IMG/VR virus record: IMGVR_UViG_3300036893_000044 | Location: 6,192-70,191 of that record | Length of the DNA: 64,000 nucleotides | From: a virus | Strand: one strand, 5' to 3' | Shown here: piece by piece, positions 1 through 64,000 of the stretch | Numbering within the stretch: position 1 is the first letter of the stretch | How the letters are laid out: each line of letters begins with the position of its first letter | Program-made: the position numbers and the translations under genes | Notes under the pieces: model-generated | Seen by the model: the letters and a program-made list of their open reading frames with translations, nothing else | Told to the model about the DNA's origin: nothing | Databases searched by the model: none

Positions 1-766
1 TATAGACTTACAGGCTAAAAGTGTCACAATCGGACGCGCACAGAGCCTCGTGGCGCGTTCGCTGAGACCTCGGACAGCCCCCAGCATCACCCTTTTAGAC
101 CCTCTACACACTTGTTTGGTCTAGGTATCGCCTTGCTCCGTCTGGTGCTGGTATCGACCTACCGCAATCCCGATCCAGACCCACCTATTCGCACCGCGCA
201 GGCGAGCAGTGCATCCTTATATGGTGGCAGCTTGCCGAGCCGATGCGCCCAGCCTTCGCCGTGGATCGCCAGTCATCCGCAAGCCTCGAGCCTTCCTCCA
301 CTTGCCGGTGGGCCTGCACAGCCATCGCCGTAACTGTTCCATGATTTGTTCCCGATTTGCCGTCTTTGTTGGCCTTCTCGCGTCTCCCTTGTGTATAGCC
401 TCAACACATGGCGACGATTGTAGGCGTCCAAGTCTATTAGATGGTGCGACTTGCGGCGATTAAGTCGGAGAACATCTTCGGATGGCGATGAGAGCGGACA
501 GCGCCCCATTTTCGGGACCGGCCGCGCCCCCTCGACGCGCCCACCCTGCGCCCCGGCTCGACCTGGCCGGCGCTCGCGGACTCGCTTCCCCCGGGAACAC
601 GCGCGCAAGGGTGGCCCCTCGGGCGCACCGTCGCGTTCCGCGACCAACTGAATATATCCAATTTTCCCAATTCCCAAATCCCAAATCCGCTAGTTCGCGG
701 AATTCTCTTGACTTGCGAAGTTGTCACATGGGAAATTAGAACAGTGACGTTGGAACGGAGTGAAGA

Positions 767-1636
767 GTGACAAAAATCATCCCTATCCCGCTTGAAAGGA
801 TCAGGCCCTTCAAGGGGCAGCCGCGGAAGTATTTCGATCCGATTGCACTGCAGGAGTTGGCGGATAGTATTTCTGAAATTGGGCAGCGGACACCTGCCTG
901 GGTGATGGCGGACGGAGATGGGTACCAGTTGATTGCGGGTGAGCGTCGGTGGCGGGCTTGCGCGCTGGCTGGAATTGAAACGTTGCTGTGCGAGGTGCGG
1001 AAAGCGGAGAGTGCAAATTCACAGTACGTGGATTCGGTACTTGAGAACTTTGGGCGTAAGGATTGTACGGTGATGGAGACGGCGTTCGCGATTAAGCGGG
1101 TGACGGAGATTTACTTTGGGAGTGGGGCAAAGCACGGCGATGCGGTTTACGTGAAGGTTGCGCGAATATTTGCGCGGAGCGTGGCGTGGGTTCAGCAGCA
1201 CCGGTCGTTGTTGAATCTGGATGTCAAGGTACAGGCGATGCTGAATCCGGCTTTGCCTGCGGATAAGCGATTGCCGACGCAAGTGGCGGTATCTCTAGCG
1301 AATTTACGGCATGAAGATCAGGTGCGGCTGGCCGGGGAAATTATTGAGCGCGGGATGAAGTTCCGGTCGGCACTCGCGTTTGTGCGCGGGTCGAAGACCG
1401 AGGAGATGCGGGTTAGGAAGAATGGGAGGACGAGGTCTCCTGCGGAAGACTTCAGGATGTTCCGTCGATTTCTGGAGAATCTCGGGCAAGGAGCGCAAAT
1501 TATTTTGGGTATGCCGGTTGAAAACACTCGAGCGATGTTCGTCAATCGGCCTGCAAAGGATTTGACTTCGGTGATTGCGGTGTTGCGGAAACGAGCAAAG
1601 CAGTTGGAAACGCTGGCCGAGAAACTGGAGAGCTAG
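767..1636 (+). CDS. parB: ParB/RepB/Spo0J family protein
   Basis: QPRKYFD..LQELADSI..GQ..P and YQLIAGERRWRA ParB N-domain motifs, followed by HTH. Confidence 0.9.
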   Translation: MTKIIPIPLERIRPFKGQPRKYFDPIALQELADSISEIGQRTPAWVMADGDGYQLIAGERRWRACALAGIETLLCEVRKAESANSQYVDSVLENFGRKDCTVMETAFAIKRVTEIYFGSGAKHGDAVYVKVARIFARSVAWVQQHRSLLNLDVKVQAMLNPALPADKRLPTQVAVSLANLRHEDQVRLAGEIIERGMKFRSALAFVRGSKTEEMRVRKNGRTRSPAEDFRMFRRFLENLGQGAQIILGMPVENTRAMFVNRPAKDLTSVIAVLRKRAKQLETLAEKLES

Positions 1637-2244
1637 TGGAGCAAACTCCGACTTTCGAGGAAGCGTACGCGCAATACCGACGCAAGGTCCGGTACATCTG
1701 CCTGCGCATGCTTCAGAACGAAAACGATGCTGACGATCTGGTTCAGGAGGTGTTCATGCAGTTACACCGAAAAATTCACCTATTCAAAGGGGAATCCTTG
1801 TTTTCAACCTGGCTGCACCGGCTGACAGTCAATGTTGTGCTGATGAAATTACGCGGTAACAGAGCCAGGTTTTTGAAGAATGCGGTATCGCTTGAAGAAA
1901 TGGCGGAAAACGACGAAGAGTCCGGCGCCGGGCGAAGTCTGGATAAAGCGCTGCTAGTCGAAGATGGACATTTACTGGGAGCCGCTAGTCGAATAACCAT
2001 CAATCGCGTACTTGAAAATATGCCGGTCGGGTATCGGCTGGTTTGTGAATTGCACGATATCCAAGGATTCGAACACCACGAAATTGCTGTTCTGCTCGGC
2101 TGCTCGATCGGAAACAGCAAATCGCAACTGAGTAAGGCAAGGAAATGGCTGGCGGAGGCAATTGGCGTTGAGTATCGGGAAGATGATCAATCGGATGTCG
2201 GCGACCTGCTTTCCGGCTTCGATAAATGGCTGGCGGAGGTTTAG
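1636..2244 (+). CDS. ECF (sigma-70 group 4) RNA polymerase sigma factor
   Basis: Region 2 (DADDLVQEVF..FKGESLFSTWLHRLTVN) and region 4 (LHDIQGFEHHEIA..LGCSIGNSKSQLSKAR). Confidence 0.92.
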   Translation: MEQTPTFEEAYAQYRRKVRYICLRMLQNENDADDLVQEVFMQLHRKIHLFKGESLFSTWLHRLTVNVVLMKLRGNRARFLKNAVSLEEMAENDEESGAGRSLDKALLVEDGHLLGAASRITINRVLENMPVGYRLVCELHDIQGFEHHEIAVLLGCSIGNSKSQLSKARKWLAEAIGVEYREDDQSDVGDLLSGFDKWLAEV

Positions 2245-2643
2245 ATGCGAATAACCCGCGACTGCTGGAAATGCGAATATCCGGAATGCGGCCACATCTG
2301 GATTGCGACGGGCGAGGATCCGCCGGAGCAGTGCGCCAAATGCAAAAAGCGCAAATGGCATACGCCGGGCTCGGAAGAGGTGGTCGAGGTCTCCGCTCCC
2401 GCGCGTAAATCAAACGGCAAACTCAACGCGCACGACAAAAAGCGGATGGCGGAGTTGAATGGCCGGTTTGACGAGCACCTTCAGGATGAAATGGAAAAAC
2501 CATCTCGCCTGGCCCGAATCATGGCTTCCGTTCCCGAAGTTCGTCCCGCGGCGGAGATACTGGCGCCACAATCGATCTACCAGAGGCCGGCGCATGCGGC
2601 CAACTGCGGGTGTCTTTCGTGCCGGCCGCCGAAAACGTCGTGA
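2245..2643 (+). CDS. Zinc-ribbon hypothetical protein
   Basis: CEYPECGHIW..PEQCAKCK..W motif; abuts sigma stop. Confidence 0.65.
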   Translation: MRITRDCWKCEYPECGHIWIATGEDPPEQCAKCKKRKWHTPGSEEVVEVSAPARKSNGKLNAHDKKRMAELNGRFDEHLQDEMEKPSRLARIMASVPEVRPAAEILAPQSIYQRPAHAANCGCLSCRPPKTS

Positions 2644-2692
2644 ACTGGATCGGCTAACGCATCCAAATGATCGAAGGTCGAAAGGAGTCCCC

Positions 2693-2863
2693 ATGCTAAC
2701 CATAGCCAATTTCCCCATCGTCCACCGCGAGCCGTTCCATTTCCGGTGTCCCCGCTGCCGTGCCGAAATCAGGCCGGCGAATGTGAAGTGTATTGTCTGT
2801 GCCAATTGTGGCGAAGGCGGAAACGTCGAGGCGTTATCCGCGGTGTTGAGGAAGGCGGCGTAA
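2693..2863 (+). CDS. Small zinc-finger protein
   Basis: AAGGAG RBS; CPRC..CANCGEGGNV, reminiscent of primase Zn-binding knuckle. Confidence 0.55.
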   Translation: MLTIANFPIVHREPFHFRCPRCRAEIRPANVKCIVCANCGEGGNVEALSAVLRKAA

Positions 2864-3177
2864 TGAAGATCGGAACCAAGTCTGTTTTGTTCGGTGCTCA
2901 CTGTTTCTTTCTCCACCCATGGTTTGTCGCCTGGGGATGGTGGAAACTCTACGGATTTCCGTGGGATCCGCGCATGTGGTTCGTCTTCTTCTTCCACGAC
3001 CTCGGCTATTTCGGAAAGCCGGACATGGACGGCGAGGAAGGAGAACAACATCCGTGGACTGGTGCCAAGATCGTCAGTTGGCTGTTCGACGACTTCCCCG
3101 CAGTTTCGTTTCCTTCTTGGTGTGGCCGGACTGTTGGGGAACTGCTTGACATCAGGTACTTGTCATTTGCCGCATGA
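2863..3177 (+). pseudogene. HD-like phage protein, apparently C-terminally truncated
   Basis: MKIGTKSVLFGAH..HP..HDLGY.GKPDMDG..GEQHP family start; ends abruptly at 104 aa. Confidence 0.45.
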
Positions 3178-3306
3178 AACAAGTGGAAGGCAAAGAGGAT
3201 GGCCAGTTTACCATCGACAATGACCTCACGGTGGGAGAAGCTCAATGGCTGGCCGGAGGATTTATGTTCTGGCTGCAAGCTGGCGCGGCTGGATTGATCA
3301 GGAAAA

Positions 3307-3633
3307 ATGATGACCACTGACATCACAATCCGACCGCAGGCTCTCGAAGGCGAAGTATTGGCGCCGGAGAAGATGGACCCTTTCCTCGCGGCAATCGTCA
3401 ACGATTCATATAAACGCCTCAACTCCGCCGTCCGAGATGTTATGCAGTCAATGTATCCGGTTGAAGGCGAAGTCCTCTCACCAGACACGCCACTGCCGCG
3501 CTATCGGACGGAGAACCTGGACCTCGCCAAGCGCAGGGCTGGCTATCACCGCGCGCCTGAATGCTGCGGCCACTACCGGAAAATGTTGTGTATCGGCAGA
3601 TGGAGTTGCCGGGATTGTGGAGAGTACCTGTGA
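3307..3633 (+). CDS. Hypothetical protein with C-terminal Zn ribbon
   Basis: ORF in operon; CCG..CRDC; internal EGEVL(A/S)P repeat. Confidence 0.55.
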   Translation: MMTTDITIRPQALEGEVLAPEKMDPFLAAIVNDSYKRLNSAVRDVMQSMYPVEGEVLSPDTPLPRYRTENLDLAKRRAGYHRAPECCGHYRKMLCIGRWSCRDCGEYL

Positions 3634-4004
3634 GCGCATATTCGGATGCAATGTGGGAGTTTAAGAGAGCACTGCTTTTACGTGTTCTGCGAACGCATAG
3701 AGGTGACTCGGGTGCCGCTGCGCGCGAGTTAGGGATTCACCGAAACACCATGAGTCGATTGATTGCGCAGACGCGCATTTCGATACTGGGAATCAGGCGG
3801 GAATTCCGCGAGCGTAAGGAAGTCGCACGCGAGATTCGGGCGGTAAAGTTAGAACGAGACCCACCGCTATCTTTACCTGAATACAAAACTCTAGAGGGTA
3901 AAGATCGTAGTAGTTATGCTCAGAAGAAACCTGTTCGGCGAGTTAATTCATTGGCGATGGATGATCGACTATGGAAAGCAGTCGAAAGAGTTGGTAACCG
4001 ATGA
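3630..4004 (+). CDS. Fis-type HTH protein
   Basis: FKRALL..VL..HRGD..AAARELGIHRNTMSR; GTG start overlapping upstream stop. Confidence 0.7.
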   Translation: MSAYSDAMWEFKRALLLRVLRTHRGDSGAAARELGIHRNTMSRLIAQTRISILGIRREFRERKEVAREIRAVKLERDPPLSLPEYKTLEGKDRSSYAQKKPVRRVNSLAMDDRLWKAVERVGNR

Positions 4005-4210
4005 AACAACAATGTGTCTGCGCCGCAACCGCCTATCGCAACAACGAGGATGGCACCCGGGATTACAAGATCGTCGGCAAAAGTTCCTGCCTAGTTTGCC
4101 GCGGTTCCGGCTGGGTGAAGACGTGCCCGGATTGCGACGGCGCCGGTATCTTCAACAGCAAACCATGTTACACCTGCCACGGCAACGGGAAAGTGAGGGT
4201 TGAAGGATGA
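4001..4210 (+). CDS. DnaJ-type CxxCxGxG zinc-finger protein
   Basis: Three CxxCxGxG repeats. Confidence 0.7.
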   Translation: MKQQCVCAATAYRNNEDGTRDYKIVGKSSCLVCRGSGWVKTCPDCDGAGIFNSKPCYTCHGNGKVRVEG

Positions 4211-4647
4211 GTAATAAAGAAATCTGCGGCAACATTCGAGACATCCTCAAGCATTTGATTGGCCAGCGCCTGTTGGACATCACGCAGCAGGATCAGGAAG
4301 ACATAGACGCCGGGCGCGACCACTTCATTGAGTTGATGTTTGAGAATGGCGACACATTAAAAATGTTCTCGCTCGCGGGCGAGTTTTACAAGGCGCGCGG
4401 CTCTTTCGCCTTCAGCGATCCCGACAAACCAGATGGAGAGCGAGAATACACCCCGAACGAAGAAGATGCCAAAGCAAAGTGGAACGTCGTTGAGTGGCGG
4501 GACGAAGACGGAATCGCCTACCACAATATGCCGACATTCGGGAGACGGCATATCTTCAACGAAAACTGTTGGTGCGGGACGAGCAAGAAAATTAGAGACG
4601 ACGGGATACCGATCATCACTCACAACGAAGAGAAGGTTTCCGAATGA
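4207..4647 (+). CDS. Hypothetical protein
   Basis: ATGA-coupled ORF; C-terminal H..PTFG..H..CWC motif. Confidence 0.6.
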   Translation: MSNKEICGNIRDILKHLIGQRLLDITQQDQEDIDAGRDHFIELMFENGDTLKMFSLAGEFYKARGSFAFSDPDKPDGEREYTPNEEDAKAKWNVVEWRDEDGIAYHNMPTFGRRHIFNENCWCGTSKKIRDDGIPIITHNEEKVSE

Positions 4648-4913
4648 TGCTCTACCAAAAGTCCATCGCCGAACTCGAAGCGCAGCCCGATTGCAGCGTT
4701 ATCGAGCAGTACACGCCGACTCCCGAAGACAGAGCGCGCGGCAAGGTCATTGTCTTCACCGAGCGCAGGCTTGAGGATGGGTCGCCAGACTGGGAATCGA
4801 CTGTCCACATGCTGCCAACCTTCGGACTGCCACATTTGATTCATTGTGCGTGCTGGTGTTCGCCTGTCGAACATCGGGATCCGGATTACTATTTTCACAG
4901 GGCTAGCCAATGA
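4644..4913 (+). CDS. Hypothetical protein sharing C-terminal motif with upstream ORF
   Basis: HMLPTFGLPH..CWC. Confidence 0.6.
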   Translation: MMLYQKSIAELEAQPDCSVIEQYTPTPEDRARGKVIVFTERRLEDGSPDWESTVHMLPTFGLPHLIHCACWCSPVEHRDPDYYFHRASQ

Positions 4914-5164
4914 ATGTATGGGATGAAGACGAGCGCAAGCGCATCGAGTTATATAGGTCTGGCTGGTCTGTAACTCTCATTGCCGAGTACCGCAAGGAGT
5001 CAGTGGCGACCGTGCAGCGCAGCGTCAACAAACTGCTTGAACTGTTGGGCGAGAAACAAATCGAGGTGAAAGATGAAGGCGAGAAAGACAGCGGTTTTAA
5101 AAGCGTATGCAAGATTGAAGACTCCGTTTACCCGAGTGGATATAACGGAAAAGATGATCACTGA
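4910..5164 (+). CDS. Small HTH protein
   Basis: ELYRSGWSVTLIAEY..SVATVQRSV. Confidence 0.55.
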   Translation: MNVWDEDERKRIELYRSGWSVTLIAEYRKESVATVQRSVNKLLELLGEKQIEVKDEGEKDSGFKSVCKIEDSVYPSGYNGKDDH

Positions 5165-5498
5165 GCATCCGTTGCTCATGCACTGCTACGCGATCTACGG
5201 CAACAGTCGCATCGAAGTGCAGATGTTTAAGATTGACACTGCCATCGGTGGCGTGATGCAAACAACATTCATCAGGCACGGCGACATCGCTCCGCTGACC
5301 TGGGAAGAAATTCAGGATGCGCTCCATGAGTTATTCAATCCTGAAACTGTGGCTGTCGAGGTGTATCCGGCGCTGGCAGATGAATGGCAGGCTAAGACGA
5401 ATATCCGGGTGCTCTGGGTATTGCCTTCAACCTGGCCGCTACCTTTCGGATTGCAGATGGCGAGCGCGTGGGGGAAGCCGCAAGGAGGTTCGATATGA
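5154..5498 (+). CDS. Hypothetical phage protein
   Basis: TWEEIQ..AVEVYP..NIR.LW phage-family motif; coupled ORF. Confidence 0.6.
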   Translation: MITEHPLLMHCYAIYGNSRIEVQMFKIDTAIGGVMQTTFIRHGDIAPLTWEEIQDALHELFNPETVAVEVYPALADEWQAKTNIRVLWVLPSTWPLPFGLQMASAWGKPQGGSI

Positions 5499-5887
5499 GC
5501 GAATGTGGTGTTTGCATCTACGCGGATTCCGATGGTGAATCGGCGGAGTTTCAGGATGTGTCTATTCGTAAGGCTCGCAAGCCTCATCGTTGCTGTGAGT
5601 GTGGTTATGAAATCAAACCCGGTGAGCGCTACGAGCATTACTGGGGTAAGTATGACGGAGAGACCGCAGCCATTGATACCTGCATTATATGCATGGAAAT
5701 CGCTGAGGCTTTCTATTGCGATGGTCGTTTGTATGGCGGCGGTTTATGGGAGAATATGAGCCATGTTATGGGGGAGTTGACTACAACTTGCTTTGATAAA
5801 CTAAGCTCTCCAGAAGCAAAGGCTGAGTTACAACGCCGCTGGATTGAGTGGAAATTTGCGCAGGCACGCAAAAGGAAGCCGCAGTGA
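5495..5887 (+). CDS. Zn-binding phage protein
   Basis: GGAGG RBS; RKARKPHRCCECG..IKPGERY..TC..C. Confidence 0.7.
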   Translation: MSECGVCIYADSDGESAEFQDVSIRKARKPHRCCECGYEIKPGERYEHYWGKYDGETAAIDTCIICMEIAEAFYCDGRLYGGGLWENMSHVMGELTTTCFDKLSSPEAKAELQRRWIEWKFAQARKRKPQ

Positions 5888-6132
5888 AACCCGAAACTCC
5901 CTACACCTCAACCGAACTCATCGACCTTTTGAAGAGCAGGCAAGGCGGTCTCAGTCAGATCGCCTTCGCCAAAGAGATTGGGATTTCGTTTCAGATGTTG
6001 AGCGACATCTATCTTGGCAAACGGAATGTCGGCAATGATCAGGTTCTCGCCTACCTTGCTCCGAAGGGGAAAGAGTTCCAGCACCGCGACTGCTGGCTTC
6101 TGGTTCCTATAGCCGGTCCCCATTCTGAATAA
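5884..6132 (+). CDS. XRE-like HTH protein
   Basis: SQIAFAKEIGISFQMLSDIYLGKR. Confidence 0.65.
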   Translation: MKPETPYTSTELIDLLKSRQGGLSQIAFAKEIGISFQMLSDIYLGKRNVGNDQVLAYLAPKGKEFQHRDCWLLVPIAGPHSE

Positions 6133-6742
6133 CCCACACATGCGCGTGCTGCAACACCCCCTGCAAAGCAAACTTCTCAATATTCGCGCAAAGGTCAATA
6201 TCGCCGTTTTGGTAGACCCGCACCACGGCCACGCCAGTCAGTTTCTCCGCTGAGTCGAGCGCGCGGATGAGAACGTCGGTACAACTCGGCCTATCCCCAC
6301 TTCCACTCGCCAGGTCATTCAGAGTCGGCGCCACGTCTCCTTGAGCAGCAGCCGGCGGCTCGACACGCTGCTTCTCCCAGAACTCCTGCCCTCGCTGCGC
6401 CTGGGCGGCCTTCATCGCCTCTTCCATGCCTTGCTGGACCGCTACCCCTTGCGCGGCCGTCGGAACGCACTGCAGGTGCATCGCGCCATCCGGAAGATAG
6501 TCGCTCTGCTGGACCGGCACGCCGTACAGCACATCCAGAGTTGGCGGAGTCTTCCGATGCCGCAGGAGGTGCCAGATCTTCGCCGCCGTCGATTTGGTCT
6601 GGAAGTGGATGTCGGCCATATCCACGGCAATCGCTGTCGCGGTTTTGCTATTCATTAAGAACGCAAGCGGTCTCTGCCCCCGCGCAAGCAGTTGGTCGAT
6701 CATCATGCGGGCGGCGATCAGGAATTGTGGGTTGGTGGGCAT
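6107..6742 (-). CDS. Hypothetical protein; N-terminus resembles HK97 capsid A-domain
   Basis: P.AFLMN.KT..I...TL..LYGVPVQQSDYLPDG. Confidence 0.6.
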   Translation of the reverse strand: MPTNPQFLIAARMMIDQLLARGQRPLAFLMNSKTATAIAVDMADIHFQTKSTAAKIWHLLRHRKTPPTLDVLYGVPVQQSDYLPDGAMHLQCVPTAAQGVAVQQGMEEAMKAAQAQRGQEFWEKQRVEPPAAAQGDVAPTLNDLASGSGDRPSCTDVLIRALDSAEKLTGVAVVRVYQNGDIDLCANIEKFALQGVLQHAHVWVIQNGDRL

Positions 6743-7275
6743 GAAAGCTCCTTTCGTGTTGCTCTCGGTTTTTTGACTTCTACAAGTGCGCCGCGAATTC
6801 CAGATCGATCAAGAATTTGCGAATCGGCGGTTGAGTAAGCGATCAAGGCTGATGGACCGCCAGCATTTCCAGTTGCGCTCGATCCATCGGGGTAGCGAAA
6901 ATAGAGACGCCCTGCGATAAACAACACAGAATCAGCATACGGCCAAATCCACTTTTGCCAGACATCAATTTCAGTTCGCGCAAAGACTAATGCGATCCCC
7001 CGACCATGAAGCGCCATTCTTTCCATCCAGCCCCCGAGAGATTCGTCGTAAGGCGGATTGAGCCACACGCGGCCAGTTCCCCAGTTTTCTGTGAGCCCGT
7101 CTGTTGGGAGTTCTATATGCCTCGCAGCGGTCGGCCAGGGTCGCGGTGATGGAGCTGCGCAGGGGTCAAGGTCGAATGTTCCGAGTGCCTGCAGGATACT
7201 TGGCGGTGTCAACCAAATAACATCCTGCCCTTTGTTGGGTTTTGTGTGACCGCCGATTCCTTGAACTCCTCTCAT
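6718..7275 (-). CDS. Phage DNA N6-adenine methyltransferase (Dam-like)
   Basis: WLTPP, FDLDPCA, DGL..W, VWLNPPY, ARTE..W, GRL.F motifs. Confidence 0.88.
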   Translation of the reverse strand: MRGVQGIGGHTKPNKGQDVIWLTPPSILQALGTFDLDPCAAPSPRPWPTAARHIELPTDGLTENWGTGRVWLNPPYDESLGGWMERMALHGRGIALVFARTEIDVWQKWIWPYADSVLFIAGRLYFRYPDGSSATGNAGGPSALIAYSTADSQILDRSGIRGALVEVKKPRATRKELSCPPTHNS

Positions 7276-8615
7276 ATGGCGGTCTCCTGGGTAAAGTCTA
7301 GTACGGATTGTTTGAGACGGCAGCGGATTCCGATGTCGATATATTCGGGGTTGAGTTCGATTCCCACACTTTTACAGTTGAGCTTCGACGCGACCTGCAT
7401 TGTAGTCAGCGAGCCGGCGAAAGGATCGAGGACAACTCCGCCCGCTGGGCATCCGGCGAGGATACAAGGCTTGATCAACTCTTGCGGGAAGGTGGCGAAG
7501 TGGGCCTCGGCGAATGGCTCTGAAGCGATAGTCCACACACTGCGTTTGTTGCGGGTGCCGTAGGCTGTGTCCGCAATTTTTAGAAGTCCAGCTGCGGTTC
7601 TGTGCTCTTCTGAATCAGACTTTTCGTACTCCGCAACTGTCTTGTGAGTTTTATTTCCAGATGCGCGTCCAGCCACTTCTATATACTCGCTTGCGCCGGT
7701 CCACTCCCAGCGACTAACTGCGCCAGTATCCCATCCATCCGGCATCTTGATCTTGCGCACATTCCCCATAACAGTCGAATTGCCACCCTCTCCATTGTCA
7801 AAAGTTGAGTTATTCACGTAGGCACCCCCGCGAAACGTCGGCCGAGATTCATCTTGCGTGCAGGGTTCTTTGATCGCCTCCATATCGCAGCGGTACCGCT
7901 CACTTTTGGTTAGCAGAAAAATATATTCATGCGCTTTGGTGCACCGATCCGTCACGCTCTCCGGCATTGGATTAGGCTTCGACCAAATGATGTCCTGCCG
8001 CAGCCACCAACCGTCATCCTGAAGCGCGAACGCGAAGCGCCAGGGGATGCCTACCAAATCTTTAGGCTTTAACCTAGGCGCGGTTCGTGATCCAATCGTG
8101 AGGCATCCGGCGTTGGTTTGTTGCTTCCACCCAGCCACATCGTTTCGCTTAACACCTTGCGCCCGTTGACCCGGCGAAGCGCAATAGGAGTCACCAAGAT
8201 TCACCCAGCAGGTTCCATCTTTCTGTAGCACCCGGCGAATTTCTTGGAATACTACAACCATTTTCTCGATATACTCACGCGGAGTTTTCTCCAGCCCGAT
8301 CTGGTTATCCACGCGCACTGCGCCACACTTTCCGCAAACCTGCGCATATGGCATCCCGCCAGTCTCTTCCTTGTACCGCTGGCCACCTCCATTCTTCCAC
8401 TCGCCGAGAGTTGATGCTCCACTGGTTTGCGACCTGCCGCGGTGGTCGCAGTGAGGAAATCCACCCTGCCACTCAGCGGTTCCGTAATCTCTTAGTCCCC
8501 AGTACGGCGGCGAGGTCACCACGCAATTCACACTCTCATCCGGCATCTGCCGCAGCACGTCGAGCACGTGGCCCTGGTAAACCGTCACCGGACCGTCTTC
8601 AAAATAAGGCGTCAT
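7272..8615 (-). CDS. Site-specific DNA methyltransferase (N4-C/N6-A, beta class)
   Basis: VTSPPYWGLRDY catalytic motif N-terminal, HFATFP and VLDPFAGS SAM-binding motif C-terminal. Confidence 0.92.
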   Translation of the reverse strand: MTPYFEDGPVTVYQGHVLDVLRQMPDESVNCVVTSPPYWGLRDYGTAEWQGGFPHCDHRGRSQTSGASTLGEWKNGGGQRYKEETGGMPYAQVCGKCGAVRVDNQIGLEKTPREYIEKMVVVFQEIRRVLQKDGTCWVNLGDSYCASPGQRAQGVKRNDVAGWKQQTNAGCLTIGSRTAPRLKPKDLVGIPWRFAFALQDDGWWLRQDIIWSKPNPMPESVTDRCTKAHEYIFLLTKSERYRCDMEAIKEPCTQDESRPTFRGGAYVNNSTFDNGEGGNSTVMGNVRKIKMPDGWDTGAVSRWEWTGASEYIEVAGRASGNKTHKTVAEYEKSDSEEHRTAAGLLKIADTAYGTRNKRSVWTIASEPFAEAHFATFPQELIKPCILAGCPAGGVVLDPFAGSLTTMQVASKLNCKSVGIELNPEYIDIGIRCRLKQSVLDFTQETAI

Positions 8616-8763
8616 TCACTTTCCTTTCAGGCCTAAAAATCGATGTAAATCGATGCGGAGGTGCACAAAAGAGGGTTAGAAGAATACTCTACTAGGTGGC
8701 ACGATGCCGGGGCGCGGGTAAAGGTATTAGGTGAAGGTGACGGGCATAGCGTAAGTATATCCT

Positions 8764-8972
8764 CAAGCAATCCTCCAAGTAATACATAGAGCAATGCTTC
8801 AAGCATAATCACCCCATCGAGAATGAGCAGCTTTCTCCGCTTTCTCCTTTGCTTTCTTTTTCTTAGTGTTCCACTTCTCGATTTCAATATCTTGTCGCTT
8901 TTGGTGCCAGTGACCGTCGCCATTAAGGGTGAAGAATTCAGTGAGCAATGCTTGAGCAATGCTTGGAGCATC
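8764..8972. repeat. Iteron-like GAGCAATGCTT repeats (putative origin)
   Basis: Exact copies at 8789-8799, 8943-8953, 8954-8964 plus degenerate copies; quasi-palindromic core AGCA-A-TGCT. Confidence 0.55.
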
Positions 8973-9152
8973 GACAGCGCGTAGTTTTGTGATTGAAACA
9001 ACTGAACCAATGTCGTTCGGGAGTGGGCCTTTACGCCAGTAGTGCATGAGGAGATGGAGGTAAGCTCCACTCCGCTCGGCGTCGAGATGTGATGTGTCGG
9101 CTAGGTAATCGCCGATATAGAGCGGCATCCAGATGTCAGTGTTTTTACTCAT
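8799..9152 (-). CDS. DUF1376/YdaU-family replication protein (short or truncated)
   Basis: WMPLYIGDYLADT.HL.A...GAY..LL..YW..GPLP.D..W.QKR. Confidence 0.85.
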   Translation of the reverse strand: MSKNTDIWMPLYIGDYLADTSHLDAERSGAYLHLLMHYWRKGPLPNDIGSVVSITKLRAVDAPSIAQALLTEFFTLNGDGHWHQKRQDIEIEKWNTKKKKAKEKAEKAAHSRWGDYA

Positions 9153-9454
9153 CGCTGACCCCGTTTGTTTTTGCCAGCGTGTCGAATTTCATTTTCAGGG
9201 TGGAACTCGAAAGAGTAGCCGGTGGAGATTGGTAAAATTTTCAAAATCCCCTGAGACTCTAAACGTTGAATACTCTGCACCACAGAGGAAAGATCACGGC
9301 CAATCATAGGTATTAACCTAAGAAAAATATCCGGCGGAGCGATAGTCGCATCTTCTTGTATTTCAGATATCTCGGCAATGGCTAGTAGGGTGAGTTTCGC
9401 CCGTACTCCAAGCGTCGTACCCCAAACTTTTTTTCGGAACTCAATGAGATTCAT
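9149..9454 (-). CDS. Winged-HTH hypothetical protein
   Basis: AKLTLLAIAE..GRDLSSVVQSIQRLESQGIL. Confidence 0.55.
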   Translation of the reverse strand: MNLIEFRKKVWGTTLGVRAKLTLLAIAEISEIQEDATIAPPDIFLRLIPMIGRDLSSVVQSIQRLESQGILKILPISTGYSFEFHPENEIRHAGKNKRGQR

Positions 9455-9627
9455 TCACTCCCTCAAGTGAGGCTGGCGGGGGATGCTTGAGGACACCCCC
9501 CAACCACTTTCGGCTTCGGGAGCGACCCAAAGCACCACAATGTCCAAGCCCGGCAGGCAGGACGAAAACAGACTACCACCCCAAAAATCTCTTTGCAAGC
9601 GAAACCAGTGAGTGTAAATTCAATTCC

Positions 9628-10257
9628 ATGAGTCTTATTGGGATTGTGGCCATTTCCGTCCTCGCAGCCTTATTTCTCTTCACACTCCTCGCGGGTCTGG
9701 CCGTGCTTATCTGGCTCGCCATGCGGCTGAGAAAAGACCTCACGGCAGCTCAGCAGCAAGCGGCGGCAGTCTACGCAGAGACTCAAAAACTCCTGCAATC
9801 CCACCAGGCAGAGAGTCGGACATCCATCGAATCCGCGAAGTCGAGTTTCGGCGCAATCCGCAACGAGGTGAAGACCTCGCTCGAAGGACAGCAAGGCGCT
9901 TGGAAAGCGGCGACCGAGACGCAAACCAAAGAACTGCGAGCGACCCTTGACCAATTCAAAGCAGACATTGGCGTGGCTATCTCCAAGATCAATGCCGACG
10001 CTTTGCAGACTGTGGCTGTTCGGCTGACCAATGTTTCGATTCGCGCGGAGAAAGCTATCAGTGTCTTCCAAGAGTTGATTTTGAGCGCAGGAAATCCCGG
10101 GCCGTCCGATCTACCGGATGAAGCGTTTGCGCCTGAAGAGAGTCAGTTCGCCGGACCCCCTTCCGCGTATTCTGTGAGTCCAACAGCGCGCATGGATCAG
10201 GAAGCCGATATGGTCGAGCAAGCCTCACAATTAACCGAATCACTAGCCGAGGTTTAA
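9628..10257 (+). CDS. Membrane-anchored coiled-coil protein
   Basis: N-terminal hydrophobic helix then heptad-rich region. Confidence 0.65.
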   Translation: MSLIGIVAISVLAALFLFTLLAGLAVLIWLAMRLRKDLTAAQQQAAAVYAETQKLLQSHQAESRTSIESAKSSFGAIRNEVKTSLEGQQGAWKAATETQTKELRATLDQFKADIGVAISKINADALQTVAVRLTNVSIRAEKAISVFQELILSAGNPGPSDLPDEAFAPEESQFAGPPSAYSVSPTARMDQEADMVEQASQLTESLAEV

Positions 10258-10938
10258 ATGCCGGCAGCCGCCAAGAAAACCAGAGCGCTCGCCATCGTCA
10301 AACCGCAGGCGCGCGGTGGGCGCCGCTTCATGCCGAGTCCAGGCGCTGCCGATCTGCGTCGATGGTTTATGTTCGACACGTTGGGCATGACTGAGCAGGC
10401 GATTGCCGAAAAAGAGAAAACAAATCCGCTCAACGTCCGTGATTCCATCGACTACATCAAGGAATGGAAATTTCGTAACTCGACGGCGATGCTCGATACA
10501 AAGTTTGTCGAGGTCGTCATGTCGCAGTTGGATGATGTCGGCAAAGTCTACCAGCGCGGCATGAAGGCAGAGAAGGTCGTCTACGTCAATCAGAAGACCG
10601 GCAAGGTGAAGAAGATGCCGGATATCGCGATGCAGTTGAAGACCGCGGCGGAGATCCGAAACGCGGTTGACACCATCCATCCCAAAGGACCGCTCGTCCA
10701 GAATAACCAGCAGAACAATTTTGGCGCGGCAGGTGGCGGAGGCTACGGGCCAGGCGCGAGCTTCGAGGCAATTCTCCGGAAGAAGCGCGAGGAGAAGGGC
10801 CTGCTTAATTCGCAAGACACCGAGATTATGGATGCCGAGTTGACGCACGAGGAATCGGTCGCCGACGAGTTTAAGGATTTTGGCGGGTCGGGCGACGATG
10901 ACGAAGACGAAGACGAAGACGACGAAGGCGATGAATGA
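10258..10938 (+). CDS. Putative terminase small subunit
   Basis: Directly upstream of and coupled to large terminase; HTH-like N-terminus, acidic tail. Confidence 0.55.
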   Translation: MPAAAKKTRALAIVKPQARGGRRFMPSPGAADLRRWFMFDTLGMTEQAIAEKEKTNPLNVRDSIDYIKEWKFRNSTAMLDTKFVEVVMSQLDDVGKVYQRGMKAEKVVYVNQKTGKVKKMPDIAMQLKTAAEIRNAVDTIHPKGPLVQNNQQNNFGAAGGGGYGPGASFEAILRKKREEKGLLNSQDTEIMDAELTHEESVADEFKDFGGSGDDDEDEDEDDEGDE

Positions 10939-13073
10939 GAGTCCCGCGCCGCAACCAGGGTCTCAACGATGAAATCGAAGTGCTGCAGGACCACTACCTG
11001 CGCTGCGGACAAGACATCACCCGGGCTTGGGCGGAGTTACCATCCGGCGGATTGCAGTTCATCGAAAATGAAGTTGGAAAAGCGCTCGACCTGCGCTACT
11101 ACCTCGAGAATTACCACATCATCAAGACTGAGCATGGGCAACTAAAAACCCTCTTTCCGTTTTGGGATCATCAGGAAATTCTGTATGAGGCGATTCAGGA
11201 AGAGTGGACCGAGCACGGCTATTGCAAAATCATCGTCCTCAAACCCCGCCAGACCGGCATTAGTGTATGGACGGCGGCTTCCATGCTCCACCACACCATG
11301 TTCACGCCCCACTGCTTCACGATGATCGTCGCGCAGAACGACGACACCTCCGAGTACATCTACCAGATGAGCTTGAATGCCTACGCAAATCTTCCATGGT
11401 GGATGAAGCCGGAATGGATGTACAAAACGAAAAACGGTGGCATCGAGTTCCAGCGCAGCGATGAAAAAGAGCGCATGGTGGACCCGGGCCTTGGATCAGG
11501 ATTGCAGGTGTCGGCGGCGACGAAGACTTCAGGTGTCGCCATTGGTCGATCGATTCGAGCTCTTCATGCTTCAGAGGTTAGTCGTTGGCCGAACGATGAG
11601 GTGTACGAAGGCGACATCCGGCCCAGCATGAACGCGCGTGACACGTACCAGGTATTCGAATCCACTGGATTGGGTCGTAGTGGTTTATTTTACGAAGAGT
11701 GGTGTGCGGCTGTTGATGGCGACAGCGATATGAGGCCTGTCTGGATTCCGGTTTACAAGGTCAAGAAGTACTACACCCTGCCAGAGAACATGCCGGGGAC
11801 GTTCGAGCTCGCCGATGACGAGATCACCTTCAACGCACGGATCAAGAAGGAAGAAGACTTCGAGATCCCTGATGCGTTCTGGGACTTCCGGCGGAACCGC
11901 ATGCGCGCCGCTAAGCGCAAGGGAAAGAAGGCCGGCTTCCTTGAGTCGTATCCGTTAACACCGAACGAAGCATTCCAATCGTCAGGACTCTGCGCCTTTG
12001 ACCGCGACTCGCTTGAATGGCAGGAGATGAACAAGGTATGCGATCCACTGTTTGCCGGCGAAATCACGCTCGTCTCGATGGAGCCGCCGCGCATCAACAC
12101 CGACGACATTGCGGTGGTGAAAGAGAAACATGATTTGCCAAAGCGCAAATCTGGCAGGGGCGGGAAACGGCTGTTCATCTGGGAGATGCCAGATAAAGAC
12201 GACACCTACTATGTCTCAATGGACGTGGCGCTCGGCAATGGTGGCGACTACTCGATGGCGACCGTGTGGCGGGCCGGGCAGGGTATAGAGCCGGACTCGA
12301 TTGCGGCGACATGGTGGGGCTGGATCCCGCCAAAGAAATTTGCGCACGTCGGCGCGGCCATCGGAATTTTCTATAACATGGCGGAGATCGCAGTCGAGTA
12401 CATGAAAGACGGTATCACCACGGGCAATGAGTTGCGCGACCTCGATTACCCGAATCTCTACCGGCCGCAATTCAAAGACAAAATCACCAGCCAGGCGACA
12501 AACTATCTTCACTGGCTGACGAACTCAAAGACCCGCGACGAGATCATTGGCTGCATGAATGAGGCGCTGCTCGACCATACGGTTGTCATTCGAGACGCTG
12601 ACATGCTTGACGAGATGATCGACTTCGCGGCGATGGAAACGGATGGCAGGTCTGAAGGGCAAGGCAACAATGACGATTCCGTGATGTCGGGCATGATCGG
12701 CCTCTATTGCCTGCGCGAGACGACGAAGCACTTGAAGACTTCGGCCTCAACGGAAAAAGTTCGGTCCACGGGCGAGTTGCACATTTACGGCGTCTACGAC
12801 AACATCATGCGCCAGCGCGGTCAATACAACACCCAGGCGGAAGCGGACAAGGTGATTCTTGGCAAGGCGGGATGGAGTGTCCGACCGATATTAGTCTGTC
12901 AGGCGAATACGCTTCACTCGCCGATTTGGGATGCTATGGGTGCGGAGCGTGATTTACATTTAAGGCACGGGCTGCACTCGACGGAAATCACTCCGGATGT
13001 TGTGTGGGCATACAAATCGGCGATGATGAACGCAGGACCGTCGCAAAACGAAGAGTTCGGAGCGGATTGGTAA
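10935..13073 (+). CDS. terL: Terminase large subunit
   Basis: LKPRQTGIS Walker A variant, LHASEVSRW Walker B, ESTG coupling motif, nuclease MDVALG.GGDYS..AVE..NDDSVMS. Confidence 0.92.
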   Translation: MRVPRRNQGLNDEIEVLQDHYLRCGQDITRAWAELPSGGLQFIENEVGKALDLRYYLENYHIIKTEHGQLKTLFPFWDHQEILYEAIQEEWTEHGYCKIIVLKPRQTGISVWTAASMLHHTMFTPHCFTMIVAQNDDTSEYIYQMSLNAYANLPWWMKPEWMYKTKNGGIEFQRSDEKERMVDPGLGSGLQVSAATKTSGVAIGRSIRALHASEVSRWPNDEVYEGDIRPSMNARDTYQVFESTGLGRSGLFYEEWCAAVDGDSDMRPVWIPVYKVKKYYTLPENMPGTFELADDEITFNARIKKEEDFEIPDAFWDFRRNRMRAAKRKGKKAGFLESYPLTPNEAFQSSGLCAFDRDSLEWQEMNKVCDPLFAGEITLVSMEPPRINTDDIAVVKEKHDLPKRKSGRGGKRLFIWEMPDKDDTYYVSMDVALGNGGDYSMATVWRAGQGIEPDSIAATWWGWIPPKKFAHVGAAIGIFYNMAEIAVEYMKDGITTGNELRDLDYPNLYRPQFKDKITSQATNYLHWLTNSKTRDEIIGCMNEALLDHTVVIRDADMLDEMIDFAAMETDGRSEGQGNNDDSVMSGMIGLYCLRETTKHLKTSASTEKVRSTGELHIYGVYDNIMRQRGQYNTQAEADKVILGKAGWSVRPILVCQANTLHSPIWDAMGAERDLHLRHGLHSTEITPDVVWAYKSAMMNAGPSQNEEFGADW

Positions 13074-13084
13074 AGGAGACGAGG

Positions 13085-13315
13085 ATGACGAAGGATACAC
13101 TGCAAGCGGAATCAGTTCTTCCGATCACACTCGAATTAGAGTTGGATCGAAACAAAAACGGCGAGTGCCACACAGAAACACTCAGGATTCAATGTCACGG
13201 CTATATCTATGAGGCAGGTGGAGACATAACCCTGTTCCGCGCAGAGGCTGGAGCGTTGAAAATATTTGCTGGATTCAACAGAGTTTTCGCCTACCGTGAA
13301 TTGGAGGCCAACTGA
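13085..13315 (+). CDS. Hypothetical protein
   Basis: AAGGAG upstream; overlaps next start. Confidence 0.5.
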   Translation: MTKDTLQAESVLPITLELELDRNKNGECHTETLRIQCHGYIYEAGGDITLFRAEAGALKIFAGFNRVFAYRELEAN

Positions 13316-13815
13316 TGCCTGTTCTACCAAAAGTAGTTGGCGACAAAGCGACGGGGGCGTATTGCCCAATGTGCCGCAATCAGGGCTCACCCACGGTTGA
13401 GGCGATACGTGACCACGTAAATGTTTCCTGCCTCATGGGTCACAGAATGACCGATGCGCAGTTCTGGGCCATGCAACCCGACATGATCAAAACCGAAGTT
13501 CGGTTTGCACCTGGATCCGGCGATGTGAAGGTTGAAATCTGGGTCAACCAGGAATGCCTGATGAAAGCGAAGGATGCCCTCGGCGAGCGCTTCCATCCCA
13601 CCATCGGGTCGATCATCCGAGCCTGCATGGCCGGCGCGCCGGTTCTTATTGATGGGCAGCAGGCGGAGAAACTGCGGAAACTCGGAGTGAAAAACGGCGC
13701 GGAAATGATTGCGACAGCCGAGCAGGTTAAGGAGCTTTCCGGCCAAAACGAGAATTTAGTCGCGAAGTTGAATGAGTGGGAAGAGAGATTCAGCAAGGCG
13801 ATGTCCGGCACCTGA
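13315..13815 (+). CDS. Hypothetical Zn-ribbon/coiled-coil protein
   Basis: CPMC..CLMGH; located between terL and portal. Confidence 0.6.
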   Translation: MPVLPKVVGDKATGAYCPMCRNQGSPTVEAIRDHVNVSCLMGHRMTDAQFWAMQPDMIKTEVRFAPGSGDVKVEIWVNQECLMKAKDALGERFHPTIGSIIRACMAGAPVLIDGQQAEKLRKLGVKNGAEMIATAEQVKELSGQNENLVAKLNEWEERFSKAMSGT

Positions 13816-13876
13816 TTAGAAGTTTTCTCCCGCATCCCCCCTCTAAACCTCAGAGATTCAGGTAAACTCCAACGCG

Positions 13877-15676
13877 ATGGCCGATTCGACCGAGAGACCG
13901 GAAGCTGCGCTGGAGCGGGAAGTACTCGCCTGGTCCGACTCCGTTTACGACGAAGCGGAGCGGGAACTTGCCGACTCCCGCGAAATTCGGCTGACATCCC
14001 GGCTCATCGACTACATCTCCGGCCAGCAGTGGAACGCTAAATCCCGCTTCGGCCGCAGTCGGCCAACCGTGAACCGCCTCTTCCGGCAGTTCATGGAAAT
14101 GGCGGGTATCCTCACCGACATCGAGCCGGACTTTCAGGTTAAGTTCCACAACGAAGACGAGCAATTCACCGCTCTCCAGACCCTGCTCAACGAGATGATT
14201 ACCATGTGGGCGCAGGTGACGGACTTCGAAGCGGAGCTCACCCAGTCCGTCATGTGGGCGCTGCTCCACACGGGATTCGCCAAAATCCAATGGAACGGCG
14301 CGATGAACAACGGGATGGGGGATAACGAGTTCATGCCCCTTGGACCGCTGAATGTGATGAGTATCGGCGCGGGGAAGAAGCTGCAGGACGACGAATGCGT
14401 CATTGGCCGCTGGCCGGTAACGATCGAAACCCTCAAGCGGACGTTTGGCGAGCTGGCAAACGATGTGCAAGCCGACCTCGAAACCAATGAGCCGACCGGC
14501 GAAGTATCGCGGCCCGGCAAGATGTCGCAGGCGTCATGGGTCCGGCTGAATCCGCAGTTGAAGAAGATGCTCGGCAAACGGCAGTTGGATGGCAAGCGCA
14601 GCCGCTATCCGAAGGCGATGCTCAAGCAATTCTGGTTCAAGGACGCTTCGATCAATGAGGGTTCTGTCACGAAAAGAGTCGGCGACGAGCGGTACAACTG
14701 GTCGTATCTCGTCGAACCCGGAATGCCGTGGTACCCGCGCGGTCGGTTCCTGATTGTCGCCGGCGGCAAGGTTCTCCAGGACCAATGCAATCCCTACTGG
14801 CACGGCATGTTTCCCTTCGCCAAGCTCCGGCTGATTCGGGTGCCATGGTCGAGCCAGGGAGTTTCTCCGCTCGAACCCATAGCCCAAATGTCCGACATCG
14901 TAAACCGGATCAACGGCGGCCTGATGGACATGATTCGAGCCGTGATCGAGCCGCGCATCGTGGCGCCAAAGGCGGCATTCGCACAGTCTGTCTGGGATTC
15001 GATGGATCCCGGCGCACCCGGTTCTAAGATGATGTACAACAACAACACGCCGCGGGAACCGTCTTTCCCCAAACCAGCCGAGTTGCCGGCCTACGTTCTC
15101 CAGATGAAGCAGGATGTCGAGAAAGAGCAGGACATGACATCCGGCGCGTCGGCCATCAACCAGTCTTTGCAGAAAAAGCAGGTGCCGGGCGGAGACTCTC
15201 TGGAGATGATCCTGAATTCCCGGTCGATCCCCGTGCGCTTTATGGGCCGGGGCCTCTACTCGTTTCTCACCGATACCGGTACCCAGGTCGCTTCGAACAT
15301 CATGCAATTCTCGACCTCGAAGAGCCGGATCGCCAAATTCGGCACCAAGGGTCTGACGGACGCCGACTTCGAGCAACCCTTCGGCCAGTGGTTCTCGATG
15401 GCGAAGGGTATGGAGCCGGAGCAGTTCGTGCGCCAGGCGGTGTTCTCCATCCGCAAGGGCAGCTTGCTCGCCATCGAGAAGAACGAGGAAGTACAGATCG
15501 CGTTCTCGATGGTTAAAATGGGCGTGCTGTCGAGGAAGGCGCTGTATCGCAAGCTCGGGATTCCTACCGCTGAACAAGAGCGGATTGAGAAAGAGTTGCT
15601 GGAAGAGGCCAAAGAGAAGATTGCGCTGGCTCAGGCGGCTGGGGCCGGGCAGCATCCCGCACACGGTAAGAAGTGA
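13877..15676 (+). CDS. Portal protein
   Basis: 599 aa after terL; P22-like portal features (NPYWHG.FPF, Q..D.VN, DMTSG.S...Q). Confidence 0.85.
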   Translation: MADSTERPEAALEREVLAWSDSVYDEAERELADSREIRLTSRLIDYISGQQWNAKSRFGRSRPTVNRLFRQFMEMAGILTDIEPDFQVKFHNEDEQFTALQTLLNEMITMWAQVTDFEAELTQSVMWALLHTGFAKIQWNGAMNNGMGDNEFMPLGPLNVMSIGAGKKLQDDECVIGRWPVTIETLKRTFGELANDVQADLETNEPTGEVSRPGKMSQASWVRLNPQLKKMLGKRQLDGKRSRYPKAMLKQFWFKDASINEGSVTKRVGDERYNWSYLVEPGMPWYPRGRFLIVAGGKVLQDQCNPYWHGMFPFAKLRLIRVPWSSQGVSPLEPIAQMSDIVNRINGGLMDMIRAVIEPRIVAPKAAFAQSVWDSMDPGAPGSKMMYNNNTPREPSFPKPAELPAYVLQMKQDVEKEQDMTSGASAINQSLQKKQVPGGDSLEMILNSRSIPVRFMGRGLYSFLTDTGTQVASNIMQFSTSKSRIAKFGTKGLTDADFEQPFGQWFSMAKGMEPEQFVRQAVFSIRKGSLLAIEKNEEVQIAFSMVKMGVLSRKALYRKLGIPTAEQERIEKELLEEAKEKIALAQAAGAGQHPAHGKK

Positions 15677-15873
15677 TCTACTACTTCACTTTCTCTCTAC
15701 GTTGGACCTCGGCAAGATATACGCGGCACAACTTGATTCCTGCTTGGGCTAAATTGTAAGCCCCCACTTCCGTTAATTCGCGGGGCGCAGGAAGAGACTT
15801 TATCTGCGTGTCAACCCATGCGTTTAACAGGAGAGCCACCGGCACTGAAAGTAGTGAAATGATGCAAAATGCC

Positions 15874-16047
15874 TCAATCATGCGGCACGCTTCCGCCGGG
15901 TTTCTTTGCATCCTTCCACCAATCCGATAAAACCTTCCGGTTACGGCGATTGTTCAGGGCAGACCAATCCACAGTAAATTCTATTGGGGCTACTGCCGTA
16001 TGGTTGAGAGTAAACTCCTCGACCTTCTTATCACTCAAGTTATCCAT
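15874..16047 (-). CDS. Hypothetical protein
   Basis: GAGGGA RBS; overlaps stop of upstream HTH gene. Confidence 0.4.
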   Translation of the reverse strand: MDNLSDKKVEEFTLNHTAVAPIEFTVDWSALNNRRNRKVLSDWWKDAKKPGGSVPHD

Positions 16048-16225
16048 TCTTCCCTCTCTGCAAAAGCGCAAACACATCGCTCGGCATAATCCGCCAACAC
16101 TTGTCGCTCAGTTTTTTTCCACCGAGTTTTCCACGGCGGAGCCAACGGTAGATGGTTGCCACGTCAAGTTGAAGGTATCCTGCGACTTGCTCAGGCGACA
16201 TCGGGCCGGTTGGAAGTGTAGCCAT
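16040..16225 (-). CDS. Excisionase-like HTH_17 DNA-binding protein
   Basis: MSPEQVAGYLQLDVATIYRWLRRGKL..K..WRI; TACAAT 7 nt upstream (leaderless). Confidence 0.8.
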   Translation of the reverse strand: MATLPTGPMSPEQVAGYLQLDVATIYRWLRRGKLGGKKLSDKCWRIMPSDVFALLQRGKNG

Positions 16226-16397
16226 GCGCTTTATTGTACTCAAATATCCGTTAAAGTACAGACCTCTTTCGCGCAAATCCCGCAGCCGTTGCGGTTTCAG
16301 AATTTCATGGTAGATATTCATTTCGAGGCTGGATGGAAACATCCTGTCTGACCGAGGTGAAGGCCTCGTTAAAAAACCGATCCGAAAGGAGATTTCC

Positions 16398-16466
16398 ATG
16401 CGTAAGGGACACAAACGCGGTGGGAAGCGCAAGGGCCACAAGCGCGGCCACAAGCGCGAGAAGTAG
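16398..16466 (+). CDS. 22-aa basic peptide MRKGHKRGGKRKGHKRGHKREK
   Basis: AAAGGAGA RBS; below ORF-track cutoff; GHKR repeats. Confidence 0.6.
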   Translation: MRKGHKRGGKRKGHKRGHKREK

Positions 16467-16499
16467 TCTCGCGCTGTCAGACGACAGCCAACACAAACC

Positions 16500-16524
16500 G
16501 AGGGGCCGGGCAACCGGCCTCCTC
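16500..16524 (+). other. GNRA-tetraloop hairpin in head operon
   Basis: GAGG-GGCCGG GCAA CCGGCC-TCCTC. Confidence 0.5.
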
Positions 16525-16544
16525 AACCCAAGAGGTAAACTCCC

Positions 16545-16718
16545 ATGGCAAAGAATGAGCGCGTAAGCGAAGAGACATTCGGCGGGCCGGTATCGAATCC
16601 GAAGATGACTGGCGGATCGATCAAACTTTTCGGCCACATGATCAACGACCGCGTGATTCCCGACCGCGGATTCAGCCCGAACGTGAAGACCGGCCATCCG
16701 GTAAAGAATCCCAAATAA
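16545..16718 (+). CDS. 57-aa hypothetical head-region protein
   Basis: AGAGGT RBS; MAKNERVSEETFGGP...PVKNPK; not in ORF track. Confidence 0.6.
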   Translation: MAKNERVSEETFGGPVSNPKMTGGSIKLFGHMINDRVIPDRGFSPNVKTGHPVKNPK

Positions 16719-16721
16719 CCC

Positions 16722-17099
16722 ATGCCACTTCCCGCACCCACTGCCGCGCCGCCTTCGTTCTACGACAACCTGCCTGCGGGCGGAGATGCCGCAGCCGGTG
16801 GTCCTCAACCTGGGGGCAAAAAAGGCGCGGACTCGGATGTGGACGAAGAATTGATGAAGGGACTGACGGGAGTCTACCGCGTCCTTTCGAAGATGACGAA
16901 GTTGAAGAAAGACCTGAAGCCTGGGATCGACAAGTTGAAGGAAGGCATCAAGGAACTGGTTGTCCAGGGTTTGAAGAAAGACCCGAAGGATCTCGACTCG
17001 GGAGACGACAAGCCTGCCGAGGCACCACCTGAAGCACCGCCAGCCGGCGGACCTCCGGCGCCACCACCATCGCAATCAGACGATTCACATGCAGCCTAG
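16722..17099 (+). CDS. Hypothetical head-region protein
   Basis: Pro-rich termini, helical core; in head operon. Confidence 0.7.
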   Translation: MPLPAPTAAPPSFYDNLPAGGDAAAGGPQPGGKKGADSDVDEELMKGLTGVYRVLSKMTKLKKDLKPGIDKLKEGIKELVVQGLKKDPKDLDSGDDKPAEAPPEAPPAGGPPAPPPSQSDDSHAA

Positions 17100-17118
17100 A
17101 CGAGAGAGGTAAACACTC

Positions 17119-17844
17119 ATGGCAGGAATTCTTGACGATCTCAAGGGACTTTTGAGCGCAGAGGACTTCGCGAAACTGCAAGGCAGCCCGGTGGCGACCC
17201 GGCTGACGCGCGGCGACGAACTCCGCAGCTACTATGATGGCGACGAATCAGAAACACCGCCAGCCGCCGCCACTCCTCCGGCAGCGCGGCAAGGAACTCC
17301 GCCGCCTCCAGGACAATTCGACCTCTCTTCGATCGAGCGCATGCTCGACAGCAAACTCGGCACAATCGGCGCAACTATTGACACCAAGCTCGAAGCCGCC
17401 ATCAAGACGCGCGGCGACGAGTTGGTCAACAACGCCGTGAGAATTGCCGTCCAACGTTCCGACGAACTCAGCCGCATCTACGGCCGCCACGAACGCGAAG
17501 TTGGCAAGCCGTTTGACTCCGCCGAATTCAACACCTTCCTCGAGAAGCCGGAGACGAAGGCAAAGGGATTCCGGACGCTCACCGATGCATACGAGGCTTT
17601 TGTCGGGCCAGTCGTTCAAGAGAAGACGATTGCCACCAAGGTTGCCGAGGGAGTCAAGACCGCATTGGCCGCCAGGTCCGGTGAAAATGTCCCCGGCACC
17701 ACGCCGGCACCCGCAACCAACTCCAACATCCGATTCTTCCAGAAGCGCACGGCGACGGGCGCAGCAGCAGAAACGACCGGCGCGGGCCGTGCAGCCGCGC
17801 AACTTGACAGGATCATGGCTCGTCGCGACGAAATGGCGAGCTAG
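17119..17844 (+). CDS. Putative capsid scaffolding protein
   Basis: Helical, Ala/Pro-rich, immediately upstream of capsid gene. Confidence 0.65.
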   Translation: MAGILDDLKGLLSAEDFAKLQGSPVATRLTRGDELRSYYDGDESETPPAAATPPAARQGTPPPPGQFDLSSIERMLDSKLGTIGATIDTKLEAAIKTRGDELVNNAVRIAVQRSDELSRIYGRHEREVGKPFDSAEFNTFLEKPETKAKGFRTLTDAYEAFVGPVVQEKTIATKVAEGVKTALAARSGENVPGTTPAPATNSNIRFFQKRTATGAAAETTGAGRAAAQLDRIMARRDEMAS

Positions 17845-17870
17845 GCAAATTCAAATAACGGAGGCCAGAG

Positions 17871-18845
17871 ATGGCGCTGAACATCAATGATATTTCGGCC
17901 GTAACGAAGCAGGAGATCGTCCCCGAGATCGTGGACGAATACTACAAGGTTTCTCCGGTCTTCGTTCTGATCTTCAAGGGTGAGACAGTCAAGCCCTTCC
18001 CGGGCGGCCTCTACATCCAGCAGCCCATCCAGTACGCGCCTCTGAAGGCCGGTCCGTTCGCGCCCGGGTCCACCTTCGACATCTCCTATGTCCAGACGGA
18101 CACGGCGATGACTTTCGCGGTGAAGTTCTATTACGCCAACGTGACCATCCAGGGGACTCAGCTTCCCATCAACATGGGCACGAACGCGGTGATGAGCTTC
18201 GTCGAAGAGAAGATGATCAATGGCTCGCAGGCTCTGGCCCAGGCGCTCGCCATCGACATCTACAACGACGGCCAGGGCACCGTCTCTTCACAGATCGCCC
18301 TCGACGGGTTGCTTGCCGGGTACGACGACGGCACCAACTATCCGACTTACGGCGGGCTTCCCCGCGCGGCCATCGGTACCGGCGCCTCGACCGGCATCAA
18401 CGGCTACTATCAGAACGTGGCCGGACCCCTCTCGGTCACCGCTCTGCAGAAGGCATACGGCCAGGCCACCTTCGGAAACCGGCAGCCAAACCTCATCGCC
18501 ACCACGCAGTCGATCTACAACCAGCTCTACAACAAGTTGGTTCCGGCGCAGCGTGTCAACGACAACATCATGATCGACCAGGCGCAGAATATTGGCTTCA
18601 CCGCCATCCGGTTCAACAACCAGCGCCTTGTTGTCGATCAGTATGTGCCGACCGGCTATGTCTTCGGCATGAACACCGACTTTCTCAATGTCCACATCTC
18701 CGATCACGAGCTCTTTGGCTTCGGCTTCACCGGGTTCAAGGAACTGCCGAACTCAGTGGACAGCGCCGGCCAGCTTTGCTTCGGCGGTGACATCGTGGTG
18801 AGCGCGCCGCGGTTGGGCTTTATCTTGTCCGGGGTGACTGGGTAA
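17871..18845 (+). CDS. Major capsid protein (HK97 fold)
   Basis: IVD..Y..SP, GG..IQQPI, LA..IY.DG.G..LDGL, QPNLI.T, VVD..VP.G.VF.MN, G.IV.SAPR; strong codon bias. Confidence 0.88.
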   Translation: MALNINDISAVTKQEIVPEIVDEYYKVSPVFVLIFKGETVKPFPGGLYIQQPIQYAPLKAGPFAPGSTFDISYVQTDTAMTFAVKFYYANVTIQGTQLPINMGTNAVMSFVEEKMINGSQALAQALAIDIYNDGQGTVSSQIALDGLLAGYDDGTNYPTYGGLPRAAIGTGASTGINGYYQNVAGPLSVTALQKAYGQATFGNRQPNLIATTQSIYNQLYNKLVPAQRVNDNIMIDQAQNIGFTAIRFNNQRLVVDQYVPTGYVFGMNTDFLNVHISDHELFGFGFTGFKELPNSVDSAGQLCFGGDIVVSAPRLGFILSGVTG

Positions 18846-18903
18846 ACTGTTGTAAACAAAGATTTTGAGGTACAAGGCGCAACGGCGCCGGAGGATTTTC
18901 GAA

Positions 18904-19578
18904 ATGGCAATTCAATACGAGTTTCCGGTAGTATCGACGGGCAGCCTGTACACGGCAATCGACACCTACGGGTCAACGATCTCGACACAGCCTCCGACGA
19001 ACATTCCGAGCAATCCGAACGGCGCTCTGAACCCGATTGGGGCGGCGTTCCTAATTGCCCCCGGATCGAGCCTGTATTCGCCTGCCCAGTATTACCCGAG
19101 CGCTTCGGGGTCACTCAATTCAAACGGCTGGGGCGCTCCGTTGATCGTGCGCTACGTGCGATACAACTCGACGACCGCCGCCGCGATGCTGGCCTACCCG
19201 GCTCCTGTCTATTGGACCGACGAGACGTACACCACTGTCACTGGGACGTTCTCAGAAGGCCTTGGTGCGGGCAACTTGAATTCACTGGCTGGCTGGCTGC
19301 TGCCGAACTCCACATCGCTCGCTCTCACCGGAGCAAAGTCCACCACCGCTCTGAATGGCAACTTTTGCTTCATCGCCACCAAGGGCTTTGTGCCGGCGGC
19401 CGCAGTTGTTGCCTCAACGGCCGTGGGCGATGCGATTGTCGGTGCGTCTGGAAACTTTACCGTCACTCGCACGGCTTCTGGGTCAGCTCCTGTTAGTTCG
19501 CGCAATGCTCTCGCATTGACGGCTGTGAGCGCGAACACCACTTCCGACATCTGGATCAACTGCGATCCGACCTTCTAA
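18904..19578 (+). CDS. Putative capsid decoration/cement protein
   Basis: Follows MCP; RYVRY..PVYW..FCFI.TKG beta-rich. Confidence 0.6.
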   Translation: MAIQYEFPVVSTGSLYTAIDTYGSTISTQPPTNIPSNPNGALNPIGAAFLIAPGSSLYSPAQYYPSASGSLNSNGWGAPLIVRYVRYNSTTAAAMLAYPAPVYWTDETYTTVTGTFSEGLGAGNLNSLAGWLLPNSTSLALTGAKSTTALNGNFCFIATKGFVPAAAVVASTAVGDAIVGASGNFTVTRTASGSAPVSSRNALALTAVSANTTSDIWINCDPTF

Positions 19579-19596
19579 GTTCAAGGAGCAGCAATC

Positions 19597-20820
19597 ATGT
19601 CTTTGACGCTCACCAAAGTACCGGATTCCACACAGAACGCCGGGGTATCGCAGGTCGAAACGATCTATCAGGTCCAGCCTGGCGCGGCTGATTATCCGGC
19701 AGGCGGGTATGTCATCCCAGGCGCATTGGCAACCGGCACGAGTGTTATCGGAAAGCTGGATGGCGAGTTTGTCTATTCGGCAGATATTGCCTCATCGAAC
19801 CTTGCGGGTGCGGGATTTGACGCTTACTTCGTGTTCCCCTCCGGTTCGTTTGGGGCGGTTCCTCAGCCGTCGCAAACCGTCACGATGATTGTGACGATCC
19901 CGAACGCTGCTCCTGGGACGGCACTTGGCCTGAGTCCTCTAACCGCTGTCAAGTCCACCACGGTCGGTGTGACCTCGAACGTTCTGACTGTGGCGATCGC
20001 CAACAGCCTCAAGGTTGGCCAATTCATCTACCTTTCTGGCTTCACCGCCGGTGGCGCGATCAATGGAATGATCTGCCAGGTGGCTACGGCTTCCGCGACT
20101 GGCTTTACGGCCAATCTCCAGACACCGAACATCACGGCGCTGACCGCTGACACCACTGGCCAGTTCCAATTGGTGCAGGCAGGAACCGGAAACCTTCTGA
20201 CCACCGGTGCAGTGGCGGCGATTACCAACTCGCTGTCCACGTCATCGCTGCTGACCATGACTTGCGCGAACACCTTCGTGCCCGGCCAGTTCGTCATCAT
20301 CAACGGCTTGACCAACGGTGCAACCGCCAACGGCGTCATTGCCCAGATTCTGACGGCATCCAGCACGCAGTTCACCGCCAACTGGACCGGCACTTCATTC
20401 ACGACGGCCGCCGATACCGGAACCGCTTCTCTGCTTGTTACCGCAGGTGGCGCTCCAGTTACCACCAGCACCGCATTCAGCATCACAAACTCGCTGGCGA
20501 CGGCTTCTTCGGCTGGCACTGCCGGTCTGGTTACGCTGACCGCGAACAACAGCCTCTCACCTGGCGCGCTGGTTGTCATTCAAGGATTGACCAATGGCGC
20601 TGGCGTCAACGGCGACGTGTTGACCGTCCTCAACTCGGCATCTTTGACCGCCAAGATTTTCACGGCAAACTACAAGAATGCGGGTTTCACCACGGCGGCC
20701 GATACTGGCGTAGCTTCACAGCTCGTCACCGGCATCCCGACCAGCGCTCCGCAGGTTTCTCCCGGCACGGATCTCAGCGCATGCACCTGGTTCCTGAGCA
20801 TCGTCCAGAGCGGCCTGTAA
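19597..20820 (+). CDS. Virion structural protein with three beta-repeat (FCCH-like) domains
   Basis: Three ~95-aa repeats LT...N....G..V.I.GLTNG...NG....FTAN...FTTAADTG. Confidence 0.7.
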   Translation: MSLTLTKVPDSTQNAGVSQVETIYQVQPGAADYPAGGYVIPGALATGTSVIGKLDGEFVYSADIASSNLAGAGFDAYFVFPSGSFGAVPQPSQTVTMIVTIPNAAPGTALGLSPLTAVKSTTVGVTSNVLTVAIANSLKVGQFIYLSGFTAGGAINGMICQVATASATGFTANLQTPNITALTADTTGQFQLVQAGTGNLLTTGAVAAITNSLSTSSLLTMTCANTFVPGQFVIINGLTNGATANGVIAQILTASSTQFTANWTGTSFTTAADTGTASLLVTAGGAPVTTSTAFSITNSLATASSAGTAGLVTLTANNSLSPGALVVIQGLTNGAGVNGDVLTVLNSASLTAKIFTANYKNAGFTTAADTGVASQLVTGIPTSAPQVSPGTDLSACTWFLSIVQSGL

Positions 20821-20833
20821 GGCTTTAATCAAA

Positions 20834-20867
20834 GAGGGGCGGGGTTCAAAACAGTTCCGCGCCCCTC
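20834..20867 (+). terminator. Stem-loop after head genes (attenuator/terminator)
   Basis: GAGGGGCG...CGCCCCTC; no strong U-tract. Confidence 0.4.
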
Positions 20868-20892
20868 CCCTCCATTTTAGGAGGGTATCCCG

Positions 20893-21918
20893 ATTCCAAT
20901 CGTTCCACCAATCGTTATTCCCCAGCAGGTCCAACCGAATGTTGGTGTGCTGCCGTTCGTGCAGCAGATGAACTTTGGGCAGATGCAGGGGTCCGCAACA
21001 GCCTGGAATCCCAATTGCGTGGCCCAGATGCCTGGCTGGATCAATCAGATTGTCAGACAAGTCTATGCGAAAAAGACTTGGTATGGTCTCTTCACTAAGG
21101 GCCAGATTATTTGCCCCGCATCGGTGAGCGGCGGCACAGCCACGGTCACTTTCAATTCCAATACCATTCAGGGCAACGGAACTACCTGGGATCAAACCCT
21201 CATCGGTCGCCAGTTCCGCGCAGGCCTCAATACGCCACCATACACCATCACGGGAGTCGATCCATTTGCTCAGGTGCTGACGATCGAGCTTCCTTGGGGC
21301 GGACCTTTTGCGCCCGGGCAGACGACGCAAACCACCGGCTACTACATCATCCAGATGTATTACAGTTTTGGACCGAACATCAAATACATCAAGACCTGCG
21401 TGAATATGCAGATGGGGTTCAAACTATGGACGAATCTCACCCAGGATTATCTCGACAATCGTGACCCATGGCGCATCACCGTGAACTTTCCGTGGGGCCT
21501 GGCTCCGGTTGCGACCGACCCGAATGGCAATTACATGGTCGAGCTCTGGCCGGCGCCGTTCACGCAGCAGGCCCTGCCTTTTAATGTCTACACGCAGCCG
21601 GCTAACCTCGTGAACGACAACGATAGTCTACCGCCGTACATCCGCTGCGACGTAATCGTCAAGGAAGCGATGTGCTGGGCGCTCAGGTGGAAGCCAAAGG
21701 AAAATCCTGGCTACGATCCGCAGACGGCGCTGAGTTTGTCGAACACGTTTCACCAGGAACACGAGGCGTTGCTCCTCGATATGGCGAACGAGGATGAAAA
21801 CCTCTATCGCACCTCGGCCACAATCCAAGGCGAGGATTTGCCGTTCTACACGCCGGGCGGCGCTCTTTGGGATGCGCAACATGCCGTCATGTCCGGCGGC
21901 GGCGCAAATGACTGGTAA
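20893..21918 (+). CDS. Putative head-tail adaptor protein (possible ATT start)
   Basis: AGGAGG at 20879 precedes in-frame ATT; GW(I)NQ..RQ, VELWPAP adaptor-type motifs. Confidence 0.65.
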   Translation: MPIVPPIVIPQQVQPNVGVLPFVQQMNFGQMQGSATAWNPNCVAQMPGWINQIVRQVYAKKTWYGLFTKGQIICPASVSGGTATVTFNSNTIQGNGTTWDQTLIGRQFRAGLNTPPYTITGVDPFAQVLTIELPWGGPFAPGQTTQTTGYYIIQMYYSFGPNIKYIKTCVNMQMGFKLWTNLTQDYLDNRDPWRITVNFPWGLAPVATDPNGNYMVELWPAPFTQQALPFNVYTQPANLVNDNDSLPPYIRCDVIVKEAMCWALRWKPKENPGYDPQTALSLSNTFHQEHEALLLDMANEDENLYRTSATIQGEDLPFYTPGGALWDAQHAVMSGGGANDW

Positions 21919-21948
21919 TGTTCGATTGGAAGGGTGGTAACATTTCGT

Positions 21949-22317
21949 ATGTCGCAAACCTGTGAATCCTGTGGCGTATCCGTTTATCGCAAGGTGTACG
22001 AGACGAACGCGGAAGGCAAATTCGTCGGTCTAGGCGTAGACTGCGGATGCAAGCGAGTGGCTGTCATCAAGAAAGCTCAGACGAATAGCTTTTGCCTCAC
22101 GCTCGATCATGTGGCGGATGAATTTGGCCAGAAACTCCACGTCGAAAATCTCCGCCAGCTTTCGGCCGCGGAGAAGCGTTACGGTTTCCAGAGTGTCGTC
22201 CTCAACTCCGACGCGCAGAACTTCGATGACCCGCCACAACAACGCAGGATCGAAGTCGCCGACATTCACCGATTCAAGTACGGCAGCAGGGAAAGCTATA
22301 GACGGAGGTTCGCATGA
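21949..22317 (+). CDS. Hypothetical Zn-ribbon protein
   Basis: CESC..CGC; ORF in late operon. Confidence 0.6.
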   Translation: MSQTCESCGVSVYRKVYETNAEGKFVGLGVDCGCKRVAVIKKAQTNSFCLTLDHVADEFGQKLHVENLRQLSAAEKRYGFQSVVLNSDAQNFDDPPQQRRIEVADIHRFKYGSRESYRRRFA

Positions 22318-22514
22318 ACAGGCGAGAGTTTGGAAAGACGGTGTTGGCGGTTGCGGCGGCGACGGCAGCTGCTCCATCTACCTTGGTAGCCAAGCCGGAA
22401 TTCTATCCTGAAGGCAACTGTCCGATCACGCTCAAGATGTTGCAGGATGCCTATGCTCAGGCAACATTCAACTTACCGCATCCGAACCTCTTTATTCCGG
22501 AGGCTTTCTTATGA
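22314..22514 (+). CDS. Tat-signal-like peptide fused to capsid-like fragment
   Basis: MNRREF + hydrophobic region; C-terminus 12/23 identical to MCP; ATGA-coupled at both ends, GGAGG RBS. Confidence 0.7.
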   Translation: MNRREFGKTVLAVAAATAAAPSTLVAKPEFYPEGNCPITLKMLQDAYAQATFNLPHPNLFIPEAFL

Positions 22515-22870
22515 CCACGCCTAGCAACCGCATCCACGACACATTCCGCAATCGCAACTACGGCAAGATCGAAGCGCCGCAGAACACCAAGAGCGCGACC
22601 GACAGCTTCCACATCGACCGCTCGCGGCTGGGTGTTCACGATGAGTTTGACCCGGATGCGGCGAACGATTGGGGCGGTAAAGGGAAGTACGTCCTCAAGC
22701 CGAATTCGATCATGGACAATGTTCGCGGTGCCATGGGCGGGATTGGCGCGCGCTCGAGCTACAAGAGCGTGCATGATCCGGCGGAACCGACCTGCACGGA
22801 GTCGCCATGCTGCCCATCACCATATGGCAGCAGCGCGCGGAACCCGCTTACTCGGACAAAGGGAGATTAA
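22511..22870 (+). CDS. Hypothetical protein
   Basis: GGAGG RBS; coupled ORF. Confidence 0.6.
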   Translation: MTTPSNRIHDTFRNRNYGKIEAPQNTKSATDSFHIDRSRLGVHDEFDPDAANDWGGKGKYVLKPNSIMDNVRGAMGGIGARSSYKSVHDPAEPTCTESPCCPSPYGSSARNPLTRTKGD

Positions 22871-22872
22871 TC

Positions 22873-23457
22873 ATGGGCGTCAGACCGTTTAGTGGAGTCA
22901 CAACTCTTGCCGGGACCGCGCAGCCAATCTTTGGAACAGCGGTGACCGCCGCCGTTACTCCGCCGCCAGATCCATTCAGCGGCAACTTGACGCCTGGCTC
23001 GAACGAAACCCAGTGCAATCTGACAGTCACTTCTACCACCGGTTTTCTGCCGGGTGACCGCGTGGCCGTTGGTCTGGCCGCGGCATTCAAGCCCGGCATC
23101 ACGGCGACCGGTTCAATTCCAGATCAAGGAACTGTCAAGTCGATCACCTCGTCAACAGTCATGGTCGTCCAGGGCCTCAAGCAAGCGCATGCCGCAACCG
23201 GGGAGTGGTGTGTGCTCAATGAAGATGCCGGCAACGTGCATTTGACGCCAGTGGCAATCACAGCCATCGCTTATGTCGGCAATGCAAGCACAGTGGCCTC
23301 GACCGATCCGAGCGTCATGGACATCCTGCCGATCACCTCCGGGGATCCATCGCAGGTGCTGGATTTTGAGTCGATCGGCGGAACCCAGCCTATGCAGTTG
23401 TCGCAGTTCTGGATTCTTGGGAGCGGAACGTTTATTCCCAGGTTCACGCAAATCTAA
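22873..23457 (+). CDS. Virion structural protein
   Basis: Thr/Gly/Val-rich, LTVTSTTGF.PGD beta motif. Confidence 0.6.
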   Translation: MGVRPFSGVTTLAGTAQPIFGTAVTAAVTPPPDPFSGNLTPGSNETQCNLTVTSTTGFLPGDRVAVGLAAAFKPGITATGSIPDQGTVKSITSSTVMVVQGLKQAHAATGEWCVLNEDAGNVHLTPVAITAIAYVGNASTVASTDPSVMDILPITSGDPSQVLDFESIGGTQPMQLSQFWILGSGTFIPRFTQI

Positions 23458-23459
23458 GT

Positions 23460-23531
23460 TAGAATAGGGGTGTCGGGTGTCTCACCACCCGGCTCTCACC
23501 TCATCGTTCGGAGAAACGACTATGACACCCC
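23460..23531 (+). promoter_or_regulatory. -10 box plus three-way-junction leader sequestering HNH start (copy 1)
   Basis: TAGAAT; GGGGTGTC/GACACCCC; CGGGTG/CACCCG; TCGTT/AACGA. Confidence 0.75.
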
Positions 23532-24205
23532 ACGAAGACATCATACCCTACGGTTACTGCCATTGCGCCTGTGGGCAGAAGACCCTTATTGCGATTCGCG
23601 GCTGGAAGGACGTGAAAGCCGGAGAGCCGAGGAGGTATATCCACGGCCATTCGCACCGGATAAGGTCGATAATTGAAGATGCAAAACCATTTAAACTTGC
23701 AGACGAATATTGCCGACTCATTCCTCTTTCTCGAGGTTTATGGTGTATCGTCAGCGCCCATCGCTACGAGTATCTTATGCAATGGAAATGGTACGCATGG
23801 TTTTGGGAAAAGACCGGGAAATTCTACGCCGTGAGGAGTGGCCCGAGGATTAATGGAAGCCCAACTAGGATACTCATGCACCGCGCCATTCTTGGCTTGA
23901 TAGGTGGGGATAGAAGGCGTGGCGATCATATTGTTTCCGAAGACACACTAAATAATGCCGATAAAAACCTGCGCACAGGAACTGCTTCACAGAACAATCA
24001 AAACAGCAAAATAAGATCCGACAACACTACCGGATTCAAGGGCGTGTACTTTTATAAAGACGGTCGCAAAAAGCCGTGGATGGCACACATAACTGTAGAT
24101 AGAAAGCGGATCATTCTCGGTTATTTTGAAACCAAAGAAGAGGCGTACGAGGCTTATTGTGATGCCGCCAAAAAATACTTTGGCGAGTTTGCTAGGCTCA
24201 AGTAA
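23522..24205 (+). CDS. HNH-AP2 homing endonuclease 1
   Basis: GYCHCACG, MHRAI, DH..TLNN..NLR..QN..N, NTTGFKGV..LGYF...EEAY.AY..AA..YFGEFA. Confidence 0.9.
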   Translation: MTPHEDIIPYGYCHCACGQKTLIAIRGWKDVKAGEPRRYIHGHSHRIRSIIEDAKPFKLADEYCRLIPLSRGLWCIVSAHRYEYLMQWKWYAWFWEKTGKFYAVRSGPRINGSPTRILMHRAILGLIGGDRRRGDHIVSEDTLNNADKNLRTGTASQNNQNSKIRSDNTTGFKGVYFYKDGRKKPWMAHITVDRKRIILGYFETKEEAYEAYCDAAKKYFGEFARLK

Positions 24206-24214
24206 AATGAAGCG

Positions 24215-24910
24215 ATGGCAACAACCCCCATTTCGGTGCTCGCGGCGAACATTCAGAGTCGTTTAGAAGAGGTGCCGGGAAGCGCTGGGAGTTGGTGGAG
24301 CCAGCAGTTTGAAATCTTCAGCGCAATTGAGGAAGCTCAAAACGATCTGCTATTGTTGGTTGGCAGGCCAACAAGTTACGTCAACGTCCCCTTCACCCTC
24401 GTTCCGAATAACTGCTTTCAGACAGTCCCGAAGGGCTTGCTACTCATCACCGACGTTCAAGGATTCTCGTCCCCGTTATACAAGGTGAATTTGATAGATT
24501 TAGATTTTTTAATGACGAGCTGGGGGCCGGATTGGGCTCAAGATGTGGACAACGCGGCTTACCGGTGGGCGCCAATCGGGTTCAATATGTTCGCGGTTCA
24601 TCCGGCAGTCGCCACGGCGCAGACCGTCAACATCACCGCAATTCAGTATCCGACGACCGATGTCTGGCCCTATACTGGAGCGGAGACGGTTCAGTTTGAA
24701 GACAATTACTTCCAGTTGATTGAGGAGTATGCTGCCTTCTACTGCCGCATCAAGGAGATGGGTGGGGAGTTCCAGGAGGGCATGAAGCTATTCGAGCAAT
24801 ACATGCTCGGCGCGAAGCGCATGACCCAGATTCAAGACAAGCGCGACCCGTTACTCTTCACTTCCGGCTTCGGCGGAACTCAGAACGTCAACCCGGGAAC
24901 AAGGCGATAA
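24215..24910 (+). CDS. Putative head-tail connector/tail tubular protein
   Basis: Adaptor-like motifs (IEEAQ, AVHP, EYAA.Y); late operon. Confidence 0.6.
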   Translation: MATTPISVLAANIQSRLEEVPGSAGSWWSQQFEIFSAIEEAQNDLLLLVGRPTSYVNVPFTLVPNNCFQTVPKGLLLITDVQGFSSPLYKVNLIDLDFLMTSWGPDWAQDVDNAAYRWAPIGFNMFAVHPAVATAQTVNITAIQYPTTDVWPYTGAETVQFEDNYFQLIEEYAAFYCRIKEMGGEFQEGMKLFEQYMLGAKRMTQIQDKRDPLLFTSGFGGTQNVNPGTRR

Positions 24911-24961
24911 TTGTAAAAGTTGGCACAAAATATTCCACTTTTTATTCCAAGGAGGAATTCA

Positions 24962-25270
24962 ATGGCGAACATATCAGCGTTTCACGGCGAAGTCTCAAAG
25001 TGTTCATGTGGACTCGCAGATCATCCCGAAGGAACCGGCGAGCGCGCCTGTGGCCTTTGTTTTGGCAGAGCCTTTGTGGCTTCTTGCACTGCATGCGATG
25101 GCAAAGGCAAAGTCGAGCAGAAGATGGCCGGTGGGCCTGGCACGATGTCCGCGACGTGCTCCCTTTGCGGTGGAAAGGGCGTCTACGGCGTCAACAAGCC
25201 GGCAGACTGGGAAGAGACGCATCCAGCGCAAATTCCCGTCCCGCAAGAGAGCGCTCCTGCGATAGCATAA
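24962..25270 (+). CDS. DnaJ-type zinc-finger protein
   Basis: AGGAGG RBS; CxxCxG repeats. Confidence 0.65.
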   Translation: MANISAFHGEVSKCSCGLADHPEGTGERACGLCFGRAFVASCTACDGKGKVEQKMAGGPGTMSATCSLCGGKGVYGVNKPADWEETHPAQIPVPQESAPAIA

Positions 25271-25324
25271 GGGCGGGGGTGTGCCATTTCAATCCCGGGG
25301 CTCGGATACAGGACGGCTGGCGAT

Positions 25325-26383
25325 TTGCTAATGGAAGTCGCATTCCACTTGGCACAACCAGCCGTCTACGACACCCTCGTCAACCCCATCACCGCTGGCG
25401 CAGGCGTCACCGCCACAATTCAGTCCACCACCTATGTCTACCCCGGCGCTCAACTCGTCATCGAGAAGCCGGGGGTTTCCTCGCAGGAAGTCGTAACGAT
25501 TCTGACGGTCCCCTCGGCCACCACCTTCACCGCCAATTTTGCCAACAATCATTTGGCAGTGGTCCCCGCCTGGGGGCCGACATTCCCCACCCAGCAAGGC
25601 ACGGACCCGATCTTCACCCAGTCCGAGATGCTGCAGTACCTGTCGCGCGCGCAAAACGAGTTTTTGACGGCCGTACCCTGCTTCTACCAGCGGTTCTTCC
25701 AGAACGTGAGCATGGGGCAGATTTATCAGGCAACGCCTCCAACAGCCATCCTCATCGATCGCATTGCGGCCTCCGCCATCGACATCGGCATCACGTCCAT
25801 GGTGCGCAGCGGCAATATCGTCACGCTTACCGCGGTATCGCCCACAAACCTCGTCCAATACAACACGTTGTCAGTGGTCGGCGCGACCGATTCATCCTTC
25901 AATGGCGTGTTTGCCGTGATCAGCGCGCCGTCCGCGAACGTCATCACCTACCGGCAGATTGCGGCGGATGGATCGACAACCGGCGGCAATATTCAGTCTA
26001 TGTTAAGACTGTACGAGGTCACGCAGGAGGAGCTCGTCCAGCAGAATCGGGCATGGCAGTCGAGCTATGTTGGACCCTTGCAAAGTTGGTTTGAGGATCG
26101 GGCTGGGCTTTATCAATGGGGAGTTGGCGGGCTACCGAGTTCGACGTTCCCGGTGGAGTTGCTAGTAGCTTGTCGAGATAGCGATAGCCTCACGCTTCTA
26201 GATAGCTTCCTCGTCCCAGACGTGGTGGTCCATGCTCTGAAGTATAAGGTTCTTCAATGGTGCTGGGACAAGGACGGCATAGCCCAACAGCCACAGATGG
26301 CGCAGTTTTGTGGGAAGAGATACGATCAAATTGTCATGGCTGCTCAGAGATACATCCAAGCGATGAAGATGAATGTTCGATAG
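25325..26383 (+). CDS. Virion adaptor-like protein with beta-repeat inserts
   Basis: FT.SE..QYL..AQNEF adaptor motif, FCCH-like insert; true start may be upstream. Confidence 0.65.
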   Translation: MLMEVAFHLAQPAVYDTLVNPITAGAGVTATIQSTTYVYPGAQLVIEKPGVSSQEVVTILTVPSATTFTANFANNHLAVVPAWGPTFPTQQGTDPIFTQSEMLQYLSRAQNEFLTAVPCFYQRFFQNVSMGQIYQATPPTAILIDRIAASAIDIGITSMVRSGNIVTLTAVSPTNLVQYNTLSVVGATDSSFNGVFAVISAPSANVITYRQIAADGSTTGGNIQSMLRLYEVTQEELVQQNRAWQSSYVGPLQSWFEDRAGLYQWGVGGLPSSTFPVELLVACRDSDSLTLLDSFLVPDVVVHALKYKVLQWCWDKDGIAQQPQMAQFCGKRYDQIVMAAQRYIQAMKMNVR

Positions 26384-27068
26384 GCACGAAGCTACCATAG
26401 AGTTCAATTTCTTTCGCTTTACGCACAGCCACGGCTTTATCGAAGTCTTTGTAATTACCCAAGTGATAGCGGGTTCCGCCTTTGGCTATTACGACATGCC
26501 ACTTCTCTGACTCTTTCATCCAAACCACGCCGGGGTAGCCGCTCGTATTGTTCGACTGCGTGTTGCGATTGAAGGTATTTTCTGAGCGAGTAGACAGTCT
26601 CAGATTAGCAATTCTGTTGTCGAGGCCGTTGCGGTTTTTATGATCGACAAACATCCCCGGAGGAGGGTGGAGAATAAGGTTATGCAGACGGAGGGGAATC
26701 CTCTGACCGCCCACAATGTCAGTTCTGGTCGCGTAAAAAGTCTTATTTTTAGGGGAGTAATGAGCGCACCAAAACGCAGCATTTATACGGTTATATTCAC
26801 TTGTATCGACTAGAGAGAACAGTCCTTGCGTGAGAGCAATTAAGCGTACCGACAGATCCACTGGATGTTCGGTTGTGGATCGTTTTTTGACCGCTCCGTG
26901 GCCCATACTGAAGGCCTTTGGTATGCCTCTTTTCCAGCCAAAATAAGTGTTGGTTTTGAGGGCGACAGTAGTGGTACGACTGCACCCGCAGTGGCATGTT
27001 CCAAGAGGAATTTGGCAGGCAGGATCGCCGCAAATGCACAGTGCTACACTCAATTCGTGGGGTGTCAT
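26334..27068 (-). CDS. HNH-AP2 homing endonuclease 2
   Basis: CICGDPAC.IP.G.CHCGC, LHNLI, VDHKNRNGLDNR..NLR, NTSGYPGV, AP2 tail. Confidence 0.9.
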   Translation of the reverse strand: MTPHELSVALCICGDPACQIPLGTCHCGCSRTTTVALKTNTYFGWKRGIPKAFSMGHGAVKKRSTTEHPVDLSVRLIALTQGLFSLVDTSEYNRINAAFWCAHYSPKNKTFYATRTDIVGGQRIPLRLHNLILHPPPGMFVDHKNRNGLDNRIANLRLSTRSENTFNRNTQSNNTSGYPGVVWMKESEKWHVVIAKGGTRYHLGNYKDFDKAVAVRKAKEIELYGSFVPIEHSSSSLGCISEQP

Positions 27069-27131
27069 AGTCGGATTCGCCTCCGATGAAGGTTTGCACC
27101 GGGGTTCCCGCCCCGACACCCCTTTATTGTA
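27059..27131 (-). promoter_or_regulatory. -10 box plus three-way-junction leader (copy 2)
   Basis: TACAAT; GGGGTGTC/GACACCCC; CGGGG/CCCCG; TCGGA/TCCGA. Confidence 0.75.
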
Positions 27132-27166
27132 AACCATATAGACGACTCGTGGCATATACTATTCGC

Positions 27167-27454
27167 GTGCCTAAACTCCACAAAGTCGGAGACGACTACT
27201 ACGCCTTTCATTGCCCCGGCTGCGGATACGGCCATGCGGTGACCGTCAACGGAAGGCAAAATTCTCAAGGTGCAAGCTGGGGTTGGAATGGTTCAATGGA
27301 TAAGCCAACATTCACACCGTCGATCAACTGCAACGCCGATGATCCGCCGCATCGTTGCCACAGTTTCGTGCGAGACGGCCAAATTCAATTTCTCGGCGAC
27401 TGCTTCCATATCCTCAAAGGGCAGACTGTTGATTTGCCGGATTGGGACGACTAA
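27167..27454 (+). CDS. DUF6527-like protein
   Basis: FHCPGCG..H..W.WNG..KPTF.PSI..CHSFVRDG.IQFL.DC.H.L.GQTV.LPDW; leaderless after TATACT. Confidence 0.8.
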   Translation: MPKLHKVGDDYYAFHCPGCGYGHAVTVNGRQNSQGASWGWNGSMDKPTFTPSINCNADDPPHRCHSFVRDGQIQFLGDCFHILKGQTVDLPDWDD

Positions 27455-27933
27455 TGCCCGCTCCCGCCAAACCCACAAATCGCCCCGTCGCCCCCAAGCA
27501 GCAACCGCCGCCGATCCAGCGCTTCCAGTTCACCAAGGAAGACTTCTCGACAGATGCAGGTGTAGCCCGCGTCAATGCGATGATGGCGCAGCACGCGACG
27601 GCCGTCCAGGCACTGCAAGGTTCCGGCGGCCGAACGACGCTGTTCTCGGGTCTCGACGTGCAGGGCGAGACAGTGACGGGCGTTGGATCTCCGCAGGGGC
27701 CGAGCGATGCGGTGTCGCTGGCGCATGCCAACGGCAACTATTCAGCTCCCGCTGTCGGGCCGCAATTAGACATCGGCGGCAGCAATGCCCTGCCTGGCTT
27801 ATCATCGATCTATCTTCAGATGACGCAGGCGTTCTCGGGGACGATTGCGCTCGCCAAGTTAACCACCCTTGGGGCGAACGGTAGCATCACGGTGGCAAAT
27901 GGTTTGATCACGAAGGTTATGCCAGCGACGTAG
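27454..27933 (+). CDS. Virion structural protein
   Basis: Late operon; NGSITV.NGLIT C-terminal fibre-type motif. Confidence 0.6.
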   Translation: MPAPAKPTNRPVAPKQQPPPIQRFQFTKEDFSTDAGVARVNAMMAQHATAVQALQGSGGRTTLFSGLDVQGETVTGVGSPQGPSDAVSLAHANGNYSAPAVGPQLDIGGSNALPGLSSIYLQMTQAFSGTIALAKLTTLGANGSITVANGLITKVMPAT

Positions 27934-27940
27934 GTGAGAG

Positions 27941-30900
27941 ATGTCCGTCGATACTTCCTATAAACCCGTAGAGTACATTTATATTGATCACGGCCTGATC
28001 TCCCGTGATGTCGAAGATCAGTGCCCGCCCGGAACTTACTTGCAAGCAATGAACACGCTTGCCAGAAGCGAAAACGCAATGTCCTCGCGCTACGGCACGC
28101 AGATCATCAACCGCGATGCGCAAGGCAGCGGAACCAGCAATCATTACTTTCCGGCTGCGGTAACATCCCTCTCCCGCCTCAATTATCAATCGAATGCTTG
28201 GCGTTATGCTGGCCTCGGCAATGGCTCGCTCCAGCGCCGCGCAGGCAACACCCAAGGCGCATACACGCAACTGACTCTACCGACAACCTGGACCGGAACC
28301 CAAATCGTTCTCTCCGGACAGCCTTTCGACTCGCTCATAACGAATTGCTTCGAGACTTCTCAGGCGTATCTTTTCATCGCAGATGCCGCGGCGAGCATAA
28401 AAGATGCCGGCACAAGCAATCCGCAACTCTGGGGCATCGACCCATCGCCCTATACGGTCAATGCGCTGCCATACGCTCCACTGCTCATCATGATCGACAG
28501 TTTCGCTACGGCGAACACTTACACGACGGCGAATGTAACTGGATGGGCCTTTGGCGCTATCGAGACGCTGGACGCAAACTCTGGTGCGCTGATAACAGAC
28601 TTTAGTCAGTTTTACGGCGTAGGACCATCCGGCGGCGGGACCACGAATTACAACTTCTCGCCGACGACAGGCACGGTGACCGCAACACAATCTGGCACTG
28701 GCAACAACACGCAGACCTCATCAGCGCAGACGGAACCTACTTCGATTGTCCCAAGCGCAGGCGAAGCGGTCTCGATGACGGTAGTGTGGAACGCTTCGAT
28801 ATCGATAAGTGGCGGGTCCGGCTATGGCGGGTGGGTGATTCAATACAGTCCCGATGGAGGCACTACCTGGCTTCAGATAACATCCGGAACCTCTGGGTCC
28901 AATGTCACTACGCCGACAATCACGTCTAACATCTCAGTCACCGTTCCAAACATCAACCTGCTTCAGGTGCGGGCGCAAGCCTCTTCAGCCGTACCCAGTG
29001 GTGGCGCAACAGTTGTCACCACTGCCAACATCACCAACGCTTACGTGACCGTCAACAATCCCGGCGCATTTGGACCCGTGACGAATGGGATGCTGTCGCT
29101 GCTCAACACCAACACTTCGGTTAATGTCCCGATTGCATCGGTGGCCTCGCAGACTCTCGTCGCTGGCCTCTACACGCAACTTCTGATCACGACTTCGACG
29201 GCGCATGGCTTGTCAGCCGGCGCGCTCATTGCGGTCTACGCGTCATCTTCCGATCTTGTGGACGGATTCTATAAAGTGATTGCGGCACCGACCACGACGA
29301 CTCTTACCGTGGCTTTTACCTCGGCCACGCTGATTGGCGCGACTGGCGGCTATGTGACGGGTGGAGCGGCTGCTCCCTACGCATGCGTTCTGACGGACGA
29401 GTACAGCGCCCCGTATCCATCGCAGATGAGTGCATGGGGATTCTACGAGTGGGTGCCGCCCACGACAACCGCATTTCCAATCTCAGCCTGGGCCGGGAAT
29501 GTTGCGGCGAGTACCAGCGGGACGGTGAGCGCATCGCCCGCCCTCGACCTTAACCAAAACAATCAGGTGACGGACGGCGACTTGATTGTTATCACCCTGT
29601 TGACCTCAAATCCGGCGAACATATCGCAGATTCAACTTCAGTTCTGGGTGGGTAATAGCAATACCGGCAATCCAAGCAATTATTATTCCGCGTTCATCTC
29701 CCCAGCCTATTATCAGGGAGCTTTGAGTGGCAGTACGCTGGCGTACCAGGCAACGCAGAGTCAGATTCTAGCTGACACCCTCAACCTCATTACCGGGCAG
29801 CCGCCGGGGACGACATCGGCTCAACTGCAACCGTCTAATATCTCGACGGGGGCAAGCGCGTGGCAGGCATGCTACATCCCGCGCGGGAACTTCCTTCCTG
29901 TGGGTCAAGCGGGACAAGCGGGCCTCGACTGGGCAAACGTTACCGGTTGGACGCTGACCGTCACGACGAATGCGAATGTCGGCGGCGTGTCGTTCTCCGT
30001 CAACGGCCTCTACCTGCAATGGGGGTACGGACCGAGCTCTTTCGCTGGCGTAGGCTACGACTGGCGGCAAACCTACTACAACGCCAACACTGGCACTGAA
30101 TCAAATCCAACGCCCGCTCAGGAGTTCAACGAAGATTACGGGTATCTGGCCTCAACATCTGCGCCGATCTTCCTGCGGCAAGCTGCGCAGTGCGTGGGCT
30201 ACTATTCGCCGGACCCCCAGGTGACACACGTTCGCTTCTATCGCAGAGGTGGAACTCTCAGTGCGAACTGGGTGCAGGTCGGGCAGATTCCGAATATTAC
30301 CGGCACCGGCCAGGTAGTGTTCAAGGACGTGATTGCGGATGCGTACATAGAGCAGGCGCAGATTCTGGTTTTGGACAATGATCCGCCCGTCACTTCGTCG
30401 CTCATCAATCCGATTCAGACGACGCTATCTGCGGCAACTTCGCCTCCCGGGTCTTCGATCTATTCGACCTTCGCTCCGCAGACCGTGACCGTGGCGCAAT
30501 CCGGCGCAGTCTTCGTCCCCAATCAACTTGTGGTGGTCGGCAACCCGTCAAACCTCGAGATCGTTTCGGTGATTGCAGGTGGAACAGGAACATTCTCGGC
30601 CGTCATTCGCCTGCAACACAACGTCGGTGAGCCAGTCAACGTCTATGCCGTGCCGCGGCAGCCGTGTAACCTCTGCGCGTTTGCTTATAACCAGGCATGG
30701 CTGGCCGGCGACCCGAACAATCCGCACTACCTCTACTATTCGAAGAAAGGCCTGCCGGAGAACTTCGGGCCTCAGAATTACATCCCGGTATCGACTCCCG
30801 ATGATCCGATCAATGCTGTCATCAATTGGCGCGGGACTTTGATCGTCGGCACTTTGAAGTCGTGGTGGATCATTGTCGGTGGCGCATCGCCATACGCGCA

Positions 30901-32050
30901 GCCGACAGGCTCTGTGCACGGCATCGTCGCACAGCAAGGATGGATTGAGGTGGAAGGTGCGATCTGGTACGCGGCTGCGGACGGTTTGCGCGAGTTCTCA
31001 GGCGCGGATGGCGCATACAAGACGCTTCCCGTCGAGTGGATCTTCCGTGGCAATCCGGAATGTCTGCCGCCGCAAGCAGACCCGACGCAGTTTTCGCAGA
31101 CGATCATGGCGTACTACAACAACGTGGTCTTCTCAAGCTATGTGAGCCTCAATGCGGGCCAGCGGTACAGGCTAAATTACGACACTCAGTATCAGCGGTA
31201 CCGGAACGACGACGTTCCCGCCACCGCAATGCTTTGGGAGAAAGACATCAACACCTTGCTCGTCGGCAAGCAAATCGGCGCAGGCCAGTACGCTGTGGTT
31301 CAGGATCAGGTAGGCGATTATGATGACGGCGGCTGGGTGTCCGGCGCTTTAGTCCAGACGCCGATAAATCTGACGATTCAGCATCCGTATCGCGATCTTG
31401 GAAAGCCGCACGACAAAAAGCAATTCAATATGCTGGAGACGGATTGCAACACGCAAAACCAAATCCTAAATACGACGCTCTTATTTGAAGACGGATTCAT
31501 ATCTGTTCCGCTGGCAACTATCAACACAGGTACAAGTCGGCGCAAGGCTGAGTCGATTGTCACCGGTGCAAGTGATCCCGAAGGCGGAGGGCAAGAGGCA
31601 TATCGTGTTTCAATCCTGCATACAATGGCCGTGACCGTGGCGCCGACACTCTTCCAGGAGGAGTTAGGCGTAGCTTTGCTGCCGGGAGAGCAGGTGAGTT
31701 TCGACACCTACTGGCAAAAGTGCGGAACCGATCAATCGAAATTTTTCAAACAGGTTTACCTCGATTATACTTCGCCGGTTGCGATCACTTGTTCTGTTTA
31801 TGCAGATGGAAGCGTAACGCCGTATTTCACATTTACGCTCCCGGCGCTGGCAAACCGCGCCATTATCCGTGTTCGCATGGGTAATGTTAATTCCGGTACA
31901 ACCGCTTTCACGATGCGGACCTGGCGACTGATTATACTCACGACAAGCACAGCCGACCCGTTGCAAGGATTCAAACTTTGGCAGAAACCAAGAGTCGAAT
32001 GGAAACCTATAGGAAACAATAGTTACCAGATCAAAGAGTTGGAGGTGTAG
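27941..32050 (+). CDS. Tail tubular/stabilisation (nozzle) protein
   Basis: 1369 aa beta-rich; propeller-like LYYSK..PENF, GTLIV; position before ejection genes. Confidence 0.7.
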   Translation: MSVDTSYKPVEYIYIDHGLISRDVEDQCPPGTYLQAMNTLARSENAMSSRYGTQIINRDAQGSGTSNHYFPAAVTSLSRLNYQSNAWRYAGLGNGSLQRRAGNTQGAYTQLTLPTTWTGTQIVLSGQPFDSLITNCFETSQAYLFIADAAASIKDAGTSNPQLWGIDPSPYTVNALPYAPLLIMIDSFATANTYTTANVTGWAFGAIETLDANSGALITDFSQFYGVGPSGGGTTNYNFSPTTGTVTATQSGTGNNTQTSSAQTEPTSIVPSAGEAVSMTVVWNASISISGGSGYGGWVIQYSPDGGTTWLQITSGTSGSNVTTPTITSNISVTVPNINLLQVRAQASSAVPSGGATVVTTANITNAYVTVNNPGAFGPVTNGMLSLLNTNTSVNVPIASVASQTLVAGLYTQLLITTSTAHGLSAGALIAVYASSSDLVDGFYKVIAAPTTTTLTVAFTSATLIGATGGYVTGGAAAPYACVLTDEYSAPYPSQMSAWGFYEWVPPTTTAFPISAWAGNVAASTSGTVSASPALDLNQNNQVTDGDLIVITLLTSNPANISQIQLQFWVGNSNTGNPSNYYSAFISPAYYQGALSGSTLAYQATQSQILADTLNLITGQPPGTTSAQLQPSNISTGASAWQACYIPRGNFLPVGQAGQAGLDWANVTGWTLTVTTNANVGGVSFSVNGLYLQWGYGPSSFAGVGYDWRQTYYNANTGTESNPTPAQEFNEDYGYLASTSAPIFLRQAAQCVGYYSPDPQVTHVRFYRRGGTLSANWVQVGQIPNITGTGQVVFKDVIADAYIEQAQILVLDNDPPVTSSLINPIQTTLSAATSPPGSSIYSTFAPQTVTVAQSGAVFVPNQLVVVGNPSNLEIVSVIAGGTGTFSAVIRLQHNVGEPVNVYAVPRQPCNLCAFAYNQAWLAGDPNNPHYLYYSKKGLPENFGPQNYIPVSTPDDPINAVINWRGTLIVGTLKSWWIIVGGASPYAQPTGSVHGIVAQQGWIEVEGAIWYAAADGLREFSGADGAYKTLPVEWIFRGNPECLPPQADPTQFSQTIMAYYNNVVFSSYVSLNAGQRYRLNYDTQYQRYRNDDVPATAMLWEKDINTLLVGKQIGAGQYAVVQDQVGDYDDGGWVSGALVQTPINLTIQHPYRDLGKPHDKKQFNMLETDCNTQNQILNTTLLFEDGFISVPLATINTGTSRRKAESIVTGASDPEGGGQEAYRVSILHTMAVTVAPTLFQEELGVALLPGEQVSFDTYWQKCGTDQSKFFKQVYLDYTSPVAITCSVYADGSVTPYFTFTLPALANRAIIRVRMGNVNSGTTAFTMRTWRLIILTTSTADPLQGFKLWQKPRVEWKPIGNNSYQIKELEV

Positions 32051-32052
32051 TA

Positions 32053-32271
32053 GTGGCGTTCAAACGGTGCGAAGGACTCGATAGGGCGCGTAAAGAGTGC
32101 CGCTCGCGAAACAACAAAGCAGTTTGGATGGTCGATGGAAAGCTCTTTTGCGGTAGCTGCTTTGAGCACTACCTGGAAACTCATTCCATCGACGAGGCCA
32201 GAATTCATCGGCTCTCAGATCGCGAAGTTGATTTCTCGGAGACAGCCAGGCAATACACAGCGAGAGCGTGA
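32053..32271 (+). CDS. Small Zn-finger protein
   Basis: GGAGG RBS; C..C..FCGSC. Confidence 0.55.
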   Translation: MAFKRCEGLDRARKECRSRNNKAVWMVDGKLFCGSCFEHYLETHSIDEARIHRLSDREVDFSETARQYTARA

Positions 32272-32991
32272 CTATACAACGCAAGCGAATTCGCCGAAGT
32301 ATTTGCGAGCCGCAGCACAATATGCAGCGTAGGCTAATTCCGCCGTGGCGAACAATCCGAGGTACAGATATTTACCATCCACCCTAATTCTCGCAGTCCA
32401 TTTTCTTGATCCCTTAGACCATGAAACGCCCTTATATCCACTGGTATTATTCTTCTGCTTACGGCGATTCTGTTGCTGCTGGGTGCGATTAGCAAGACGC
32501 AAATTACTGTCACGATTATCCAGTGTTCTCCATGGTTTCTTGTGGTCCCCTTTACGTGGATCGCCAGCTTTTAATCCAAGGATTTGGCGATGCATGGAAA
32601 TTGTTCCGCGCATCCCATCCTCTCTTGGATTCAGATTACGTACTGCATAAAACCCCTTTACGCTCTCACACCAAACAGCGCACCACTTCCACTGCATTAA
32701 GTAGGTATAGCGATGAGCACTGACAATAGCCCACTGGCCATTCATTAAAGGGATGAATCGCGCTCCTCTGATGAGCGTCGGACGCTCGCTTTCGGATGGC
32801 CTGATGCCCGATTTGTGGCCACATAGAAACTTATATGGCTCACCTGCCCAAAACCCATTTGTTCTATCTGTGCAACGTGAAATGTTTGTCTTTTTCCCGC
32901 ACCGGCAATGGCAGTAGCCATACGGAATATCGCAGGCGGGATCGCCACAGATGCAACCGTTTAGTGTTACAGTGATTTTGCGAGGGGTCAT
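32272..32991 (-). CDS. HNH-AP2 homing endonuclease 3
   Basis: CICGDPACDIPYGYCHCRCG, MHRQI, DH..TLDNR.SNLR, NTSGYKGV, AP2 tail YFGEFA. Confidence 0.9.
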   Translation of the reverse strand: MTPRKITVTLNGCICGDPACDIPYGYCHCRCGKKTNISRCTDRTNGFWAGEPYKFLCGHKSGIRPSESERPTLIRGARFIPLMNGQWAIVSAHRYTYLMQWKWCAVWCESVKGFYAVRNLNPREDGMRGTISMHRQILGLKAGDPRKGDHKKPWRTLDNRDSNLRLANRTQQQQNRRKQKNNTSGYKGVSWSKGSRKWTARIRVDGKYLYLGLFATAELAYAAYCAAARKYFGEFACVV

Positions 32992-33053
32992 GGTCGTTCC
33001 TCCAGAACGATTAGGCTTGCCAGGCGCTTCCAACGCCCGACCCCTCTAGTATA
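32982..33053 (-). promoter_or_regulatory. -10 box plus three-way-junction leader (copy 3)
   Basis: TATACT; GAGGGGTC/GACCCCTC; CGGGCG/CGCCTG; TCGTTC/GAACGA. Confidence 0.75.
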
Positions 33054-33066
33054 TCAAAATTTCCTG

Positions 33067-33110
33067 TTGCAGAAACGGCGGTTGCAAGCGTATTCTTTGT
33101 TGCAAGCGTG
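33067..33110 (+). promoter_or_regulatory. Promoter with two TTGCAAGCGT operator copies
   Basis: TTGCAG-18-TATTCT; motif at 33081 and 33099. Confidence 0.6.
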
Positions 33111-33413
33111 ACTACGCTAAGACGAGGGAACAAATTGGAAGTCAAGAACCTTGAACTCGCATCAATCTCTTTCAGCGAAGCCCCCACCAAATCACAGATC
33201 GTCAATATGCTCAGGGATATTCACAAGTTCCTCGGCAGGGTTGGCGGCGCACTCATTCTCGACGAGAGTTATTCGATTGCCGATCCGCCGCTCGGTGCCA
33301 TGCTGAATGCGTCCATCCAGTTGAAGGCGAGCGCGGATCAATTCGAGCAAGGGCCGAATGCGGCCGGCCTCGCAGTTCCGCAGGGTGGACCCCAGGTTGT
33401 CGGACGGCGGTAG
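33108..33413 (+). CDS. Hypothetical protein
   Basis: ORF after promoter; start uncertain. Confidence 0.55.
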   Translation: MTTLRRGNKLEVKNLELASISFSEAPTKSQIVNMLRDIHKFLGRVGGALILDESYSIADPPLGAMLNASIQLKASADQFEQGPNAAGLAVPQGGPQVVGRR

Positions 33414-33643
33414 TGGAATCGCTGATCCTCAAACCACGCACCGTTGGCATCTCGCACCTTGCCCGTCTCCAGTTGGAATTCCCTAAATACGCAGATGCAC
33501 CTTTGGAATTCTGGAGAAGTCTTCATCAGGAGGCGGTCAAGGCGCATCGCACCATCGACGAACAACTCATGCTGGCGACCGGCGGCGATCTGGTTGCCAT
33601 GAAGGAAAGGAAATTGAAATGCTCATCATCCAAGCCGCAGTAG
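33413..33643 (+). CDS. Hypothetical protein
   Basis: Coupled ORF. Confidence 0.5.
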   Translation: MESLILKPRTVGISHLARLQLEFPKYADAPLEFWRSLHQEAVKAHRTIDEQLMLATGGDLVAMKERKLKCSSSKPQ

Positions 33644-34059
33644 CCCTTCCGTTTCTCCTCTGGATCATCTTCCGCCTCGGTCTGCCCTCCGGTGCCTACG
33701 GAATGGACCCGTGCGGCAAGGGGACTTTCTTCCCTCACCTGATTCTGTACTCCGTCTTCGGCTACATCCAGGTTCTGCTCGGCATCTTCGGCGCGACCTG
33801 GGCCTATGACTTCTCGCCGAATCTCTGGCCTGCGGCGATGTTCCTGCTTGCGGCGATCAATGCGCTGCTGTTCTGCGGAGTGCTGGCGTTCTTCTACGAG
33901 AGTTTTATGACGGATAGCTATCCGGGTGGATTATCCGTTAATCTCAAAATCTCCAACTACACCGTCGGCAAATGCTCGCTGGTGCTGGCCTTGGGCTTCT
34001 CGTCGATCGTTCTGCTGATTGGCGGGGCGGCTTGGACGGCGATGGGGATTGCAAGATGA
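33619..34059 (+). CDS. Four-TM membrane protein
   Basis: Four hydrophobic segments; AAGGAAAGG RBS. Confidence 0.65.
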   Translation: MLIIQAAVALPFLLWIIFRLGLPSGAYGMDPCGKGTFFPHLILYSVFGYIQVLLGIFGATWAYDFSPNLWPAAMFLLAAINALLFCGVLAFFYESFMTDSYPGGLSVNLKISNYTVGKCSLVLALGFSSIVLLIGGAAWTAMGIAR

Positions 34060-34262
34060 GCAGACCGCACAACATTCGCGCTCCGCTTAATCTCCGCGAT
34101 CATCCGCGCTGTTATCTATGCGGTGGTCCTTGGAAGTTAGAGGACGACTACAAAGCGACTCCGAGAGCAACCTTCAAAGTGGTCAGTTGCCAGCGATGCG
34201 AATTTACAACCGCTGCTGTATATGATGAAGTAGTTTGGGATGCGAGGACGTGGCCGCGATGA
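34056..34262 (+). CDS. Zn-ribbon protein
   Basis: CYLCGG..SCQRCEF; ATGA coupling. Confidence 0.5.
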   Translation: MSRPHNIRAPLNLRDHPRCYLCGGPWKLEDDYKATPRATFKVVSCQRCEFTTAAVYDEVVWDARTWPR

Positions 34263-34603
34263 CGATAGAGTTACAGGCCATCGACGAAGTTATGAGTTTG
34301 AATGGGAAGCCATACAAGATTCGCTGGCCTCGTGGTGTCTTTCGTTTCAAGCGTGGCGAGAAGGTCTGGGTGCGTGATCGTTGCCATGGCAAGGCTCCGC
34401 TGAGCAATGTTCGCGGCGGCTTTACAATCGTCGAGGCGCGAGTCCGCGAACGGCATTATCACCCCGGTAGGACTCCCGCATATCCAAATGGTGAAGGGTA
34501 TGCTCTTGACGGCGAACTTTGGTGGGACTGCTATCCCGGCTGCCGAGTGTTCAAGACGAGAGAACAGGCTCTGGCGGCCAGAATGTCGAAGGTGGGAAAA
34601 TGA
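34259..34603 (+). CDS. Hypothetical protein
   Basis: FK.GEKVW..VFKTREQAL; coupled. Confidence 0.55.
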   Translation: MTIELQAIDEVMSLNGKPYKIRWPRGVFRFKRGEKVWVRDRCHGKAPLSNVRGGFTIVEARVRERHYHPGRTPAYPNGEGYALDGELWWDCYPGCRVFKTREQALAARMSKVGK

Positions 34604-35088
34604 CGACGATCACCGACATGCGCACCTCCATCGACTCCATCAAAGCCGAACTCGGCAAAGGTGAGGTTGTCACTCGTGGCCGCCAGACTGGCAAGACGAC
34701 GGCGCTGCTAGAGTTCGTGCGCGGGAATGATCCCGGCAATATGATTATCGTCACATGCCATGAGAACGCGAGGCAGTTTTTAGAGCGCCGCTATCGCGAA
34801 ATGTATCCCGGCGACTACCGTCCAACATTCGCCTCCCTTCATAGAGTGAATTCTCAAGATGTTCGAGGTACTCGTCGTCGCTGGGCTACTGATGAGGTTT
34901 GGCCGCGCTCGGTGGTGAATCGGGTTCGCGATTATGAATTCGCGGAGTTTGTTGGTGGCGTCGGAACTCCGATGTGCATGGAGGATTTCAGCGGAGTTTA
35001 CTTGACTGGCGAGGATCATGAGAGGCCCGAGTCTCCTAAGCCGGTGTTCATGCAGGTGAGCGACAAGCTACGAAAGAAGAAGCCATGA
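34600..35088 (+). CDS. Miniature terminase-type ATPase domain protein
   Basis: RGRQTGKTT Walker A, VRG...WATDEV Walker B, GTP coupling-motif equivalent; 162 aa. Confidence 0.7.
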   Translation: MTTITDMRTSIDSIKAELGKGEVVTRGRQTGKTTALLEFVRGNDPGNMIIVTCHENARQFLERRYREMYPGDYRPTFASLHRVNSQDVRGTRRRWATDEVWPRSVVNRVRDYEFAEFVGGVGTPMCMEDFSGVYLTGEDHERPESPKPVFMQVSDKLRKKKP

Positions 35089-35315
35089 GCAGTCCCTACT
35101 GGCACGGTCTTCCGCCATTCGTCGAGTTCCACGTCGAGCCTGCGCCGTGGCTAATGGATTCGATTCGCTTTAGTCTCGAATATCAACTAGCTCATCCGCG
35201 CCCGATGATGCCCTACCAAGATCCGAAGGCACAATACGCATGGTGGGATGGAAGTTGTCTTTGCACGGCCCTGGTCAAGGAAGGTCCGAAGGCGATGGTG
35301 GTGTATGGCAAATAG
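35085..35315 (+). CDS. Small protein resembling a portal fragment
   Basis: PYWHGLPPF...PW vs portal PYWHGMFPF...PW; ATGA-coupled to mini-ATPase. Confidence 0.6.
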   Translation: MSSPYWHGLPPFVEFHVEPAPWLMDSIRFSLEYQLAHPRPMMPYQDPKAQYAWWDGSCLCTALVKEGPKAMVVYGK

Positions 35316-35619
35316 TTGGCTGAAGACGGACTGCCTTGCGCTGAAGATACAGCACCCGAATTATCTGGAAGAGGACCACCTGATGCTTACAGGATTGCGC
35401 TCAGACTACCGCATGTATTATGCGATTGTCGCGATCCCATCAAACCTCGAAGCGCGCGAAGAGGCATATAAGGCGCTTAGGGCTAAGTTTGCCACCTACA
35501 TTGATGCTCCAGTGGAATCGGTCGAAGTTACCATCAAAGACTATGATTTTCTCGTAGAGGATACGCTCAAGACCCGCAGTGGAATTCGGCTGGATAAGTT
35601 CCCGTGGAGCGGCAAGTGA
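35305..35619 (+). CDS. Hypothetical protein
   Basis: Overlapping ORF in operon. Confidence 0.55.
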   Translation: MANSWLKTDCLALKIQHPNYLEEDHLMLTGLRSDYRMYYAIVAIPSNLEAREEAYKALRAKFATYIDAPVESVEVTIKDYDFLVEDTLKTRSGIRLDKFPWSGK

Positions 35620-36395
35620 CCGAAGAAATCGACGTACTCGCCGCGCTCCAAGAAGACGCCTACAAATGGGGCGACCTCCAGGTTCTGCGCTACGTGAAGA
35701 CCGAATTCCCCGATGATTTCCTCGCGCATCTCTATCATCGTTGCCGGGAGTCCAAGCGCCGGTCTGGAGATGGCATTCTGACGCAATTGTTCGGCGGCAA
35801 CCCAGCCTCGGACTTCAATTCCATCGTCACTTATCTCGCGCAGCGGCCGGTTCTGCTGATCCTCGGAAAATGGGTAGACGAGAAGTTTGTCGAGCTCGGC
35901 TTCGCATTCTCGACTGTTTCGATGGGCGGGCCGAATACGGAGCATTCTTTGATCGTCGGGTACGGGTTTTTCCGCGAAGCCTGGTCAACAGACGACCAAG
36001 CAATTCTGACCATGTTGGGGCTGGCGTATTTCTTCAAGGAGTTCGACCTGCGAGCGATCATCGGAAACAGATACCCCGACAACATCCTCACCGCAAAGTT
36101 TATGGCCCGGTTTGGCTTCAACGACTGCGGCCAGATCCCCTGCTTCCAGTTGCGCGGGACTAAACTGGTTCCGATGGTGGTCTCGGCGCTGTTGAGGGCG
36201 GATTTTGAGGAAGTGGTCAGTGAGTTCCTGGTGAATGAGTGGCGGAAGGCGCAGGTGCCGGCAGCGTCAGAAGATCAAACTGGTGGCTACACTTGGGATT
36301 CCGAATCAGGCAAGGTCGAGAAGTTGACCATCACGGAAGTTGAGCCTGAGCTGGCGAAGGAAGAGCAGCCGTATTTGCCGTTGAATTGGATGTGA
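35616..36395 (+). CDS. GNAT-like acetyltransferase
   Basis: VGYGFFREAW..F..FDLRAIIG...N..T.KFM.RFGF; position before ejection genes as in podoviruses. Confidence 0.65.
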   Translation: MTEEIDVLAALQEDAYKWGDLQVLRYVKTEFPDDFLAHLYHRCRESKRRSGDGILTQLFGGNPASDFNSIVTYLAQRPVLLILGKWVDEKFVELGFAFSTVSMGGPNTEHSLIVGYGFFREAWSTDDQAILTMLGLAYFFKEFDLRAIIGNRYPDNILTAKFMARFGFNDCGQIPCFQLRGTKLVPMVVSALLRADFEEVVSEFLVNEWRKAQVPAASEDQTGGYTWDSESGKVEKLTITEVEPELAKEEQPYLPLNWM

Positions 36396-36397
36396 GT

Positions 36398-36664
36398 ATG
36401 ACCGAACCCATCCAATCCGAGCGTAGCGTAGCAATAGAGAACATGCTGCGGGATATGTGTGGAGTTCCCCGTAAAGGCCGCGAGCCGGATTACCTCAATG
36501 GCCGCTGGTGCATCAAGTGCCACAATTCGCTGCCGGAGGACTGGGGAGTCAAGCCCTGCGATATCTGCGGAGCGGCGACTGGTTTCCAGGGAAGCCTAGA
36601 CGGGCTGCTTGCCGACACGCCCTGTGAGAGCACCATAATCTACAAAGGCGTCCCCCGCGCCTGA
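36398..36664 (+). CDS. Zn-finger hypothetical protein
   Basis: CIKC..CDICG. Confidence 0.5.
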   Translation: MTEPIQSERSVAIENMLRDMCGVPRKGREPDYLNGRWCIKCHNSLPEDWGVKPCDICGAATGFQGSLDGLLADTPCESTIIYKGVPRA

Positions 36665-36734
36665 ATTTCCCTCCCGCAAACCCCTTCCGTTCCCAGACTT
36701 TCCCGCTATAATCCCCGCGTAGGAGTTCTGCGCC

Positions 36735-37295
36735 ATGGGCAAGTCGTCGGGGTTGAGTCCTCAAGTCGAATCGTCAATCCAAGCCAACGATACGGCGCTT
36801 ACTCAAATTGCGCAGCAAAGCGCAAATCAAAGCTCTCAGCTTTTTCAGGAGTCGAATCCGGGGTTCCAAACTGCCGAGTCACAGTATCAAACTTTGGCAA
36901 GCGGAAACCCGTATGCCATAGCTAAGGCTGTGGCACCTCAAGTACAGCAAATCGCTCAATCTACTGCTGGCGCAAAAGCGAACATCATGAATAACGCACC
37001 TTCAGGTGGTGAGAAGAATCTCGCTCTGGAGCAGGCGGATGTTTCGCAGGGTGCAGAAGTGGGGAAGGTGTCGTCTGGCGCGGTCTCGGGTGCGTACAAC
37101 GCGCTCGCGTCTCTTGCCGGGCAAGGAACCGGCGAAAGCATAGGTGCTGCCGGTACCGGCATTTCCGGCTTCAACTCCGCCAATCAAGGCCTCGGTCAAC
37201 TCGGCAACCTCCAAATCCAGCAGAAAGGCGCGCAACTCGGTGCCCTGACCTCCCTCGGCGGCGATGCAGCTACCTTGGGAGCAGGGTTTCTTTGA
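36735..37295 (+). CDS. Putative ejection (pilot) protein
   Basis: MGKSSG start, Gly/Ala/Gln-rich; AGGAG RBS and TATAAT upstream. Confidence 0.7.
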   Translation: MGKSSGLSPQVESSIQANDTALTQIAQQSANQSSQLFQESNPGFQTAESQYQTLASGNPYAIAKAVAPQVQQIAQSTAGAKANIMNNAPSGGEKNLALEQADVSQGAEVGKVSSGAVSGAYNALASLAGQGTGESIGAAGTGISGFNSANQGLGQLGNLQIQQKGAQLGALTSLGGDAATLGAGFL

Positions 37296-37458
37296 CCCGT
37301 CTAAAGCTCAATCTGGCGGAGTAGACTCGGCTTCGTGGGCCAGCCTCATGCAGAACGGCGCGGTCCAGCCCGCGCAAATCGATTCAAGCAGTTTCTACAC
37401 CCCAGACGCTTCATTGAGTTTGTAAAGGTATGACCCAAAGGACGAGTAGAGGAGGAGC

Positions 37459-37830
37459 ATGGCAATGGATAGAAGAGAATTTTGCGGTGCTGTATTGGTA
37501 ACAGCAACAATGCAGGCGATTGCGTCTAACGGATTAGCGGAGCAACGCAGAATCGTAGGCAGATATATTCTGCAAACTGTCAATTTTCAATGCGTGTGCT
37601 TTGGGCGCAACGATGGGTATCGAGCAGAATATCCTGGATGTAAAAATTACGATCATGAAAATTATTCACTGTACGAGAGGGCGTTTCTTGAGTCGGAATT
37701 ACCGAGAGGACAACAGGCGAAGCATTGGAGTTTTGAAGATTTTGCGAAAACAGCTTTCGAAGAACAACAGTTCTACCGGGATCACTGCCCCGACTATCCC
37801 CATGAAGTGCATAGCCTAGAGGCGAGATAA
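37459..37830 (+). CDS. Tat-signal-like hypothetical protein
   Basis: MDRREF + hydrophobic region; GAGGAGG RBS; AT-richer than neighbours. Confidence 0.6.
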   Translation: MAMDRREFCGAVLVTATMQAIASNGLAEQRRIVGRYILQTVNFQCVCFGRNDGYRAEYPGCKNYDHENYSLYERAFLESELPRGQQAKHWSFEDFAKTAFEEQQFYRDHCPDYPHEVHSLEAR

Positions 37831-37847
37831 AAGGTAGCAGGTAGCCG

Positions 37848-39926
37848 ATGTCCGCAGCCCAGCAATACGATCCCACGAGTCCGACGCCGTACCAGGCACC
37901 CGTGCTGCCGGATCCTACTCCTGCGCAGCCGTCTCCCTTGCCAACTCAAGGGCCGGAAATCAACGGCGCGGTCAAGAAGTCGGGAGCCATCGCCACAGTT
38001 GCAGACGGCATTCTCCGCGGCTTCATGCAGGGCCGGGCTTACCATCAAGCCTCGCAGGTGATGAAGCTCAAGAAGAAGACGGATGACCTGCAGAACAGCT
38101 ACAACCAGGATGCGGTGAGGCTCTACCAGTTGCATGCGGCCGGCGTCCCCGAAGACAGCCAAGAATACAAGTCGGCGAAGTCCTCAGTGGATGGTTCATG
38201 GGGCGCGCTGATGGATTTCTATAAGGGGCACATCACACCGGACGACGGCAAGAAGAAGTCGAAGGCGAAGAAAGTTGAAGGTGGAATTGTCGGCGCTCTA
38301 ACCGGAGGCGACCCGATGGCGCAGTCTGCAGCGTGGTTCCAGGTCGCGCAAAAGATGGGTCCGCCTGTCTACGGCCAGATTGCCATGCTGAATACGCCGG
38401 AGGCGAAGGCCAAGAGAGAAGCAGGCCAGATTAATGCGCAGACAGGTGTTGCCGCGGCGAAGGCAGATGCAACGGGGGTTCAGGCGCAAGATGTCAAGAA
38501 CGAGAACGATTTGACGGTTGAGGAGGCTGTCAGGGAGCGCGACAAGCTGCTGCTAAAAAGGCAGAACGAACCGGCATCAGCGCAAGTCGAGGAAAAGCCA
38601 GAGGATTCGTTCAAGCGTAATAAGCAGTGGGCGAAGCCGGGAGCAGCGCCGTTCATTACCAAATTGTCGCCAGATCAGGAGAAAGAGTTTCAGGATTGGG
38701 CAGCGAAGAATCCTGACATGGTCAAGGGTGAACTCGACACCAAAACGCCTGATTATGACGTTCGCGGTCGGTGGCTGGCAGAAAAAAATGGCGATCCCGA
38801 TGCGAAACTGACCCGCAGTGCGTTCGACGGTAAACTCCATGCTTCCGACAAGTGGAAGACTCCGTTCAATCGGACATTCAGCGCCGAATCGATCTATGCT
38901 GCGCCTGGCGCTCCAAAGTGGGACGGAAATGTCCTGAAAGATAAAGACGGCAATGTGATTGCCGACGAGACGCCTGGCAAGCGCACCCAGGGCGAGCCGG
39001 ATTGGGATGCCAGCGACTATAGGGAACATGGTTTGCCGGTGCCGGCTGATGTGCAGCGGCTCGAAACTTTGAATAAGGTATTGGCTGCCCACGGCAAAGC
39101 CGGCGATGAAGTGAAGATCGCCCGCGACAGCATTGCTCGGCGGATTCAGGAAGACCCCAACTATGTGCCAACGCCGGCGGAGATGGCTGTCTTGGGACGC
39201 AATGTACCGGCGGCGAAGACCGCCAAGGCGACCTGGAGAGGCAATTCCCTTGTGGATGTGGTCGATTCCACAGGCAAGGCGTGGACGCCGGAGCAATTGG
39301 AAGATGGCGAGGGCAGTGAAGAGGCTCAGACGCTCTACAAGTCGGCGCTGAAGGTGCAGGATGATGAGCGCAAGACGGCAAGGGATAAGTCGCAACAGTG
39401 GTACTCTCACGCTAACTATTCAGACACCCTCCAAACTCGCCGGGCTATCCGCGCCCTCGGGCTGAAAGCCAGCGCCGCCGACATCAGGGAGTGGTCGAAG
39501 CGCGAAGACGCGGCTAATTCTGCCGAGGAAATCTATCAGGAAGCGGCGGCCGTAAAAGTCCCGACGACGACCAGCGACCAGAAGTTGCTGATTCAGTGGG
39601 TTCGTTCCAACAACCCAGCATCGTCGCGTTTGCCGGATTCCGAAATCAAGCGCGGTTTGGCGGCAGGCGATTACACGACGCGAGCGAAGAACGCATGGGA
39701 TCTGGCGGTCAACGGAACATTGACGCCAGAGATTCACAAGGATTTCCTTGGCGATATCCGCAACGCGGCGCAGTCTAATCGGGAAGAGGCCGACAAACTC
39801 AAAGAGGACTACGGGTTGGATGACGATACGCTCAAGGCGATCGCGCAATCGGCGAATAGTGGTGCTGGTAAGCCGGGTGGAAAGCCGACCGGCGGCAGTA
39901 AGGCTGTCCCTAAAGGGTGGGAGTAG
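37848..39926 (+). CDS. Putative ejection protein 2
   Basis: Helical Ala/Lys/Gln-rich; internal YD.RG..H..D..KTP...TFS.ES.YA domain. Confidence 0.65.
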   Translation: MSAAQQYDPTSPTPYQAPVLPDPTPAQPSPLPTQGPEINGAVKKSGAIATVADGILRGFMQGRAYHQASQVMKLKKKTDDLQNSYNQDAVRLYQLHAAGVPEDSQEYKSAKSSVDGSWGALMDFYKGHITPDDGKKKSKAKKVEGGIVGALTGGDPMAQSAAWFQVAQKMGPPVYGQIAMLNTPEAKAKREAGQINAQTGVAAAKADATGVQAQDVKNENDLTVEEAVRERDKLLLKRQNEPASAQVEEKPEDSFKRNKQWAKPGAAPFITKLSPDQEKEFQDWAAKNPDMVKGELDTKTPDYDVRGRWLAEKNGDPDAKLTRSAFDGKLHASDKWKTPFNRTFSAESIYAAPGAPKWDGNVLKDKDGNVIADETPGKRTQGEPDWDASDYREHGLPVPADVQRLETLNKVLAAHGKAGDEVKIARDSIARRIQEDPNYVPTPAEMAVLGRNVPAAKTAKATWRGNSLVDVVDSTGKAWTPEQLEDGEGSEEAQTLYKSALKVQDDERKTARDKSQQWYSHANYSDTLQTRRAIRALGLKASAADIREWSKREDAANSAEEIYQEAAAVKVPTTTSDQKLLIQWVRSNNPASSRLPDSEIKRGLAAGDYTTRAKNAWDLAVNGTLTPEIHKDFLGDIRNAAQSNREEADKLKEDYGLDDDTLKAIAQSANSGAGKPGGKPTGGSKAVPKGWE

Positions 39927-42900
39927 ATGGCGGTTGCCGAAGCCCAAACCGATGACCGCTGGAATCCAGTAGCGGATGTGCGCAAGAAGTACCCCGGCCT
40001 GAAGGATTGGTCGGATGACCGCATCCTCAAGAACATGGAAGACCCGACGAAGTTCAAGTCGGCATTTCCTGAATACTCACACCTTTCCGATGATGCGATT
40101 AAGCGTAATGTGGGGAAACTGCGCAAAAAGGAAGAGCCAGTGGTTGCGCCCGCCACGTCTGCGACTCCACATGGATTATCAGAAAAGGAACTGACAACTA
40201 ATACGCCGGACGAGCAAGGCCACTATCGCGGCCTCTATGAGATGACGGCCCCCTCCGGGGAAAAGAAAAGTATTCCCTATAACAATGTCAATACCGCTAT
40301 CAAGCAGGGGTACAAACTTACGGAAACTAGTCAAAAGACATATCTACACGACTACTCTTCTGATCCGAATGTTATTAAAGATGCGACAAAAACAGCAGAG
40401 AAGAATGCTGACGAAGTGAAGCTCGTGGTTGGCGCCACGAAAGAACTTGGAGATCTAAGCGGAGGCGCGCTGCATCTTGCCGTTCATTTTGGCGAAGGCG
40501 AGCAATCTCCGCACGACATTTTTGCCTACAAGAAATTACACCCGCATGCGACAGACGAGGAAGCCGAGGATGCAGTCCAAAAAGGTTACCGTGCTCTTAA
40601 GTCTGAATTAGAAACAAAGACAGAGGAGTGGGCGGATTCGACGGCAAAAAAACTCCAGAGCGGCGGGAGTCCAGAGGGTATTTGGGAGAACATCGGCTCA
40701 CTTGGAACCCAGGTGGGCGAGATCGCCATTCCAGAAGGCTGGTTAGGTAAATTGGCGGAGGGATCCAAGGTAGCGGAAACAGTTCGGGCATCAACCAAGA
40801 TGCGTGAGATCAGCGAATTTCTGGGTAAATATCCGCGCATCAAGGCGCTGGTTTCGTTCGGTGCAAAGACCGCTGGGGCTGGGGCGAAAGGTGCGGCGGA
40901 ACAAGGAGCGCAGACCTACGTTGAGACGGGCGGTGACGCGAAGCAGGCGGAAGAGGCCGCAATGATCGGCGGTGGAGTTGGCGCGGTGGCCCATGTTGGC
41001 ACTGAAGCAATTAAAACTGGCGCTGGCATTGCGAAGAAAGCGGTACGCGGCATCGTTGGCACAGGTGAGAGCCAATCAGCGGAAATGGTGCGTGATACGG
41101 CAAAGAGCAACAAGGCTGAGATTGCGGATGCCGAAAAGAAGACGGCAGACAACCAGGCTAAGTATGAACTAGATGTGCAGGCAACCAAAGATGAGAATGC
41201 GAGGTTAGAGCAGGAGGCGCGTGATAAAACCTCCAAACGTAATGAAAAGGCGGAAGGCCGGCACAAGAGGATATTGACCAAGCAGGAAGAGGAGCACCAA
41301 GCCAAAGTAGACGAGATCGCGGCGCAAAACACCAAGGCTGAGCAAGAGGCCAGCCAGAAGACGGCCGAAGCGCAGCAGACGGCTAAAGATGAGTACGAAA
41401 GAACTGTAACTGAAAGTAAGGATTTGGAATCGAAGCGCGGGCGATTGGCTCGTCAAGAGATTACGCTTCGCGATCGACTTAGCCGTAGACTTCAGGACAT
41501 TAAGACGAAAGCCAAGGCGTACACCGATGGCCAATGGGATGCTATCCGCAAGGCGGTAGGTAAGGCTACGACTCCGATTGAGCCGCTGATTGAGACTGTC
41601 GATAGAGCAAAGAGTAAGTTTGAGGGGTCCAAAGAGAAAGTCCGGGAGTTCGAGGATATTTTGGCGCGCGCCCAGCACGACGGCGCGACAGATGATTTAC
41701 TTGAGGCGACGGCGCGGTCTAATTTCGGCAAGCCGTATATCAAGCTCGAAACAATACAGAAAGCCACAGTGGATCGCGCCGTAAAAGAAGCGGAGGAAAA
41801 CTACGCCCGCGCCCGCGGCGAGACGATAGAGAACGCGACCATCGACTATACGCATCTTCGGGGTTATTCGAGTGAACTAGGTAAGTTGCTGCGAACGGAC
41901 GCGCTCGGAAGGAATGTCAATAACCTCGATGCTGATGTGATTCACGCCCTTTCCATCGTAAAGAATAAGGTGGATGGAATGGTAGACGAGATGGCGAACG
42001 ATGCTGGAATGGGTGCAAAACTCAAGAAGGCAAAGGCTGATTATCGCACCTATAAGCAGGTATTTTATGAGCCGACCGGGATGAGTAAGTCGGGATCTCC
42101 GGTAGCTCAGGGATTGGGTGCGGTGGAAGCCTTTAATTCCACGCAGCCGTTTCTCAGTGATCAGCCGGAAGTTGCGAGCCGTATGCGTCAAATGCTGGTT
42201 GGTCGTGAGTCTGGACCGTATTACGACCCGAATGCGGGTAAACTCTTAGATCAATTGCGCGCCGTTGCCGATGAACGTAAGTCACTTCCGAAGCCGGGGA
42301 AGACTCCGGAGTACGCCGAACCGAAGCCGGTTGAGGCGAAGACCAAAGAGCCGCCAAAGCCGCCAAAGCCGCCGGAGTATATTCCACCAGAACCCGTGGA
42401 ACCAAAGCTCAAGCCGGAACCGAAGCCGCCGGAACCTACCAAGCCGGAACTCAAAAAACTCTCACCGGAGAAATTACGCGAACAGCGCGAGGAGAACATC
42501 TACCAGTTCGCCAAGAAACTGCAACACTTTGGGCCATATATGGCGACTGGTGCTGTAGGTGGATTTATCGGCGGTCTGTCCTCTCTTGCGACTGGAAACA
42601 AGGATATCCCCAAAGCTATCGAGACTGGTGCTGTCGCTGGATCTGCGCTACTGTTAGCCCCATACGCCATTCGGACGCTGCTTGAAAAGCCTTGGGTAAT
42701 CGAAAAATTGACGAAGCCAACATTGCAAGACTTGAAGCAGTTAGAGAAACTGCCGCGCGATCAGCGTGAGGGAGTTGAGGTTGCACTTGCGCAACTGTCA
42801 AAAGAGGCGGAGAAGCGCGGCATCATCAAAAAACCTAGTCGGTGGATGGTTGTGCTTGCCAGCGAAGGAGCAAAGAAACTCGCGCAAGGCGAAGAGAGCA

Positions 42901-42938
42901 AGCCAACGCCTGGCGAAGACGAGGAGCAAAAGAAATGA
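39927..42938 (+). CDS. Putative large ejection protein
   Basis: 1003 aa; Gly/Ala hydrophobic segments, coiled coil, PK/PE repeat. Confidence 0.65.
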   Translation: MAVAEAQTDDRWNPVADVRKKYPGLKDWSDDRILKNMEDPTKFKSAFPEYSHLSDDAIKRNVGKLRKKEEPVVAPATSATPHGLSEKELTTNTPDEQGHYRGLYEMTAPSGEKKSIPYNNVNTAIKQGYKLTETSQKTYLHDYSSDPNVIKDATKTAEKNADEVKLVVGATKELGDLSGGALHLAVHFGEGEQSPHDIFAYKKLHPHATDEEAEDAVQKGYRALKSELETKTEEWADSTAKKLQSGGSPEGIWENIGSLGTQVGEIAIPEGWLGKLAEGSKVAETVRASTKMREISEFLGKYPRIKALVSFGAKTAGAGAKGAAEQGAQTYVETGGDAKQAEEAAMIGGGVGAVAHVGTEAIKTGAGIAKKAVRGIVGTGESQSAEMVRDTAKSNKAEIADAEKKTADNQAKYELDVQATKDENARLEQEARDKTSKRNEKAEGRHKRILTKQEEEHQAKVDEIAAQNTKAEQEASQKTAEAQQTAKDEYERTVTESKDLESKRGRLARQEITLRDRLSRRLQDIKTKAKAYTDGQWDAIRKAVGKATTPIEPLIETVDRAKSKFEGSKEKVREFEDILARAQHDGATDDLLEATARSNFGKPYIKLETIQKATVDRAVKEAEENYARARGETIENATIDYTHLRGYSSELGKLLRTDALGRNVNNLDADVIHALSIVKNKVDGMVDEMANDAGMGAKLKKAKADYRTYKQVFYEPTGMSKSGSPVAQGLGAVEAFNSTQPFLSDQPEVASRMRQMLVGRESGPYYDPNAGKLLDQLRAVADERKSLPKPGKTPEYAEPKPVEAKTKEPPKPPKPPEYIPPEPVEPKLKPEPKPPEPTKPELKKLSPEKLREQREENIYQFAKKLQHFGPYMATGAVGGFIGGLSSLATGNKDIPKAIETGAVAGSALLLAPYAIRTLLEKPWVIEKLTKPTLQDLKQLEKLPRDQREGVEVALAQLSKEAEKRGIIKKPSRWMVVLASEGAKKLAQGEESKPTPGEDEEQKK

Positions 42939-43126
42939 TTGAGATTGATGACGGTTTTTTTGTTCAGGCCGAAGAAGTGGCGGCGGTCAAGTCGGCTGGC
43001 AACGGCAAGAGCATCTTGTACCTCAAAGGCCAATCCGCGCTCGAAGGATTTGTGATCGAGGGCGAAGCGGTGGATGTTGCCGAAAGGGTCGATGAGGAGT
43101 TAGAGGACTACGAAGAAGAGGATTGA
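42935..43126 (+). CDS. Small acidic protein
   Basis: ATGA coupling; MIEIDDG...EDYEEED. Confidence 0.55.
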   Translation: MIEIDDGFFVQAEEVAAVKSAGNGKSILYLKGQSALEGFVIEGEAVDVAERVDEELEDYEEED

Positions 43127-43255
43127 AGAGATGCGGCATGCGCCCTGATTCGCCGCAGGGCCGCCGCAACCCCGGAACACTCATAGCCTCGTCTCTATGG
43201 GTGTTTTTGGGGTTTTTCCAATTGTTCCACGTGTGTTTGAGTGGTACAATTTGGC

Positions 43256-43591
43256 ATGGCGAAAACCTGCTCTCTCTGCTCCAATCCACGCCGGTCGTCG
43301 GGTCGCTACTGTAAAGTGCATCATGCCGCCGCGATGCGCAGTTTCCGCAAAACCCATACCTTGACGGTCGATCAGCGCAAGAAGATGAACTGCCGATCCT
43401 ACGCCAACGAGTACCAGCGCCGCGGGAAACTCAAGAAGAAGCCATGTGAGGCTTGCGGGAGCGACAAGGCAGAGAAACACCACGACAATTACGACAAGCC
43501 TCTCGAGGTCACTTGGCTGTGTCGAGAGTGCCATTTGAAGAAGCATAGAGAGGCGCAAGCGGCTGTCAAACAAGAAAAGGTGGCAGCATAG
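43256..43591 (+). CDS. Small HNH-like endonuclease
   Basis: PCEACG..AEKHH.NY.KPL.V.WLC.ECH..H; leaderless after TGGTACAAT. Confidence 0.75.
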   Translation: MAKTCSLCSNPRRSSGRYCKVHHAAAMRSFRKTHTLTVDQRKKMNCRSYANEYQRRGKLKKKPCEACGSDKAEKHHDNYDKPLEVTWLCRECHLKKHREAQAAVKQEKVAA

Positions 43592-44052
43592 TGGAGCAAA
43601 CTCTGAAGCGGATGCGAGACGGCTACTGGCGCATGACGAGCAAGCGGACTCCAATCGAATCCGATTTCGTGTTAGGCATGTTTAACGAATGGGGATCGAT
43701 ATGGGTCTTTCGCTGCTTCGAGGATTGCGGATATCTGCCCGTCTGCGCCCCGAGCACGACTCAATCTGACGCCATCTATGTGAGCGATTTCTCCTGGTTG
43801 CCACGATTCAATGAAGGGTGTTGGCGGATCGATAAGCCAGAGGAAGAGGAACCGGTAGTCGGAATTCGGCGCGGCTCCACTGATCCAGAGATGCTGGTCT
43901 ATTTCCAAGGCAAGTTTTGGGCGAACGACATCGCCGATGGCATCGATGAGCATAGCGAGATCGTTGACTGTATCAAGTGGATTGACTTGCCGACCGCACC
44001 TCCTCCACGCACCAAAAGAGCGAAGAAACTGGCAATGCGTCACGTCAACTGA
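43591..44052 (+). CDS. Hypothetical protein
   Basis: Coupled ORF. Confidence 0.55.
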   Translation: MEQTLKRMRDGYWRMTSKRTPIESDFVLGMFNEWGSIWVFRCFEDCGYLPVCAPSTTQSDAIYVSDFSWLPRFNEGCWRIDKPEEEEPVVGIRRGSTDPEMLVYFQGKFWANDIADGIDEHSEIVDCIKWIDLPTAPPPRTKRAKKLAMRHVN

Positions 44053-44403
44053 TTACACCGGCCACCATAAGCAGACCCCGGAAGAGCGCAGGACGAAGAT
44101 CGCCGAGCAGTTGGCGAATGAGGAAGTGCCGCTGTCGAGGTACGCGGTCACCCCGCACAAAGTCGTCCCTGTCCGTCACGGACGGCATCGGCGAGTTGCA
44201 AGCAATATGTAGCCGGCGTATGCTTGCCATCAATCAGCCAGTCCCGCCAAACTGCCTCGCTTTACGGCCTACCCTGCTTTACCCCACTTACAAATCTAGT
44301 TGACCTGTTGCCGCTGGCCACATAAGTCGGAGGAATCCGACTGTGCGGAATTGACCATCGCAGTTGGAGGAAAGGCGCATCTAATGGATTCGGATGGTGC
44401 CTC

Positions 44404-44616
44404 ATGCCGATGTCCCTGTTCTATATCATCGCCGTTGTGATCATCGCTGGAGTCTGCCTATGGGCGCTTAATGCGTTCCCCGCCATTGACCCCACGATGA
44501 AGCAAATCGCGCGCGTTCTGATCATCCTCTTTGTGGTGATCCTGGTTCTTTATTTCTTGTTCAGCATGGTTGGCGGCGGAATGGGGCTTCACGGCATGGC
44601 TGGCCCGTGTCGTTAA
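44404..44616 (+). CDS. Two-TM small membrane protein (holin-like)
   Basis: IIAVVIIAGV.LW..N..P.ID..MKQIARVLII. Confidence 0.65.
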   Translation: MPMSLFYIIAVVIIAGVCLWALNAFPAIDPTMKQIARVLIILFVVILVLYFLFSMVGGGMGLHGMAGPCR

Positions 44617-44764
44617 TTTTCACGAAATACCGTTTGCAACCCTGCATCCAAGAGTTATATTTGAGGCTATGAGCGTGCCCGATACCAAACTCGCCGCCTT
44701 CGCCGGACATCACTTCGTTCACGATCGCGCAGACGACCTAAGACAACCCAAAAAGAGAGCAAGT

Positions 44765-44799
44765 CAGAAGGCCTCAGCTTAACCGCTGGGGCTTTTCTG
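44765..44799 (+). terminator. Intrinsic terminator ending late transcription unit
   Basis: CAGAAGGCCTCAGC ttaacc GCTGGGGCTTTTCTG. Confidence 0.6.
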
Positions 44800-44828
44800 T
44801 TGACGGGACGGTTGCAAGCGTGGATACT
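44800..44828 (+). promoter_or_regulatory. Sigma70 promoter with operator in spacer
   Basis: TTGACG-17-GATACT containing GTTGCAAGCGTG. Confidence 0.65.
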
Positions 44829-44992
44829 TATGGCTTGAGGGAACTGAAAGGCCGAAAAGCAGTCATTCATGCCAAGAGCGAAGTAGGCCGGGCTGGCATG
44901 TCCCTGGTCCCTCCCAACATACACCCCACGCAAATACGTGACGGCAAGCGGGGTAATCGGGCGAGTCCGACCCGCAATAAGACGAGGAAAGA

Positions 44993-45709
44993 ATGCCTGA
45001 TCTAGCCACACAACCAAAACCGCTCGGCTTCAAGAATTACGGACGCATCGGCCATCTTCCATGCAGCCGCATGGGACCAGGGGATCACGCCGTCCCGCAA
45101 GGTATGGCTGATATTGCGACCGTGAAGACTCGGGACAAGCATGATCGCGTTTGGGTCACAGAGAAACTCGACGGGTCCAATGTCGGTGTTGCGGTGATAA
45201 ACGGCGAAGTCATCGCGCTCGGCCGCGCCGGATACCTGGCGAAGACCTCAAAGTATGAGCAGCATCAACTATTCGCCGAGTGGGTTCAAAAGAACGAGCA
45301 CCGATTTCGCGTATTACTCGGGGATGGGACGCGGTGTGTCGGTGAATGGCTCGCCCAGGCGCATGGTACGCGCTATGAGTTGAAGCATGAGCCATTCGTG
45401 ATCTTCGATCTAATGCTCGGCCAGAAGAGATTTCCGTGGGAGCAGGCGCAGTTCTCAATCGGGATTTCCGGCTTTATCCACCCGCACCTGCTCAATGACG
45501 GCCAGCATCCGATGTCAGTCGAGGACGCCATCGGCAAAGCGGAGCGCGACAATGCTCATGGCGCCGATGGGATAGAAGGCGCTGTCTGGCGCGTCGAGCG
45601 CAAGGGGGAGTTCGATTTCATGGCGAAGTATGTCAAGCCGTGGAAGGTGGATGGCGCTCTGCTTCCCGAGATGAGCAACGGCGATGCAGTGTGGAACTGG
45701 AGACCGTAA
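44993..45709 (+). CDS. RNA ligase (Rnl2-type nucleotidyltransferase domain)
   Basis: TEKLDGSN (I), GEW (III), FVIFD (IIIa), EGAV (IV), AK (V). Confidence 0.85.
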   Translation: MPDLATQPKPLGFKNYGRIGHLPCSRMGPGDHAVPQGMADIATVKTRDKHDRVWVTEKLDGSNVGVAVINGEVIALGRAGYLAKTSKYEQHQLFAEWVQKNEHRFRVLLGDGTRCVGEWLAQAHGTRYELKHEPFVIFDLMLGQKRFPWEQAQFSIGISGFIHPHLLNDGQHPMSVEDAIGKAERDNAHGADGIEGAVWRVERKGEFDFMAKYVKPWKVDGALLPEMSNGDAVWNWRP

Positions 45710-45748
45710 TGGCCCGCACCAAAAACCGCTGGTCCTATAAGCGCGGTG

Positions 45749-46513
45749 TCAAACGTCGGAAGAAAGTCCGCCGCCTGCCGCCGCGCCGCTAGTCTTCTTC
45801 ACCGGCGTCAGACACTTCGACCAGGGCCGCTTTCCTCGAAGCACTCTCCCTATCGAGTCCATCTTCTCCCGCATTTCATCTACCAGCGGTCCCGCATCGA
45901 TCTTCGCCACTCCCTTGATCGCGCCAGCGAAAGCCTCCGCATCCATAAACGACTTCCAGAGTTTCGCCGCGGCAAGACTGCGCTGCGGATCCGGCAAGGC
46001 GACGATCCGCTCAATCTCGCGCTCGATGCGCTTGGCAAACTTTGAGATTGTGAGCACCTTCGGCATGTGATTTTTATTGCTAAGTTTCGACGCCTCGATC
46101 AGCACGAACGCGAACGCTTGCCGGTCAGTCCGCACGACGGCATTTTCCTCGTCGAGTTCCTTCCGCAAATCCTTGAAGCCCTGAAAGGTCATCATCTCGC
46201 CGAAGATGGCATAGCGGTAGAGTTGGATGTCGAAAGTCAAGCAGTAGCCGCGCAGCCGGTCTATCGACAACTTGAGTTCCTTGGCCGCCATATCCACCGG
46301 GACCATATCCTTCCACTTGGCAGGTTGCAGCATGACTTGCAGCCAGCGCTTTGCGGCCGGAGGAGGTATGCGAACCAGGTCGCCGTCGAAGTAGTACATC
46401 TGTTTCTTGGCTGGCTTGAGGTAGCCGTCAGAGATCAGGGGTGGAAGGTCGTCCCAGGATACGCCGAGTTCTTTGGCGAGGGCGCGGAGGGTGATGTGGT
46501 CAGCGTCTGGCAT
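45749..46513 (-). CDS. Hypothetical HTH-containing protein (candidate regulator)
   Basis: ITLRALAKELGVS and AAKELKLS HTH-like segments. Confidence 0.55.
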   Translation of the reverse strand: MPDADHITLRALAKELGVSWDDLPPLISDGYLKPAKKQMYYFDGDLVRIPPPAAKRWLQVMLQPAKWKDMVPVDMAAKELKLSIDRLRGYCLTFDIQLYRYAIFGEMMTFQGFKDLRKELDEENAVVRTDRQAFAFVLIEASKLSNKNHMPKVLTISKFAKRIEREIERIVALPDPQRSLAAAKLWKSFMDAEAFAGAIKGVAKIDAGPLVDEMREKMDSIGRVLRGKRPWSKCLTPVKKTSGAAAGGGLSSDV

Positions 46514-46868
46514 TCATCTTCGCCCTACGTTCTAACTCTTCCGCCCGCCGCTCAGCCTCAGCCCGTCTTTCCCTACAAGTCTGATGGCCCAGCACGGCAA
46601 TCGCACGAAAGTACTCAGACGCATCCTCGCCCATCCGCGCCACAGTTCCATTACCGCCGCGCTTGCCGATCTTCTTGAAAAAGTCAGGGTCTTTGAAGTC
46701 GAGGATTTTCCGCTTGCGATTTTTGTAGCCCTTCTTGGCAGCTTCCGAGCGCGTCTTCAGTTTGCGGGCCTCGGCTGCGGCCTTGAATGCTGCGATGGTT
46801 TTATGCGCCCATTTGATTTCGAGGGCCTGTGCTTTCGTTGGTCGGCCTCTACGGGATTTCTTGTCCAT
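46500..46868 (-). CDS. Basic protein with AT-hook and KGG-like motifs
   Basis: RRGRP; DFFKKIGKRGG; TACAAT 7 nt upstream. Confidence 0.6.
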   Translation of the reverse strand: MDKKSRRGRPTKAQALEIKWAHKTIAAFKAAAEARKLKTRSEAAKKGYKNRKRKILDFKDPDFFKKIGKRGGNGTVARMGEDASEYFRAIAVLGHQTCRERRAEAERRAEELERRAKMNARR

Positions 46869-46885
46869 GAAGGGGATTGTAGACT

Positions 46886-46950
46886 TTGACGATTGCGGTT
46901 TGCAAGCGTGAAAATAAATGTTGACGACTCGGTTTGCAAGCGTGTACTGT
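46886..46950 (+). promoter_or_regulatory. Tandem promoters with operator repeats
   Basis: Two TTGACGA..CGGTTTGCAAGCGTG units at 46886 and 46921. Confidence 0.7.
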
Positions 46951-46990
46951 GTGGTTGTCGATATACACTTTAAGGAACGGAAAGGAAATC

Positions 46991-47968
46991 ATGGCAGATA
47001 ATGCAATACAGGTTGTAGCTCCCTCCACTGCTTTAGCCAAACCAGAGACATTCGCACCTCGCACATTGCAGGAGGCGCTCCAGTTTGCGGACTTGCTCAT
47101 CGAGTCCAAAATGCTCCCGAAGTCATACCTCGACAAGCCCCCGGCTGCGATTGTGGTCGCCATCCAGTTTGGCATGGAACTCGGAATGCAGCCCATGCAG
47201 AGTCTCCAAAATATTGCCAACATCAATGGCCAACCTGGAGTCTGGGGGGATGCTGCTCTCGCACTCGTTCTCAACTCGGGCCTCTGCGAGTATTACGAGG
47301 AAGATGACTTTGAGACCATCAAGAAGAATCAGAAAGCTGTCTTTGTCATCAAGCGGCGCGGCTTCCCGAAAGCCAAGACAACCACTTTCAGTTACGAGGA
47401 TGCAAAGACTGCTGGCATCTTCACCAATGCTGTCTGGAAGACATATCCGTATCGCATGTGCCAAATGCGCGCTCGCAGTTTCGGCTTACGCGGGTCATTT
47501 CCTGATGTTCTCAAGGGCATGGAACTCGCTGAGGCGTTGCAGGACTATCCCGGCACCACCATCGAAGCCGAACCACAGCGCTCCACTCCTGCAGCCGCCG
47601 CCGAGCAGAAACCGGCCGCCGAGGAAGCCATCGGACAGAGTGGCGGCAGCGACTGGTATAAAAAGTACAAGTCCAACGGGTACACGCCGGAAGAAGCGAA
47701 GAAGTGGCTTGCCGACAATCTCCAGATTGGCCCGCCGCATAACGACAAGAACTCGAAGGACATTCCGGTTTCGAAGAAAGATGCTGCCTTCGCATGGGCC
47801 AACACTCCGTCGCCAATCAAGACCGCTGTCACTCAAGCCTTCGATATACTCGGCTTCACTCCTGACGAGCGTGTCGCATTCTTCGCTCTGCACAAGGACT
47901 TCAAGACCGTCCACGAAGCCTTGCTGGCGGAAGCGCAGAAGCGCGATGCGGCCGAGCGCGGCGAGTAG
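46991..47968 (+). CDS. recT: RecT/Redbeta-superfamily single-strand annealing protein
   Basis: G.ELG..PMQSLQNIA.ING.P..WGDA, W..YP.RM...RA..F.LR..FPDVL.G. Confidence 0.85.
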   Translation: MADNAIQVVAPSTALAKPETFAPRTLQEALQFADLLIESKMLPKSYLDKPPAAIVVAIQFGMELGMQPMQSLQNIANINGQPGVWGDAALALVLNSGLCEYYEEDDFETIKKNQKAVFVIKRRGFPKAKTTTFSYEDAKTAGIFTNAVWKTYPYRMCQMRARSFGLRGSFPDVLKGMELAEALQDYPGTTIEAEPQRSTPAAAAEQKPAAEEAIGQSGGSDWYKKYKSNGYTPEEAKKWLADNLQIGPPHNDKNSKDIPVSKKDAAFAWANTPSPIKTAVTQAFDILGFTPDERVAFFALHKDFKTVHEALLAEAQKRDAAERGE

Positions 47969-48068
47969 AGTCTACGCATAGACAGGATTCAGGAGCAGGT
48001 TCACGGCCGGCCTGTGTATTCCGTGGGGTGCGAGGCGGAACACTGATACGCACAAAGGAAAGGAATAA

Positions 48069-48383
48069 ATGCAAAACGATATTCAAGGGCGAGAACTGGG
48101 GACCGGGTACATCAACCCGATCTATTTGCGCATCGGCAAGTACAACGGCGGCAAAGCGGTTTACCGCTCATGTCATTTTTATGTGGTCACCGGCGACAAT
48201 CAGTTGGACTTGTACCGCTGTAGCGGTATGCGCATCGAGCGCTTTGCCTCGTTCAACAACGTGAGCTTCGTTGAGGAGATTGACAACTTTCCCGAAGAGG
48301 AAGTTGCGGCAGCGCCGGAGCCGCCGGCAGATGAACCCACTGAGGCGACCGGCACCATTTCAGACGACGACATCCCATTTTGA
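48069..48383 (+). CDS. Small protein with SSB-like acidic tail
   Basis: C-terminal DDDIPF; follows RecT. Confidence 0.55.
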   Translation: MQNDIQGRELGTGYINPIYLRIGKYNGGKAVYRSCHFYVVTGDNQLDLYRCSGMRIERFASFNNVSFVEEIDNFPEEEVAAAPEPPADEPTEATGTISDDDIPF

Positions 48384-48401
48384 CATCCCCGCAAGGGGAG
48401 A

Positions 48402-48549
48402 AATACGTGACGGCGACCGGAGCGCACTCCGGGTTGAAATCCTATTGACGCCTACATGCCGGAAGAGCCGCCGAAAATGGATGCGGCGAAGAAAGGGTAG
48501 GAAGGCTGGCCGGGATCCATGGTCACCGCGAGTCAGCCCGTCACGTATT
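48402..48549 (+). ncRNA. Structured RNA A (multibranch, 12-bp closing stem)
   Basis: AATACGTGACGG/CCGTCACGTATT closes hairpins CCGGAG/CTCCGG, CCTAC/GTAGG, GCCGC/GCGGC, GGCTG/CAGCC. Confidence 0.55.
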
Positions 48550-48594
48550 GAGATTGAGTTTCCGGTCAAACCCTAGAGGTAAACTGACCGGAGA

Positions 48595-48903
48595 AATGCG
48601 CGGCGGCGTGGAGGTACACGCCACTGTTAGTAGGCGGATGAGGTAACAGAACTCTATGAGAAGGATTAACCCAGGGAAGCGCGAGCGAGAGGCTAGAAAA
48701 CGCCATAGGCGTGGCCGTATCTGGAATTCAGGTATGGCAGCGGAGTCAGCGCCGTTGAAGCTCGGCTCGAAAAAGATACATGCTTACGTGGGCCGTACCT
48801 TATCAAGACCATCTGTGGCTGACGCCGAAAGCAGTGAACCAGCGGGGATTCTGGAGCGCTGATTCTAGGACTGGAGCCGACACAGAGATTCGGCCCGCGC
48901 ATT
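48595..48903 (+). ncRNA. tRNA-like structured RNA B with large internal insert
   Basis: AATGCGCGG/CCGCGCATT acceptor-like stem, GCGTG/CACGC D-like arm, GCCGA/TCGGC T-like arm. Confidence 0.5.
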
Positions 48904-48926
48904 AAACATTCACGGAAAGGAACGGC

Positions 48927-49112
48927 ATGCCAATCTGGATTCTCGAAAAATCGAAGGACAACGGTGCGACCTGGAGAATCGACCAGCCGTACCACCTCTA
49001 CAAAGAGGAAGCCAAAGCGCTCGACGCGGCAACCAAGCACAACAACTTCTCTCGCGGTCAGAATCGCTGGATATGGCGCGCCGCAGAGTATCGCCCGGTG
49101 GTGGCCGCATGA
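48927..49112 (+). CDS. Hypothetical protein
   Basis: GGAAAGGAAC RBS. Confidence 0.55.
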   Translation: MPIWILEKSKDNGATWRIDQPYHLYKEEAKALDAATKHNNFSRGQNRWIWRAAEYRPVVAA

Positions 49113-49381
49113 GGATCGAATTCATCTATTGGCCCGGCAACACCGAGATTCAACTCGTCGAAGACTTTGACCTCGACGGCTGGACGCAAGTTAAGGATCG
49201 TTTCTACACCTCCGCCACCCACTTCTACGAGAACACCGACCACGGCATGCAGGAAGGTCTGCGCGCTGCGGAAGCGTTCGCTATGCTGGGCAAGACGCAG
49301 CCGGCGCCGCGGATCGGCGGCGACTGGGCGGAACATCATCCGGAGATGCAGCGGTGGCGGGAAAGGCATAAGGATGCCTAA
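49109..49381 (+). CDS. Hypothetical protein
   Basis: ATGA coupling. Confidence 0.5.
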   Translation: MRIEFIYWPGNTEIQLVEDFDLDGWTQVKDRFYTSATHFYENTDHGMQEGLRAAEAFAMLGKTQPAPRIGGDWAEHHPEMQRWRERHKDA

Positions 49382-49655
49382 GAGCGCGCAGCCCATCGAG
49401 AAGACCGACATCACCGAACTCGAACAGGCCATCGTCGCGAAGGTGGCGACTGCGAACTTTCCGCCTGCAACCGCGAGTAAGCGATTCATCGGCGATCTGT
49501 CGGCTGGCTACATCAAGCAACTCTCCGACAAGGGACGGATGTTTCTGGCATTCATCGCAAAGCGGTTCCGGCGGCAGTATCAGTTGAGTGCGGAAGAGCA
49601 AGCTTATGTTGACGAATGGAATGCGCGATTTGAGAAATTGGAGCCGAAGCCATGA
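49374..49655 (+). CDS. Hypothetical protein
   Basis: F.P.T.SKRF..LS.K...L...RFRRQ phage motif. Confidence 0.55.
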   Translation: MPKSAQPIEKTDITELEQAIVAKVATANFPPATASKRFIGDLSAGYIKQLSDKGRMFLAFIAKRFRRQYQLSAEEQAYVDEWNARFEKLEPKP

Positions 49656-50122
49656 ACATCCTCTCCCGCATCTGGCCCTGGTCGAAGATTCAGCGGCTGG
49701 AAAAAGAAGTTGAGAACCAGCGCTTCTATCACTCCAAGACGAGCGATTTTGCGGCGCAGTGCCTCGCATACATCGACCACCTAGAACCCGACGTGCAGCA
49801 CTTTCGCTTCCAAGGGAAGCTATTTTGCATGGGTGTCGATTACTGTAAACGAGGTTATCCATGTGCCGAATCCGCGCATGAATATCAAAGTGGAGGGATT
49901 GGAGTTATGAACCTCTATATCATCTGCGACAAGAATAATGCCGTGATGAGTATCGACAGTGTTCCTATCTTCGGGGAGCATGTGTCCATACCGGCGATAT
50001 TCAACGAGGAAGAAGATGCGCTTGCGGTGCTTTTCAAAATCGAGAGCCTGAAGTTGACGGATGTGCCTCATATGGTTCATAAGATTACCGGTGGATTTAC
50101 GGCTGTGAGGGAGATGCTTTGA
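49652..50122 (+). CDS. Hypothetical protein (possibly two fused ORFs)
   Basis: Internal GGAG-ATG near 49907. Confidence 0.45.
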   Translation: MNILSRIWPWSKIQRLEKEVENQRFYHSKTSDFAAQCLAYIDHLEPDVQHFRFQGKLFCMGVDYCKRGYPCAESAHEYQSGGIGVMNLYIICDKNNAVMSIDSVPIFGEHVSIPAIFNEEEDALAVLFKIESLKLTDVPHMVHKITGGFTAVREML

Positions 50123-50775
50123 GCACGACCATCATCCACGGAGGCACCTTTCGCACCGAGCCGCACGAATACCGCTCGGATGCCGGAGTTTGGACACCTT
50201 CATTGACGCAAACACTCCACCTCGCAGGCCTGTCCAACTTCGACGGAGCAGACCCCGACGACCTCGCCAACGCAGCCAGGCGCGGCGACCTGCTCCACGG
50301 CGCGGTCGAGGTCTACAACAAAGATAGAGAAGGGCTGGACCCCTGCTGGATCACCGAGGAGATTCAAGGCTACTTCGAAGGCTATTTGAAGTTCGAGCGC
50401 GACACTGATTTTAAGCCGGATCCAGCTTGGACCGAATTGCCGATGATCGTGACTATCCAGGGCATGCCTTTAGGACTCAAACCGGATTGCTTCGGCAGGT
50501 TAGGCAAATGGGATGCGGTGGTCGAATTGAAGGCGGCGATCTGCGTACAGCCGTCGTGGAGTGTTCAGACCGCAATGCAGGAAATGGGTATCTTCAAGTC
50601 GAGTCATGTTGGCCGGGTCCAGAGGTTCGCATTGCAACTCTTTAAGGATGGCCGGTACAAACTGCATCCGCATTTGAATCATCAGGAGGATGAGGCTATC
50701 GGAATCGCGGCGCTGAGGACGGTGCATTATCGGCTTAGCAAAGGACAACGTTTGTGGGAGAAAGTGAACGCATGA
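50119..50775 (+). CDS. PD-(D/E)XK Cas4-like exonuclease
   Basis: H.Y..PS.TQ..RG..LH..E..PD..VELK..Q. Confidence 0.75.
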   Translation: MSTTIIHGGTFRTEPHEYRSDAGVWTPSLTQTLHLAGLSNFDGADPDDLANAARRGDLLHGAVEVYNKDREGLDPCWITEEIQGYFEGYLKFERDTDFKPDPAWTELPMIVTIQGMPLGLKPDCFGRLGKWDAVVELKAAICVQPSWSVQTAMQEMGIFKSSHVGRVQRFALQLFKDGRYKLHPHLNHQEDEAIGIAALRTVHYRLSKGQRLWEKVNA

Positions 50776-51791
50776 GCAGAGACGAGAATCTTGTAGTAAG
50801 AATTGAATTTGGTTCGCACCTCTACGGCACGAGCACGCCGACGAGTGACCATGACTATAAGTCGATCTACATTCCGAATGCTTCCGATATTCTGCTCCAG
50901 CGGGTCAAGGGATCGACTGGCCACAAGGTCAAGCGATTTGAGCGCGAGAAGAATGCGCCAGACGATACAGACGATGAGGCTTATTCTCTCCAGCGGTACC
51001 TCACTCTTCTGGCGGAAGGGCAGACCGTCACCATTGACATGCTATTCGCTCCCAAACCGCTGATTTCTACGCCGCTCTGGGATGAGATTCGCTTGAACAA
51101 GGACCGCTTTCTGACGAAGAAAAGTGCGGCCTTCGTCGGCTACTGCCGGACCCAGGCGAACAAATATGGCATCAAGGGTAGCCGGGTAGCGGCGGTAAAG
51201 AAGGCCGCAGACTTCTTTACCGATTGGGCTGGCAAGTTGGCTCAAGGAACGCGATTGCGAGAAGTGGCTGATTTGTTGCCAGCGTTGTGCGATGAGCACA
51301 CGAAATTGGTTAGTTTGCCGCGCAAGGAGCAAATTAACGCCAATTCTGGCGGGTGGGAGTTTAAGGAGCGATTTGACGAATTCTTTGAGTGTTGTAACCG
51401 TAAGGTGGAGTTCGGTAATACATTGAAAGAGGCAGCAAAAATCTTCTCACACATCTATGAAGAATACGGCCATCGGGCTAAATTAGCGCAGGCTAATGAG
51501 GGCATCGACTGGAAGGCGCTGAGTCATGCTGTGCGTGTGGCGAACGAGGCTGTTGAATTGCTGACCACCGCCAACGTCACTTTCCCGCTTCCAAATGCCG
51601 AGCACATCCTTGCTATCAAGAAAGGGCTGCTTTCTTATGATGAAGTGGCCGAGGAGATTGAAGGCTTGCTATTGGAGGTCGAAAAAGCATCAGCGGTATC
51701 GACATTGCGAGATGACGCTGACCAGGAGTTCATCGACTATCTGATTCAGCGCGTTCATCGCGAGTCTGTTTTGAGCGAGGTCACCGCATGA
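50772..51791 (+). CDS. RlaP-like DNA-polymerase-beta-superfamily nucleotidyltransferase
   Basis: FGSHLYGTSTPTSDHDYK, GY...QA.KYG.KGSR, DWKALSHAVR, IK.G. Confidence 0.85.
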   Translation: MSRDENLVVRIEFGSHLYGTSTPTSDHDYKSIYIPNASDILLQRVKGSTGHKVKRFEREKNAPDDTDDEAYSLQRYLTLLAEGQTVTIDMLFAPKPLISTPLWDEIRLNKDRFLTKKSAAFVGYCRTQANKYGIKGSRVAAVKKAADFFTDWAGKLAQGTRLREVADLLPALCDEHTKLVSLPRKEQINANSGGWEFKERFDEFFECCNRKVEFGNTLKEAAKIFSHIYEEYGHRAKLAQANEGIDWKALSHAVRVANEAVELLTTANVTFPLPNAEHILAIKKGLLSYDEVAEEIEGLLLEVEKASAVSTLRDDADQEFIDYLIQRVHRESVLSEVTA

Positions 51792-51994
51792 CCCTCTTCA
51801 ACATCTTCGTCTCCGAACTCAAGCGTAGCCCGACCCTGATCATCTCCCGTCAGACGATGAACGGCGTGTACCCGGATCGGCCTGCGACAGAGGCAGCGAC
51901 CGCATTAGCTGAGGCTACGGATACGGAAGTCTTCGTGGACGACAATGGCAATTTTCAATTCAACCCAGTGGAGAAAGGAACGCATCATGGATAA
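51788..51994 (+). CDS. Hypothetical protein
   Basis: ATGA coupling. Confidence 0.5.
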   Translation: MTLFNIFVSELKRSPTLIISRQTMNGVYPDRPATEAATALAEATDTEVFVDDNGNFQFNPVEKGTHHG

Positions 51995-53318
51995 CACACA
52001 GCAACTGCTCGCCTGCCTGAAGCCGGTCGAGTCTTCGATGTTCAGCAAGGCTGGCTACAGCGAGGATTATTGGACGCTGGTTCTGGCTTTCAAGTCCAGC
52101 AAAGAGATCAAAGCCTACAAGAACTGCGCGCCGGAGGTGGCGGACGAGGCATTGTCTGACAAGTCTCTTGGCTCTTGGTGGAACAAGCACATCAAAGGCA
52201 ACCCCGCATGGGAAGCCGAGATCATTGGCGTTGACGAGACTGCGCCGGCCGAGAAGCCGAAACCACAGCCCCAGGTTCAAGGCGGAATCACGGATACGGA
52301 TATTCGGAGTGTGGAACCCGGATGGAATGGGACGACGATCGACCCGATTCCATTGAAGCAGATGAGCGTCTCCGAGGTCGCCAACTGGCCGCAAGGCGAA
52401 GAGGCTGAATTGGCCCTCGATGCGGAGTTGAATCAAGACGACCGGCAATCCGCCATGACCACGCAGACCCACGGCGAACTCCTCGGAGCGTGGACGGCGC
52501 CGGAATCAGCAGCAGAGGCTTTAGACCTCATGTCCGAGCGCTCCGCCGAAATCAAATTGATCATCCAGCAATCAAAGTCAACCGGCGAGCAGGCGCTGAC
52601 CGTGCGCGTGACGGATGCCGATTCACATAAGGCGGCGAGTGAGACGCTGGCGACCTTGGTCAAGAAGAAGGACACGACGACGGCGTTGCTGGAGCCGTTC
52701 CGGGTCGTCCTTTTCTCCGCCTACGAAGAGGCGCGCGGCTACAAGGCCGCTGCTCTCACTCCGCTGGAGGCTGGCGAAAAACACATAAAACTGCAACTGA
52801 CAACGTACACCGCCGCGCAAGAGCGCATCCGGCAGCAGCAAATTCGCGAAGACAACGAGCGGCGTGAGCGCGAGGCCCGGGAATTACAGGAAGCGGAGGC
52901 GGCCAGGATCAAACTCGCCGATGTGCAGGACGCGATCGACGAAGGCGACGAGCAGCGAGCCCAAACCTTGTTCGATGCTCCGGCAATCCAGGTTCCCCGT
53001 CCGTATATCGCGCCGACGTATATCGCCCCCGCCGCGCCGAAAGTCGAAGGCCAGAGCACCTCGACCACATGGAAGGTGGATCGCAGTCTGGTCGAGGACG
53101 ACGAAACCGGACAGGCCTATGTGGCGAGCATCACGAAGTTGCTGGCGGCCGTCAAGGTTGGCACCTATCCAATTGAGCAGGCGGCGCAGTTGCTTCAGTG
53201 GGATTTCTCGGCTGCGGATAAACTTGCGGGAGCGCTCATGGCTGCATTTTCGGTTCCGGGCTTGCAGGCTGGACCGCAATCGACGCTGAGGGTTAGCCGG
53301 GGGAGGAAGAAGAAGTAG
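51987..53318 (+). CDS. KTSC domain fused to coiled-coil phage protein
   Basis: PVESS....GY....L...F....Y......S.G.W....IKG; C-terminal PKVEG.S...WK..VPGL. Confidence 0.75.
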   Translation: MDNTQQLLACLKPVESSMFSKAGYSEDYWTLVLAFKSSKEIKAYKNCAPEVADEALSDKSLGSWWNKHIKGNPAWEAEIIGVDETAPAEKPKPQPQVQGGITDTDIRSVEPGWNGTTIDPIPLKQMSVSEVANWPQGEEAELALDAELNQDDRQSAMTTQTHGELLGAWTAPESAAEALDLMSERSAEIKLIIQQSKSTGEQALTVRVTDADSHKAASETLATLVKKKDTTTALLEPFRVVLFSAYEEARGYKAAALTPLEAGEKHIKLQLTTYTAAQERIRQQQIREDNERREREARELQEAEAARIKLADVQDAIDEGDEQRAQTLFDAPAIQVPRPYIAPTYIAPAAPKVEGQSTSTTWKVDRSLVEDDETGQAYVASITKLLAAVKVGTYPIEQAAQLLQWDFSAADKLAGALMAAFSVPGLQAGPQSTLRVSRGRKKK

Positions 53319-53464
53319 GAAGGCAGGTGATGCCAAATGATCCCCGGAGACGGACCAAGACACAAACCACTGACACCTCGGCGTAGGCCTCGTACCGCCG
53401 AGTAGGAATACGGGGCACAATTTTAGTAGAGGAAGAAGAAGTCATGAGCATTACCGATATTGAC

Positions 53465-53992
53465 CTAAGGATTACGTTCAACGACGAGGCGACAAAGCCT
53501 AATAAACTCGTCAGTGGAAAGTTTCCATTTCATAAGGTTAATGGGCTTGTAAACCCACTGGATGTTTCCTTCTACGTATCCAATCGAGGAATCGATTCGA
53601 TCCAGAGAGGCGGTCGTAGATCCCAGATACCCAGCCTTAAACTTGGAAACAAGTTTGAGATCAATACCAGTAAGGGCGCATTTTCCTTGCTGCTTCAAGT
53701 AGACATCCCAAACAAATTCTTTAGTCACATTAAACTCGACTCCACGCGCAAAAGCGTTGCCGCGCACATGGCTAAACGCAACATTGATAGGATGTCGAGG
53801 GGATCGAGCAGTCGTATTCCAGCATTGTTTGCACTGCTTCGATCGACCATGAACAAGGTTTGTAGCGTGGATCTCTTGTTCACGCCCACATTCACATCGG
53901 CAGAGCCACATAGCATGACCGCGCCCTACCCCTACCTTCTCTATAACCGTCCACTTACCGAATACCAAACCACCTAATTGTGTAGCGTTCAT
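53465..53992 (-). CDS. HNH-like homing endonuclease 4
   Basis: FGKWTV..WLCRCECG, Q.GKCALTG, ASLDRIDS..GY..GNIQWV..IN.MK. Confidence 0.85.
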   Translation of the reverse strand: MNATQLGGLVFGKWTVIEKVGVGRGHAMWLCRCECGREQEIHATNLVHGRSKQCKQCWNTTARSPRHPINVAFSHVRGNAFARGVEFNVTKEFVWDVYLKQQGKCALTGIDLKLVSKFKAGYLGSTTASLDRIDSSIGYVEGNIQWVYKPINLMKWKLSTDEFIRLCRLVVERNP

Positions 53993-54005
53993 GGGGGAAT
54001 TGTAC

Positions 54006-54764
54006 ATGTCAATTACGGAAATTGATACGAGGATGAAAGAACAGTACGAGAACCGAACCCGGTTCATGCTCCCTCGTCGCACATTTACCATCATTCGCGT
54101 CGATGGCCGGGCGTTCCATACTTGGACTCGTGGCATGGAGCGCCCATATAGTCTTGATCTGATGGATGCCATGGATGCGGTAGCACTTGCGCTCTGCGAA
54201 GAATGCGCTGGCGCTCAACTCGCTTACGTTCAGTCAGACGAAATATCTGTGCTACTGACGGACTTCGCCAAGATCGACACCCACGCTTGGTTTGACAATA
54301 ACCTGCAGAAGCTCTGCTCTATCTCGGCTTCGATTGCAACGGCGACGTTTAACAATCAATGGCCCAACGAGAGCCGGAAATTGGCCCACTTCGATTCGCG
54401 TGTCTTCCAGATTCCAGATCCGGTCGAGGTTGAGAACTACTTCGTCGCCCGGCAGAAAGATGCGACTCGTAATTCAGTGGCGATGCTGGCGCAGCATTAC
54501 TGCTCGCCAAAAGAACTTCACGGCGTCTCCGTTGAGAAGATGCACGACAAGATTCACGAGCACGGCGACAACTGGGCTAACCATCCAGTGCGGTTCAAGC
54601 ATGGAGCTGCCATCGTCAAGGAAATGCAGCCGACCTATATGAAGGAAACAAAGGTGGGCCAGGTCGAGATTCCGCCGCACGACGAATGGCGCGTGGCGGA
54701 AACACCGATTTTCACGAAAGACCGGGAGTGGCTTTCATCGCGCATCCCGAGATATCCAGTCTAG
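54006..54764 (+). CDS. thg1: tRNA(His) guanylyltransferase Thg1-like protein
   Basis: RMK.YE, IRVDGRAFH, YVQSDEIS, QKL.S.SAS, FDSR, RQ.DA.RNS. Confidence 0.93.
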   Translation: MSITEIDTRMKEQYENRTRFMLPRRTFTIIRVDGRAFHTWTRGMERPYSLDLMDAMDAVALALCEECAGAQLAYVQSDEISVLLTDFAKIDTHAWFDNNLQKLCSISASIATATFNNQWPNESRKLAHFDSRVFQIPDPVEVENYFVARQKDATRNSVAMLAQHYCSPKELHGVSVEKMHDKIHEHGDNWANHPVRFKHGAAIVKEMQPTYMKETKVGQVEIPPHDEWRVAETPIFTKDREWLSSRIPRYPV

Positions 54765-54777
54765 GAGAACGATCAGT

Positions 54778-55002
54778 ATGCAAACAGGCACAGTAGTAAC
54801 ATGGAGCGATCCGAAGGGCTGGGGATTTATCAAACCAGATGAAGGCGGGAGCGATTTTTTCGTTCATTATTCAAATCTGATTTCTCCAGATGAGTACAAG
54901 AGTCTCAGTAAGGGATGGCGAGTTCAATTCGCCGTCGAGCAAGGCCCCAACGGCAAGCCGCAGGCAGTGCGGGTAACTATCCTCTCAAAGGCGGTGGCGT
55001 AA
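54778..55002 (+). CDS. csp: Cold-shock protein
   Basis: KGWGFI RNP1, FFVHYS RNP2, GKPQA. Confidence 0.9.
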   Translation: MQTGTVVTWSDPKGWGFIKPDEGGSDFFVHYSNLISPDEYKSLSKGWRVQFAVEQGPNGKPQAVRVTILSKAVA

Positions 55003-55003
55003 C

Positions 55004-55240
55004 ATGGCACAACGATCAATCCCATTCGCAACATCGAAGAACGTGCAGAGCATCCTTTACGATGATGAAACCCAGGTGCTGACCATTTCCTTGCAGGGCG
55101 GCACCTACGAACACAGCGGGGTGGACTCGCAGAAGGCGGACGGCTTCTCGTCGGCACCGAGCGCTGGCACCTATTACCACACCTACTTTTCGGCGCGCGG
55201 GCCGTCTGCCGGGGTTCATCCACATACGAAGGTTGGGTAG
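55004..55240 (+). CDS. KTSC domain protein
   Basis: S.NV.SI.YD.....L.I....G.Y....V.......S.G.YY. Confidence 0.8.
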   Translation: MAQRSIPFATSKNVQSILYDDETQVLTISLQGGTYEHSGVDSQKADGFSSAPSAGTYYHTYFSARGPSAGVHPHTKVG

Positions 55241-55444
55241 CCATGACTCGTCCGCGCAGGCATTTTCATCCACACGATGAGATTCCGTTTCCGGTATATC
55301 TAACGGGAGCGTTCTGCTTGTTTCTATGCGCTGTCGCGGTGATTATGATTGTCGCGGCCACGCTGACGATTGTCGTTAAATTTGCCGGGCATCTCGCGGG
55401 ATGGTGGTAGTGAGTATCGACAGGATCAGATAGGAAAGGAACGC

Positions 55445-56467
55445 ATGAAAACCGTCCAAATTACCAAGCCGGTGTCGATGAAGCTATTGGGGGATACACC
55501 AAACCTGTCCGTCATGTTACCTGGGCATTGTAATGCAAAATGCGAGTTCTGTTTCTGGAACCGCGACCAGCAGGCGAACAAGTTTCCGATGATGGATTTC
55601 GCGGACCGGCTGGCGCGAATCCTCGACTCGCTTCCGTGGCAGTTCTCGCAGGTGAGTGTGACAGGTGGCGAGCCGACCATTTCCCCTGTCCTCGACGAGG
55701 TGATGGCTGTTCTTAGGGAGCGAAGAGAGCGATTTCCGAAGGTGGTGCTCACCACTAATGCGGTCAGACTTATGAAAAACCGGGATGTCATTTACGGCGT
55801 CGTTGACCACATCAACATCAGTCGGCATCACCACAGCGATTTGGAAAACGCTGCGATCTTCAAGACAAGAGGTGTTCCGTGTGAAAGCGAAATTGCCAAG
55901 ATACTAAAGGTCGATTACGGGGCCGACATCTGCTTTAATTGCGTAGTCCCGCCGACGGTGACTGAGAAATTTTGTCAGAGTTACATCGAGTGGGCGCGTT
56001 ACTACCAACAGATCGCGGCGGTAAACTTCCGTATCTACCATAACTCTATGGAGGAATGCAGGGCGCAGAAGGAATTCGAGAAAGTGTATGGCTCGACAGA
56101 TGTGACCACCTGCCCGGTTTGCAGAGTTATGCGAATGAACGTCGAAGGGATGCAGGTGAACTGGAAGTACAGCGTTCAGGAGCCAACGCAACACTGGAAC
56201 GGGATCTACGAACTCGTAGTGCAACCCGATGGCCGGGTAACAGCCGATTGGGCTGGAGTACAGGAAATTGATCCAAGAAATATTGAGGGTGGACCTATGC
56301 CGAAATCTAATCGGGAACTAGCTGAAGAGTTGATCGAACTGGCGAAGAAGTTACTGGAAAAGGACGAACCCAAAGCAAAGCATGGCAAGCGGGTGATAAA
56401 AACTGTCTACGTCCAATCTTCAGGTGGCGGATGCTCTCATGGCGGAGCTGGCGGAGGCTGCCGGTAA
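55445..56467 (+). CDS. Radical SAM protein
   Basis: CNAKCEFC, TGGEPT, LTTN, NISRHH, CPVC; Gly/Cys C-terminal tail. Confidence 0.9.
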   Translation: MKTVQITKPVSMKLLGDTPNLSVMLPGHCNAKCEFCFWNRDQQANKFPMMDFADRLARILDSLPWQFSQVSVTGGEPTISPVLDEVMAVLRERRERFPKVVLTTNAVRLMKNRDVIYGVVDHINISRHHHSDLENAAIFKTRGVPCESEIAKILKVDYGADICFNCVVPPTVTEKFCQSYIEWARYYQQIAAVNFRIYHNSMEECRAQKEFEKVYGSTDVTTCPVCRVMRMNVEGMQVNWKYSVQEPTQHWNGIYELVVQPDGRVTADWAGVQEIDPRNIEGGPMPKSNRELAEELIELAKKLLEKDEPKAKHGKRVIKTVYVQSSGGGCSHGGAGGGCR

Positions 56468-57910
56468 GTGACCGACCCCTCAGACTACACAATGTCCGAA
56501 ACCGTGCCCGAGCCGCCTCCGGACAGAGGACGAGCGCCTTTGCCTGATGATCGGCGCCGGGTGATGCCTGTTGGGATTGCCAACGACATAGGATTGCCGG
56601 CCAACATTGACGCGGAGAAGACGATACTCGGGGCGATCTTGCTCGACAATCAGGCCTTCAATGAGGCAGCCGAGCGCCTGGAACCGGAAGACTTCTCGCT
56701 CGACAGCCATCGCCGCATCTTTCTCCGTATGGCCGATCTGATGGACGCAAATCAGGCGGTAGACATCGTGACATTGGCGAATGAGTTGGCGCGCATGAAG
56801 GAGGTGGAGTCGATTGGAGGTGTTGCCTACCTGGCTTCGTTGACGGAGGGACTTCCGCGGCGACCGGTGATCGAAAACTATATCCGCATCGTTAAGGATC
56901 GAAGCGCCCTCCGCAAGATCATGGGCATCTGCTCTCTGGCCATTGCGCGAGCTGCGGAGCAATCAGAATCCGCCCTCGAAGTGCTCGGCGCGGCCGAAGC
57001 GGATTTGATGGCGATTGCGCAGGAGTCGAGTACGCGCAGGCCAACGACTGTGGCGGATTCCGTGGAGGCTGCAGGTGGGGTTGATATGTACATGGCCCCG
57101 ATATTCAATCCCAGCGTGCTCCCAGGATTGCCGACCGGCTTCATTGACCTCGACAGCATGATTGGTGGTTTGAAGAAGCAAGAGTTATTTCTGATGGCCG
57201 CGCGCCCGAGTCAGGGAAAGTCAGCCTGGTTACTGAATTTGGCCGAGAATGTCTGCATTGGTACATCGGCAGTTGCCTTGATATTCAGTTTAGAAATGTC
57301 GCAAACATCGATGGAGCGTAGGCTTTTAGCTGGTATCGCAAGAGTGGATGTGCGCCGGGCGACGACAGGTGAATTTCTGAGTCACACGGAGCGTGGCAAA
57401 CTCTCCAATGCGCTGAATGTCTTAGTTGAATCCGGTATCCACATCGACGATAGCCCTGTCCTCACAGTTACACAGATGAGAGCGAAGGCGCGGCGCTTAA
57501 AGCAGCGACTCGGAAGACTCGACTTATTGGGCCTTGATTATTTGCAGATGGCTCGCGGCTCTGGAAATTTTTCGAACCGGCAAGAGGAGGTGTCTAATAT
57601 CTCGCGTGGTTTGAAATCGCTGGCGAAGGAGATGGATTGCCCGGTAGTGGCATTGTCTCAGGTTGCGCGATCGGCGGAGCAGCGGCAAGATAAAAGGCCG
57701 ACCTTGGCGGATCTCCGAGAGAGCGGCAGCCAAGAGGCCGATGCCGACATCGTTTGCCTGATTCATCGCCCCGAGTATTACGACCGCGACAATCCGGATA
57801 TCAAGGGTATTGCGGAGATAATTTGCGCCAAGAATCGCGAGGGTCCAACTGGGATCGTTAAACTGGCCTATATTTCTGAATTTACTCGCTTCATCAACCT
57901 TGCAAGATAG
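56468..57910 (+). CDS. dnaB: Replicative DNA helicase
   Basis: AARPSQGKS, FSLEMS, DYLQM, LADLRESGSQEADAD, KNREGPTG. Confidence 0.95.
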   Translation: MTDPSDYTMSETVPEPPPDRGRAPLPDDRRRVMPVGIANDIGLPANIDAEKTILGAILLDNQAFNEAAERLEPEDFSLDSHRRIFLRMADLMDANQAVDIVTLANELARMKEVESIGGVAYLASLTEGLPRRPVIENYIRIVKDRSALRKIMGICSLAIARAAEQSESALEVLGAAEADLMAIAQESSTRRPTTVADSVEAAGGVDMYMAPIFNPSVLPGLPTGFIDLDSMIGGLKKQELFLMAARPSQGKSAWLLNLAENVCIGTSAVALIFSLEMSQTSMERRLLAGIARVDVRRATTGEFLSHTERGKLSNALNVLVESGIHIDDSPVLTVTQMRAKARRLKQRLGRLDLLGLDYLQMARGSGNFSNRQEEVSNISRGLKSLAKEMDCPVVALSQVARSAEQRQDKRPTLADLRESGSQEADADIVCLIHRPEYYDRDNPDIKGIAEIICAKNREGPTGIVKLAYISEFTRFINLAR

Positions 57911-57917
57911 GAGACTT

Positions 57918-58154
57918 ATGGACCCCATAGAATCCACAATCCGCAACATCCTCATCAACGACTACGACTGCGATCCCGACACGTTGCAGTTATCCGACAC
58001 CCTGGTAGCCGACCTGGGGATGGATTCAATCGAACTGGTCGAGTTCGGCCTGGCACTCGAAGAGTCCTTCGACGTGGAAGTGAACGACGATGCGATCACC
58101 CAGACGATGACGGTTGGTGAAGTGGTCAACAAGATCAAAGAGTTGAAAGGTTGA
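57918..58154 (+). CDS. acpP: Acyl carrier protein
   Basis: DLGMDSIELVE phosphopantetheine Ser motif, LEESF..TVGEVV; AGGAG RBS. Confidence 0.85.
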   Translation: MDPIESTIRNILINDYDCDPDTLQLSDTLVADLGMDSIELVEFGLALEESFDVEVNDDAITQTMTVGEVVNKIKELKG

Positions 58155-58155
58155 T

Positions 58156-58752
58156 ATGCGCCAACACTGTGAAAGATGCGGTCGCCGGTACGACGACGAG
58201 CACTGCTCAACAATTTGTCCGCACCGTGGAATGGGCTTCTGCCCAGTCTGCGACTGCGTAATCTGCGTCTGCGATCCGAAGTACACCCGCGACTGGGAGC
58301 GCAGTTCAAACAACAATGCACCACCAACAGACGAGAGGAGCAATACCATGCCTGGAAGCAATGACCCGAACTTTGACGCCTACAACGCAAAGCAGAGTGA
58401 AGCCGCAACCGCCGACACTTCCGCAACCGATGCAGCCCTGAAATCGCTTGGAGCGAAGATCGAGGCTCTTCAAAACACCGACTCTGAGGCGCATCCTCAT
58501 ACCCACAGCGCCGACCTCCGCAGCTTCACTCAAGTGGAAATCTCAAATTGGTTCTCGTACCACGCCCCGACGCCGGAGCAGATCATTCAATATGGCGAGA
58601 TCCGCACGGCAGCCAAAATCTTCGCAGAGACCATCAACAGGCATGTCCCGGCTGGCGCTGACAAGACGGCGGCGATGCGAGACCTCCGCAAGACCGTGAT
58701 GGCGGCGAATCTGGCCATCGCCTGCTACGTCGAGCCAGTCAAAAACGTCTGA
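58156..58752 (+). CDS. Cys-rich N-terminus plus Acb2/Tad1-like helical hairpin (internal start at 58348)
   Basis: NWFSYHAP..EQ..Y..IR.AAK.FA..I...P..ADK..A...L...VM.AN.AIA; GAGGAG before 58348. Confidence 0.7.
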   Translation: MRQHCERCGRRYDDEHCSTICPHRGMGFCPVCDCVICVCDPKYTRDWERSSNNNAPPTDERSNTMPGSNDPNFDAYNAKQSEAATADTSATDAALKSLGAKIEALQNTDSEAHPHTHSADLRSFTQVEISNWFSYHAPTPEQIIQYGEIRTAAKIFAETINRHVPAGADKTAAMRDLRKTVMAANLAIACYVEPVKNV

Positions 58753-58756
58753 CACC

Positions 58757-59182
58757 ATGCCGAAGTCCGACTGGCGCAATCTTCAGGCCTACCACCAACT
58801 TCAACTTCAAAAGGAAAGGGGACTTATGTCCACAGCAACATCGTTCGACACTCAGGCGCTGGAGCAGACGAGCAATTCAGCGCCAGTAATGCAGCCAACA
58901 TTGTCAGCCCCGCACGGCAATCCCAATCCGCCGGCACCAACACGAGCTCCGCGCAAACCACGCTCCGACGCCGGCAAGCCCAACCCACTCCGCGCAAACC
59001 GTGGCGCATCGAAGTTCAACCTGGAGGCCAACCTGTTTACCCCAGTCGGTCGCGAGACGTTGAAGTTCTGGATTCACAACGGATTCGCGGAAGAGGCGAT
59101 GGAAGTCGTTGACCGGCTGCTGGTCGTCACTCAGGAGACGAAAGCGCTGCTCGACGATCTGGCGGAGCAGAAGAAGAAGTAG
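58757..59182 (+). CDS. Hypothetical protein
   Basis: RKPRSDAGKP motif; start may be 58826. Confidence 0.55.
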   Translation: MPKSDWRNLQAYHQLQLQKERGLMSTATSFDTQALEQTSNSAPVMQPTLSAPHGNPNPPAPTRAPRKPRSDAGKPNPLRANRGASKFNLEANLFTPVGRETLKFWIHNGFAEEAMEVVDRLLVVTQETKALLDDLAEQKKK

Positions 59183-59193
59183 GGAGGCTGTAA

Positions 59194-59448
59194 ATGGCTG
59201 TTTTCTTTCATACTGGCGGTGGCGACTATTACGGCGGTCCCACCAAAGAGGCTGTCTTCGAGGCTATTCGCGAGGACATGGGCGACGAGGACTTCAAAGA
59301 GATCGAAGAGGAAATCGAAGAAGTCAGCGGCGAAATGAAGATGAACGCTTCGGATGAAAACGGCGATGTAACTGACGAGACGACAACGCTCGCCGAAGAG
59401 TACGAAGAATCATTGGGAGCTTATTGTGTGGCTTCCTCTAACGGGTAG
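59194..59448 (+). CDS. Highly acidic small protein
   Basis: GGAGG RBS; D/E-rich. Confidence 0.65.
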   Translation: MAVFFHTGGGDYYGGPTKEAVFEAIREDMGDEDFKEIEEEIEEVSGEMKMNASDENGDVTDETTTLAEEYEESLGAYCVASSNG

Positions 59449-59531
59449 GGATTCCATCCGAGTTCCCCGCGAGGATGGTTCGATAGCGGTCGATGAAGGG
59501 CGCTCCATTGGCCGCTGTCTGAAATGAGGAT

Positions 59532-60017
59532 TTGGTGAGCATGTACTACTGGCTGCAGAATCGCAAAATGGAACTCACGGACCTCTGGGATCGCTTTCGT
59601 CCGCGCGAGTGGCGACCGATAATCCAGCATTGGCTCTGGGACCGGGAAATGGGCCAGCGCAAGTCGGAAACTGAGATGTGGGAGTGGGCTGATGTCTCCG
59701 TGAATGGTGTGTGGGATAAGCGTATCAAGGTCTTCAGCAGGCCGCGTAACTGGCAGCAGATGCTGGTCTGCCTGGAGTTGGCAGAGTCAAATTCTGATGC
59801 CTTACGTCTTCTCAAGACTGGATCTTTCGAGATGAGGGATTGGTGCTTGGATAAGTCGTGGGAAAAGGTTACTCTGAACACTCCACTTCCAGATAGTCCA
59901 ACACATCTTCGTCGCGGCAAGAAACTATACGGCATCAAAACAGTGTGGCTTCCGCCTGCCGGAATAAGTGAGAAGCAGGGAGAAGAGATGTTGCGAGAGT
60001 ATGCCTTGAAAATATAG
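59532..60017 (+). CDS. Hypothetical protein
   Basis: Trp-rich ORF; start uncertain. Confidence 0.5.
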   Translation: MVSMYYWLQNRKMELTDLWDRFRPREWRPIIQHWLWDREMGQRKSETEMWEWADVSVNGVWDKRIKVFSRPRNWQQMLVCLELAESNSDALRLLKTGSFEMRDWCLDKSWEKVTLNTPLPDSPTHLRRGKKLYGIKTVWLPPAGISEKQGEEMLREYALKI

Positions 60018-60057
60018 TTGCAAGCGTGATCCTTTGTGTTGTAATGTTGCAAGCGTG
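60006..60057 (+). promoter_or_regulatory. Integrase upstream region with two operator copies
   Basis: GTTGCAAGCGTG at 60017 and 60046. Confidence 0.65.
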
Positions 60058-60078
60058 ACAGAACGGAAAGGAACGGAA

Positions 60079-61227
60079 ATGGCTAAAGCGAGTTTTCAGA
60101 ACGGCAGCGTCATCCGAGTATCCCGCAAGGGAGTGGATTGCTGGAGGCTGCGTTACCGTCTCAACGGCACCCAGCACAGCGACTTCATCGGCAGCATCCG
60201 CCAATATCCCACGAAGAGTTCCGCAGAGAAGGCCGCTGAAAAGATGCGGTCCCTGCTGAATAATGCGCCGACCGAGATTATCACGATGTCCGACCTCATC
60301 GACAGGTACGAGCGCGAAGCGATGTCTGACAGGGTTGGAGTCGCGGCCAGCGATAGGTCGGTGTTCCGCCGTATACGGGACCGCTGGGGAGCAATGCGAC
60401 TTGATCAATTCTCGATCGACATGACATCTGTCGAAGTTTGGCTCCAGGAACTGACTGCGATCGGTCGCCATCCGAAGCCGGGACCGAAGGCGCTTATCTC
60501 TCCACTTTACCGCGCGAGAGTAAAGAATTTGATGCACAGCCTCATCGAACACGCGATGAAATGGGGCGCTTTGCCTGCGCAGCGGAATTGTATCGAGTTG
60601 GTCAGACTCAAAGGCGGCGCCCGAGTCAAAGATATCGTTATCCTCGACGTGGCTCAATACGCAGCTTTGCTCGACGATCCAGAATTACCGGAAGTCGTGA
60701 AAGTTCTCATCCAGTTGCTGTCTGGTCTCGGACTCCGCATTTCCGAAGCTCTCGGCCTGCAATGGTCGGACACTGACTTTGAGGCCGGCACCATCCAGAT
60801 CCAGCGCAGCGTCGTCCACGGCCAGGCGAACGATACGAAGACGGCGAGCTCAAAGACGGTGCTGCCGCTGCATTCCAACCTTGTCGAGGTGTTGAGGGCT
60901 TGGAAAGAGCGGGAGGCATTCAAGTCGAAGTGGGTCTTCTGCTCGGAGCGGACTGGACGGCCGCTGGACAGAGATTGGCTGCGTGCCGAATACTTGCAGC
61001 CTGCCGGGGAGCGGATTGGCGTCAAGGGGCTTGGCTTCCATTCACTTCGTCACGGATACCGCGCTCTGCTCCGCGAGACTGGTGCTTCTCTCGAAGACCA
61101 GAAGGGCCTTATGAGGCACAGCCGCATCAAGACCACCATCGACACTTATGGCGGCGCTGACAATGTGGAGCGGTTGAGGCCGATGAACGATAAGATCATC
61201 GAGATGTTGCCGAGGAGGTCTGCTTGA
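60079..61227 (+). CDS. int: Tyrosine integrase
   Basis: GLRISE, TKT, HSLRH, MRH, TYG catalytic residues; N-terminal arm-binding domain. Confidence 0.93.
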   Translation: MAKASFQNGSVIRVSRKGVDCWRLRYRLNGTQHSDFIGSIRQYPTKSSAEKAAEKMRSLLNNAPTEIITMSDLIDRYEREAMSDRVGVAASDRSVFRRIRDRWGAMRLDQFSIDMTSVEVWLQELTAIGRHPKPGPKALISPLYRARVKNLMHSLIEHAMKWGALPAQRNCIELVRLKGGARVKDIVILDVAQYAALLDDPELPEVVKVLIQLLSGLGLRISEALGLQWSDTDFEAGTIQIQRSVVHGQANDTKTASSKTVLPLHSNLVEVLRAWKEREAFKSKWVFCSERTGRPLDRDWLRAEYLQPAGERIGVKGLGFHSLRHGYRALLRETGASLEDQKGLMRHSRIKTTIDTYGGADNVERLRPMNDKIIEMLPRRSA

Positions 61228-61448
61228 GTACAGAGGAGAAGCTGGATAAGGTTTTAGAATTATTGAATGCGCTCGACCGGCGCATGGCCTACTTGGATCG
61301 CTGCAATTGCTTGCAGATGTATGGCTATTCTTCAGGAAGAAAACAGGAAGACGGTTTTGTTCACTGCGATAAATGCGGGCGCTTGATGTATGACCGAGAT
61401 GGGAACCTGGAAACCTGCCTTAGCACGCAAAAGGCAGGTGCGGCATGA
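61224..61448 (+). CDS. Zn-ribbon hypothetical protein
   Basis: CNC..CDKCG; coupled. Confidence 0.5.
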   Translation: MSTEEKLDKVLELLNALDRRMAYLDRCNCLQMYGYSSGRKQEDGFVHCDKCGRLMYDRDGNLETCLSTQKAGAA

Positions 61449-61735
61449 TTGACAAGAAGAACTGTAAGCACGTTGTAGTTTACCGCTCCATTGAAGAGTC
61501 TGGAGGGTGGTTCTGCACAGAATGCGGAACTGAGTTCTTTCGCTTCGATACTCAACCCGGCAAGATCACCTTCACGCCGTCGCCGGAACCAATGCCCAAC
61601 ATCCGCGATCACTTCGCCATGGCCGCGCTGCAGGGCCTGATGGCGGCTAACTGGAAGGACTGCCCGTATCCGACAGGCTACGCGGAGGAAGCGTACAAGA
61701 TGGCGGATGCGATGCTGAAGGCGAGGAGCCAATGA
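61445..61735 (+). CDS. Phage protein of the RDxFAxxAxQG family
   Basis: IRDHFAMAALQG..AY.MADAML.AR. Confidence 0.7.
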   Translation: MIDKKNCKHVVVYRSIEESGGWFCTECGTEFFRFDTQPGKITFTPSPEPMPNIRDHFAMAALQGLMAANWKDCPYPTGYAEEAYKMADAMLKARSQ

Positions 61736-61820
61736 ACAAGGACGCCCGCATCGCCGCTATCACGTTTCCGATCTGCGGATTCATCGTGTGGTTTCTCTAT
61801 AACGTTTGGCCGGGAGGGAA

Positions 61821-62252
61821 ATGATGAGCGATAAAAAGATCAAGGTTCCGGATGGCATGCTGGAAGCGGCAATGCGGGCAAGCATGGAAGCTGGCCTTCC
61901 AATAGGTCCATCTACGGAATTACGGGTTGTTATTGAAGCCGCCTTGCGCTGGCTGAGCGCCGGGCACATGGATTTTCCTTTGCCGCTTCTTAAAGAAATA
62001 TTAGAGGCAGTTCCCGGATGGAAACTCAACGAGACTGTCATCCAAAACGTGCTGCACCAGGGATTGCGCCGCATGTTCCTCGCGCCCGAGCCGGAAGTGC
62101 CGGAAGTGCCGGAAGAGATCGAAGACTTGCTTTCCTTTGCAGATAAGGAACACTTCGCTGGAGTCGTTGACGAAGGGAAAATTCCTGTCAGCGTATATAA
62201 GGCGGCAGTAACCAAAGCCTTCCATCGCGGCCAGAAGTCGAGGCCCGCATGA
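61821..62252 (+). CDS. Hypothetical protein
   Basis: GGGAGG RBS; IKVPDGMLEAA..PEPEVPEEIEDLL. Confidence 0.6.
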   Translation: MMSDKKIKVPDGMLEAAMRASMEAGLPIGPSTELRVVIEAALRWLSAGHMDFPLPLLKEILEAVPGWKLNETVIQNVLHQGLRRMFLAPEPEVPEVPEEIEDLLSFADKEHFAGVVDEGKIPVSVYKAAVTKAFHRGQKSRPA

Positions 62253-62476
62253 GCACAATCACCGTCTCCGTTCCGCACGCATTCGCAGTCGGCCAGCAAG
62301 TCACCCTCTCAGGCTTGATACCGCACCTGCCGAGATGGGTTCAACGCTGGCCCTGGCAGGACGGCGATCGAGCAATCGTGGCATGGTTCTACCGGATCAC
62401 CGGCAGGCCACTGCCATCTGACAATGGAACCTTCACGGTTACGGCTGTGACGAACACGAGTTTTGAGGTGAGGTAA
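62249..62476 (+). CDS. Stand-alone virion-type beta-repeat (FCCH-like) protein
   Basis: ITV..PH.F.VGQ.VTLSG...NGTFTVTAVTNTSF. Confidence 0.6.
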   Translation: MSTITVSVPHAFAVGQQVTLSGLIPHLPRWVQRWPWQDGDRAIVAWFYRITGRPLPSDNGTFTVTAVTNTSFEVR

Positions 62477-62902
62477 ATGGCAATCAGCAGTTTCGACATC
62501 CTCAAGCGGATGAGCGTGGACAACCTTGACATCCGCCTTTCAACATCGGAAAATCTGCGGAACATGAACGCGGTCCACAAAGGCAAGGACACGGACATTA
62601 CCATCGGCGTGGCAGGAAACGTGATCGGCGCCGTCATGAACAATGAACTTCACCTGTGCCTGCTCATCTGGAACAAAGAGCAGTTTCAGGCGACTAAGGC
62701 GAAGATGGAAGCGGAAACCGCATGGCTCCCATTGACATCAGACATCAAACTCGAAGTCGGCAAGCGGTACCTGCTCTACTGCGATTCCACTCCGCACGAC
62801 TCCTCATTTCAAGATGGGTCAGTTGAACTTATCCGATGGGAAGAGAACGGCGCTTACCTGATTCAGGGGTGGACTCATTATCAGCCTGTAACTGTTCCCT
62901 GA
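62477..62902 (+). CDS. Hypothetical protein
   Basis: GAGG RBS; C-terminal W.P...THY.P motif. Confidence 0.6.
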   Translation: MAISSFDILKRMSVDNLDIRLSTSENLRNMNAVHKGKDTDITIGVAGNVIGAVMNNELHLCLLIWNKEQFQATKAKMEAETAWLPLTSDIKLEVGKRYLLYCDSTPHDSSFQDGSVELIRWEENGAYLIQGWTHYQPVTVP

Positions 62903-62990
62903 TTAATCCCAAAACCGCGAAAAATCGGCCAAAAACGCACTCCCATTTGTATTGGCCGAACACAAGGCAAGTGAAAGGATTGTTGGTGAT

Positions 62991-63482
62991 ATGAAGTATT
63001 TTCTTGACACAGAGTTCATTGAATCTGGTCCGTATTACTCGATCGCGCTGCTCAGTATTGGCATAGTGGCCGAAGACGGACGCGAGTTCTATGCCGTGAA
63101 CCGCGAAGCTGACCGCAATCGGGCGAGTAGCTGGGTACTGGAGAATGTCCTACCCTTCCTTGGCGATACGCAGCCTCAAGCTCTTTCGACCATCGCGCTC
63201 ATGATTCGCAGTTTTGTCGGCGAAGACAAACCGCAGTTCTGGGGATACTATGCCGACTACGATTGGGTGGTATTCTGCCAGACGTTCGGGTCGATGATCG
63301 ATCTTCCGAAGGGCTGGCCGATGTATTGCCGCGACATCAAACAACTCTGCGACGATCTCGGTAATCCTGAACTCCCGAAGCAGGGCAAGGGCGAGCATAA
63401 TGCACTTGCGGATGCTCGGTGGAACAAAGTCGCCTACGAGTTTCTTGCCGGATTGAAACCGGTGGCAGAGGTGGCACCTTGA
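62991..63482 (+). CDS. DEDD 3'-5' exoribonuclease (RNase AS-like)
   Basis: FLDTEF, SIG.V.EDG.EFYA, WV.ENVLP, YDWV, HNALADA. Confidence 0.88.
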   Translation: MKYFLDTEFIESGPYYSIALLSIGIVAEDGREFYAVNREADRNRASSWVLENVLPFLGDTQPQALSTIALMIRSFVGEDKPQFWGYYADYDWVVFCQTFGSMIDLPKGWPMYCRDIKQLCDDLGNPELPKQGKGEHNALADARWNKVAYEFLAGLKPVAEVAP

Positions 63483-63784
63483 AGATCATCGGCAAAACCG
63501 CAAGCGGTCTCCTGGTCGATGCGACCGAAGACGAGATGTGCCGCCTGACCGGATACCAAAACAACTGGTACCGGAAGCATGACGGCAAGCCGGAGATCGG
63601 CGTCGGAAGCGTGATCGACATCGATCTAACCTACCAGCACATTCTGAAGGTCAACGGCCTCAAGGAGCAGTTTGAGCGTGCCCGGGCGGCTCTCGACTAT
63701 CTGACGAGTGGGCTGGTTCTGACTCGCGACTCACTGCATACGGCGTTGACTCCGCCGGAGCCGAAGGAAGAGGTGCAACCTTGA
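63479..63784 (+). CDS. Hypothetical protein
   Basis: TTG start after GAGGTG; coupled. Confidence 0.55.
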   Translation: MKIIGKTASGLLVDATEDEMCRLTGYQNNWYRKHDGKPEIGVGSVIDIDLTYQHILKVNGLKEQFERARAALDYLTSGLVLTRDSLHTALTPPEPKEEVQP

Positions 63785-64000
63785 CCGACTGGATCGAACA
63801 AGCCAAACAACATGTCGCCGACTGCGCCTTTCAGGACTACACCTTCAAAGTTGTCGAATCACAGACAACCGGAGCTGTCTACCTGCAAGGCGTGTACTGG
63901 GAGGCCGACACCCTCACCGGCAAGGTCGAGACGCAATTCACCCGCCGCTGGTTCCTGTCGCCGTCCATGGGTAAGAGCGAGATTGTGGCGACGGCCTTCA
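63781..64000 (+). CDS. Hypothetical protein, runs off window
   Basis: GAGGTG RBS; open to window end (DT.TG....Q..RRW.LSP.M..SEIV.TAF). Confidence 0.55.
   Translation, partial: MTDWIEQAKQHVADCAFQDYTFKVVESQTTGAVYLQGVYWEADTLTGKVETQFTRRWFLSPSMGKSEIVATAF

Follow-up and report, generated by a model that had tools for sequence, protein, structure and literature searches.

Twin-arginine (Tat) signal peptides carry the consensus motif S/T-R-R-x-F-L-K, are normally conserved at the RR motif only, and are cleaved by signal peptidase according to the -3/-1 rule. To our knowledge, the T4 RI antiholin and superinfection-exclusion proteins carry neither a Tat-type leader nor a copy of a virion segment, and decoration proteins carry no export leader. 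Reports of late phage proteins that set off bacterial sensors of the Avs, CapRel and Lit kind most often name large terminase, portal and capsid, and the T4 Gol peptide, an internal segment of the capsid protein, is reportedly sensed by the host protease Lit. A gene design that joins a leader to a head-protein copy is described neither in the databases and literature searched nor in the passages on phages of a 2026 Tat review (PMC13673990).

The window, a stretch of 64,000 nucleotides analysed as a whole, comes from an uncultured peat-soil phage, and the closest relatives of its capsid among named phages are podoviruses of Acidobacteriota. The open reading frame that an earlier note on this DNA had placed at 22314-22514 (+) is present and reads MNRREFGKTVLAVAAATAAAPSTLVAKPEFYPEGNCPITLKMLQDAYAQATFNLPHPNLFIPEAFL; we call it ORF66 (Table 1). 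It is a genuine gene, with a ribosome-binding site, an ATGA start/stop overlap joining it to each neighbour gene, relatives, and a core (residues 28-53) that differs from that of its relative L004 by 0 non-synonymous and 2 synonymous changes. ORF66 belongs to the late (head/tail) operon and is dispensable. We detected no family match for either flanking gene (127 and 119 aa), no Rfam RNA family in 20000-25000, and 0 promoter-like sites in 21500-23600 in a scan for sigma-70-type promoters; the one weak terminator-like hairpin lies inside the end of ORF66, and shuffled sequences yield as many. ORF66 lacks the promoter and terminator of its own that mark a moron-type or lysogen-expressed exclusion gene, and lysogen-expressed exclusion is disfavoured because of this missing promoter-like site and the late-operon position. 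The sequence recurs unchanged in contigs of RNA library X16, which establishes presence rather than transcription. The reading we favour, at about an even chance, is that ORF66 is a dispensable late gene that combines a Tat-type leader with a diverged copy or mimic of an A-domain element of the phage's own capsid.

Table 1. Features of the ORF66 locus and of the capsid gene it resembles, in window coordinates.
Feature	Position	Strand	Description
Major capsid protein (MCP) gene	17871..18845	+	324 aa, HK97 fold; phrog_9953 major head protein, E 2.8e-24
MCP residues 179-208	18405..18494	+	A-domain strand 180-185, helix 189-198, loop to strand 208-211
Upstream conserved gene	21934..22317	+	127 aa, Cys-rich N-terminus; stop overlaps ORF66 start
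Shine-Dalgarno-like GGAGG	22304..22308	+	5 nt upstream of ORF66 ATG; read from sequence
ORF66	22314..22514	+	66-aa gene (stop included), product MNRREFGKTVLAVAAATAAAPSTLVAKPEFYPEGNCPITLKMLQDAYAQATFNLPHPNLFIPEAFL; homologues 62-97% identical
Leader, residues 1-26	22314..22391	+	N-R-R-E-F-G-K, 18 uncharged residues, L-V-A before K27; putative Tat-type signal peptide
MCP-like module, ORF66 residues 30-59	22401..22490	+	FYPEGNCPITLKMLQDAYAQATFNLPHPNL; contains the motif noted earlier, 22422-22490
Downstream conserved gene	22511..22870	+	119 aa; start overlaps ORF66 stop

The slot that ORF66 occupies is variable. Both flanking genes are present in 27 MCP-related loci, of which one carries an ORF66 orthologue; an unrelated basic ORF of 53-55 aa fills seven of the eight slots that were read, and at four loci the flanking genes have almost no gap between them. 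One environmental contig, of run X15, lacks ORF66 with gene-level precision: position 22313 is followed directly by 22511, so that 197 nt are left out, and 4 letters are shared. The contigs of run X4 do not cover 22313-22514 and allow no inference on the presence of ORF66. Patchy presence between conserved neighbours, as found here, is a hallmark of moron-type genes.

ORF66 is a short form of a protein family of 65-150 aa that was found in phages only and whose members are annotated solely as 'hypothetical protein' in the source records. At least five distinct short forms (65-70 aa, 62-97% identity) keep their length and an invariant core, and the long forms (123-150 aa) consist of a leader, an MCP-like module and a C-terminal beta domain. 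The C-terminal domain, residues 60-120 of the model, occurs in long forms only, ORF66 stopping about 10 residues past the helix, and the beta domain of cement or decoration proteins (PF09956, beta-tulip) is missing from ORF66. Structures nearest to the long-form beta domain are small chains of phage capsid reconstructions (17 of the best 26 matches, Z 6.5-3.5), and one long form (P0008) has a sub-threshold match to PF09956 (E 0.16). For a long form, Foldseek against PDB returned nothing at E<=0.001 and the protein atlas no usable match. Across 185,579 species genomes, profile A2 recovered no family member, and matches of profile A1, built from three short forms, cover the leader only. A metagenome scan added L094, a long-form locus, and two loci with the leader alone, and it yielded no surrounding genes for P0002 or P0005, both short forms.

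The existence of long relatives and the absence of ORF66 from most related phages would also suit a decaying remnant, that is, a truncated, non-functional leftover of a gene that once encoded leader, module and beta domain. Over the whole gene, ORF66 and L004 differ by 9 non-synonymous and 4 synonymous codons, an excess that counts against the mimic we favour, and the 3' end of ORF66 is shifted compared with its relatives. We nevertheless regard a remnant as highly improbable, given the constant length and unchanged core of the short forms, the strong ribosome-binding site and the translational coupling.

The AlphaFold2 model of the MCP (pLDDT 68.5) has the HK97 fold, and Foldseek matched it to the capsids of Pa223 (E 4e-10) and SU10 (E 1.1e-8). 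The segment that ORF66 resembles, residues 179-208, is among the most conserved parts of the phrog_9953-type MCP family; in the model it is part of the A-domain core, which leaves a free copy with no obvious binding target and counts against the mimic reading. The two 23-residue motifs lie where the earlier note had put them, at 22422-22490 in ORF66 and 18426-18494 in the MCP gene, and align ungapped with 12/23 identity. Its view that the likeness resides in the protein is borne out as well, with the same codon used at 5 of the 12 shared residues, a different one at 7, and 61% nucleotide identity over the 69 nt. BLASTP aligns 13 identities over 30 positions (ORF66 residues 30-59 with MCP residues 179-208; 28.5 bits, single-pair E 5e-6), and the alignment stands clear of shuffled controls: under each of three schemes, 0/5000 shuffles reached the Smith-Waterman score of 61, with maxima of 54 (shuffled ORF), 51 (shuffled mature part) and 57 (shuffled MCP) and Gumbel p values of 2.6e-5, 3.9e-6 and 2.3e-5, respectively.

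Searched against the 97 greedy ORFs of the window (20,504 aa), ORF66 matches the MCP at E 3.5e-4. After three true paralogue pairs, ORF66-MCP ranks first of 1368 non-self pairs (the next reaches 25.8 bits), and an all-against-all search of the window would have an expectation of about 0.05-0.1, a figure from our own scaling arithmetic rather than tool output. An hhalign comparison of the ORF66 family with 27 MCPs gave E 1.5e-4 at a probability of 51.6% over 23 columns, and the aligned residues are helical in both the MCP model and the family model. All 15 family members, down to 42% identity, have their best domain on MCP-HMM positions 173-211, the short forms scoring 14.9-17.6 bits (0/1000 shuffles as high) and the long forms -1.0 to 7.5 bits (reached in 0-81 of 1000 shuffles). 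With ORF66 as the query, the MCP segment is recovered at E<=0.01 from 34 of 80 related loci. Library-wide, profile A1 matched 10 proteins at E<=0.001, eight of them family members and two repeat proteins, with no MCP among the 10; the significance of the likeness is therefore limited to the proteome of the phage itself. ORF66 has no full-length match to an HK97-fold MCP (phrog_9953) and no PHROG or Pfam match, and a complex prediction for the MCP with ORF66 residues 27-66 (score 0.00, mark 0.32) counts neither way. Taken as sequences, the similarity between ORF66 and the MCP is real and moderately significant, if not overwhelming.

These numbers have to be set against a chance resemblance, in which ORF66 would be a small signal-bearing accessory phage protein whose capsid likeness has no evolutionary or functional meaning. 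Several of them are consistent with chance, namely the span of 23-30 residues, the all-against-all expectation, the hhalign probability and the library-wide search, and so is the behaviour of the long forms. The motif QxAYxQATF, which the earlier note had expected in homologues, was recovered in part: LQ.AY is present family-wide, but ATF..P.PNL is confined to the short subfamily and absent from the long forms. The expectation that the C-terminus would track each phage's own MCP failed in L011, the only phage checked, where the long form compares with its own MCP, a distant homologue of the window MCP, at hhalign E 0.4; nor is this long form significantly similar to a 115-aa ORF downstream of the MCP. 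Chance accounts poorly, however, for the shuffling results, for the top rank among non-paralogue pairs, and for the convergence of every family member on the same MCP positions and the recovery of that segment across related loci.

The leader of ORF66 has the anatomy that led the earlier note to call it a Tat-type signal. The RR pair (residues 3-4) lies near the N-terminus within N-R-R-E-F-G-K (residues 2-8), which resembles S/T-R-R-x-F-L-K, and is followed by an uncharged stretch from T9 to A26, Pro21 included, that exceeds 13 residues and has a small residue at -1, as read from the sequence. Across family alignments R3, R4, F6 and K8 vary little or not at all, and the leaders of long forms end in x-L-A before E or D. 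The Tat models were less favourable to the claim: PF10518 and TIGR01409 match neither ORF66 nor L004 even at E<=10, which counts against the mimic reading, and ORF66 departs from the Tat consensus in the E after RR and the G in place of L. The short form P0002 reaches 21.1 of the 22.7 bits required by PF10518 and 16.1 of the 16.7 bits required by TIGR01409, and the five long forms tested reach 16.0-22.4 bits on PF10518 with the same cut-off of 22.7; none of ORF66, L004, P0002 and these five long forms reaches a curated cut-off, several of them being close. A passenger of about 40 residues is also small for a Tat substrate, a further point against the mimic reading.

Outside phages, the ORF66 leader is 54-58% identical to those of chromosomally encoded proteins from two Acidobacteriaceae metagenome-assembled genomes (MAGs) and 63% identical to the leader of one protein in a Bacteroidetes MAG. 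The nearest non-phage leaders sit on proteins in chromosomal context in the Acidobacteriaceae MAGs, and TatC (PF00902) was above cut-off in one of these two MAGs. Leader alignment A6 found two weak matches only in the 185,579 species genomes, and protein-atlas leads for ORF66 score 0.75-0.80, below the 0.9 level, with some clusters carrying TAT_signal. The window holds a second leader-like gene at 37459..37830, which has a single near-identical homologue and whose product has no paralogue within the window.

The idea of a leader joined to a head-protein copy is strengthened by far stronger sequence matches to terminase and portal in other phages, where the leaders are near-identical. In one architecture, a leader precedes a diverged copy of the C-terminal nuclease domain of the large terminase (TerL), and the copy matches the phage's own terminase in four of five loci (35-38% identity, E 1.8e-29 to 5e-37). 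In another, the passenger is a segment of a probable portal (20/49 identical, E 5e-11; in a second case 16/41, E 4e-7). This portal, a protein of 726-746 aa, was assigned from its position, size and sub-threshold P22_portal match (E 0.0014), and has no PHROG match, no PDB sequence match and no significant BLAST match to the window portal. The leader genes lie between terminase and probable portal in L009, L011 and L105, and in phages of the L009/L011 type the leader peptide is almost invariant across unrelated passengers while its codons vary synonymously. The 90-aa ORF after the family gene in L011 has no significant similarity to the probable portal (E 6.6). The guess that the passenger of L115/L116 is an MCP-like segment gained no support, with no paralogue in its record, no Pfam match and nothing in the locus. 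Because terminase and portal copies carry the same leader type, a copy origin for ORF66 is likelier a priori, and the unambiguous fusion of this leader type to copies of two other head-assembly proteins argues against chance, which we consider rather unlikely overall.

The earlier note had put forward a capsid decoy, a procapsid anchor, a Tat blocker and superinfection exclusion as possible roles. The same genes could be read as membrane tethers or translocon blockers, with a leader that is not productively exported and keeps its capsid-, portal- or terminase-like module on the cytoplasmic side of the inner membrane or at the Tat receptor, so that head assembly or packaging would be localised or Tat jammed late in infection. 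The passengers copy proteins that act in the cytoplasm, the genes stand in late or packaging operons (in the window and in L009, L011 and L105), and the leader peptide is conserved across unrelated passengers, despite synonymous codon variation, far beyond generic signal needs. We find this improbable, as the L-V-A or x-L-A end and the helix-breaking proline fit a cleaved signal under the general rule, and a gene that is dispensable in nature is not a core assembly factor. A counter-defence decoy, in which leader-tagged copies would imitate the phage proteins that sensors recognise and sensors would be held at the membrane or co-exported through Tat, seems quite improbable. The passenger classes (large terminase, probable portal and capsid protein) are those of known sensor triggers, the copies and the genuine proteins are expressed together from late operons, and ORF66 has the accessory, patchy character often seen in counter-defence genes; partners without a signal of their own can be exported by Tat, according to passages of PMC10924467. 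A 30-residue fragment is, however, unlikely to pass as a capsid fold.

In the reading we prefer, ORF66 would be an export-targeted mimic of a head protein. Made alongside the structural proteins, it would be directed by its RR leader to the Tat receptor of the host's inner membrane, and its passenger of about 40 residues may stand in for a head-protein surface toward some partner, either after periplasmic export or while docked at the membrane. The proteins that are copied work in the cytoplasm, and they have no known partner in the periplasm, which counts against such a mimic. ORF66 is also part of a wider set of phage genes that join a leader to diverged pieces of the terminase nuclease domain, the probable portal or a decoration-like beta domain. 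We extend the argument to this set only tentatively and think the extension doubtful: a group of soil and peat phages may follow an undescribed strategy in which a conserved Tat leader is attached to diverged, probably non-catalytic pieces of head-assembly proteins, made with the real proteins, to remove, sequester or display their binders. Such 'addressed mimics' would span the capsid A-domain element, the decoration-like domain, the large-terminase nuclease domain and the portal segment, could be aimed, for example, at immune sensors of the host or at components of a rival phage, and would include ORF66 as the minimal capsid-mimic member.

If export and mimicry are true, phages would be sending copies of their own assembly proteins through the host pathway that exports folded proteins, which raises the question of which envelope (or envelope-carried) partner sees a capsid, portal or terminase surface; lysis timing, rival-phage exclusion and immune-sensor escape would then be candidate roles. 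More modestly, the sequences define a new phage protein family and a new leader module, whose peptide is under selection across unrelated passengers.

Compared with described Tat signal peptides (PF10518, TIGR01409), the ORF66 leader shares the RR motif, an uncharged stretch of moderate hydrophobicity with Pro at its end, and the small -1 residue, but in contrast to the Tat signals of bacterial periplasmic proteins it is phage-encoded, undetected by both models and attached to a passenger of about 40 residues; the L009/L011-type leader differs further in being near-invariant as a whole peptide across passengers. Like the T4 RI antiholin and superinfection-exclusion proteins such as P22 SieA, ORF66 is small, predicted to be envelope-directed, dispensable and patchy, whereas it has no promoter-like site and is translationally coupled within a late structural operon. 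Its 30-residue stretch aligns to the conserved A-domain strand-helix-loop of HK97-fold MCPs (phrog_9953), but with less than 10% of the fold it cannot itself serve as a capsid protein, and its DNA likeness is only 61%. Decoration and cement proteins (PF09956 Phage_cement_2, the phi29 gp8.5 base, lambda gpD and the TW1 capsid-stabilising protein) are nearest to the C-terminal domain of the long forms, at middling Z values of 6.5 to 3.5, and differ from ORF66 in its lack of the beta domain. By analogy with the T4 Gol peptide, a short MCP segment may serve as a biologically active unit; Gol is part of the capsid protein itself, whereas the segment in ORF66 is carried by a separate gene with a predicted export leader.

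ORF66 is a genuine late gene, though an optional one, and the ATGA of each start/stop overlap joins it to both neighbours (see the table). A scan of window positions 21500-23600 found no sigma-70-like promoter, and 20000-25000 held no Rfam family. The source record, a 70,191-bp IMG/VR virus, is listed as linear with a completeness near 78%, and metagenomes from peat, permafrost and lake water contain DNA near-identical to the window. Among named phages, the Tunturiibacter phages Tunturi_1 and Tunturi_2 have the nearest capsid proteins (27% identity); they are described as podoviruses of Acidobacteriota (PMC11924767).

Coordinates of ORF66, its setting and other leader-bearing genes (window positions unless a locus, L, is named)
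Feature	Position	Strand	Remarks
Large terminase	10935..13073		upstream of ORF66; phrog_2, E 1.6e-16
Portal	13877..15676		upstream of ORF66; phrog_156, E 1.1e-9
Major capsid protein (MCP)	17871..18845	+	upstream of ORF66; phrog_9953, E 2.8e-24
Upstream gene	21934..22317	+	127 aa; its TGA overlaps ORF66 ATG
GGAGG	22304-22308	+	5 nt ahead of ORF66 ATG
ORF66	22314..22514	+	open frame, 66 codons
Downstream gene	22511..22870	+	119 aa; its ATG overlaps ORF66 stop
Leader + TerL-like family, 229-247 aa	L094:1598-2305; L099:1691-2434; L100:4001-4717; L102:2588-3277; L110:2760-3503
Leader + portal-segment protein	L105:4001-4270		probable portal L105:5164-7404
Leader + portal-segment protein	L009:4553-4879		probable portal L009:7659-9581

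Both flanking genes are present in 27 MCP-related loci, of which L014 alone, located on one contig with L004, carried an ORF66 orthologue. An unrelated, very basic 53-55-aa ORF with no Pfam match filled seven of the eight slots read, other ORFs occurred in L055, and the flanking genes abut in L016, L026, L027 and L031. The basic ORF (L017:13170-13337; ..KRKTVKRKTKKRKLHRATKRR..) occupies the same slot in L019, L020, L021, L023, L025 and L030, from the window phage's closest relatives. In RNA libraries, which show presence and do not imply transcription, a 340-nt contig of run X15 joins 22313 straight to 22511, a loss of exactly ORF66 with the four letters ATGA common to both sides, while contigs of run X16 are identical to the window over 22365-22653.

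The ORF66 product ends in ..EAFL* (22506-22514), compared with ..AFYD(H/P).. in relatives (L004:10193-10213). The underlying DNA, TTATGA against TATGAC in L004, looks like a one-base difference that leaves the product 3-4 residues shorter and produces the ATGA shared with the following gene. Three paralogues of homing-endonuclease type (29-47% identity; HNH_3 or sub-threshold AP2 domains) are scattered across the structural module at 23477-24205 (+), 26334-27155 (-) and 32272-33033 (-); one of them is 1 kb downstream from ORF66, and L009 also has a relative (7019-7669). The module also holds a 116-aa Cys-rich ORF (24920-25270, +) with CxxCxGxG repeats and a sub-threshold DnaJ central domain (E 0.0068).

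The N-terminus of ORF66 is built like a Tat-type signal peptide: N-R-R-E-F-G-K, then 18 uncharged residues including proline, then L-V-A|K. An earlier note had called it a Tat-type signal; the window copy matched neither Tat model, and from sequence we regard it with moderate confidence as a putative Tat-type signal. On the Tat leader model PF10518 (cut-off 22.7 bits), the close relative P0002 and five long forms tested scored 16.0-22.4 bits, and 11 of 14 other leader-bearing proteins scored 14.2-20.9 bits, also below the cut-off; the other three (in L113, L115 and window 37459..37830) gave no match. The last of these, a second leader-like gene (+ strand, 123 aa, start MAMDRREFCGAVLVTATMQAIASNGLA...), lacks a paralogue in the window, and a large protein collection yielded a single homologue, which is near-identical. 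Outside phages, the leaders closest to that of ORF66 (54-58% identical along 26-28 residues) are those of a 144-aa protein family in Acidobacteriaceae MAGs, with ordinary chromosomal neighbours at L005 (FTCD, LysR, GH31, GNAT, SDR). TatC was found in one of the two MAGs with such look-alike leaders. In the L006 genome (G003:C26:172868-173495) also an Acidobacteriaceae MAG, the TatC match runs over two frames, at model positions 1-122 and 122-208; either the gene is frameshifted or the assembly is at fault.

The core of ORF66 resembles a conserved element of the MCP. As the earlier note had reported, 22422-22490 of ORF66 and 18426-18494 of the MCP align ungapped with 12 of 23 residues identical, and the codons differ at seven of these 12 (DNA identity of the motifs 61%). 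The shuffled control it proposed bears this out, with none of 5000 shuffles in each of three schemes scoring as high as the real alignment, at 61 (Gumbel p 4e-6 to 3e-5). With BLASTP the alignment grew to 30 residues, 13 of them identical (28.5 bits; single-pair E 5e-6). Among 97 greedy window ORFs only three pairs, all true paralogues, outrank this one (E 3.5e-4 when ORF66 is the query; next pairs 25.8 bits), with an expectation that we estimate at 0.05-0.1 when scaled to all-against-all. These pair statistics therefore make the likeness real and suggestive, though not decisive alone. MCPs at 99-40% identity occur on 80 related viral loci, and P[LI]S.T.LQKAYGQATFGN.QPNL is among their best-kept stretches (60 distinct sequences). 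Best Foldseek matches of the AlphaFold2 MCP model (pLDDT 68.5, pTM 0.67) were the Pa223 (E 4e-10) and SU10 (E 1.1e-8) capsids, so the fold is HK97; the modelled A domain has a strand at 180-185, a helix at 189-198 and its next strand at 208-211.

Word-index and exhaustive profile searches recovered close relatives of 65-70 aa (P0001, 97%; L004, 89%; P0002, 75%; P0005, 62%) and more distant proteins of 60-150 aa, annotated at source as 'hypothetical protein' or unnamed and absent by name from the family libraries searched. All share the leader and a PE[VF]YPE..N..[IL]T[LF].ML[QH].[AS]Y core, which continues as ATF..P.PNL in the short forms only. An HMM from 60 MCPs placed its best domain at model positions 173-211 in all 15 members (family residues ~28-61), so the MCP likeness is a trait of the whole family and not an accident of one sequence; being related, however, the members count for fewer than 15 separate tests. 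Short forms scored 14.9-17.6 bits and the fragment P0012 8.7 bits (0/1000 shuffles as high for each), and long forms -1.0 to 7.5 bits (0-81/1000); comparing the family with 27 MCPs, profile against profile, returned E 1.5e-4 (probability 51.6%, 23 columns). We give pure chance a lower, though substantial, probability as the source of the resemblance. Against the likeness, a library-wide search with the short-form profile returned no MCP among its 10 matches at E<=0.001, and the long form of L011 did not match its own phage's MCP (E 0.4). In this one phage tested, the prediction of a C-terminus that follows the phage's own MCP was thus not borne out; the L011 MCP is a distant homologue of the window MCP (hhalign 65.6%; phrog_9953, E 8.5e-7).

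The MCP resemblance gains credibility from its consistency across the family and from far stronger parallels with terminase and portal. A leader-only scan yielded 23 viral loci and 19 distinct proteins: four carry the MCP-like module plus a beta domain, four (and L094, from the metagenome scan) are 229-247 aa long, two have an 89-aa passenger, and the remainder fall outside these classes. At four of the five loci of this conserved 229-247-aa family, the passenger is a diverged copy of the C-terminal domain of the large terminase that the same phage encodes next to it (35-38% identity, E 1.8e-29 to 5e-37); the stretch analysed of the fifth, L099, lacks a terminase. The L094 copy also matches phrog_2 (E 0.006). 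In its alignment the terminase K-H-D-D stretch lies opposite a gap, and the first acidic position is D, E or Q among the copies; we take both to be catalytic positions of the terminase. In L105 the 89-aa passenger aligns with residues 457-505 of that phage's 726-746-aa probable portal (20/49 identical, E 5e-11), and a second leader gene of L009 matches residues 420-460 of its own (16/41, E 4e-7). The copied segment, the C-terminal 41-49 residues of these two proteins, reads ..W.[YL]L..L....L.QLGL.D..NL...K.N. In several phages the leader occurs on two or three genes, which can lie in tandem (L009, L113, L114). Aligned leader DNA varies synonymously while the peptide MNRRSFFKFLGIGAATAAVAP is nearly fixed, so the peptide is under selection and not a recent copy; in 185,579 species genomes this leader found only two weak matches. 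On the viral contigs L113 (103-384, 381-998, 4001-4420) and L114 (4001-4291, 4281-4622), of GC 0.51-0.61, genes with RRxFxK leaders include tandem ones with overlapping ends.

In the phages of L008-L011 (GC 0.47-0.48) the family gene is flanked on one side by the large terminase (phrog_5989, E 6.3e-13) and on the other by a probable portal, a 726-746-aa protein so assigned from its position, size and a sub-threshold P22_portal match. AlphaFold2 modelled the L011 long form (pLDDT 62.9) with a helix over residues 42-54 and, over 60-120, a beta domain of pLDDT about 80-87. Small chains of phage capsid reconstructions made up 17 of the first 26 rows of an exhaustive structural comparison: FCWL1 (Z 6.5 and 6.4), the phi29 head-fibre base (6.2), Pam3 (5.9), BB1 (5.3), Sf11 (5.0), lambda and TW1 (3.8) and P23-45 (3.5), all in the range below 8 where Z may reflect a common arrangement. 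Chain lengths and entry titles suggest decoration or cement subunits, and one long form gave a sub-threshold Phage_cement_2 match (E 0.16). The long-form gene of L094 (2298-2729) has TGA in place of the leader's second arginine codon (ATG GAT AGA TGA TCA TTC..), and the next possible start, TTG at 2316, gives a protein without the RR motif; this copy may be broken, or may represent a variant that lacks the leader.

We suggest, at roughly even odds, that the Tat-type leader of this optional late gene would send the protein to the Tat machinery and that the passenger would act as a stand-in for a head-protein surface. Leader-passenger proteins acting as tethers or as decoys, and ORF66 as a remnant, each seem less probable to us than chance resemblance. 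Our limited search of open-access literature, including what a 2026 review of Tat says in its passages on phage, met no mention of phage-encoded Tat substrates of this kind. With function only proposed, we rate the architecture, a Tat-type leader joined to a copy of a head protein, as lying outside the kinds described.

Follow-up and report, generated by a model that had tools for sequence, protein, structure and literature searches.

Promoter-in-hairpin control of mobile nuclease genes has been shown experimentally for I-TevI of phage T4 and described for I-TevII, I-TevIII, segB and Aeh1 mobE (PMC2988022). According to the available part of that account, the selfish nuclease gene forms part of a larger transcription unit, RNA structure in the read-through transcript closes the initiation region, and a promoter lies in or beside the 5' arm, with the result that its own transcripts cannot form the structure. 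The T4 elements described there are single hairpins that hold the Shine-Dalgarno (SD) sequence, and their promoter is of the gp55 type, TATAAATA. Related metagenomic elements were reported by Dassa et al. in 2009, who found late-promoter-box hairpins before free-standing endonucleases at marine 'fractured gene' loci; they are conserved in the 5' UTR of GIY-YIG and Vsr-like endonuclease genes, and ten carry the promoter element (PMC2677866). As presented in the accessible portion of that paper, these are simple hairpins with the T4-type TATAAATA, and neither a multi-helix junction nor pairing with the coding region is described. In Bacillus subtilis, Sigma-B-dependent translational activation uses an internal promoter; the shorter 5' end that it yields frees an initiation region which the longer transcript keeps closed (bioRxiv 10.1101/2021.03.06.434181). 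The genes described in this preprint are stress genes of the cell, controlled by an alternative sigma factor, and no mobile cassette takes part.

Here, a structured leader of about 65 nt was analysed that precedes three nuclease genes in a 64,000-nucleotide stretch of viral DNA (the window; positions 6,192 to 70,191 of IMG/VR record IMGVR_UViG_3300036893_000044). Its likeness to the I-TevI scheme, proposed from the sequence before any database search, is borne out by the available part of PMC2988022. Unlike the single T4 hairpins described there, the peat leader is a long-range helix on the start codon and codons 2-3, which closes a four-helix junction, and its box is of the sigma-70-type TAnAAT rather than TATAAATA. 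In further contrast to T4, it forms a single family, conserved and alignable, that five nuclease families of uncultivated soil and peat viruses have in common and that is known from sequence alone; both the nuclease families and the habitat differ from those of the hairpins in the accessible portion of PMC2677866. The leader appears to be a new, widespread version of T4-style nuclease silencing, a type of control that is itself already known.

The hexamers, stems and start codons of all three copies were confirmed by reading the sequence, and their positions are listed in Table 1. The minimum-energy fold contains P1 in all three copies, with modest folding z-scores of −1.8 (copy 1), −3.1 (copy 2) and −2.9 (copy 3). 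A covariance model built from 10 leaders matches exactly three sites in the window, and the entire 70,191-base record yields the same three matches and none besides.

Table 1. Positions of the three leader copies, their nuclease genes and mobile cassette 1 in the window.
Feature	Position	Strand	Basis or remark
Copy 1, -10-like hexamer TAGAAT	23460-23465	+	sequence
Copy 1, leader RNA	23467-23531	+	fold; covariance model 82.8 bits
Copy 1, P1	23467-23474 pairs 23524-23531	+	
Copy 1, P2	23475-23479 pairs 23486-23490	+	
Copy 1, P2b	23491-23492 pairs 23499-23500	+	
Copy 1, P3	23504-23508 pairs 23515-23519	+	
Copy 1, SD GGAG	23510-23513; ATG 23522-23524	+	
HNH-AP2 nuclease gene 1, 227 aa	23522-24205	+	Pfam AP2 32.3 bits, just below cut-off
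Mobile cassette 1	23458-24214	+	GT, -10 box, leader, HNH-AP2 ORF, 9 nt
Copy 2, -10-like hexamer TACAAT	27131-27126	-	sequence
Copy 2, leader RNA	27059-27122	-	fold; covariance model 58.5 bits
Copy 2, P1	27122-27115 pairs 27066-27059	-	
Copy 2, P2	27114-27111 pairs 27104-27101	-	
Copy 2, P2b	27100-27099 pairs 27092-27091	-	
Copy 2, P3	27086-27082 pairs 27075-27071	-	
Copy 2, SD GGAGG	27084-27080; ATG 27068-27066	-	
HNH_3 nuclease gene 2, 244 aa	26334-27068	-	Pfam HNH_3 41.5 bits
Copy 3, -10-like hexamer TATACT	33053-33048	-	TGa just before = extended -10
Copy 3, leader RNA	32982-33046	-	fold; covariance model 79.7 bits
Copy 3, P1	33046-33039 pairs 32989-32982	-	two compensatory changes vs copy 1
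Copy 3, P2	33038-33034 pairs 33026-33022	-	
Copy 3, P2b	33021-33020 pairs 33015-33014	-	
Copy 3, P3	33010-33006 pairs 32998-32994	-	
Copy 3, SD GGAGG	33003-32999; ATG 32991-32989	-	
HNH-AP2 nuclease gene 3, 239 aa	32272-32991	-	Pfam AP2 32.2 bits, just below cut-off

The sequence-only reading had described a three-way junction with covarying stems. With P2b, a further short helix (GG(C)/(G)CC), the fold is instead a four-way junction, and the P2 hairpin is present, although the stem as then described takes in the last C of P1. The junction is compact and almost without unpaired linker; its few unpaired positions are not invariant. The covariation itself stands. Across 48 distinct leaders, paired cells make up 92.1% of the total, compared with 36.6–45.1% in slid controls, in which the 3' partners were moved by 1–3 columns. 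Double-sided changes that keep the pair occur in 19 of 21 pairs and amount to 169 cells, against at most 26 in the slid controls, and the observed values were not reached in any of 500 shuffles. RNAalifold recovered P1 (6 pairs) and P2 (4 pairs) from a MAFFT alignment of 55 leaders made without structural information, with compensatory changes in every pair. Such changes reach the synonymous codon positions of Thr2 and Pro3. A GUC before P2 is also conserved; it suggested a hammerhead ribozyme, a candidate rejected because inspection by eye found none of the remaining core sequences and Rfam gave no match.

P1 is a helix of 8–10 bp whose G-rich 5' arm lies just after the -10 box. As had been proposed, it closes over the start of the gene, pairing with the start codon and codons 2-3; these pairs covary. 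Pairing is complete (8/8) in 38 of the 55 leaders, 7/8 in 14 and 6/8 in 3. Two registers are found: one pairs the G of AUG plus ACNCCNN, and the other, in the GGGGCATC/GATGCCCC class, the complete AUG. The genes of 29 of the 55 leaders encode an M-T-P N-terminus, in otherwise unrelated proteins. The P3 hairpin, believed from the outset to hold the SD, does overlap it. On computed and comparative grounds, the initiation region is occluded by a stable predicted RNA structure. The mean computed energy to open the segment from the SD to the start codon is 12.7 kcal/mol in the read-through RNA versus 8.3 kcal/mol in the RNA with the predicted start; the difference is at least 3 kcal/mol in 28 of 47 leaders and smaller in 19, copy 1 (6.5 vs 5.7 kcal/mol) being among the latter.

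A conserved -10 box lies at a fixed distance from P1. In 43 of 47 leaders, a hexamer no more than 11 nt from P1 agrees with TATAAT at five or more of its six positions (background 2.0%), and the adjacency noted earlier holds in 43 of 47 as a gap of 0–2 nt, which is 1 nt in 33. The 47 hexamers comprise TATAAT (15), TAAAAT (9), TAGAAT (6), TATACT (5), TACAAT (5) and others (7). Across these leaders there is no conserved -35 element, and the T4 late promoter TATAAATA is absent, with TAnAAT-type hexamers in its place. The P1 column 7 nt after the box (pair 22-96) is a purine in 46 of 48 leaders. We infer that this putative promoter is active. Promoter-like sites in the region show no excess (8 vs 9.3 expected from shuffled sequence), and no terminator-like site was found upstream of copy 1. 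Among contigs of two metatranscriptome runs, searched together with two DNA runs over 23200-33100, no RNA contig covers a nuclease gene or leader; these public runs are assembled contigs.

The three genes had been taken as HNH-AP2 endonucleases. They are indeed homologous to one another: a search with gene 1 found 716 homologues, with which all three window nucleases align. However, HNH_3 (PF13392, cut-off 24.8 bits) is above its cut-off only in copy 2, with no match in copies 1 and 3 at E 0.001, and AP2 (PF00847, cut-off 33.3 bits) falls short of its own in copies 1 and 3. Several database homologues measure 275–301 aa, against about 230 aa expected. Protein scans for relatives used a 12-sequence alignment (A3); nuclease 2 as the sole query against viral contigs gave no confirmed relative. 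Nor is the leader confined to HNH-AP2 genes, as first thought. It is used by at least five unrelated nuclease families, namely HNH_3/AP2, Endonuclease VII (Endonuclease_7), HNH_2, PD-(D/E)XK (PDDEXK_5) and the phrog_3377 HNH. N-terminal CxxC-rich segments occur in all nucleases behind the leader.

That the leader and gene form a portable cassette, as proposed, is shown by the borders and the presence/absence polymorphism of cassette 1. Its borders are exact: the upstream gene closes with its stop codon at 23457, and the following gene opens with an ATG at 24215. In contigs of three runs representing cassette-1-free alleles, likeness to the window ends at 23457. The start of the next gene follows this position directly in the X3 and X20 contigs; in the X4 contig, likeness is back at 24512 after 294 unlike letters, i.e., about 100 codons beside the cassette differ between alleles, a difference that would be compatible with co-conversion or target divergence. 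One RNA-library contig also carries the cassette-free junction. Genes 2 and 3 are missing at their sites in a syntenic relative (G001), and one X4 contig joins 32262 to 33079 without gene 3, weakly, with 22 letters on the short side and a depth of 2.8. Both genes are antisense to the flanking + strand genes, only copy 1 being co-directional, and the stop codon of gene 3 abuts that of a + strand ORF (32053-32271). PHROGs gave no family for seven window proteins from the flanking genes and, for an eighth, a single family without assigned function; elsewhere in the window, Pfam found only a weak portal match (13877-15676), a DnaB helicase and a methylase.

Uncultivated viruses of peat, soil and permafrost carry the leader in 55 distinct sequences. 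Among 50,697 phage records, megablast of 23000-33500 gave no match and blastn of the leader gave one chance match of 29 nt only. The 63 kb record of the cultured Acidobacteria phage Tunturiibacter phage Tunturi_2 carries a related short HNH gene and has no model match. The earlier statement that the leader belongs to no named RNA family agrees with Rfam 15, which has no window match at gathering scores. At E ≤ 10, the three loci gave five chance-level matches of 14–22 bits, against gathering scores of 33–60; four lie away from the leaders, and the fifth, mir-17 (18.1 bits, E 4.2), may overlap the copy 3 leader. HEARO / IscB omega RNA is an HNH-associated structured RNA in Rfam; it likewise lies beside an HNH nuclease gene, but it is a long guide RNA, whereas the peat leader is a short predicted translational leader without any Rfam match. 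No description of this leader was found in the limited set of literature searched.

The best explanation of these features is I-TevI-type control, in which the read-through RNA would be silent and the gene's own transcript translatable, with a probability of roughly 0.6. The nuclease gene would move as a self-contained cassette of the -10 box, the leader of about 65 nt, the ORF and a few more bases. In RNA initiated upstream, P1 would join the G-rich segment after the box to the start codon and codons 2-3, while P2, P2b and P3 would occupy the interior of the four-way junction, with P3 partly holding the SD. The initiation region would then be closed, and therefore the nuclease would not be made from such an mRNA. 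Transcripts from the cassette's own box would start about 7 nt past it, inside P1, at a conserved purine, nucleotide six of the 5' arm of P1. Lacking most of this arm, they could not form P1 and would be translatable; they would begin 2–3 nt before P2, which may act as a 5'-terminal stabiliser. Since one leader is found across unrelated proteins, a cis mechanism independent of the encoded protein is favoured. Of 45 evaluable leaders, 30 stand behind an open frame read in the same direction, 10 are in divergent contexts and 5 are ambiguous, and read-through is expected in most contexts on this count (30/45). The conservation of P2b and of the junction sequences is a feature for which I-TevI-type control does not account.

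The silencing of read-through transcripts, central to the sequence-only reading, is nevertheless weakened as a general role. P1 is perfect in 9 of 10 divergent leaders versus 18 of 30 co-directional ones, so it is no better kept where read-through is expected; copies 2 and 3 are antisense to all their neighbours, and hence there is no obvious read-through to silence there. For the divergent leaders, too, no transcript arriving from upstream is evident. The intact P1 of divergent copies would fit constitutive damping or a trans-acting switch, in which every transcript has the full leader and the junction keeps a potentially toxic nuclease low until it is opened by a phage or host factor (protein, small RNA, ligand or temperature). 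On this view, the box would be a promoter that either starts further upstream than assumed or has another role. The compactness of the junction and the conservation of P2b and the junction sequences beyond the needs of simple sequestration point the same way. However, the box is conserved in the classic manner of a -10 element and stands at a constant 0–2 nt from P1, and a start upstream of P1 from that box is therefore not possible. Moreover, neither a riboswitch nor another Rfam family was matched, the unpaired junction positions are few and variable, and no candidate trans-acting factor was identified. Damping and switch alike are unlikely.

A bolder proposal, to be held only tentatively, is that the leader does more than clamp passively and is an exchangeable four-way-junction riboregulator, captured repeatedly together with the first three codons by unrelated selfish nucleases. 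Opened by a phage or host factor or by the infection state, it might time expression in any context and orientation, its G-rich 5' arm serving both as promoter discriminator in the DNA and as silencer strand in the RNA.

Translational coupling, in which ribosomes ending the upstream gene melt P1 and the nuclease is translated only alongside that gene, is improbable. In 19 of 33 co-directional cases the upstream stop codon does start 6–12 nt ahead of P1, but a ribosome halted at this distance would, given the reach of its helicase, melt one or two base pairs of P1 at most. In addition, the nuclease gene starts about 65 nt beyond that point, too far away for re-initiation, and 10 of the 45 leaders have no co-directional upstream gene.

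About equally improbable is autoregulation by the nuclease, through binding to its own leader RNA or to the promoter-leader DNA, after the manner of I-TevI, which represses its own late promoter through an operator that overlaps it, as given in the available part of PMC2988022. The CxxC-rich segments shared by all leader-associated nucleases are consistent with such binding, but at least five unrelated families are unlikely to share one binding specificity. Covariation indicates selection for base pairing and not for a fixed DNA sequence, and the leader bears no likeness, by eye, to the empty-site junction of cassette 1.

Finally, the notion that the stems are functionless sequence merely inherited by paralogous genes can practically be dismissed: the three window genes are paralogues, and all leaders were gathered with a model built from ten of them and are thus alike by construction, but the notion is already contradicted by the covariation relative to slid controls and by RNAalifold on the MAFFT alignment, the compensation includes the synonymous positions of Thr2 and Pro3, and the leader is joined to non-homologous ORFs.

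I-TevI-type control thus remains the preferred reading. The element, at 80 nt, is experimentally tractable, and disrupting and compensating mutants of P1 are obvious to design. As one alignable family, it could be added to RNA family databases, and in viral metagenomes, where gene callers often overextend ORFs upstream, the model flags free-standing nuclease cassettes together with their true start codons. A single leader, whose 3' arm sets the first codons (M-T-P), stands before five or more unrelated nuclease families, making it a clear case of a regulatory module shuffled between selfish genes. Should I-TevI-type control apply, the T4 solution would have arisen in, or spread to, unrelated uncultivated viruses of soil and peat, with a different promoter type and a more elaborate fold.

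The three leader RNAs that the sequence-only reading had placed before nuclease genes 1, 2 and 3 were all borne out, with their coordinates, by inspection of the sequence (see the table). Each consists of a −10 box followed by a helix, P1, over the start codon and codons 2 and 3, which encloses the hairpins P2, P2b and P3, the last of them with the Shine-Dalgarno (SD) sequence. Relative to copy 1, copy 3 is changed on both sides in two P1 pairs, and its 3′-arm changes fall in synonymous third positions of Thr2 and Pro3. Single-sequence folding gives a minimum-energy structure with P1 for each of the three copies, at modest z-scores of −1.8, −3.1 and −2.9. Genes 2 and 3 encode paralogues of the gene 1 protein, with identities to it of 52% and 33%; Pfam assigns HNH_3 to gene 2, and AP2 lies just below the cut-off for genes 1 and 3.

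Table. Coordinates of the leader elements, cassette 1 and a repeated 10-mer in the window
Feature	Strand	Position	Description
Copy 1, −10 box	+	23460-23465	TAGAAT; spacer A
Copy 1, P1 5′ arm	+	23467-23474	GGGGTGTC; then three internal hairpins
Copy 1, start codon	+	23522	ATG
Copy 1, P1 3′ arm	+	23524-23531	GACACCCC; start-codon G and next seven bases
Copy 2, −10 box	-	27131-27126	TACAAT; spacer AAA
Copy 2, P1 5′ arm	-	27122-27115	GGGGTGTC; then three internal hairpins
Copy 2, start codon	-	27068	ATG
Copy 2, P1 3′ arm	-	27066-27059	
Copy 3, −10 box	-	33053-33048	TATACT; spacer A
Copy 3, P1 5′ arm	-	33046-33039	GAGGGGTC; then three internal hairpins
Copy 3, start codon	-	32991	ATG
Copy 3, P1 3′ arm	-	32989-32982	GACCCCTC
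Cassette 1	+	23458-24214	GT, −10 box, one base, leader, ORF, nine bases
10-mer	+	33082-33091, 33100-33109, 44812-44821, 46900-46909, 46934-46943, 60018-60027, 60047-60056	TTGCAAGCGT; exact match

A covariance model, R1, was built from ten leaders, the window’s three and another seven on related viral contigs. Within the window it matches only the three leaders (82.8, 79.7 and 58.5 bits), and the whole 70,191-base record yields the same three matches only. Among loci collected by protein similarity with a 12-sequence HNH-AP2 protein alignment, an R1 match lies just 5′ of the gene and on the same strand in 24 of 82 viral sources, and in 43 of 93 genome and metagenome sources (E up to 0.001). Where the leader is absent, the source mostly has a short-form protein without the N-terminal segment, or a different upstream sequence. 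Only one of 13 bacterial-genome loci carries the leader, on a 17.7 kb contig of a Terriglobia MAG.

For the covariation analysis, 49 matches were aligned, giving 48 distinct rows; sources repeating the hit coordinates and score of another were left out. Standard pairs occupy 92.1% of the cells, compared with 36.6–45.1% when the 3′ partners are slid by 1–3 columns. Changes on both sides are seen in 19 of 21 pairs and in 169 cells (13–26 in the slid controls), and none of 500 shuffles reaches any observed covariation measure. The covarying pairs extend over P1 (7 of 8), P2 (4 of 5), P2b (3 of 3) and P3 (5 of 5). Since this alignment was fitted to R1, a sequence-only MAFFT alignment of 55 leaders, analyzed with RNAalifold, served as a control for bias; it returned six P1 and four P2 pairs, every one with compensatory changes, and did not recover P3 because the variable P3 loop was misaligned. 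Judging from these alignments, the leader RNA structure is real. The covarying junction that had been proposed stands, albeit with four helices (P1, P2, P2b and P3) instead of three; P2b is a 2–3 bp stem, GG(C)/(G)CC, for which compensated forms (GGA/TCC and GAC/GTC, for example) also occur.

By its conservation, the −10 box is part of the element. TATAAT is matched at five or six positions, at most 11 nt before P1, in 43 of 47 leaders, against a background of 2.0% in random 11-nt windows from the same loci, and TANNNT fits 45 of 47 (background 6.2%). Conservation follows the classic pattern, T1, A2 and T6 being nearly invariant and position 3 free, and the gap between box and P1 is 1 nt in 33 of the 47 leaders and 0–2 nt in 43. 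The −35 region shows no conservation among these leaders, and a G at −14 is partly conserved (25/47). Without a −35 element, promoter activity would rest on the −10 box alone, perhaps aided by the G at −14 and the G-rich segment 3′ of the box; G-rich discriminators may be able to support promoters that lack a −35 element. At the sixth nucleotide of P1, 7 nt past the box, 46 of 48 rows have a purine (pair 22–96). If transcription began at this nucleotide, the RNA would retain just three nucleotides of the 5′ arm, its 5′ end lying 2–3 nt before P2.

The leader is not limited to HNH-AP2 genes; other nuclease families also follow it. When R1 was run over 15 related viral contigs in full, 12 of them yielded a total of 17 matches. 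Five of these were new relative to the loci found by protein similarity and precede two Endonuclease_7 genes, one HNH_2, one PDDEXK_5 and one further HNH_3 gene. The viral collection was also scanned with three patterns that make no use of protein sequence, each combining a −10 hexamer, degenerate P1 ends, the P3 end and ATG; this gave 13 loci with nine distinct leaders: four before HNH_3/AP2-type genes, two before phrog_3377 ‘HNH endonuclease’ genes, one before an Endonuclease_7 gene, one, on five contigs, before a PDDEXK_5 gene, and one before a 69-aa ORF without a family match. Apart from this last case, a recognisable nuclease gene follows every leader checked for its downstream gene. The downstream proteins are alike in little beyond their first residues, with M-T-P, the residues encoded by the P1 3′ arm, in 29 of 55. 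The sharing of one leader by five unrelated nuclease families argues for a mechanism that is independent of the encoded protein.

Allele comparisons indicate that leader and nuclease gene together are a mobile cassette. In alleles on contigs from public peat and permafrost runs, compared over 23200–33100, likeness to the window ends exactly at 23457, the final base of the upstream gene’s stop codon. In cassette-1-free contigs from two runs, 23457 is followed directly by the ATG of the next gene, and in a contig from a third run, 294 unlike letters separate 23457 from 24512. In the window, this ATG lies at 24215, nine bases past the stop codon of nuclease gene 1; thus, the junctions at 23457 and the ATG delimit cassette 1. 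The syntenic relative virus G001 (92.9 kb, ~68% nucleotide identity) has gene 1 at the same place and is without genes 2 and 3. A gene-3-free junction (32262–33079) is weakly supported by one contig, with a shorter side of 22 letters and a depth of 2.8. Because a weak portal match (13877–15676) is followed by several very large ORFs, the cassettes probably sit in the structural module.

The window has several further features. In 24215–24512, cassette-bearing alleles and cassette-free ones differ by >10% over the first ~100 codons of the gene 3′ of cassette 1, and the remainder of this gene is nearly identical, a pattern suggestive of co-conversion or of a diverged target site. A promoter-like site (24180–24208, +; TTGGCG, 17 nt, TAAAAT) lies within the 3′-terminal part of nuclease gene 1, immediately ahead of the following gene; promoters serving downstream host genes are likewise carried by T4 cassettes, and promoter-like sites are about as frequent in the region as expected by chance. 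In a contig of sequencing run X4, 26157–27480, containing nuclease gene 2, its leader and a DUF6527 gene, is replaced by 1179 other letters, and other population members may carry a different insert there. The DUF6527 gene (27167–27454, +; 95 aa; Pfam 55.2 bits) is divergently oriented to nuclease gene 2, and both are absent from G001 at this site. The DUF6527 mRNA may be leaderless, since the GTG start is only 6 nt past a TATACT hexamer. The 10-mer TTGCAAGCGT has seven exact copies, each on the + strand; at up to one mismatch, 14 matches are seen versus 5.4 expected, and 0 of 100 shuffles reach 14. Six of the seven copies are paired, 18–34 nt apart, the pairs lying, by coordinates, at or just 5′ of the + strand ORF starts 33108, 46934 and 60034, and at the site matching 33100 G001 carries an inverted pair of the motif. 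The motif probably serves as a phage operator or promoter.

The anatomy of the leader fits the scheme of T4 I-TevI, I-TevII, I-TevIII, segB and Aeh1 mobE. According to PMC2988022, where the scheme is established for I-TevI and described likewise for the others, RNA that comes from upstream promoters has its initiation region closed by a structure, and a promoter placed within or next to the 5′ arm yields transcripts that are unable to fold in this way. Similar hairpins with a late-promoter box are reported for marine endonuclease loci in PMC2677866. By analogy, I-TevI-type control of the leader-borne nucleases is the favored explanation, with a probability of roughly 0.6. The structure would close the initiation region on upstream-promoter RNA and keep the nuclease silent, and transcripts from the promoter in or at the 5′ arm would be unable to form it. 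In the short transcript, P2 could serve as a stabilising hairpin, as suggested by general knowledge of bacterial mRNA decay, in which 5′-terminal hairpins are stabilisers. A co-directional open frame precedes 30 of 45 evaluable leaders, and in 19 of 33 cases its stop codon begins 6–12 nt before P1, which leaves no room for a terminator, so that read-through is expected; no terminator-like site was found before copy 1. The computed cost of opening the SD-to-start region averages 12.7 kcal/mol with 60 nt of upstream RNA and 8.3 kcal/mol for RNA from the predicted start, the difference being at least 3 kcal/mol in 28 of 47 leaders.

Several observations count against I-TevI-type control: the computed opening energies of copy 1 are hardly apart (6.5 vs. 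5.7 kcal/mol), the −35 element is missing, and a divergent orientation relative to the neighbouring genes is found for two window copies out of three and for 10 of the 45 leaders in all. P1 is nevertheless perfect in 9 of 10 divergent leaders versus 18 of 30 co-directional ones. This may mean either that the cassettes move so often that selection can act on them in every setting, or that the complete leader has a function in all transcripts. A clamp that is constitutive and released by some factor is an unlikely account of the leader, and translational coupling, autoregulation and a leader without function carry smaller weight. At one viral-contig locus, L016 (539–612 in its own coordinates), the leader of an HNH-AP2 homologue is of another, longer kind without an R1 match; since an 8-bp helix, AGGGCATC/GATGCCCT, covers the homologue’s start codon, other leader types on the same principle may exist.

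As had been supposed, the leader corresponds to no Rfam family, with 0 matches at gathering scores in the window and nothing beyond chance-level hits at E up to 10 for the three loci, and literature searches did not find a description of it. The regulatory logic is already known. What is new is the fold, in which a junction of four helices closes over the start codon rather than a hairpin over the SD, together with the sigma-70-type box, the habitat and virus group, and the shuffling of one alignable leader family among five nuclease families.

Follow-up and report, generated by a model that had tools for sequence, protein, structure and literature searches.

Two overlapping small genes in the window, the 64,000-nucleotide stretch of viral DNA analyzed here, encode an ATPase (ORF162) and a miniprotein (ORF76) that together are not a miniature terminase-portal motor. 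The best explanation overall, and one that we consider somewhat probable, is that they are unrelated accessory genes now lying side by side, namely a recombination-helper ATPase and a miniprotein bearing a segment of the portal. This corrects a sequence-only reading of the locus, which had taken the two for a coupled mini-terminase ATPase and mini-portal: we find no miniature packaging motor, and no evidence here for a decoy pair directed at Avs. The genes belong to a fast-recombining island, a chain of overlapping small genes in a temperate phage (integrase at 60034-61227) whose hosts are probably Acidobacteria, and are arranged as follows.

34235-34603, + strand: upstream ORF of 122 aa with no family; its stop overlaps the ORF162 start codon (ATGA), and in other strains it is absent or replaced
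34600-35088, + strand: ORF162, 162 aa, a predicted stand-alone single-lobe P-loop NTPase (translation, homologs, AF2 model, fold and profile searches)
35085-35315, + strand: ORF76, 76 aa, a putatively chimeric miniprotein that overlaps ORF162 by ATGA
35305-35619, + strand: downstream ORF, 104 aa from a conserved ATG, with no family, followed by an overlapping gene at 35604-36395

ORF162 is, on its sequence and model, a predicted stand-alone ASCE P-loop NTPase with a single RecA-like lobe, belonging to a phage-specific family with a core of about 130 aa. The AF2 model (pLDDT 85) is a single alpha/beta domain in which residues 1-130 form the folded core, followed by a conserved tail (residues 131-162) that is predicted to be disordered; there is no C-terminal RNase-H-like nuclease domain, in line with what had been said of this ATPase before. 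The motifs RGRQTGKTT, WATDEV, and GTP, which had been read from the letters, are likewise present and conserved in the family, and the conserved parts of the protein lie at these positions.

34675-34701, + strand: Walker A RGRQTGKTT, ORF162 residues 26-34, conserved in the family
34882-34905, + strand: Walker B WATDEVWP, residues 95-102, with D98 and E99 (family alignment)
34954-34971, + strand: GGVGTP, residues 119-124 (family alignment; strand E117-122 in the model)
34990-35085, + strand: C-terminal tail with YLTGEDHERPESPKPVFMQVSD and then a basic part, found in 7 of 30 homologs and predicted to be disordered

The segment VRGTRRRWATDEVW (residues 88-101) is also conserved in the family, and GGVGTP is placed where we take helicase motif III, or the terminase coupling motif, to be. 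Both the P-loop arginine of an RQxGK[ST]-type Walker A and the catalytic glutamate of Walker B are present (R28, Q29, G31, K32, T33, D98, E99). Across the 30 sequences of the ORF162 alignment the invariant residues are R28, G31, K32, D98, E99, G119, and G122, and in the 78-sequence family alignment the sole invariant residue is R28 of Walker A. We found 31 homologs of ORF162, and a tblastn search of 50,697 phage records with ORF162 and ORF76 gave no match. The family profile, run against 1.84e9 representative proteins, had 172 matches, the best 150 of which were all 58-361 aa long and nearly all shorter than 200 aa; a structure search of BFVD with the ORF162 model returned many phage proteins of 100-170 aa among its matches, and 13 of the 78 family members match phrog_2586. 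Phages commonly carry members of this mini-ATPase family, to which no function has so far been assigned.

The fold and profile comparisons suggest that ORF162 is no worse a fit to domain 1 of SF2/SF1 helicases than to the large terminase (TerL). Its best VIA-align matches were SecA, XPB, DEAD-box proteins, Hef, and UvsW domain 1 (Z 10.7-9.7), with helicase domain 1 spanning Z 10.7-9 and T4 gp17 at rank 43 (Z 8.9), and Foldseek against the PDB placed pestivirus NS3 and XPB on top and the P74-26 TerL at rank 18. Structure rows in the ESM Atlas were DEAD, ResIII, and UvrD, including viral clusters of 154-174 aa; Podovirus_Gp16 was the second named neighbor there, at 0.82, a value under the reliability bar of the tool. 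When the family profile was searched against PDB sequences, UvrB was best (E 0.003) and no TerL was among the best 60 of 63 matches at E<=10. ORF162 itself matched no terminase family in Pfam or PHROGs at E<=1, and terminase was absent from the 10 families listed when Pfam was run on the 78 family members. Among those members, 4 matched Pfam helicase families weakly (2 ResIII, 1 DEAD, 1 Viral_helicase1) and 2 reached TerL PHROGs (E 6e-4 and 9e-4). A RecA-like domain 1 with motifs I, II, and III is present in ORF162, and we found no second RecA-like domain (motifs IV-VI, arginine finger), the protein stopping after domain 1.

The phage has a full terminase of its own.

10935-13073, + strand: resident large terminase, with the P-loop KPRQTGIS

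BLASTP of ORF162 against it found nothing (best E 0.22), which bears out the earlier remark that ORF162 is no recent copy of TerL. With hhalign, the strand-P-loop-helix-strand unit of the ORF162 family fell on TerL residues 99-150 (prob 1%, E 0.049). An RQxGK[ST] P-loop with its arginine is typical of T4-type terminases, and a TerL-type origin for the ATPase is still conceivable. We nevertheless regard it as highly improbable that ORF162 is a packaging-related ATPase, working alongside the resident terminase or portal as an accessory or substitute motor subunit. Such a role would suit the resemblance of the RQTGKT P-loop to the PRQTGIS of the resident TerL, the hhalign placement just given (though only at that E value and probability), the T4 gp17 score, and the Podovirus_Gp16 neighbor, even though the last lies below the reliability bar. 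Against it are the missing terminase family match, the position of ORF162, which adjoins no packaging gene and lies 21 kb from the packaging genes, and the neighbors of its homologs, which are recT or integrase rather than terminase or portal genes. With UvrB the best PDB sequence match and helicase domain 1 scoring above T4 gp17, the identification of ORF162 as a terminase is not supported.

The gene neighborhoods of its homologs instead point toward recombination. A RecT-like annealase gene lies immediately 3' of the ORF162 homolog at 6 of the 12 loci with visible downstream sequence; three of these (L007, L008, L009) were scanned with profiles (phrog_561 at 1e-40 and 4e-39, Pfam RecT at 3e-23), and the other three (L006, L041, G011) looked near-identical to the scanned ones on visual inspection. 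At the loci examined, the homologs adjoin recT, integrase, or unrelated ORFs and never terminase or portal genes, and in L009 a MazG-like pyrophosphatase is fused to the ATPase. Because homologs stand directly upstream of RecT-type genes of two subfamilies, a role in recombination or replication is the most likely one for ORF162, a predicted helper linked to RecT by gene order. Lacking a second lobe, ORF162 probably hydrolyzes ATP as an oligomer, and it may assist phage recombination or replication, for example by remodeling or loading ssDNA-annealase complexes. The position of the mini-ATPase before two different RecT subfamilies gives rise to the hypothesis of an annealase partner. In this very phage, contrary to the pattern of a RecT partner, ORF162 does not adjoin recT.

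46991-47968, + strand: resident RecT-like annealase; no ATPase gene lies upstream of it in this phage, and relatives have one directly upstream

In a relative with the same island (G011), the ATPase adjoins recT at a distance of about 17 kb from the small ORF, and in the lineage of the window the ATPase gene may have moved away from recT.

Turning to ORF76, profile comparison shows what appears to be a chimera, in which only the portal signature is retained (residues 2-23) and is joined to a family-specific C-terminal module. Its parts and their portal counterpart are the following.

35088-35153, + strand: portal-signature head of ORF76, residues 2-23, SSPYWHGLPPFVEFHVEPAPWL (hhalign against the portal profile, shuffles, motif HMM)
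35220-35312, + strand: family-specific C-terminal module, DPKAQYAWWDGSCLCTALVKEGPKAMVVYGK, not portal-like and under protein-level selection
35262-35309, + strand: DNA stretch almost identical in relatives that includes the ATG of the next gene (35305) and forms the 3' junction at which the ORF76 cassette is swapped by recombination
13877-15676, + strand: resident portal gene, SU10/P22-type family
14789-14848, + strand: portal signature NPYWHGMFPFAKLRLIRVPW, portal residues 305-324, near-invariant in 116 portals

The best-conserved part of ORF76 is the C-terminal module, which is unrelated to portals, and synonymous changes within it (e.g., Ser AGT/TCC) show that this is a real coding gene. 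PYWHG is kept in 4 of 11 close homolog clusters and lost in 7. With about 22 portal-like residues in a protein of 76 aa whose remainder is non-portal, ORF76 has no full wing-stem-clip-crown, ring-forming protomer, and the notion of a mini-portal had to be given up. ORF76 and the neighboring small ORFs matched nothing in Pfam, PHROGs, NCBIfam, or PADLOC, and an ESM Atlas search with ORF76 gave no usable match. Its AF2 model, built from an 11-row alignment, is unreliable (pLDDT 56.7, pTM 0.26), and a complex predicted from 11 alignment rows of ORF76 and 59 of the portal scored 0.00, which counts neither for nor against binding. A permuted, portal-like second half of ORF76, as the sequence-only reading had suggested, was tried and rejected: family members without the PYWHG head (headless A7) are unmatched to the portal profile, reaching E 0.25 at a different portal region, and P0043 alone scored below 31 of 40 shuffles.

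The head itself matches the portal family signature D..NPYWH..PF...R..RVPW...G and keeps 8 of the 8 aromatic and proline positions that are invariant in portals; R318 and R321, likewise invariant, are absent. In the 116 portals these positions are conserved as P306 (116), Y307 (115), W308 (115), H309 (112), P313 (116), F314 (113), P323 (113), and W324 (116). Pairwise BLASTP aligned ORF76 residues 3-22 with portal residues 305-324 at E 6e-6, with the 9 identities that had been counted before. When all 101 window ORFs were compared with one another, this was the best non-paralogous match (29.6 bits) and was reached by 0 of 20 shuffled proteomes; the shuffled maximum was 29.3, so the pairwise evidence is borderline. 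Against a profile of 59 portals, hhalign gave ORF76 a probability of 91% and E 1.1e-6, with a score of 45.2 that 0 of 40 shuffles reached (maximum 21.7), and a portal motif HMM found the head at E 5e-5 among 6075 frames, all of which argues for the portal-derived signature proposed earlier. The identical 15-mer that had been pointed out does occur exactly twice in the window (14791-14805 and 35093-35107; 0 of 100 shuffles), and adds little to the portal match because, once PYWHG is shared, the codon usage of this genome would make the P, Y, and H codons agree with p about 0.08. The two DNAs are identical at 38 of the 60 nt of the motif, evenly across codon positions. Against the portal profile the mixed alignment (A2) reached only E 0.004, because rows without the motif dilute the head. 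A phmmer search of the PDB with the portal gave chance matches only, the relation to solved portals needing a profile.

Similar small ORFs occur in other phages, and we define a family of phage ORFs of 60-125 aa that match portal residues ~277-325, one another, or both at the profile level. The portal profile was matched by a 123-aa ORF of L045 (hhalign prob 94%, E 9e-8, portal 285-325) and a 68-aa ORF of L011 (prob 84%, E 8e-6, portal 277-309), and the pooled small-ORF profile matched it at E 3e-5. In shuffle controls, 0 of 40 reached the score of ORF76 or of the L045, L011, or L046 ORFs; the L032 ORF is a weak link (E 0.015, with 1 of 40 shuffles reaching its score). The core of the ORF76 family (A7) matched the L011 ORF (prob 91%, E 9e-7); against the L045 ORF it reached only E 0.058, and directly against the portal it gave nothing, so its portal ancestry is reached transitively, by way of L011. 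At least three further phage lineages (L044/L045, L046, L011/L038) have small ORFs that carry the portal motif, with SPYWHGxPPF kept across ORFs that are otherwise 26-32% identical, and the preceding portal hairpin is found in the L045 and L011 ORFs as well. A related-locus search with the L045 ORF alone returned the two known contigs and nothing more. From the profile matches, together with the preceding hairpin in the ORFs of other phages, it follows that the family of portal-segment-like miniproteins is real, and the comparisons show 60-125-aa phage proteins apparently derived from a captured piece of the portal (residues ~277-325, a beta-hairpin plus the signature). This piece sits just before the first stem helix. 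In some portals, hairpin and NPYWH..PF..PW together are also an intein target.

The likeness could still be a relic or a coincidence, ORF76 being an ordinary ORFan from illegitimate recombination whose aromatic and proline motif is kept merely since it happens to fold or has not eroded. We think this rather unlikely. The near-chance pairwise score, the limited DNA identity with a 15-mer mostly accounted for by codon usage, the tolerance of the ORF76 family for motif loss, and the unreliable AF2 model all agree with it, whereas the profile-level significance (E 1e-6, 0 of 40 shuffles), the retention of SPYWHGxPPF among such divergent small ORFs, and the portal hairpin kept in independent relatives speak against it. 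On the reading we prefer, that of a miniprotein bearing a portal segment, ORF76 might act as a peptide-level mimic of that segment, a suggestion we offer tentatively.

ORF76-type miniproteins may also act without the ATPase, as mimics of a putative wing-stem segment of the portal that either poison the portal ring assembly of rival phages (superinfection exclusion exerted by the prophage) or sequester a host factor recognizing this short, invariant epitope. We consider this unlikely. The copied residues coincide exactly with the aromatic and proline positions invariant in the portal, the motif recurs in those other lineages, the L045 and L011 ORFs are among small genes that we interpret, by inspection, as early genes, the ORF76 head is a swappable cassette, and the phage is temperate. 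It is difficult to square such mimicry with the loss of the invariant portal R318 and R321 from ORF76 and of PYWHG from 7 of 11 close clusters.

The island is a mosaic. In other runs from peat and permafrost, contigs break at 34720, 35088, 35262, and ~35305, and the N-terminal part of ORF76 is swapped between strains. A contig from another study (X4) spans 34588-35537 with 14 differences and has the same arrangement of ATPase and small ORF, which G004 and X3 share except for the head of the small ORF. The ORF76 head of the window is not covered in X3, X5, and X20, which is not evidence of its absence; short contigs of the locus in its G004-type form are present in X20, an RNA library, which is not proof of transcription. 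A promoter and terminator scan of 32-38 kb gave fewer sites than shuffles did, so no operon boundaries are defined. The ATGA overlap suggests that ORF162 and ORF76 are translationally coupled, and to this extent the coupled pair holds; as a conserved unit it does not, since an ORF76 relative follows the ATPase at only 2 of 12 ATPase loci and in 2 of 11 small-ORF records. Because an ATPase gene lies within 4 kb of a small-ORF family member in 4 of 11 records (the window, G004, L011, and G003), the two families may be loosely linked in function. In two respects that the sequence-only reading had itself named as telling against it, the findings go partly that way: the ATPase lies near helicases, and PYWHG is found in 4 of 11 close clusters.

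A more specific partnership would make ORF162 and ORF76 co-adapted decoys, look-alikes of the terminase ATPase and of the portal that soak up TerL- and portal-sensing Avs. In one report, Avs families are described as sensing portal, TerL, RecA-type ATPase domains, and SSAPs, and as recognizing whole folds via extended interfaces (PMC13581612). Measured against that report, the ~22 portal-like residues of ORF76, with no confident fold, are a poor match for whole-fold recognition (PMC13581612), helicase domain 1 fits ORF162 at least as well as TerL does, the pairing is not conserved, and no PADLOC or anti-defense family was matched, PADLOC holding models of defense rather than anti-defense. The gene overlap, the recurrence of the arrangement in X4 and, with the other head, in G004 and X3, the portal signature matched by the ORF76 head, an RQxGKT P-loop of the kind commonly attributed to TerL, and an island that recombines fast, as counter-defense loci often do, would all be in keeping with decoys. 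On balance, we find the decoy pair very unlikely.

A broader reading, which we hold to be quite unlikely, is that the miniproteins form an undescribed family of stand-alone copies of the most conserved, putative wing-stem segment of the portal, working as mimics. They would serve as decoys for host sensors that read the epitope, or would cap the portal rings of rivals in a dominant-negative manner; strains would trade the head as a cassette, and in this phage the mimic would be translationally coupled to a helicase- or terminase-like mini-ATPase that may power or regulate it. A keyword-level search of open-access main text returned nothing on small ATPases that partner RecT, on decoys of portal or terminase, or on ORFs that are free-standing portal fragments. 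If the miniproteins are true portal-segment mimics, they would represent a new type of phage accessory gene, arising by capture of that part of an essential structural protein which is under the tightest constraint, and would help to find out what recognizes the segment in assembly or in sensing by the host.

Compared with known systems, ORF162 has the same fold as domain 1 of SF2/SF1 helicases (XPB, UvrB, DEAD-box, T4 UvsW, SecA; Z 10.7-9.7 over 117-131 aligned residues) and shares their Walker A, Walker B, and a motif-III-like GT past the next strand; the match of its family profile to UvrB (E 0.003) covers motifs I-Ia. It differs from these helicases in lacking a second RecA lobe and accessory domains, in having a core of just ~130 aa, and in the invariant Arg-Gln of its family P-loop (RQxGKT). 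With the ATPase domains of TerL proteins (T4 gp17, P74-26) it shares the ASCE fold, a DE Walker B, and what is generally regarded as their RQxGK[ST]-type P-loop, whereas it has no nuclease domain, lid, or linker, lies outside the packaging module, and has no TerL-sized protein among the best 150 of 172 matches to its family profile. The uncharacterized PHROGs 2586, 1488, and 21294 resemble it in being small phage proteins with one P-loop domain, the match to phrog_2586 being limited to the P-loop (residues 27-61, E 5e-4), and BFVD phage proteins of 100-170 aa (phiRSL1, phage 133, EL, PhiPA3) match it at E 3e-5 to 5e-4; these relatives are unannotated and thus lend ORF162 no function. Portals of the SU10/P22 type (Pfam PF23899; solved N4-like 9lbz and Sf6-like 7sxk) are ~600 aa long, whereas ORF76, at 76 aa, has no stem, clip, or crown, is unrelated to them in the rest of its length, and is missing R318 and R321. 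What it has in common with these portals is the NPYWH..PF..PW signature reproduced by residues 2-23, and its relatives also reproduce the preceding YPxGxxhhhxxGxxV hairpin.

Both open frames of the pair, ORF162 (a small P-loop ATPase) and ORF76 (a 76-aa protein with a portal-like head), are real, every motif cited in an earlier sequence-only reading was found in them or in the resident genes, and the cited 15-mer occurs exactly twice. The ATGA overlap between the two frames, which had been read as coupling, also exists, but it is common to a whole chain of small genes: a 122-aa ORF upstream shares an ATGA overlap with ORF162, and the genes downstream (35305-35619, 35604-36395 and 36386-36664) each overlap the next, so coupling is not a property of ORF162 and ORF76 alone. 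A scan of 32-38 kb for promoters and terminators gave no signal above chance. The main genes compared are:

10935-13073, resident large terminase (TerL)
13877-15676, resident portal
34600-35088 (+), ORF162
35085-35315 (+), ORF76
46991-47968, resident RecT-like annealase

The terminase gene matches phrog_2 in a PHROGs search (E 1.6e-16), and the portal gene matches phrog_156 (E 1e-9) and, below cut-off, Pfam SU10_portal (E 1.9e-5). The window, which spans bases 6192-70191 of a 70,191-bp IMG/VR virus record, also encodes an integrase, a methylase and, in the replication region, a DnaB helicase with three genes beside it (50754-51791, 51945-53318, 55370-56467): those of an RlaP-like nucleotidyltransferase (E 1e-13), of a KTSC-domain protein and of a radical-SAM protein. 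The host is probably an acidobacterium, because an Acidobacteria MAG contains one ATPase homologue, Tunturiibacter phages carry distant relatives of the portal, and the nearest matches to the window come from peat, permafrost and lake metagenomes. Three paralogous HNH/AP2-type endonuclease genes (23477-24205, +; 26334-27155, -; 32272-33033, -) are dispersed over the structural region, one just upstream of the island around ORF162 and ORF76; they match each other at 162, 122 and 85 bits in BLASTP, and the third matches phrog_99 (E 2e-37) and Pfam AP2.

The portal-like head of ORF76 corresponds to the most conserved portal stretch, D302..N305-P-Y-W-H..P313-F..R318..R321-V-P-W324...G328. Across 116 portals, down to 35% identity in the region, P306, P313, W324 and G328 are found in all 116, Y307 and W308 in 115, F314 and P323 in 113, and H309 and R318 in 112. 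ORF76 keeps all eight aromatic and proline positions as well as G310, but both arginines (R318, R321) are replaced. The pairwise match is borderline (29.6 bits versus a maximum of 29.3 among 20 shuffled proteomes), whereas the match to the portal profile is clear (hhalign probability 91%, E 1.1e-6; score 45.2 versus a maximum of 21.7 in 40 shuffles). When 6075 frames were searched with a 48-column HMM of the portal segment, ORF76 scored E 5e-5 and the second-best window frame outside the portal E 0.33. A profile of 59 portals matches solved portals (9lbz, E 5e-5; 7sxk, E 1e-3) and places the motif immediately ahead of a long helix. In P22, residues 344-398 are described as the portal "stalk" to which terminase binds (PMC5290284). 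By rough analogy, the segment copied in ORF76 would belong to the wing rather than the clip, as its final element ahead of the first stem helix. Three of the 116 portal homologues (P0239, P0258, P0289; 977-982 aa) carry a ~381-aa insertion right after the NPYWH..PF..RVPW..GL signature, at a point equivalent to window ~14860; it starts with C-Y, ends in ..WCGN before Ser, and has the appearance of an intein whose central part is a homing endonuclease, placed at the most conserved site of the portal.

A degenerate YWHGxPPF pattern matched eight viral contigs: four in long frames of 398-641 aa, which we read as portal genes, three in small ORFs (L044, L045, L046) and one in a 69-aa frame. The portal-segment HMM also matches a 68-aa ORF in contig L011 and a relative in G003/L038. 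Portal residues 285-325, including the hairpin, align with the 123-aa ORF of L045 (probability 94%, E 9e-8), and residues 277-309 with the L011 ORF (84%, E 8e-6); none of 40 shuffles reaches either score. ORF76-family members without PYWHG do not match the portal profile directly and do match the L011 ORF (91%, E 9e-7), and the positional counterpart of ORF76 in G004 (113 aa) matches the L045 ORF (BLASTP E 2e-6) and, weakly, the portal (E 0.015; one of 40 shuffles reaches the score). A pooled small-ORF profile matches portal 283-326 (E 3e-5). By sequence comparison, the small ORFs are one family descended from a portal fragment, whose members retain different portal parts, the signature without the hairpin in ORF76. 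Relatives follow the portal's own order, and therefore the permutation once suggested for ORF76 is unnecessary.

Relatives of ORF76 form 11 clusters whose common part is a C-terminal module, DPKAxYAWWDGSCLxTALVKEGPKA; the SPYWHGLPPF head is present in only four (P0001, P0039, P0041, P0048). Compared with the DNA of four related viral contigs, the module shows synonymous changes (e.g., Ser AGT/TCC, Leu CTG/CTT, Lys AAG/AAA), and ORF76 is therefore a translated gene. Its last ~26 nt, which include the next gene's start, are near-identical in four of five sequences.

Contigs of other runs over 33600-36400 break or rejoin at 34061/34074 to 34588/34612, at 34720 (inside the ATPase gene, just past the P-loop helix), at 35088 (the ORF76 start), at 35262 (the start of CTALVKEGPKAMVVYG) and at 35304-35309. 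Contigs from three runs (X3, X5, X20) have the first ~120 nt of the ATPase gene in common and then a G004-type allele from 34720, which the alignments mark as a recombination point. The window-type ATPase end in X3 continues into a G004-type small ORF, and the small-ORF head behaves as a swappable cassette bounded by fixed junctions. A contig from another study (X4) spans 34588-35537 with 14 differences, so the window's gene arrangement exists elsewhere. At the upstream island edge lies a conserved ORF of ~146-158 aa (33619-34059, +; counterparts in L030, L032, L033) with no family match, hydrophobic in stretches and possibly a membrane protein; at the downstream edge lies a 263-aa gene (35604-36395) with a weak acyltransferase PHROG match (E 0.034). 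Gene content between these edges is different in every relative examined.

The gene downstream of the ATPase was seen in 12 loci (window, G004, L002/L005, L003, L004, L006-L009, L011, G003/L035, L041, G011/L054), L010 being left out because its sequence ends. Directly 3' lies a RecT-like gene in six of the 12 (L006, L007, L008, L009, L041, G011) and an ORF76-family member in two (window, G004). The L007 and L008 genes match phrog_561 (1e-40 and 4e-39), that of L009 matches Pfam RecT (3e-23) and is of a different subfamily, and those of L006, L041 and G011 were assigned by eye, their proteins reading nearly identical to scanned ones. The L009 ATPase homologue (2647-3405, +) carries a MazG-like pyrophosphatase (phrog_3301, 1e-25) as an N-terminal fusion and lies directly upstream of the Pfam RecT gene; an integrase lies near the homologue in L004. 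The relative G011 shares the island (membrane protein, small ORF, 263-aa-type gene), with the ATPase still preceding recT and the small ORF ~17 kb off; the window's recT has no ATPase gene in front. These contexts are most simply explained if the ATPase is a functional companion of the annealase and its gene changed place in the window/G004 lineage. A conserved 50-89-aa ORF (MRNP.GW.LG...W.P.WIQPYW.RCMG.) of no family lies near ATPase/RecT genes in three unrelated contigs:

L004, 647-820
L041, 1610-1762
L002, 6112-6381

Small-ORF family members are present in 11 records. The ATPase adjoins the small ORF in two (window, G004), lies within 4 kb in two (L011, G003) and elsewhere in one (G011); it was not found in G005 (A1 profile) or G007, G008, G009 and G010 (A4 profile), all incomplete records, and G006 was outside the search. 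These data are too few to establish the two as a functional pair, yet enough that a loose association between the families may exist.

With low confidence, decoy variants included, we propose that ORF76 may act as a peptide-level mimic of the portal wing-stem segment; otherwise it would be a chimeric miniprotein with a selected but portal-unrelated function. PMC13581612 reports sensing of portal, TerL, RecA-type ATPase domains and SSAPs by Avs families via extended interfaces, which would make a 22-residue Avs decoy unlikely. A keyword search of open-access literature returned no description of stand-alone portal-fragment genes, of terminase or portal decoys, or of a small ATPase partner of RecT; portal-segment-derived miniproteins are a small, apparently undescribed family.

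ORF162 has 31 close relatives, mostly 125-145 aa. Invariant in 30 aligned sequences are S10, I14, K15, L18, R28, G31, K32, A35, L36, E38, Y65, D98, E99, G119 and G122, while the 30-residue tail, predicted to be disordered, is common to seven; across a 78-sequence family alignment the P-loop arginine R28 is the sole invariant residue. Searching 1.84 billion representatives gave 172 matches at E<=1e-3, and the 150 listed measure 58-361 aa, none terminase-sized or two-lobe-helicase-sized. The AF2 model is a single alpha/beta domain (pLDDT 85), closest to domain 1 of SecA, XPB, DEAD-box, Hef and UvsW (Z 10.7-9.7), with the T4 gp17 ATPase at Z 8.9. Foldseek placed pestivirus NS3 and XPB at the top and P74-26 TerL at rank 18, ESM Atlas structure matches (DEAD/ResIII/UvrD) agree with the other fold searches, and many small phage proteins in BFVD share the shape; the ESM Atlas feature neighbours, ResIII (0.88) and Podovirus_Gp16 (0.82), are both under the tool's reliability bar. 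In Pfam, ORF162 itself matches only AAA_14, below cut-off, and in PHROGs only unknown-function families. Among the 78 members, 13 match phrog_2586 and two TerL PHROGs (E ~1e-3); in Pfam, seven match AAA_14, two ResIII, one DEAD and one Viral_helicase1.

With a single lobe, conserved arginines R26/R28 and no arginine-finger domain in cis, ORF162 may be an oligomeric NTPase that aids a RecT-type annealase or replication; a recombination role for this uncharacterised mini-ATPase is plausible. Its RQxGKT P-loop is terminase-like. Residues 99-110 of the resident TerL hold the P-loop KPRQTGIS, with no Lys preceding Ser, which we take to resemble the lambda-type "deviant" Walker A, with lysine at the motif start. 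An hhalign comparison of the family with this TerL aligned the P-loop region with its elements in the correct order, though only at probability 1%, E 0.049. No terminase appears among the 60 of 63 solved-structure matches listed for the family profile (E<=10), and UvrB ranks best (E 0.003). What the sequence-only reading noticed is real at sequence level and its interpretation half right; a decoy pair of mini-terminase and mini-portal is not supported, and the "terminase" label cannot be claimed. ORF162 is an ASCE NTPase like helicase domain 1 or the terminase N-lobe, and it groups essentially with helicase or other P-loop families, the outcome that the sequence-only reading had named as refuting it, with the caveat that the TerL ATPases are themselves structural cousins of the helicase lobes that it resembles.
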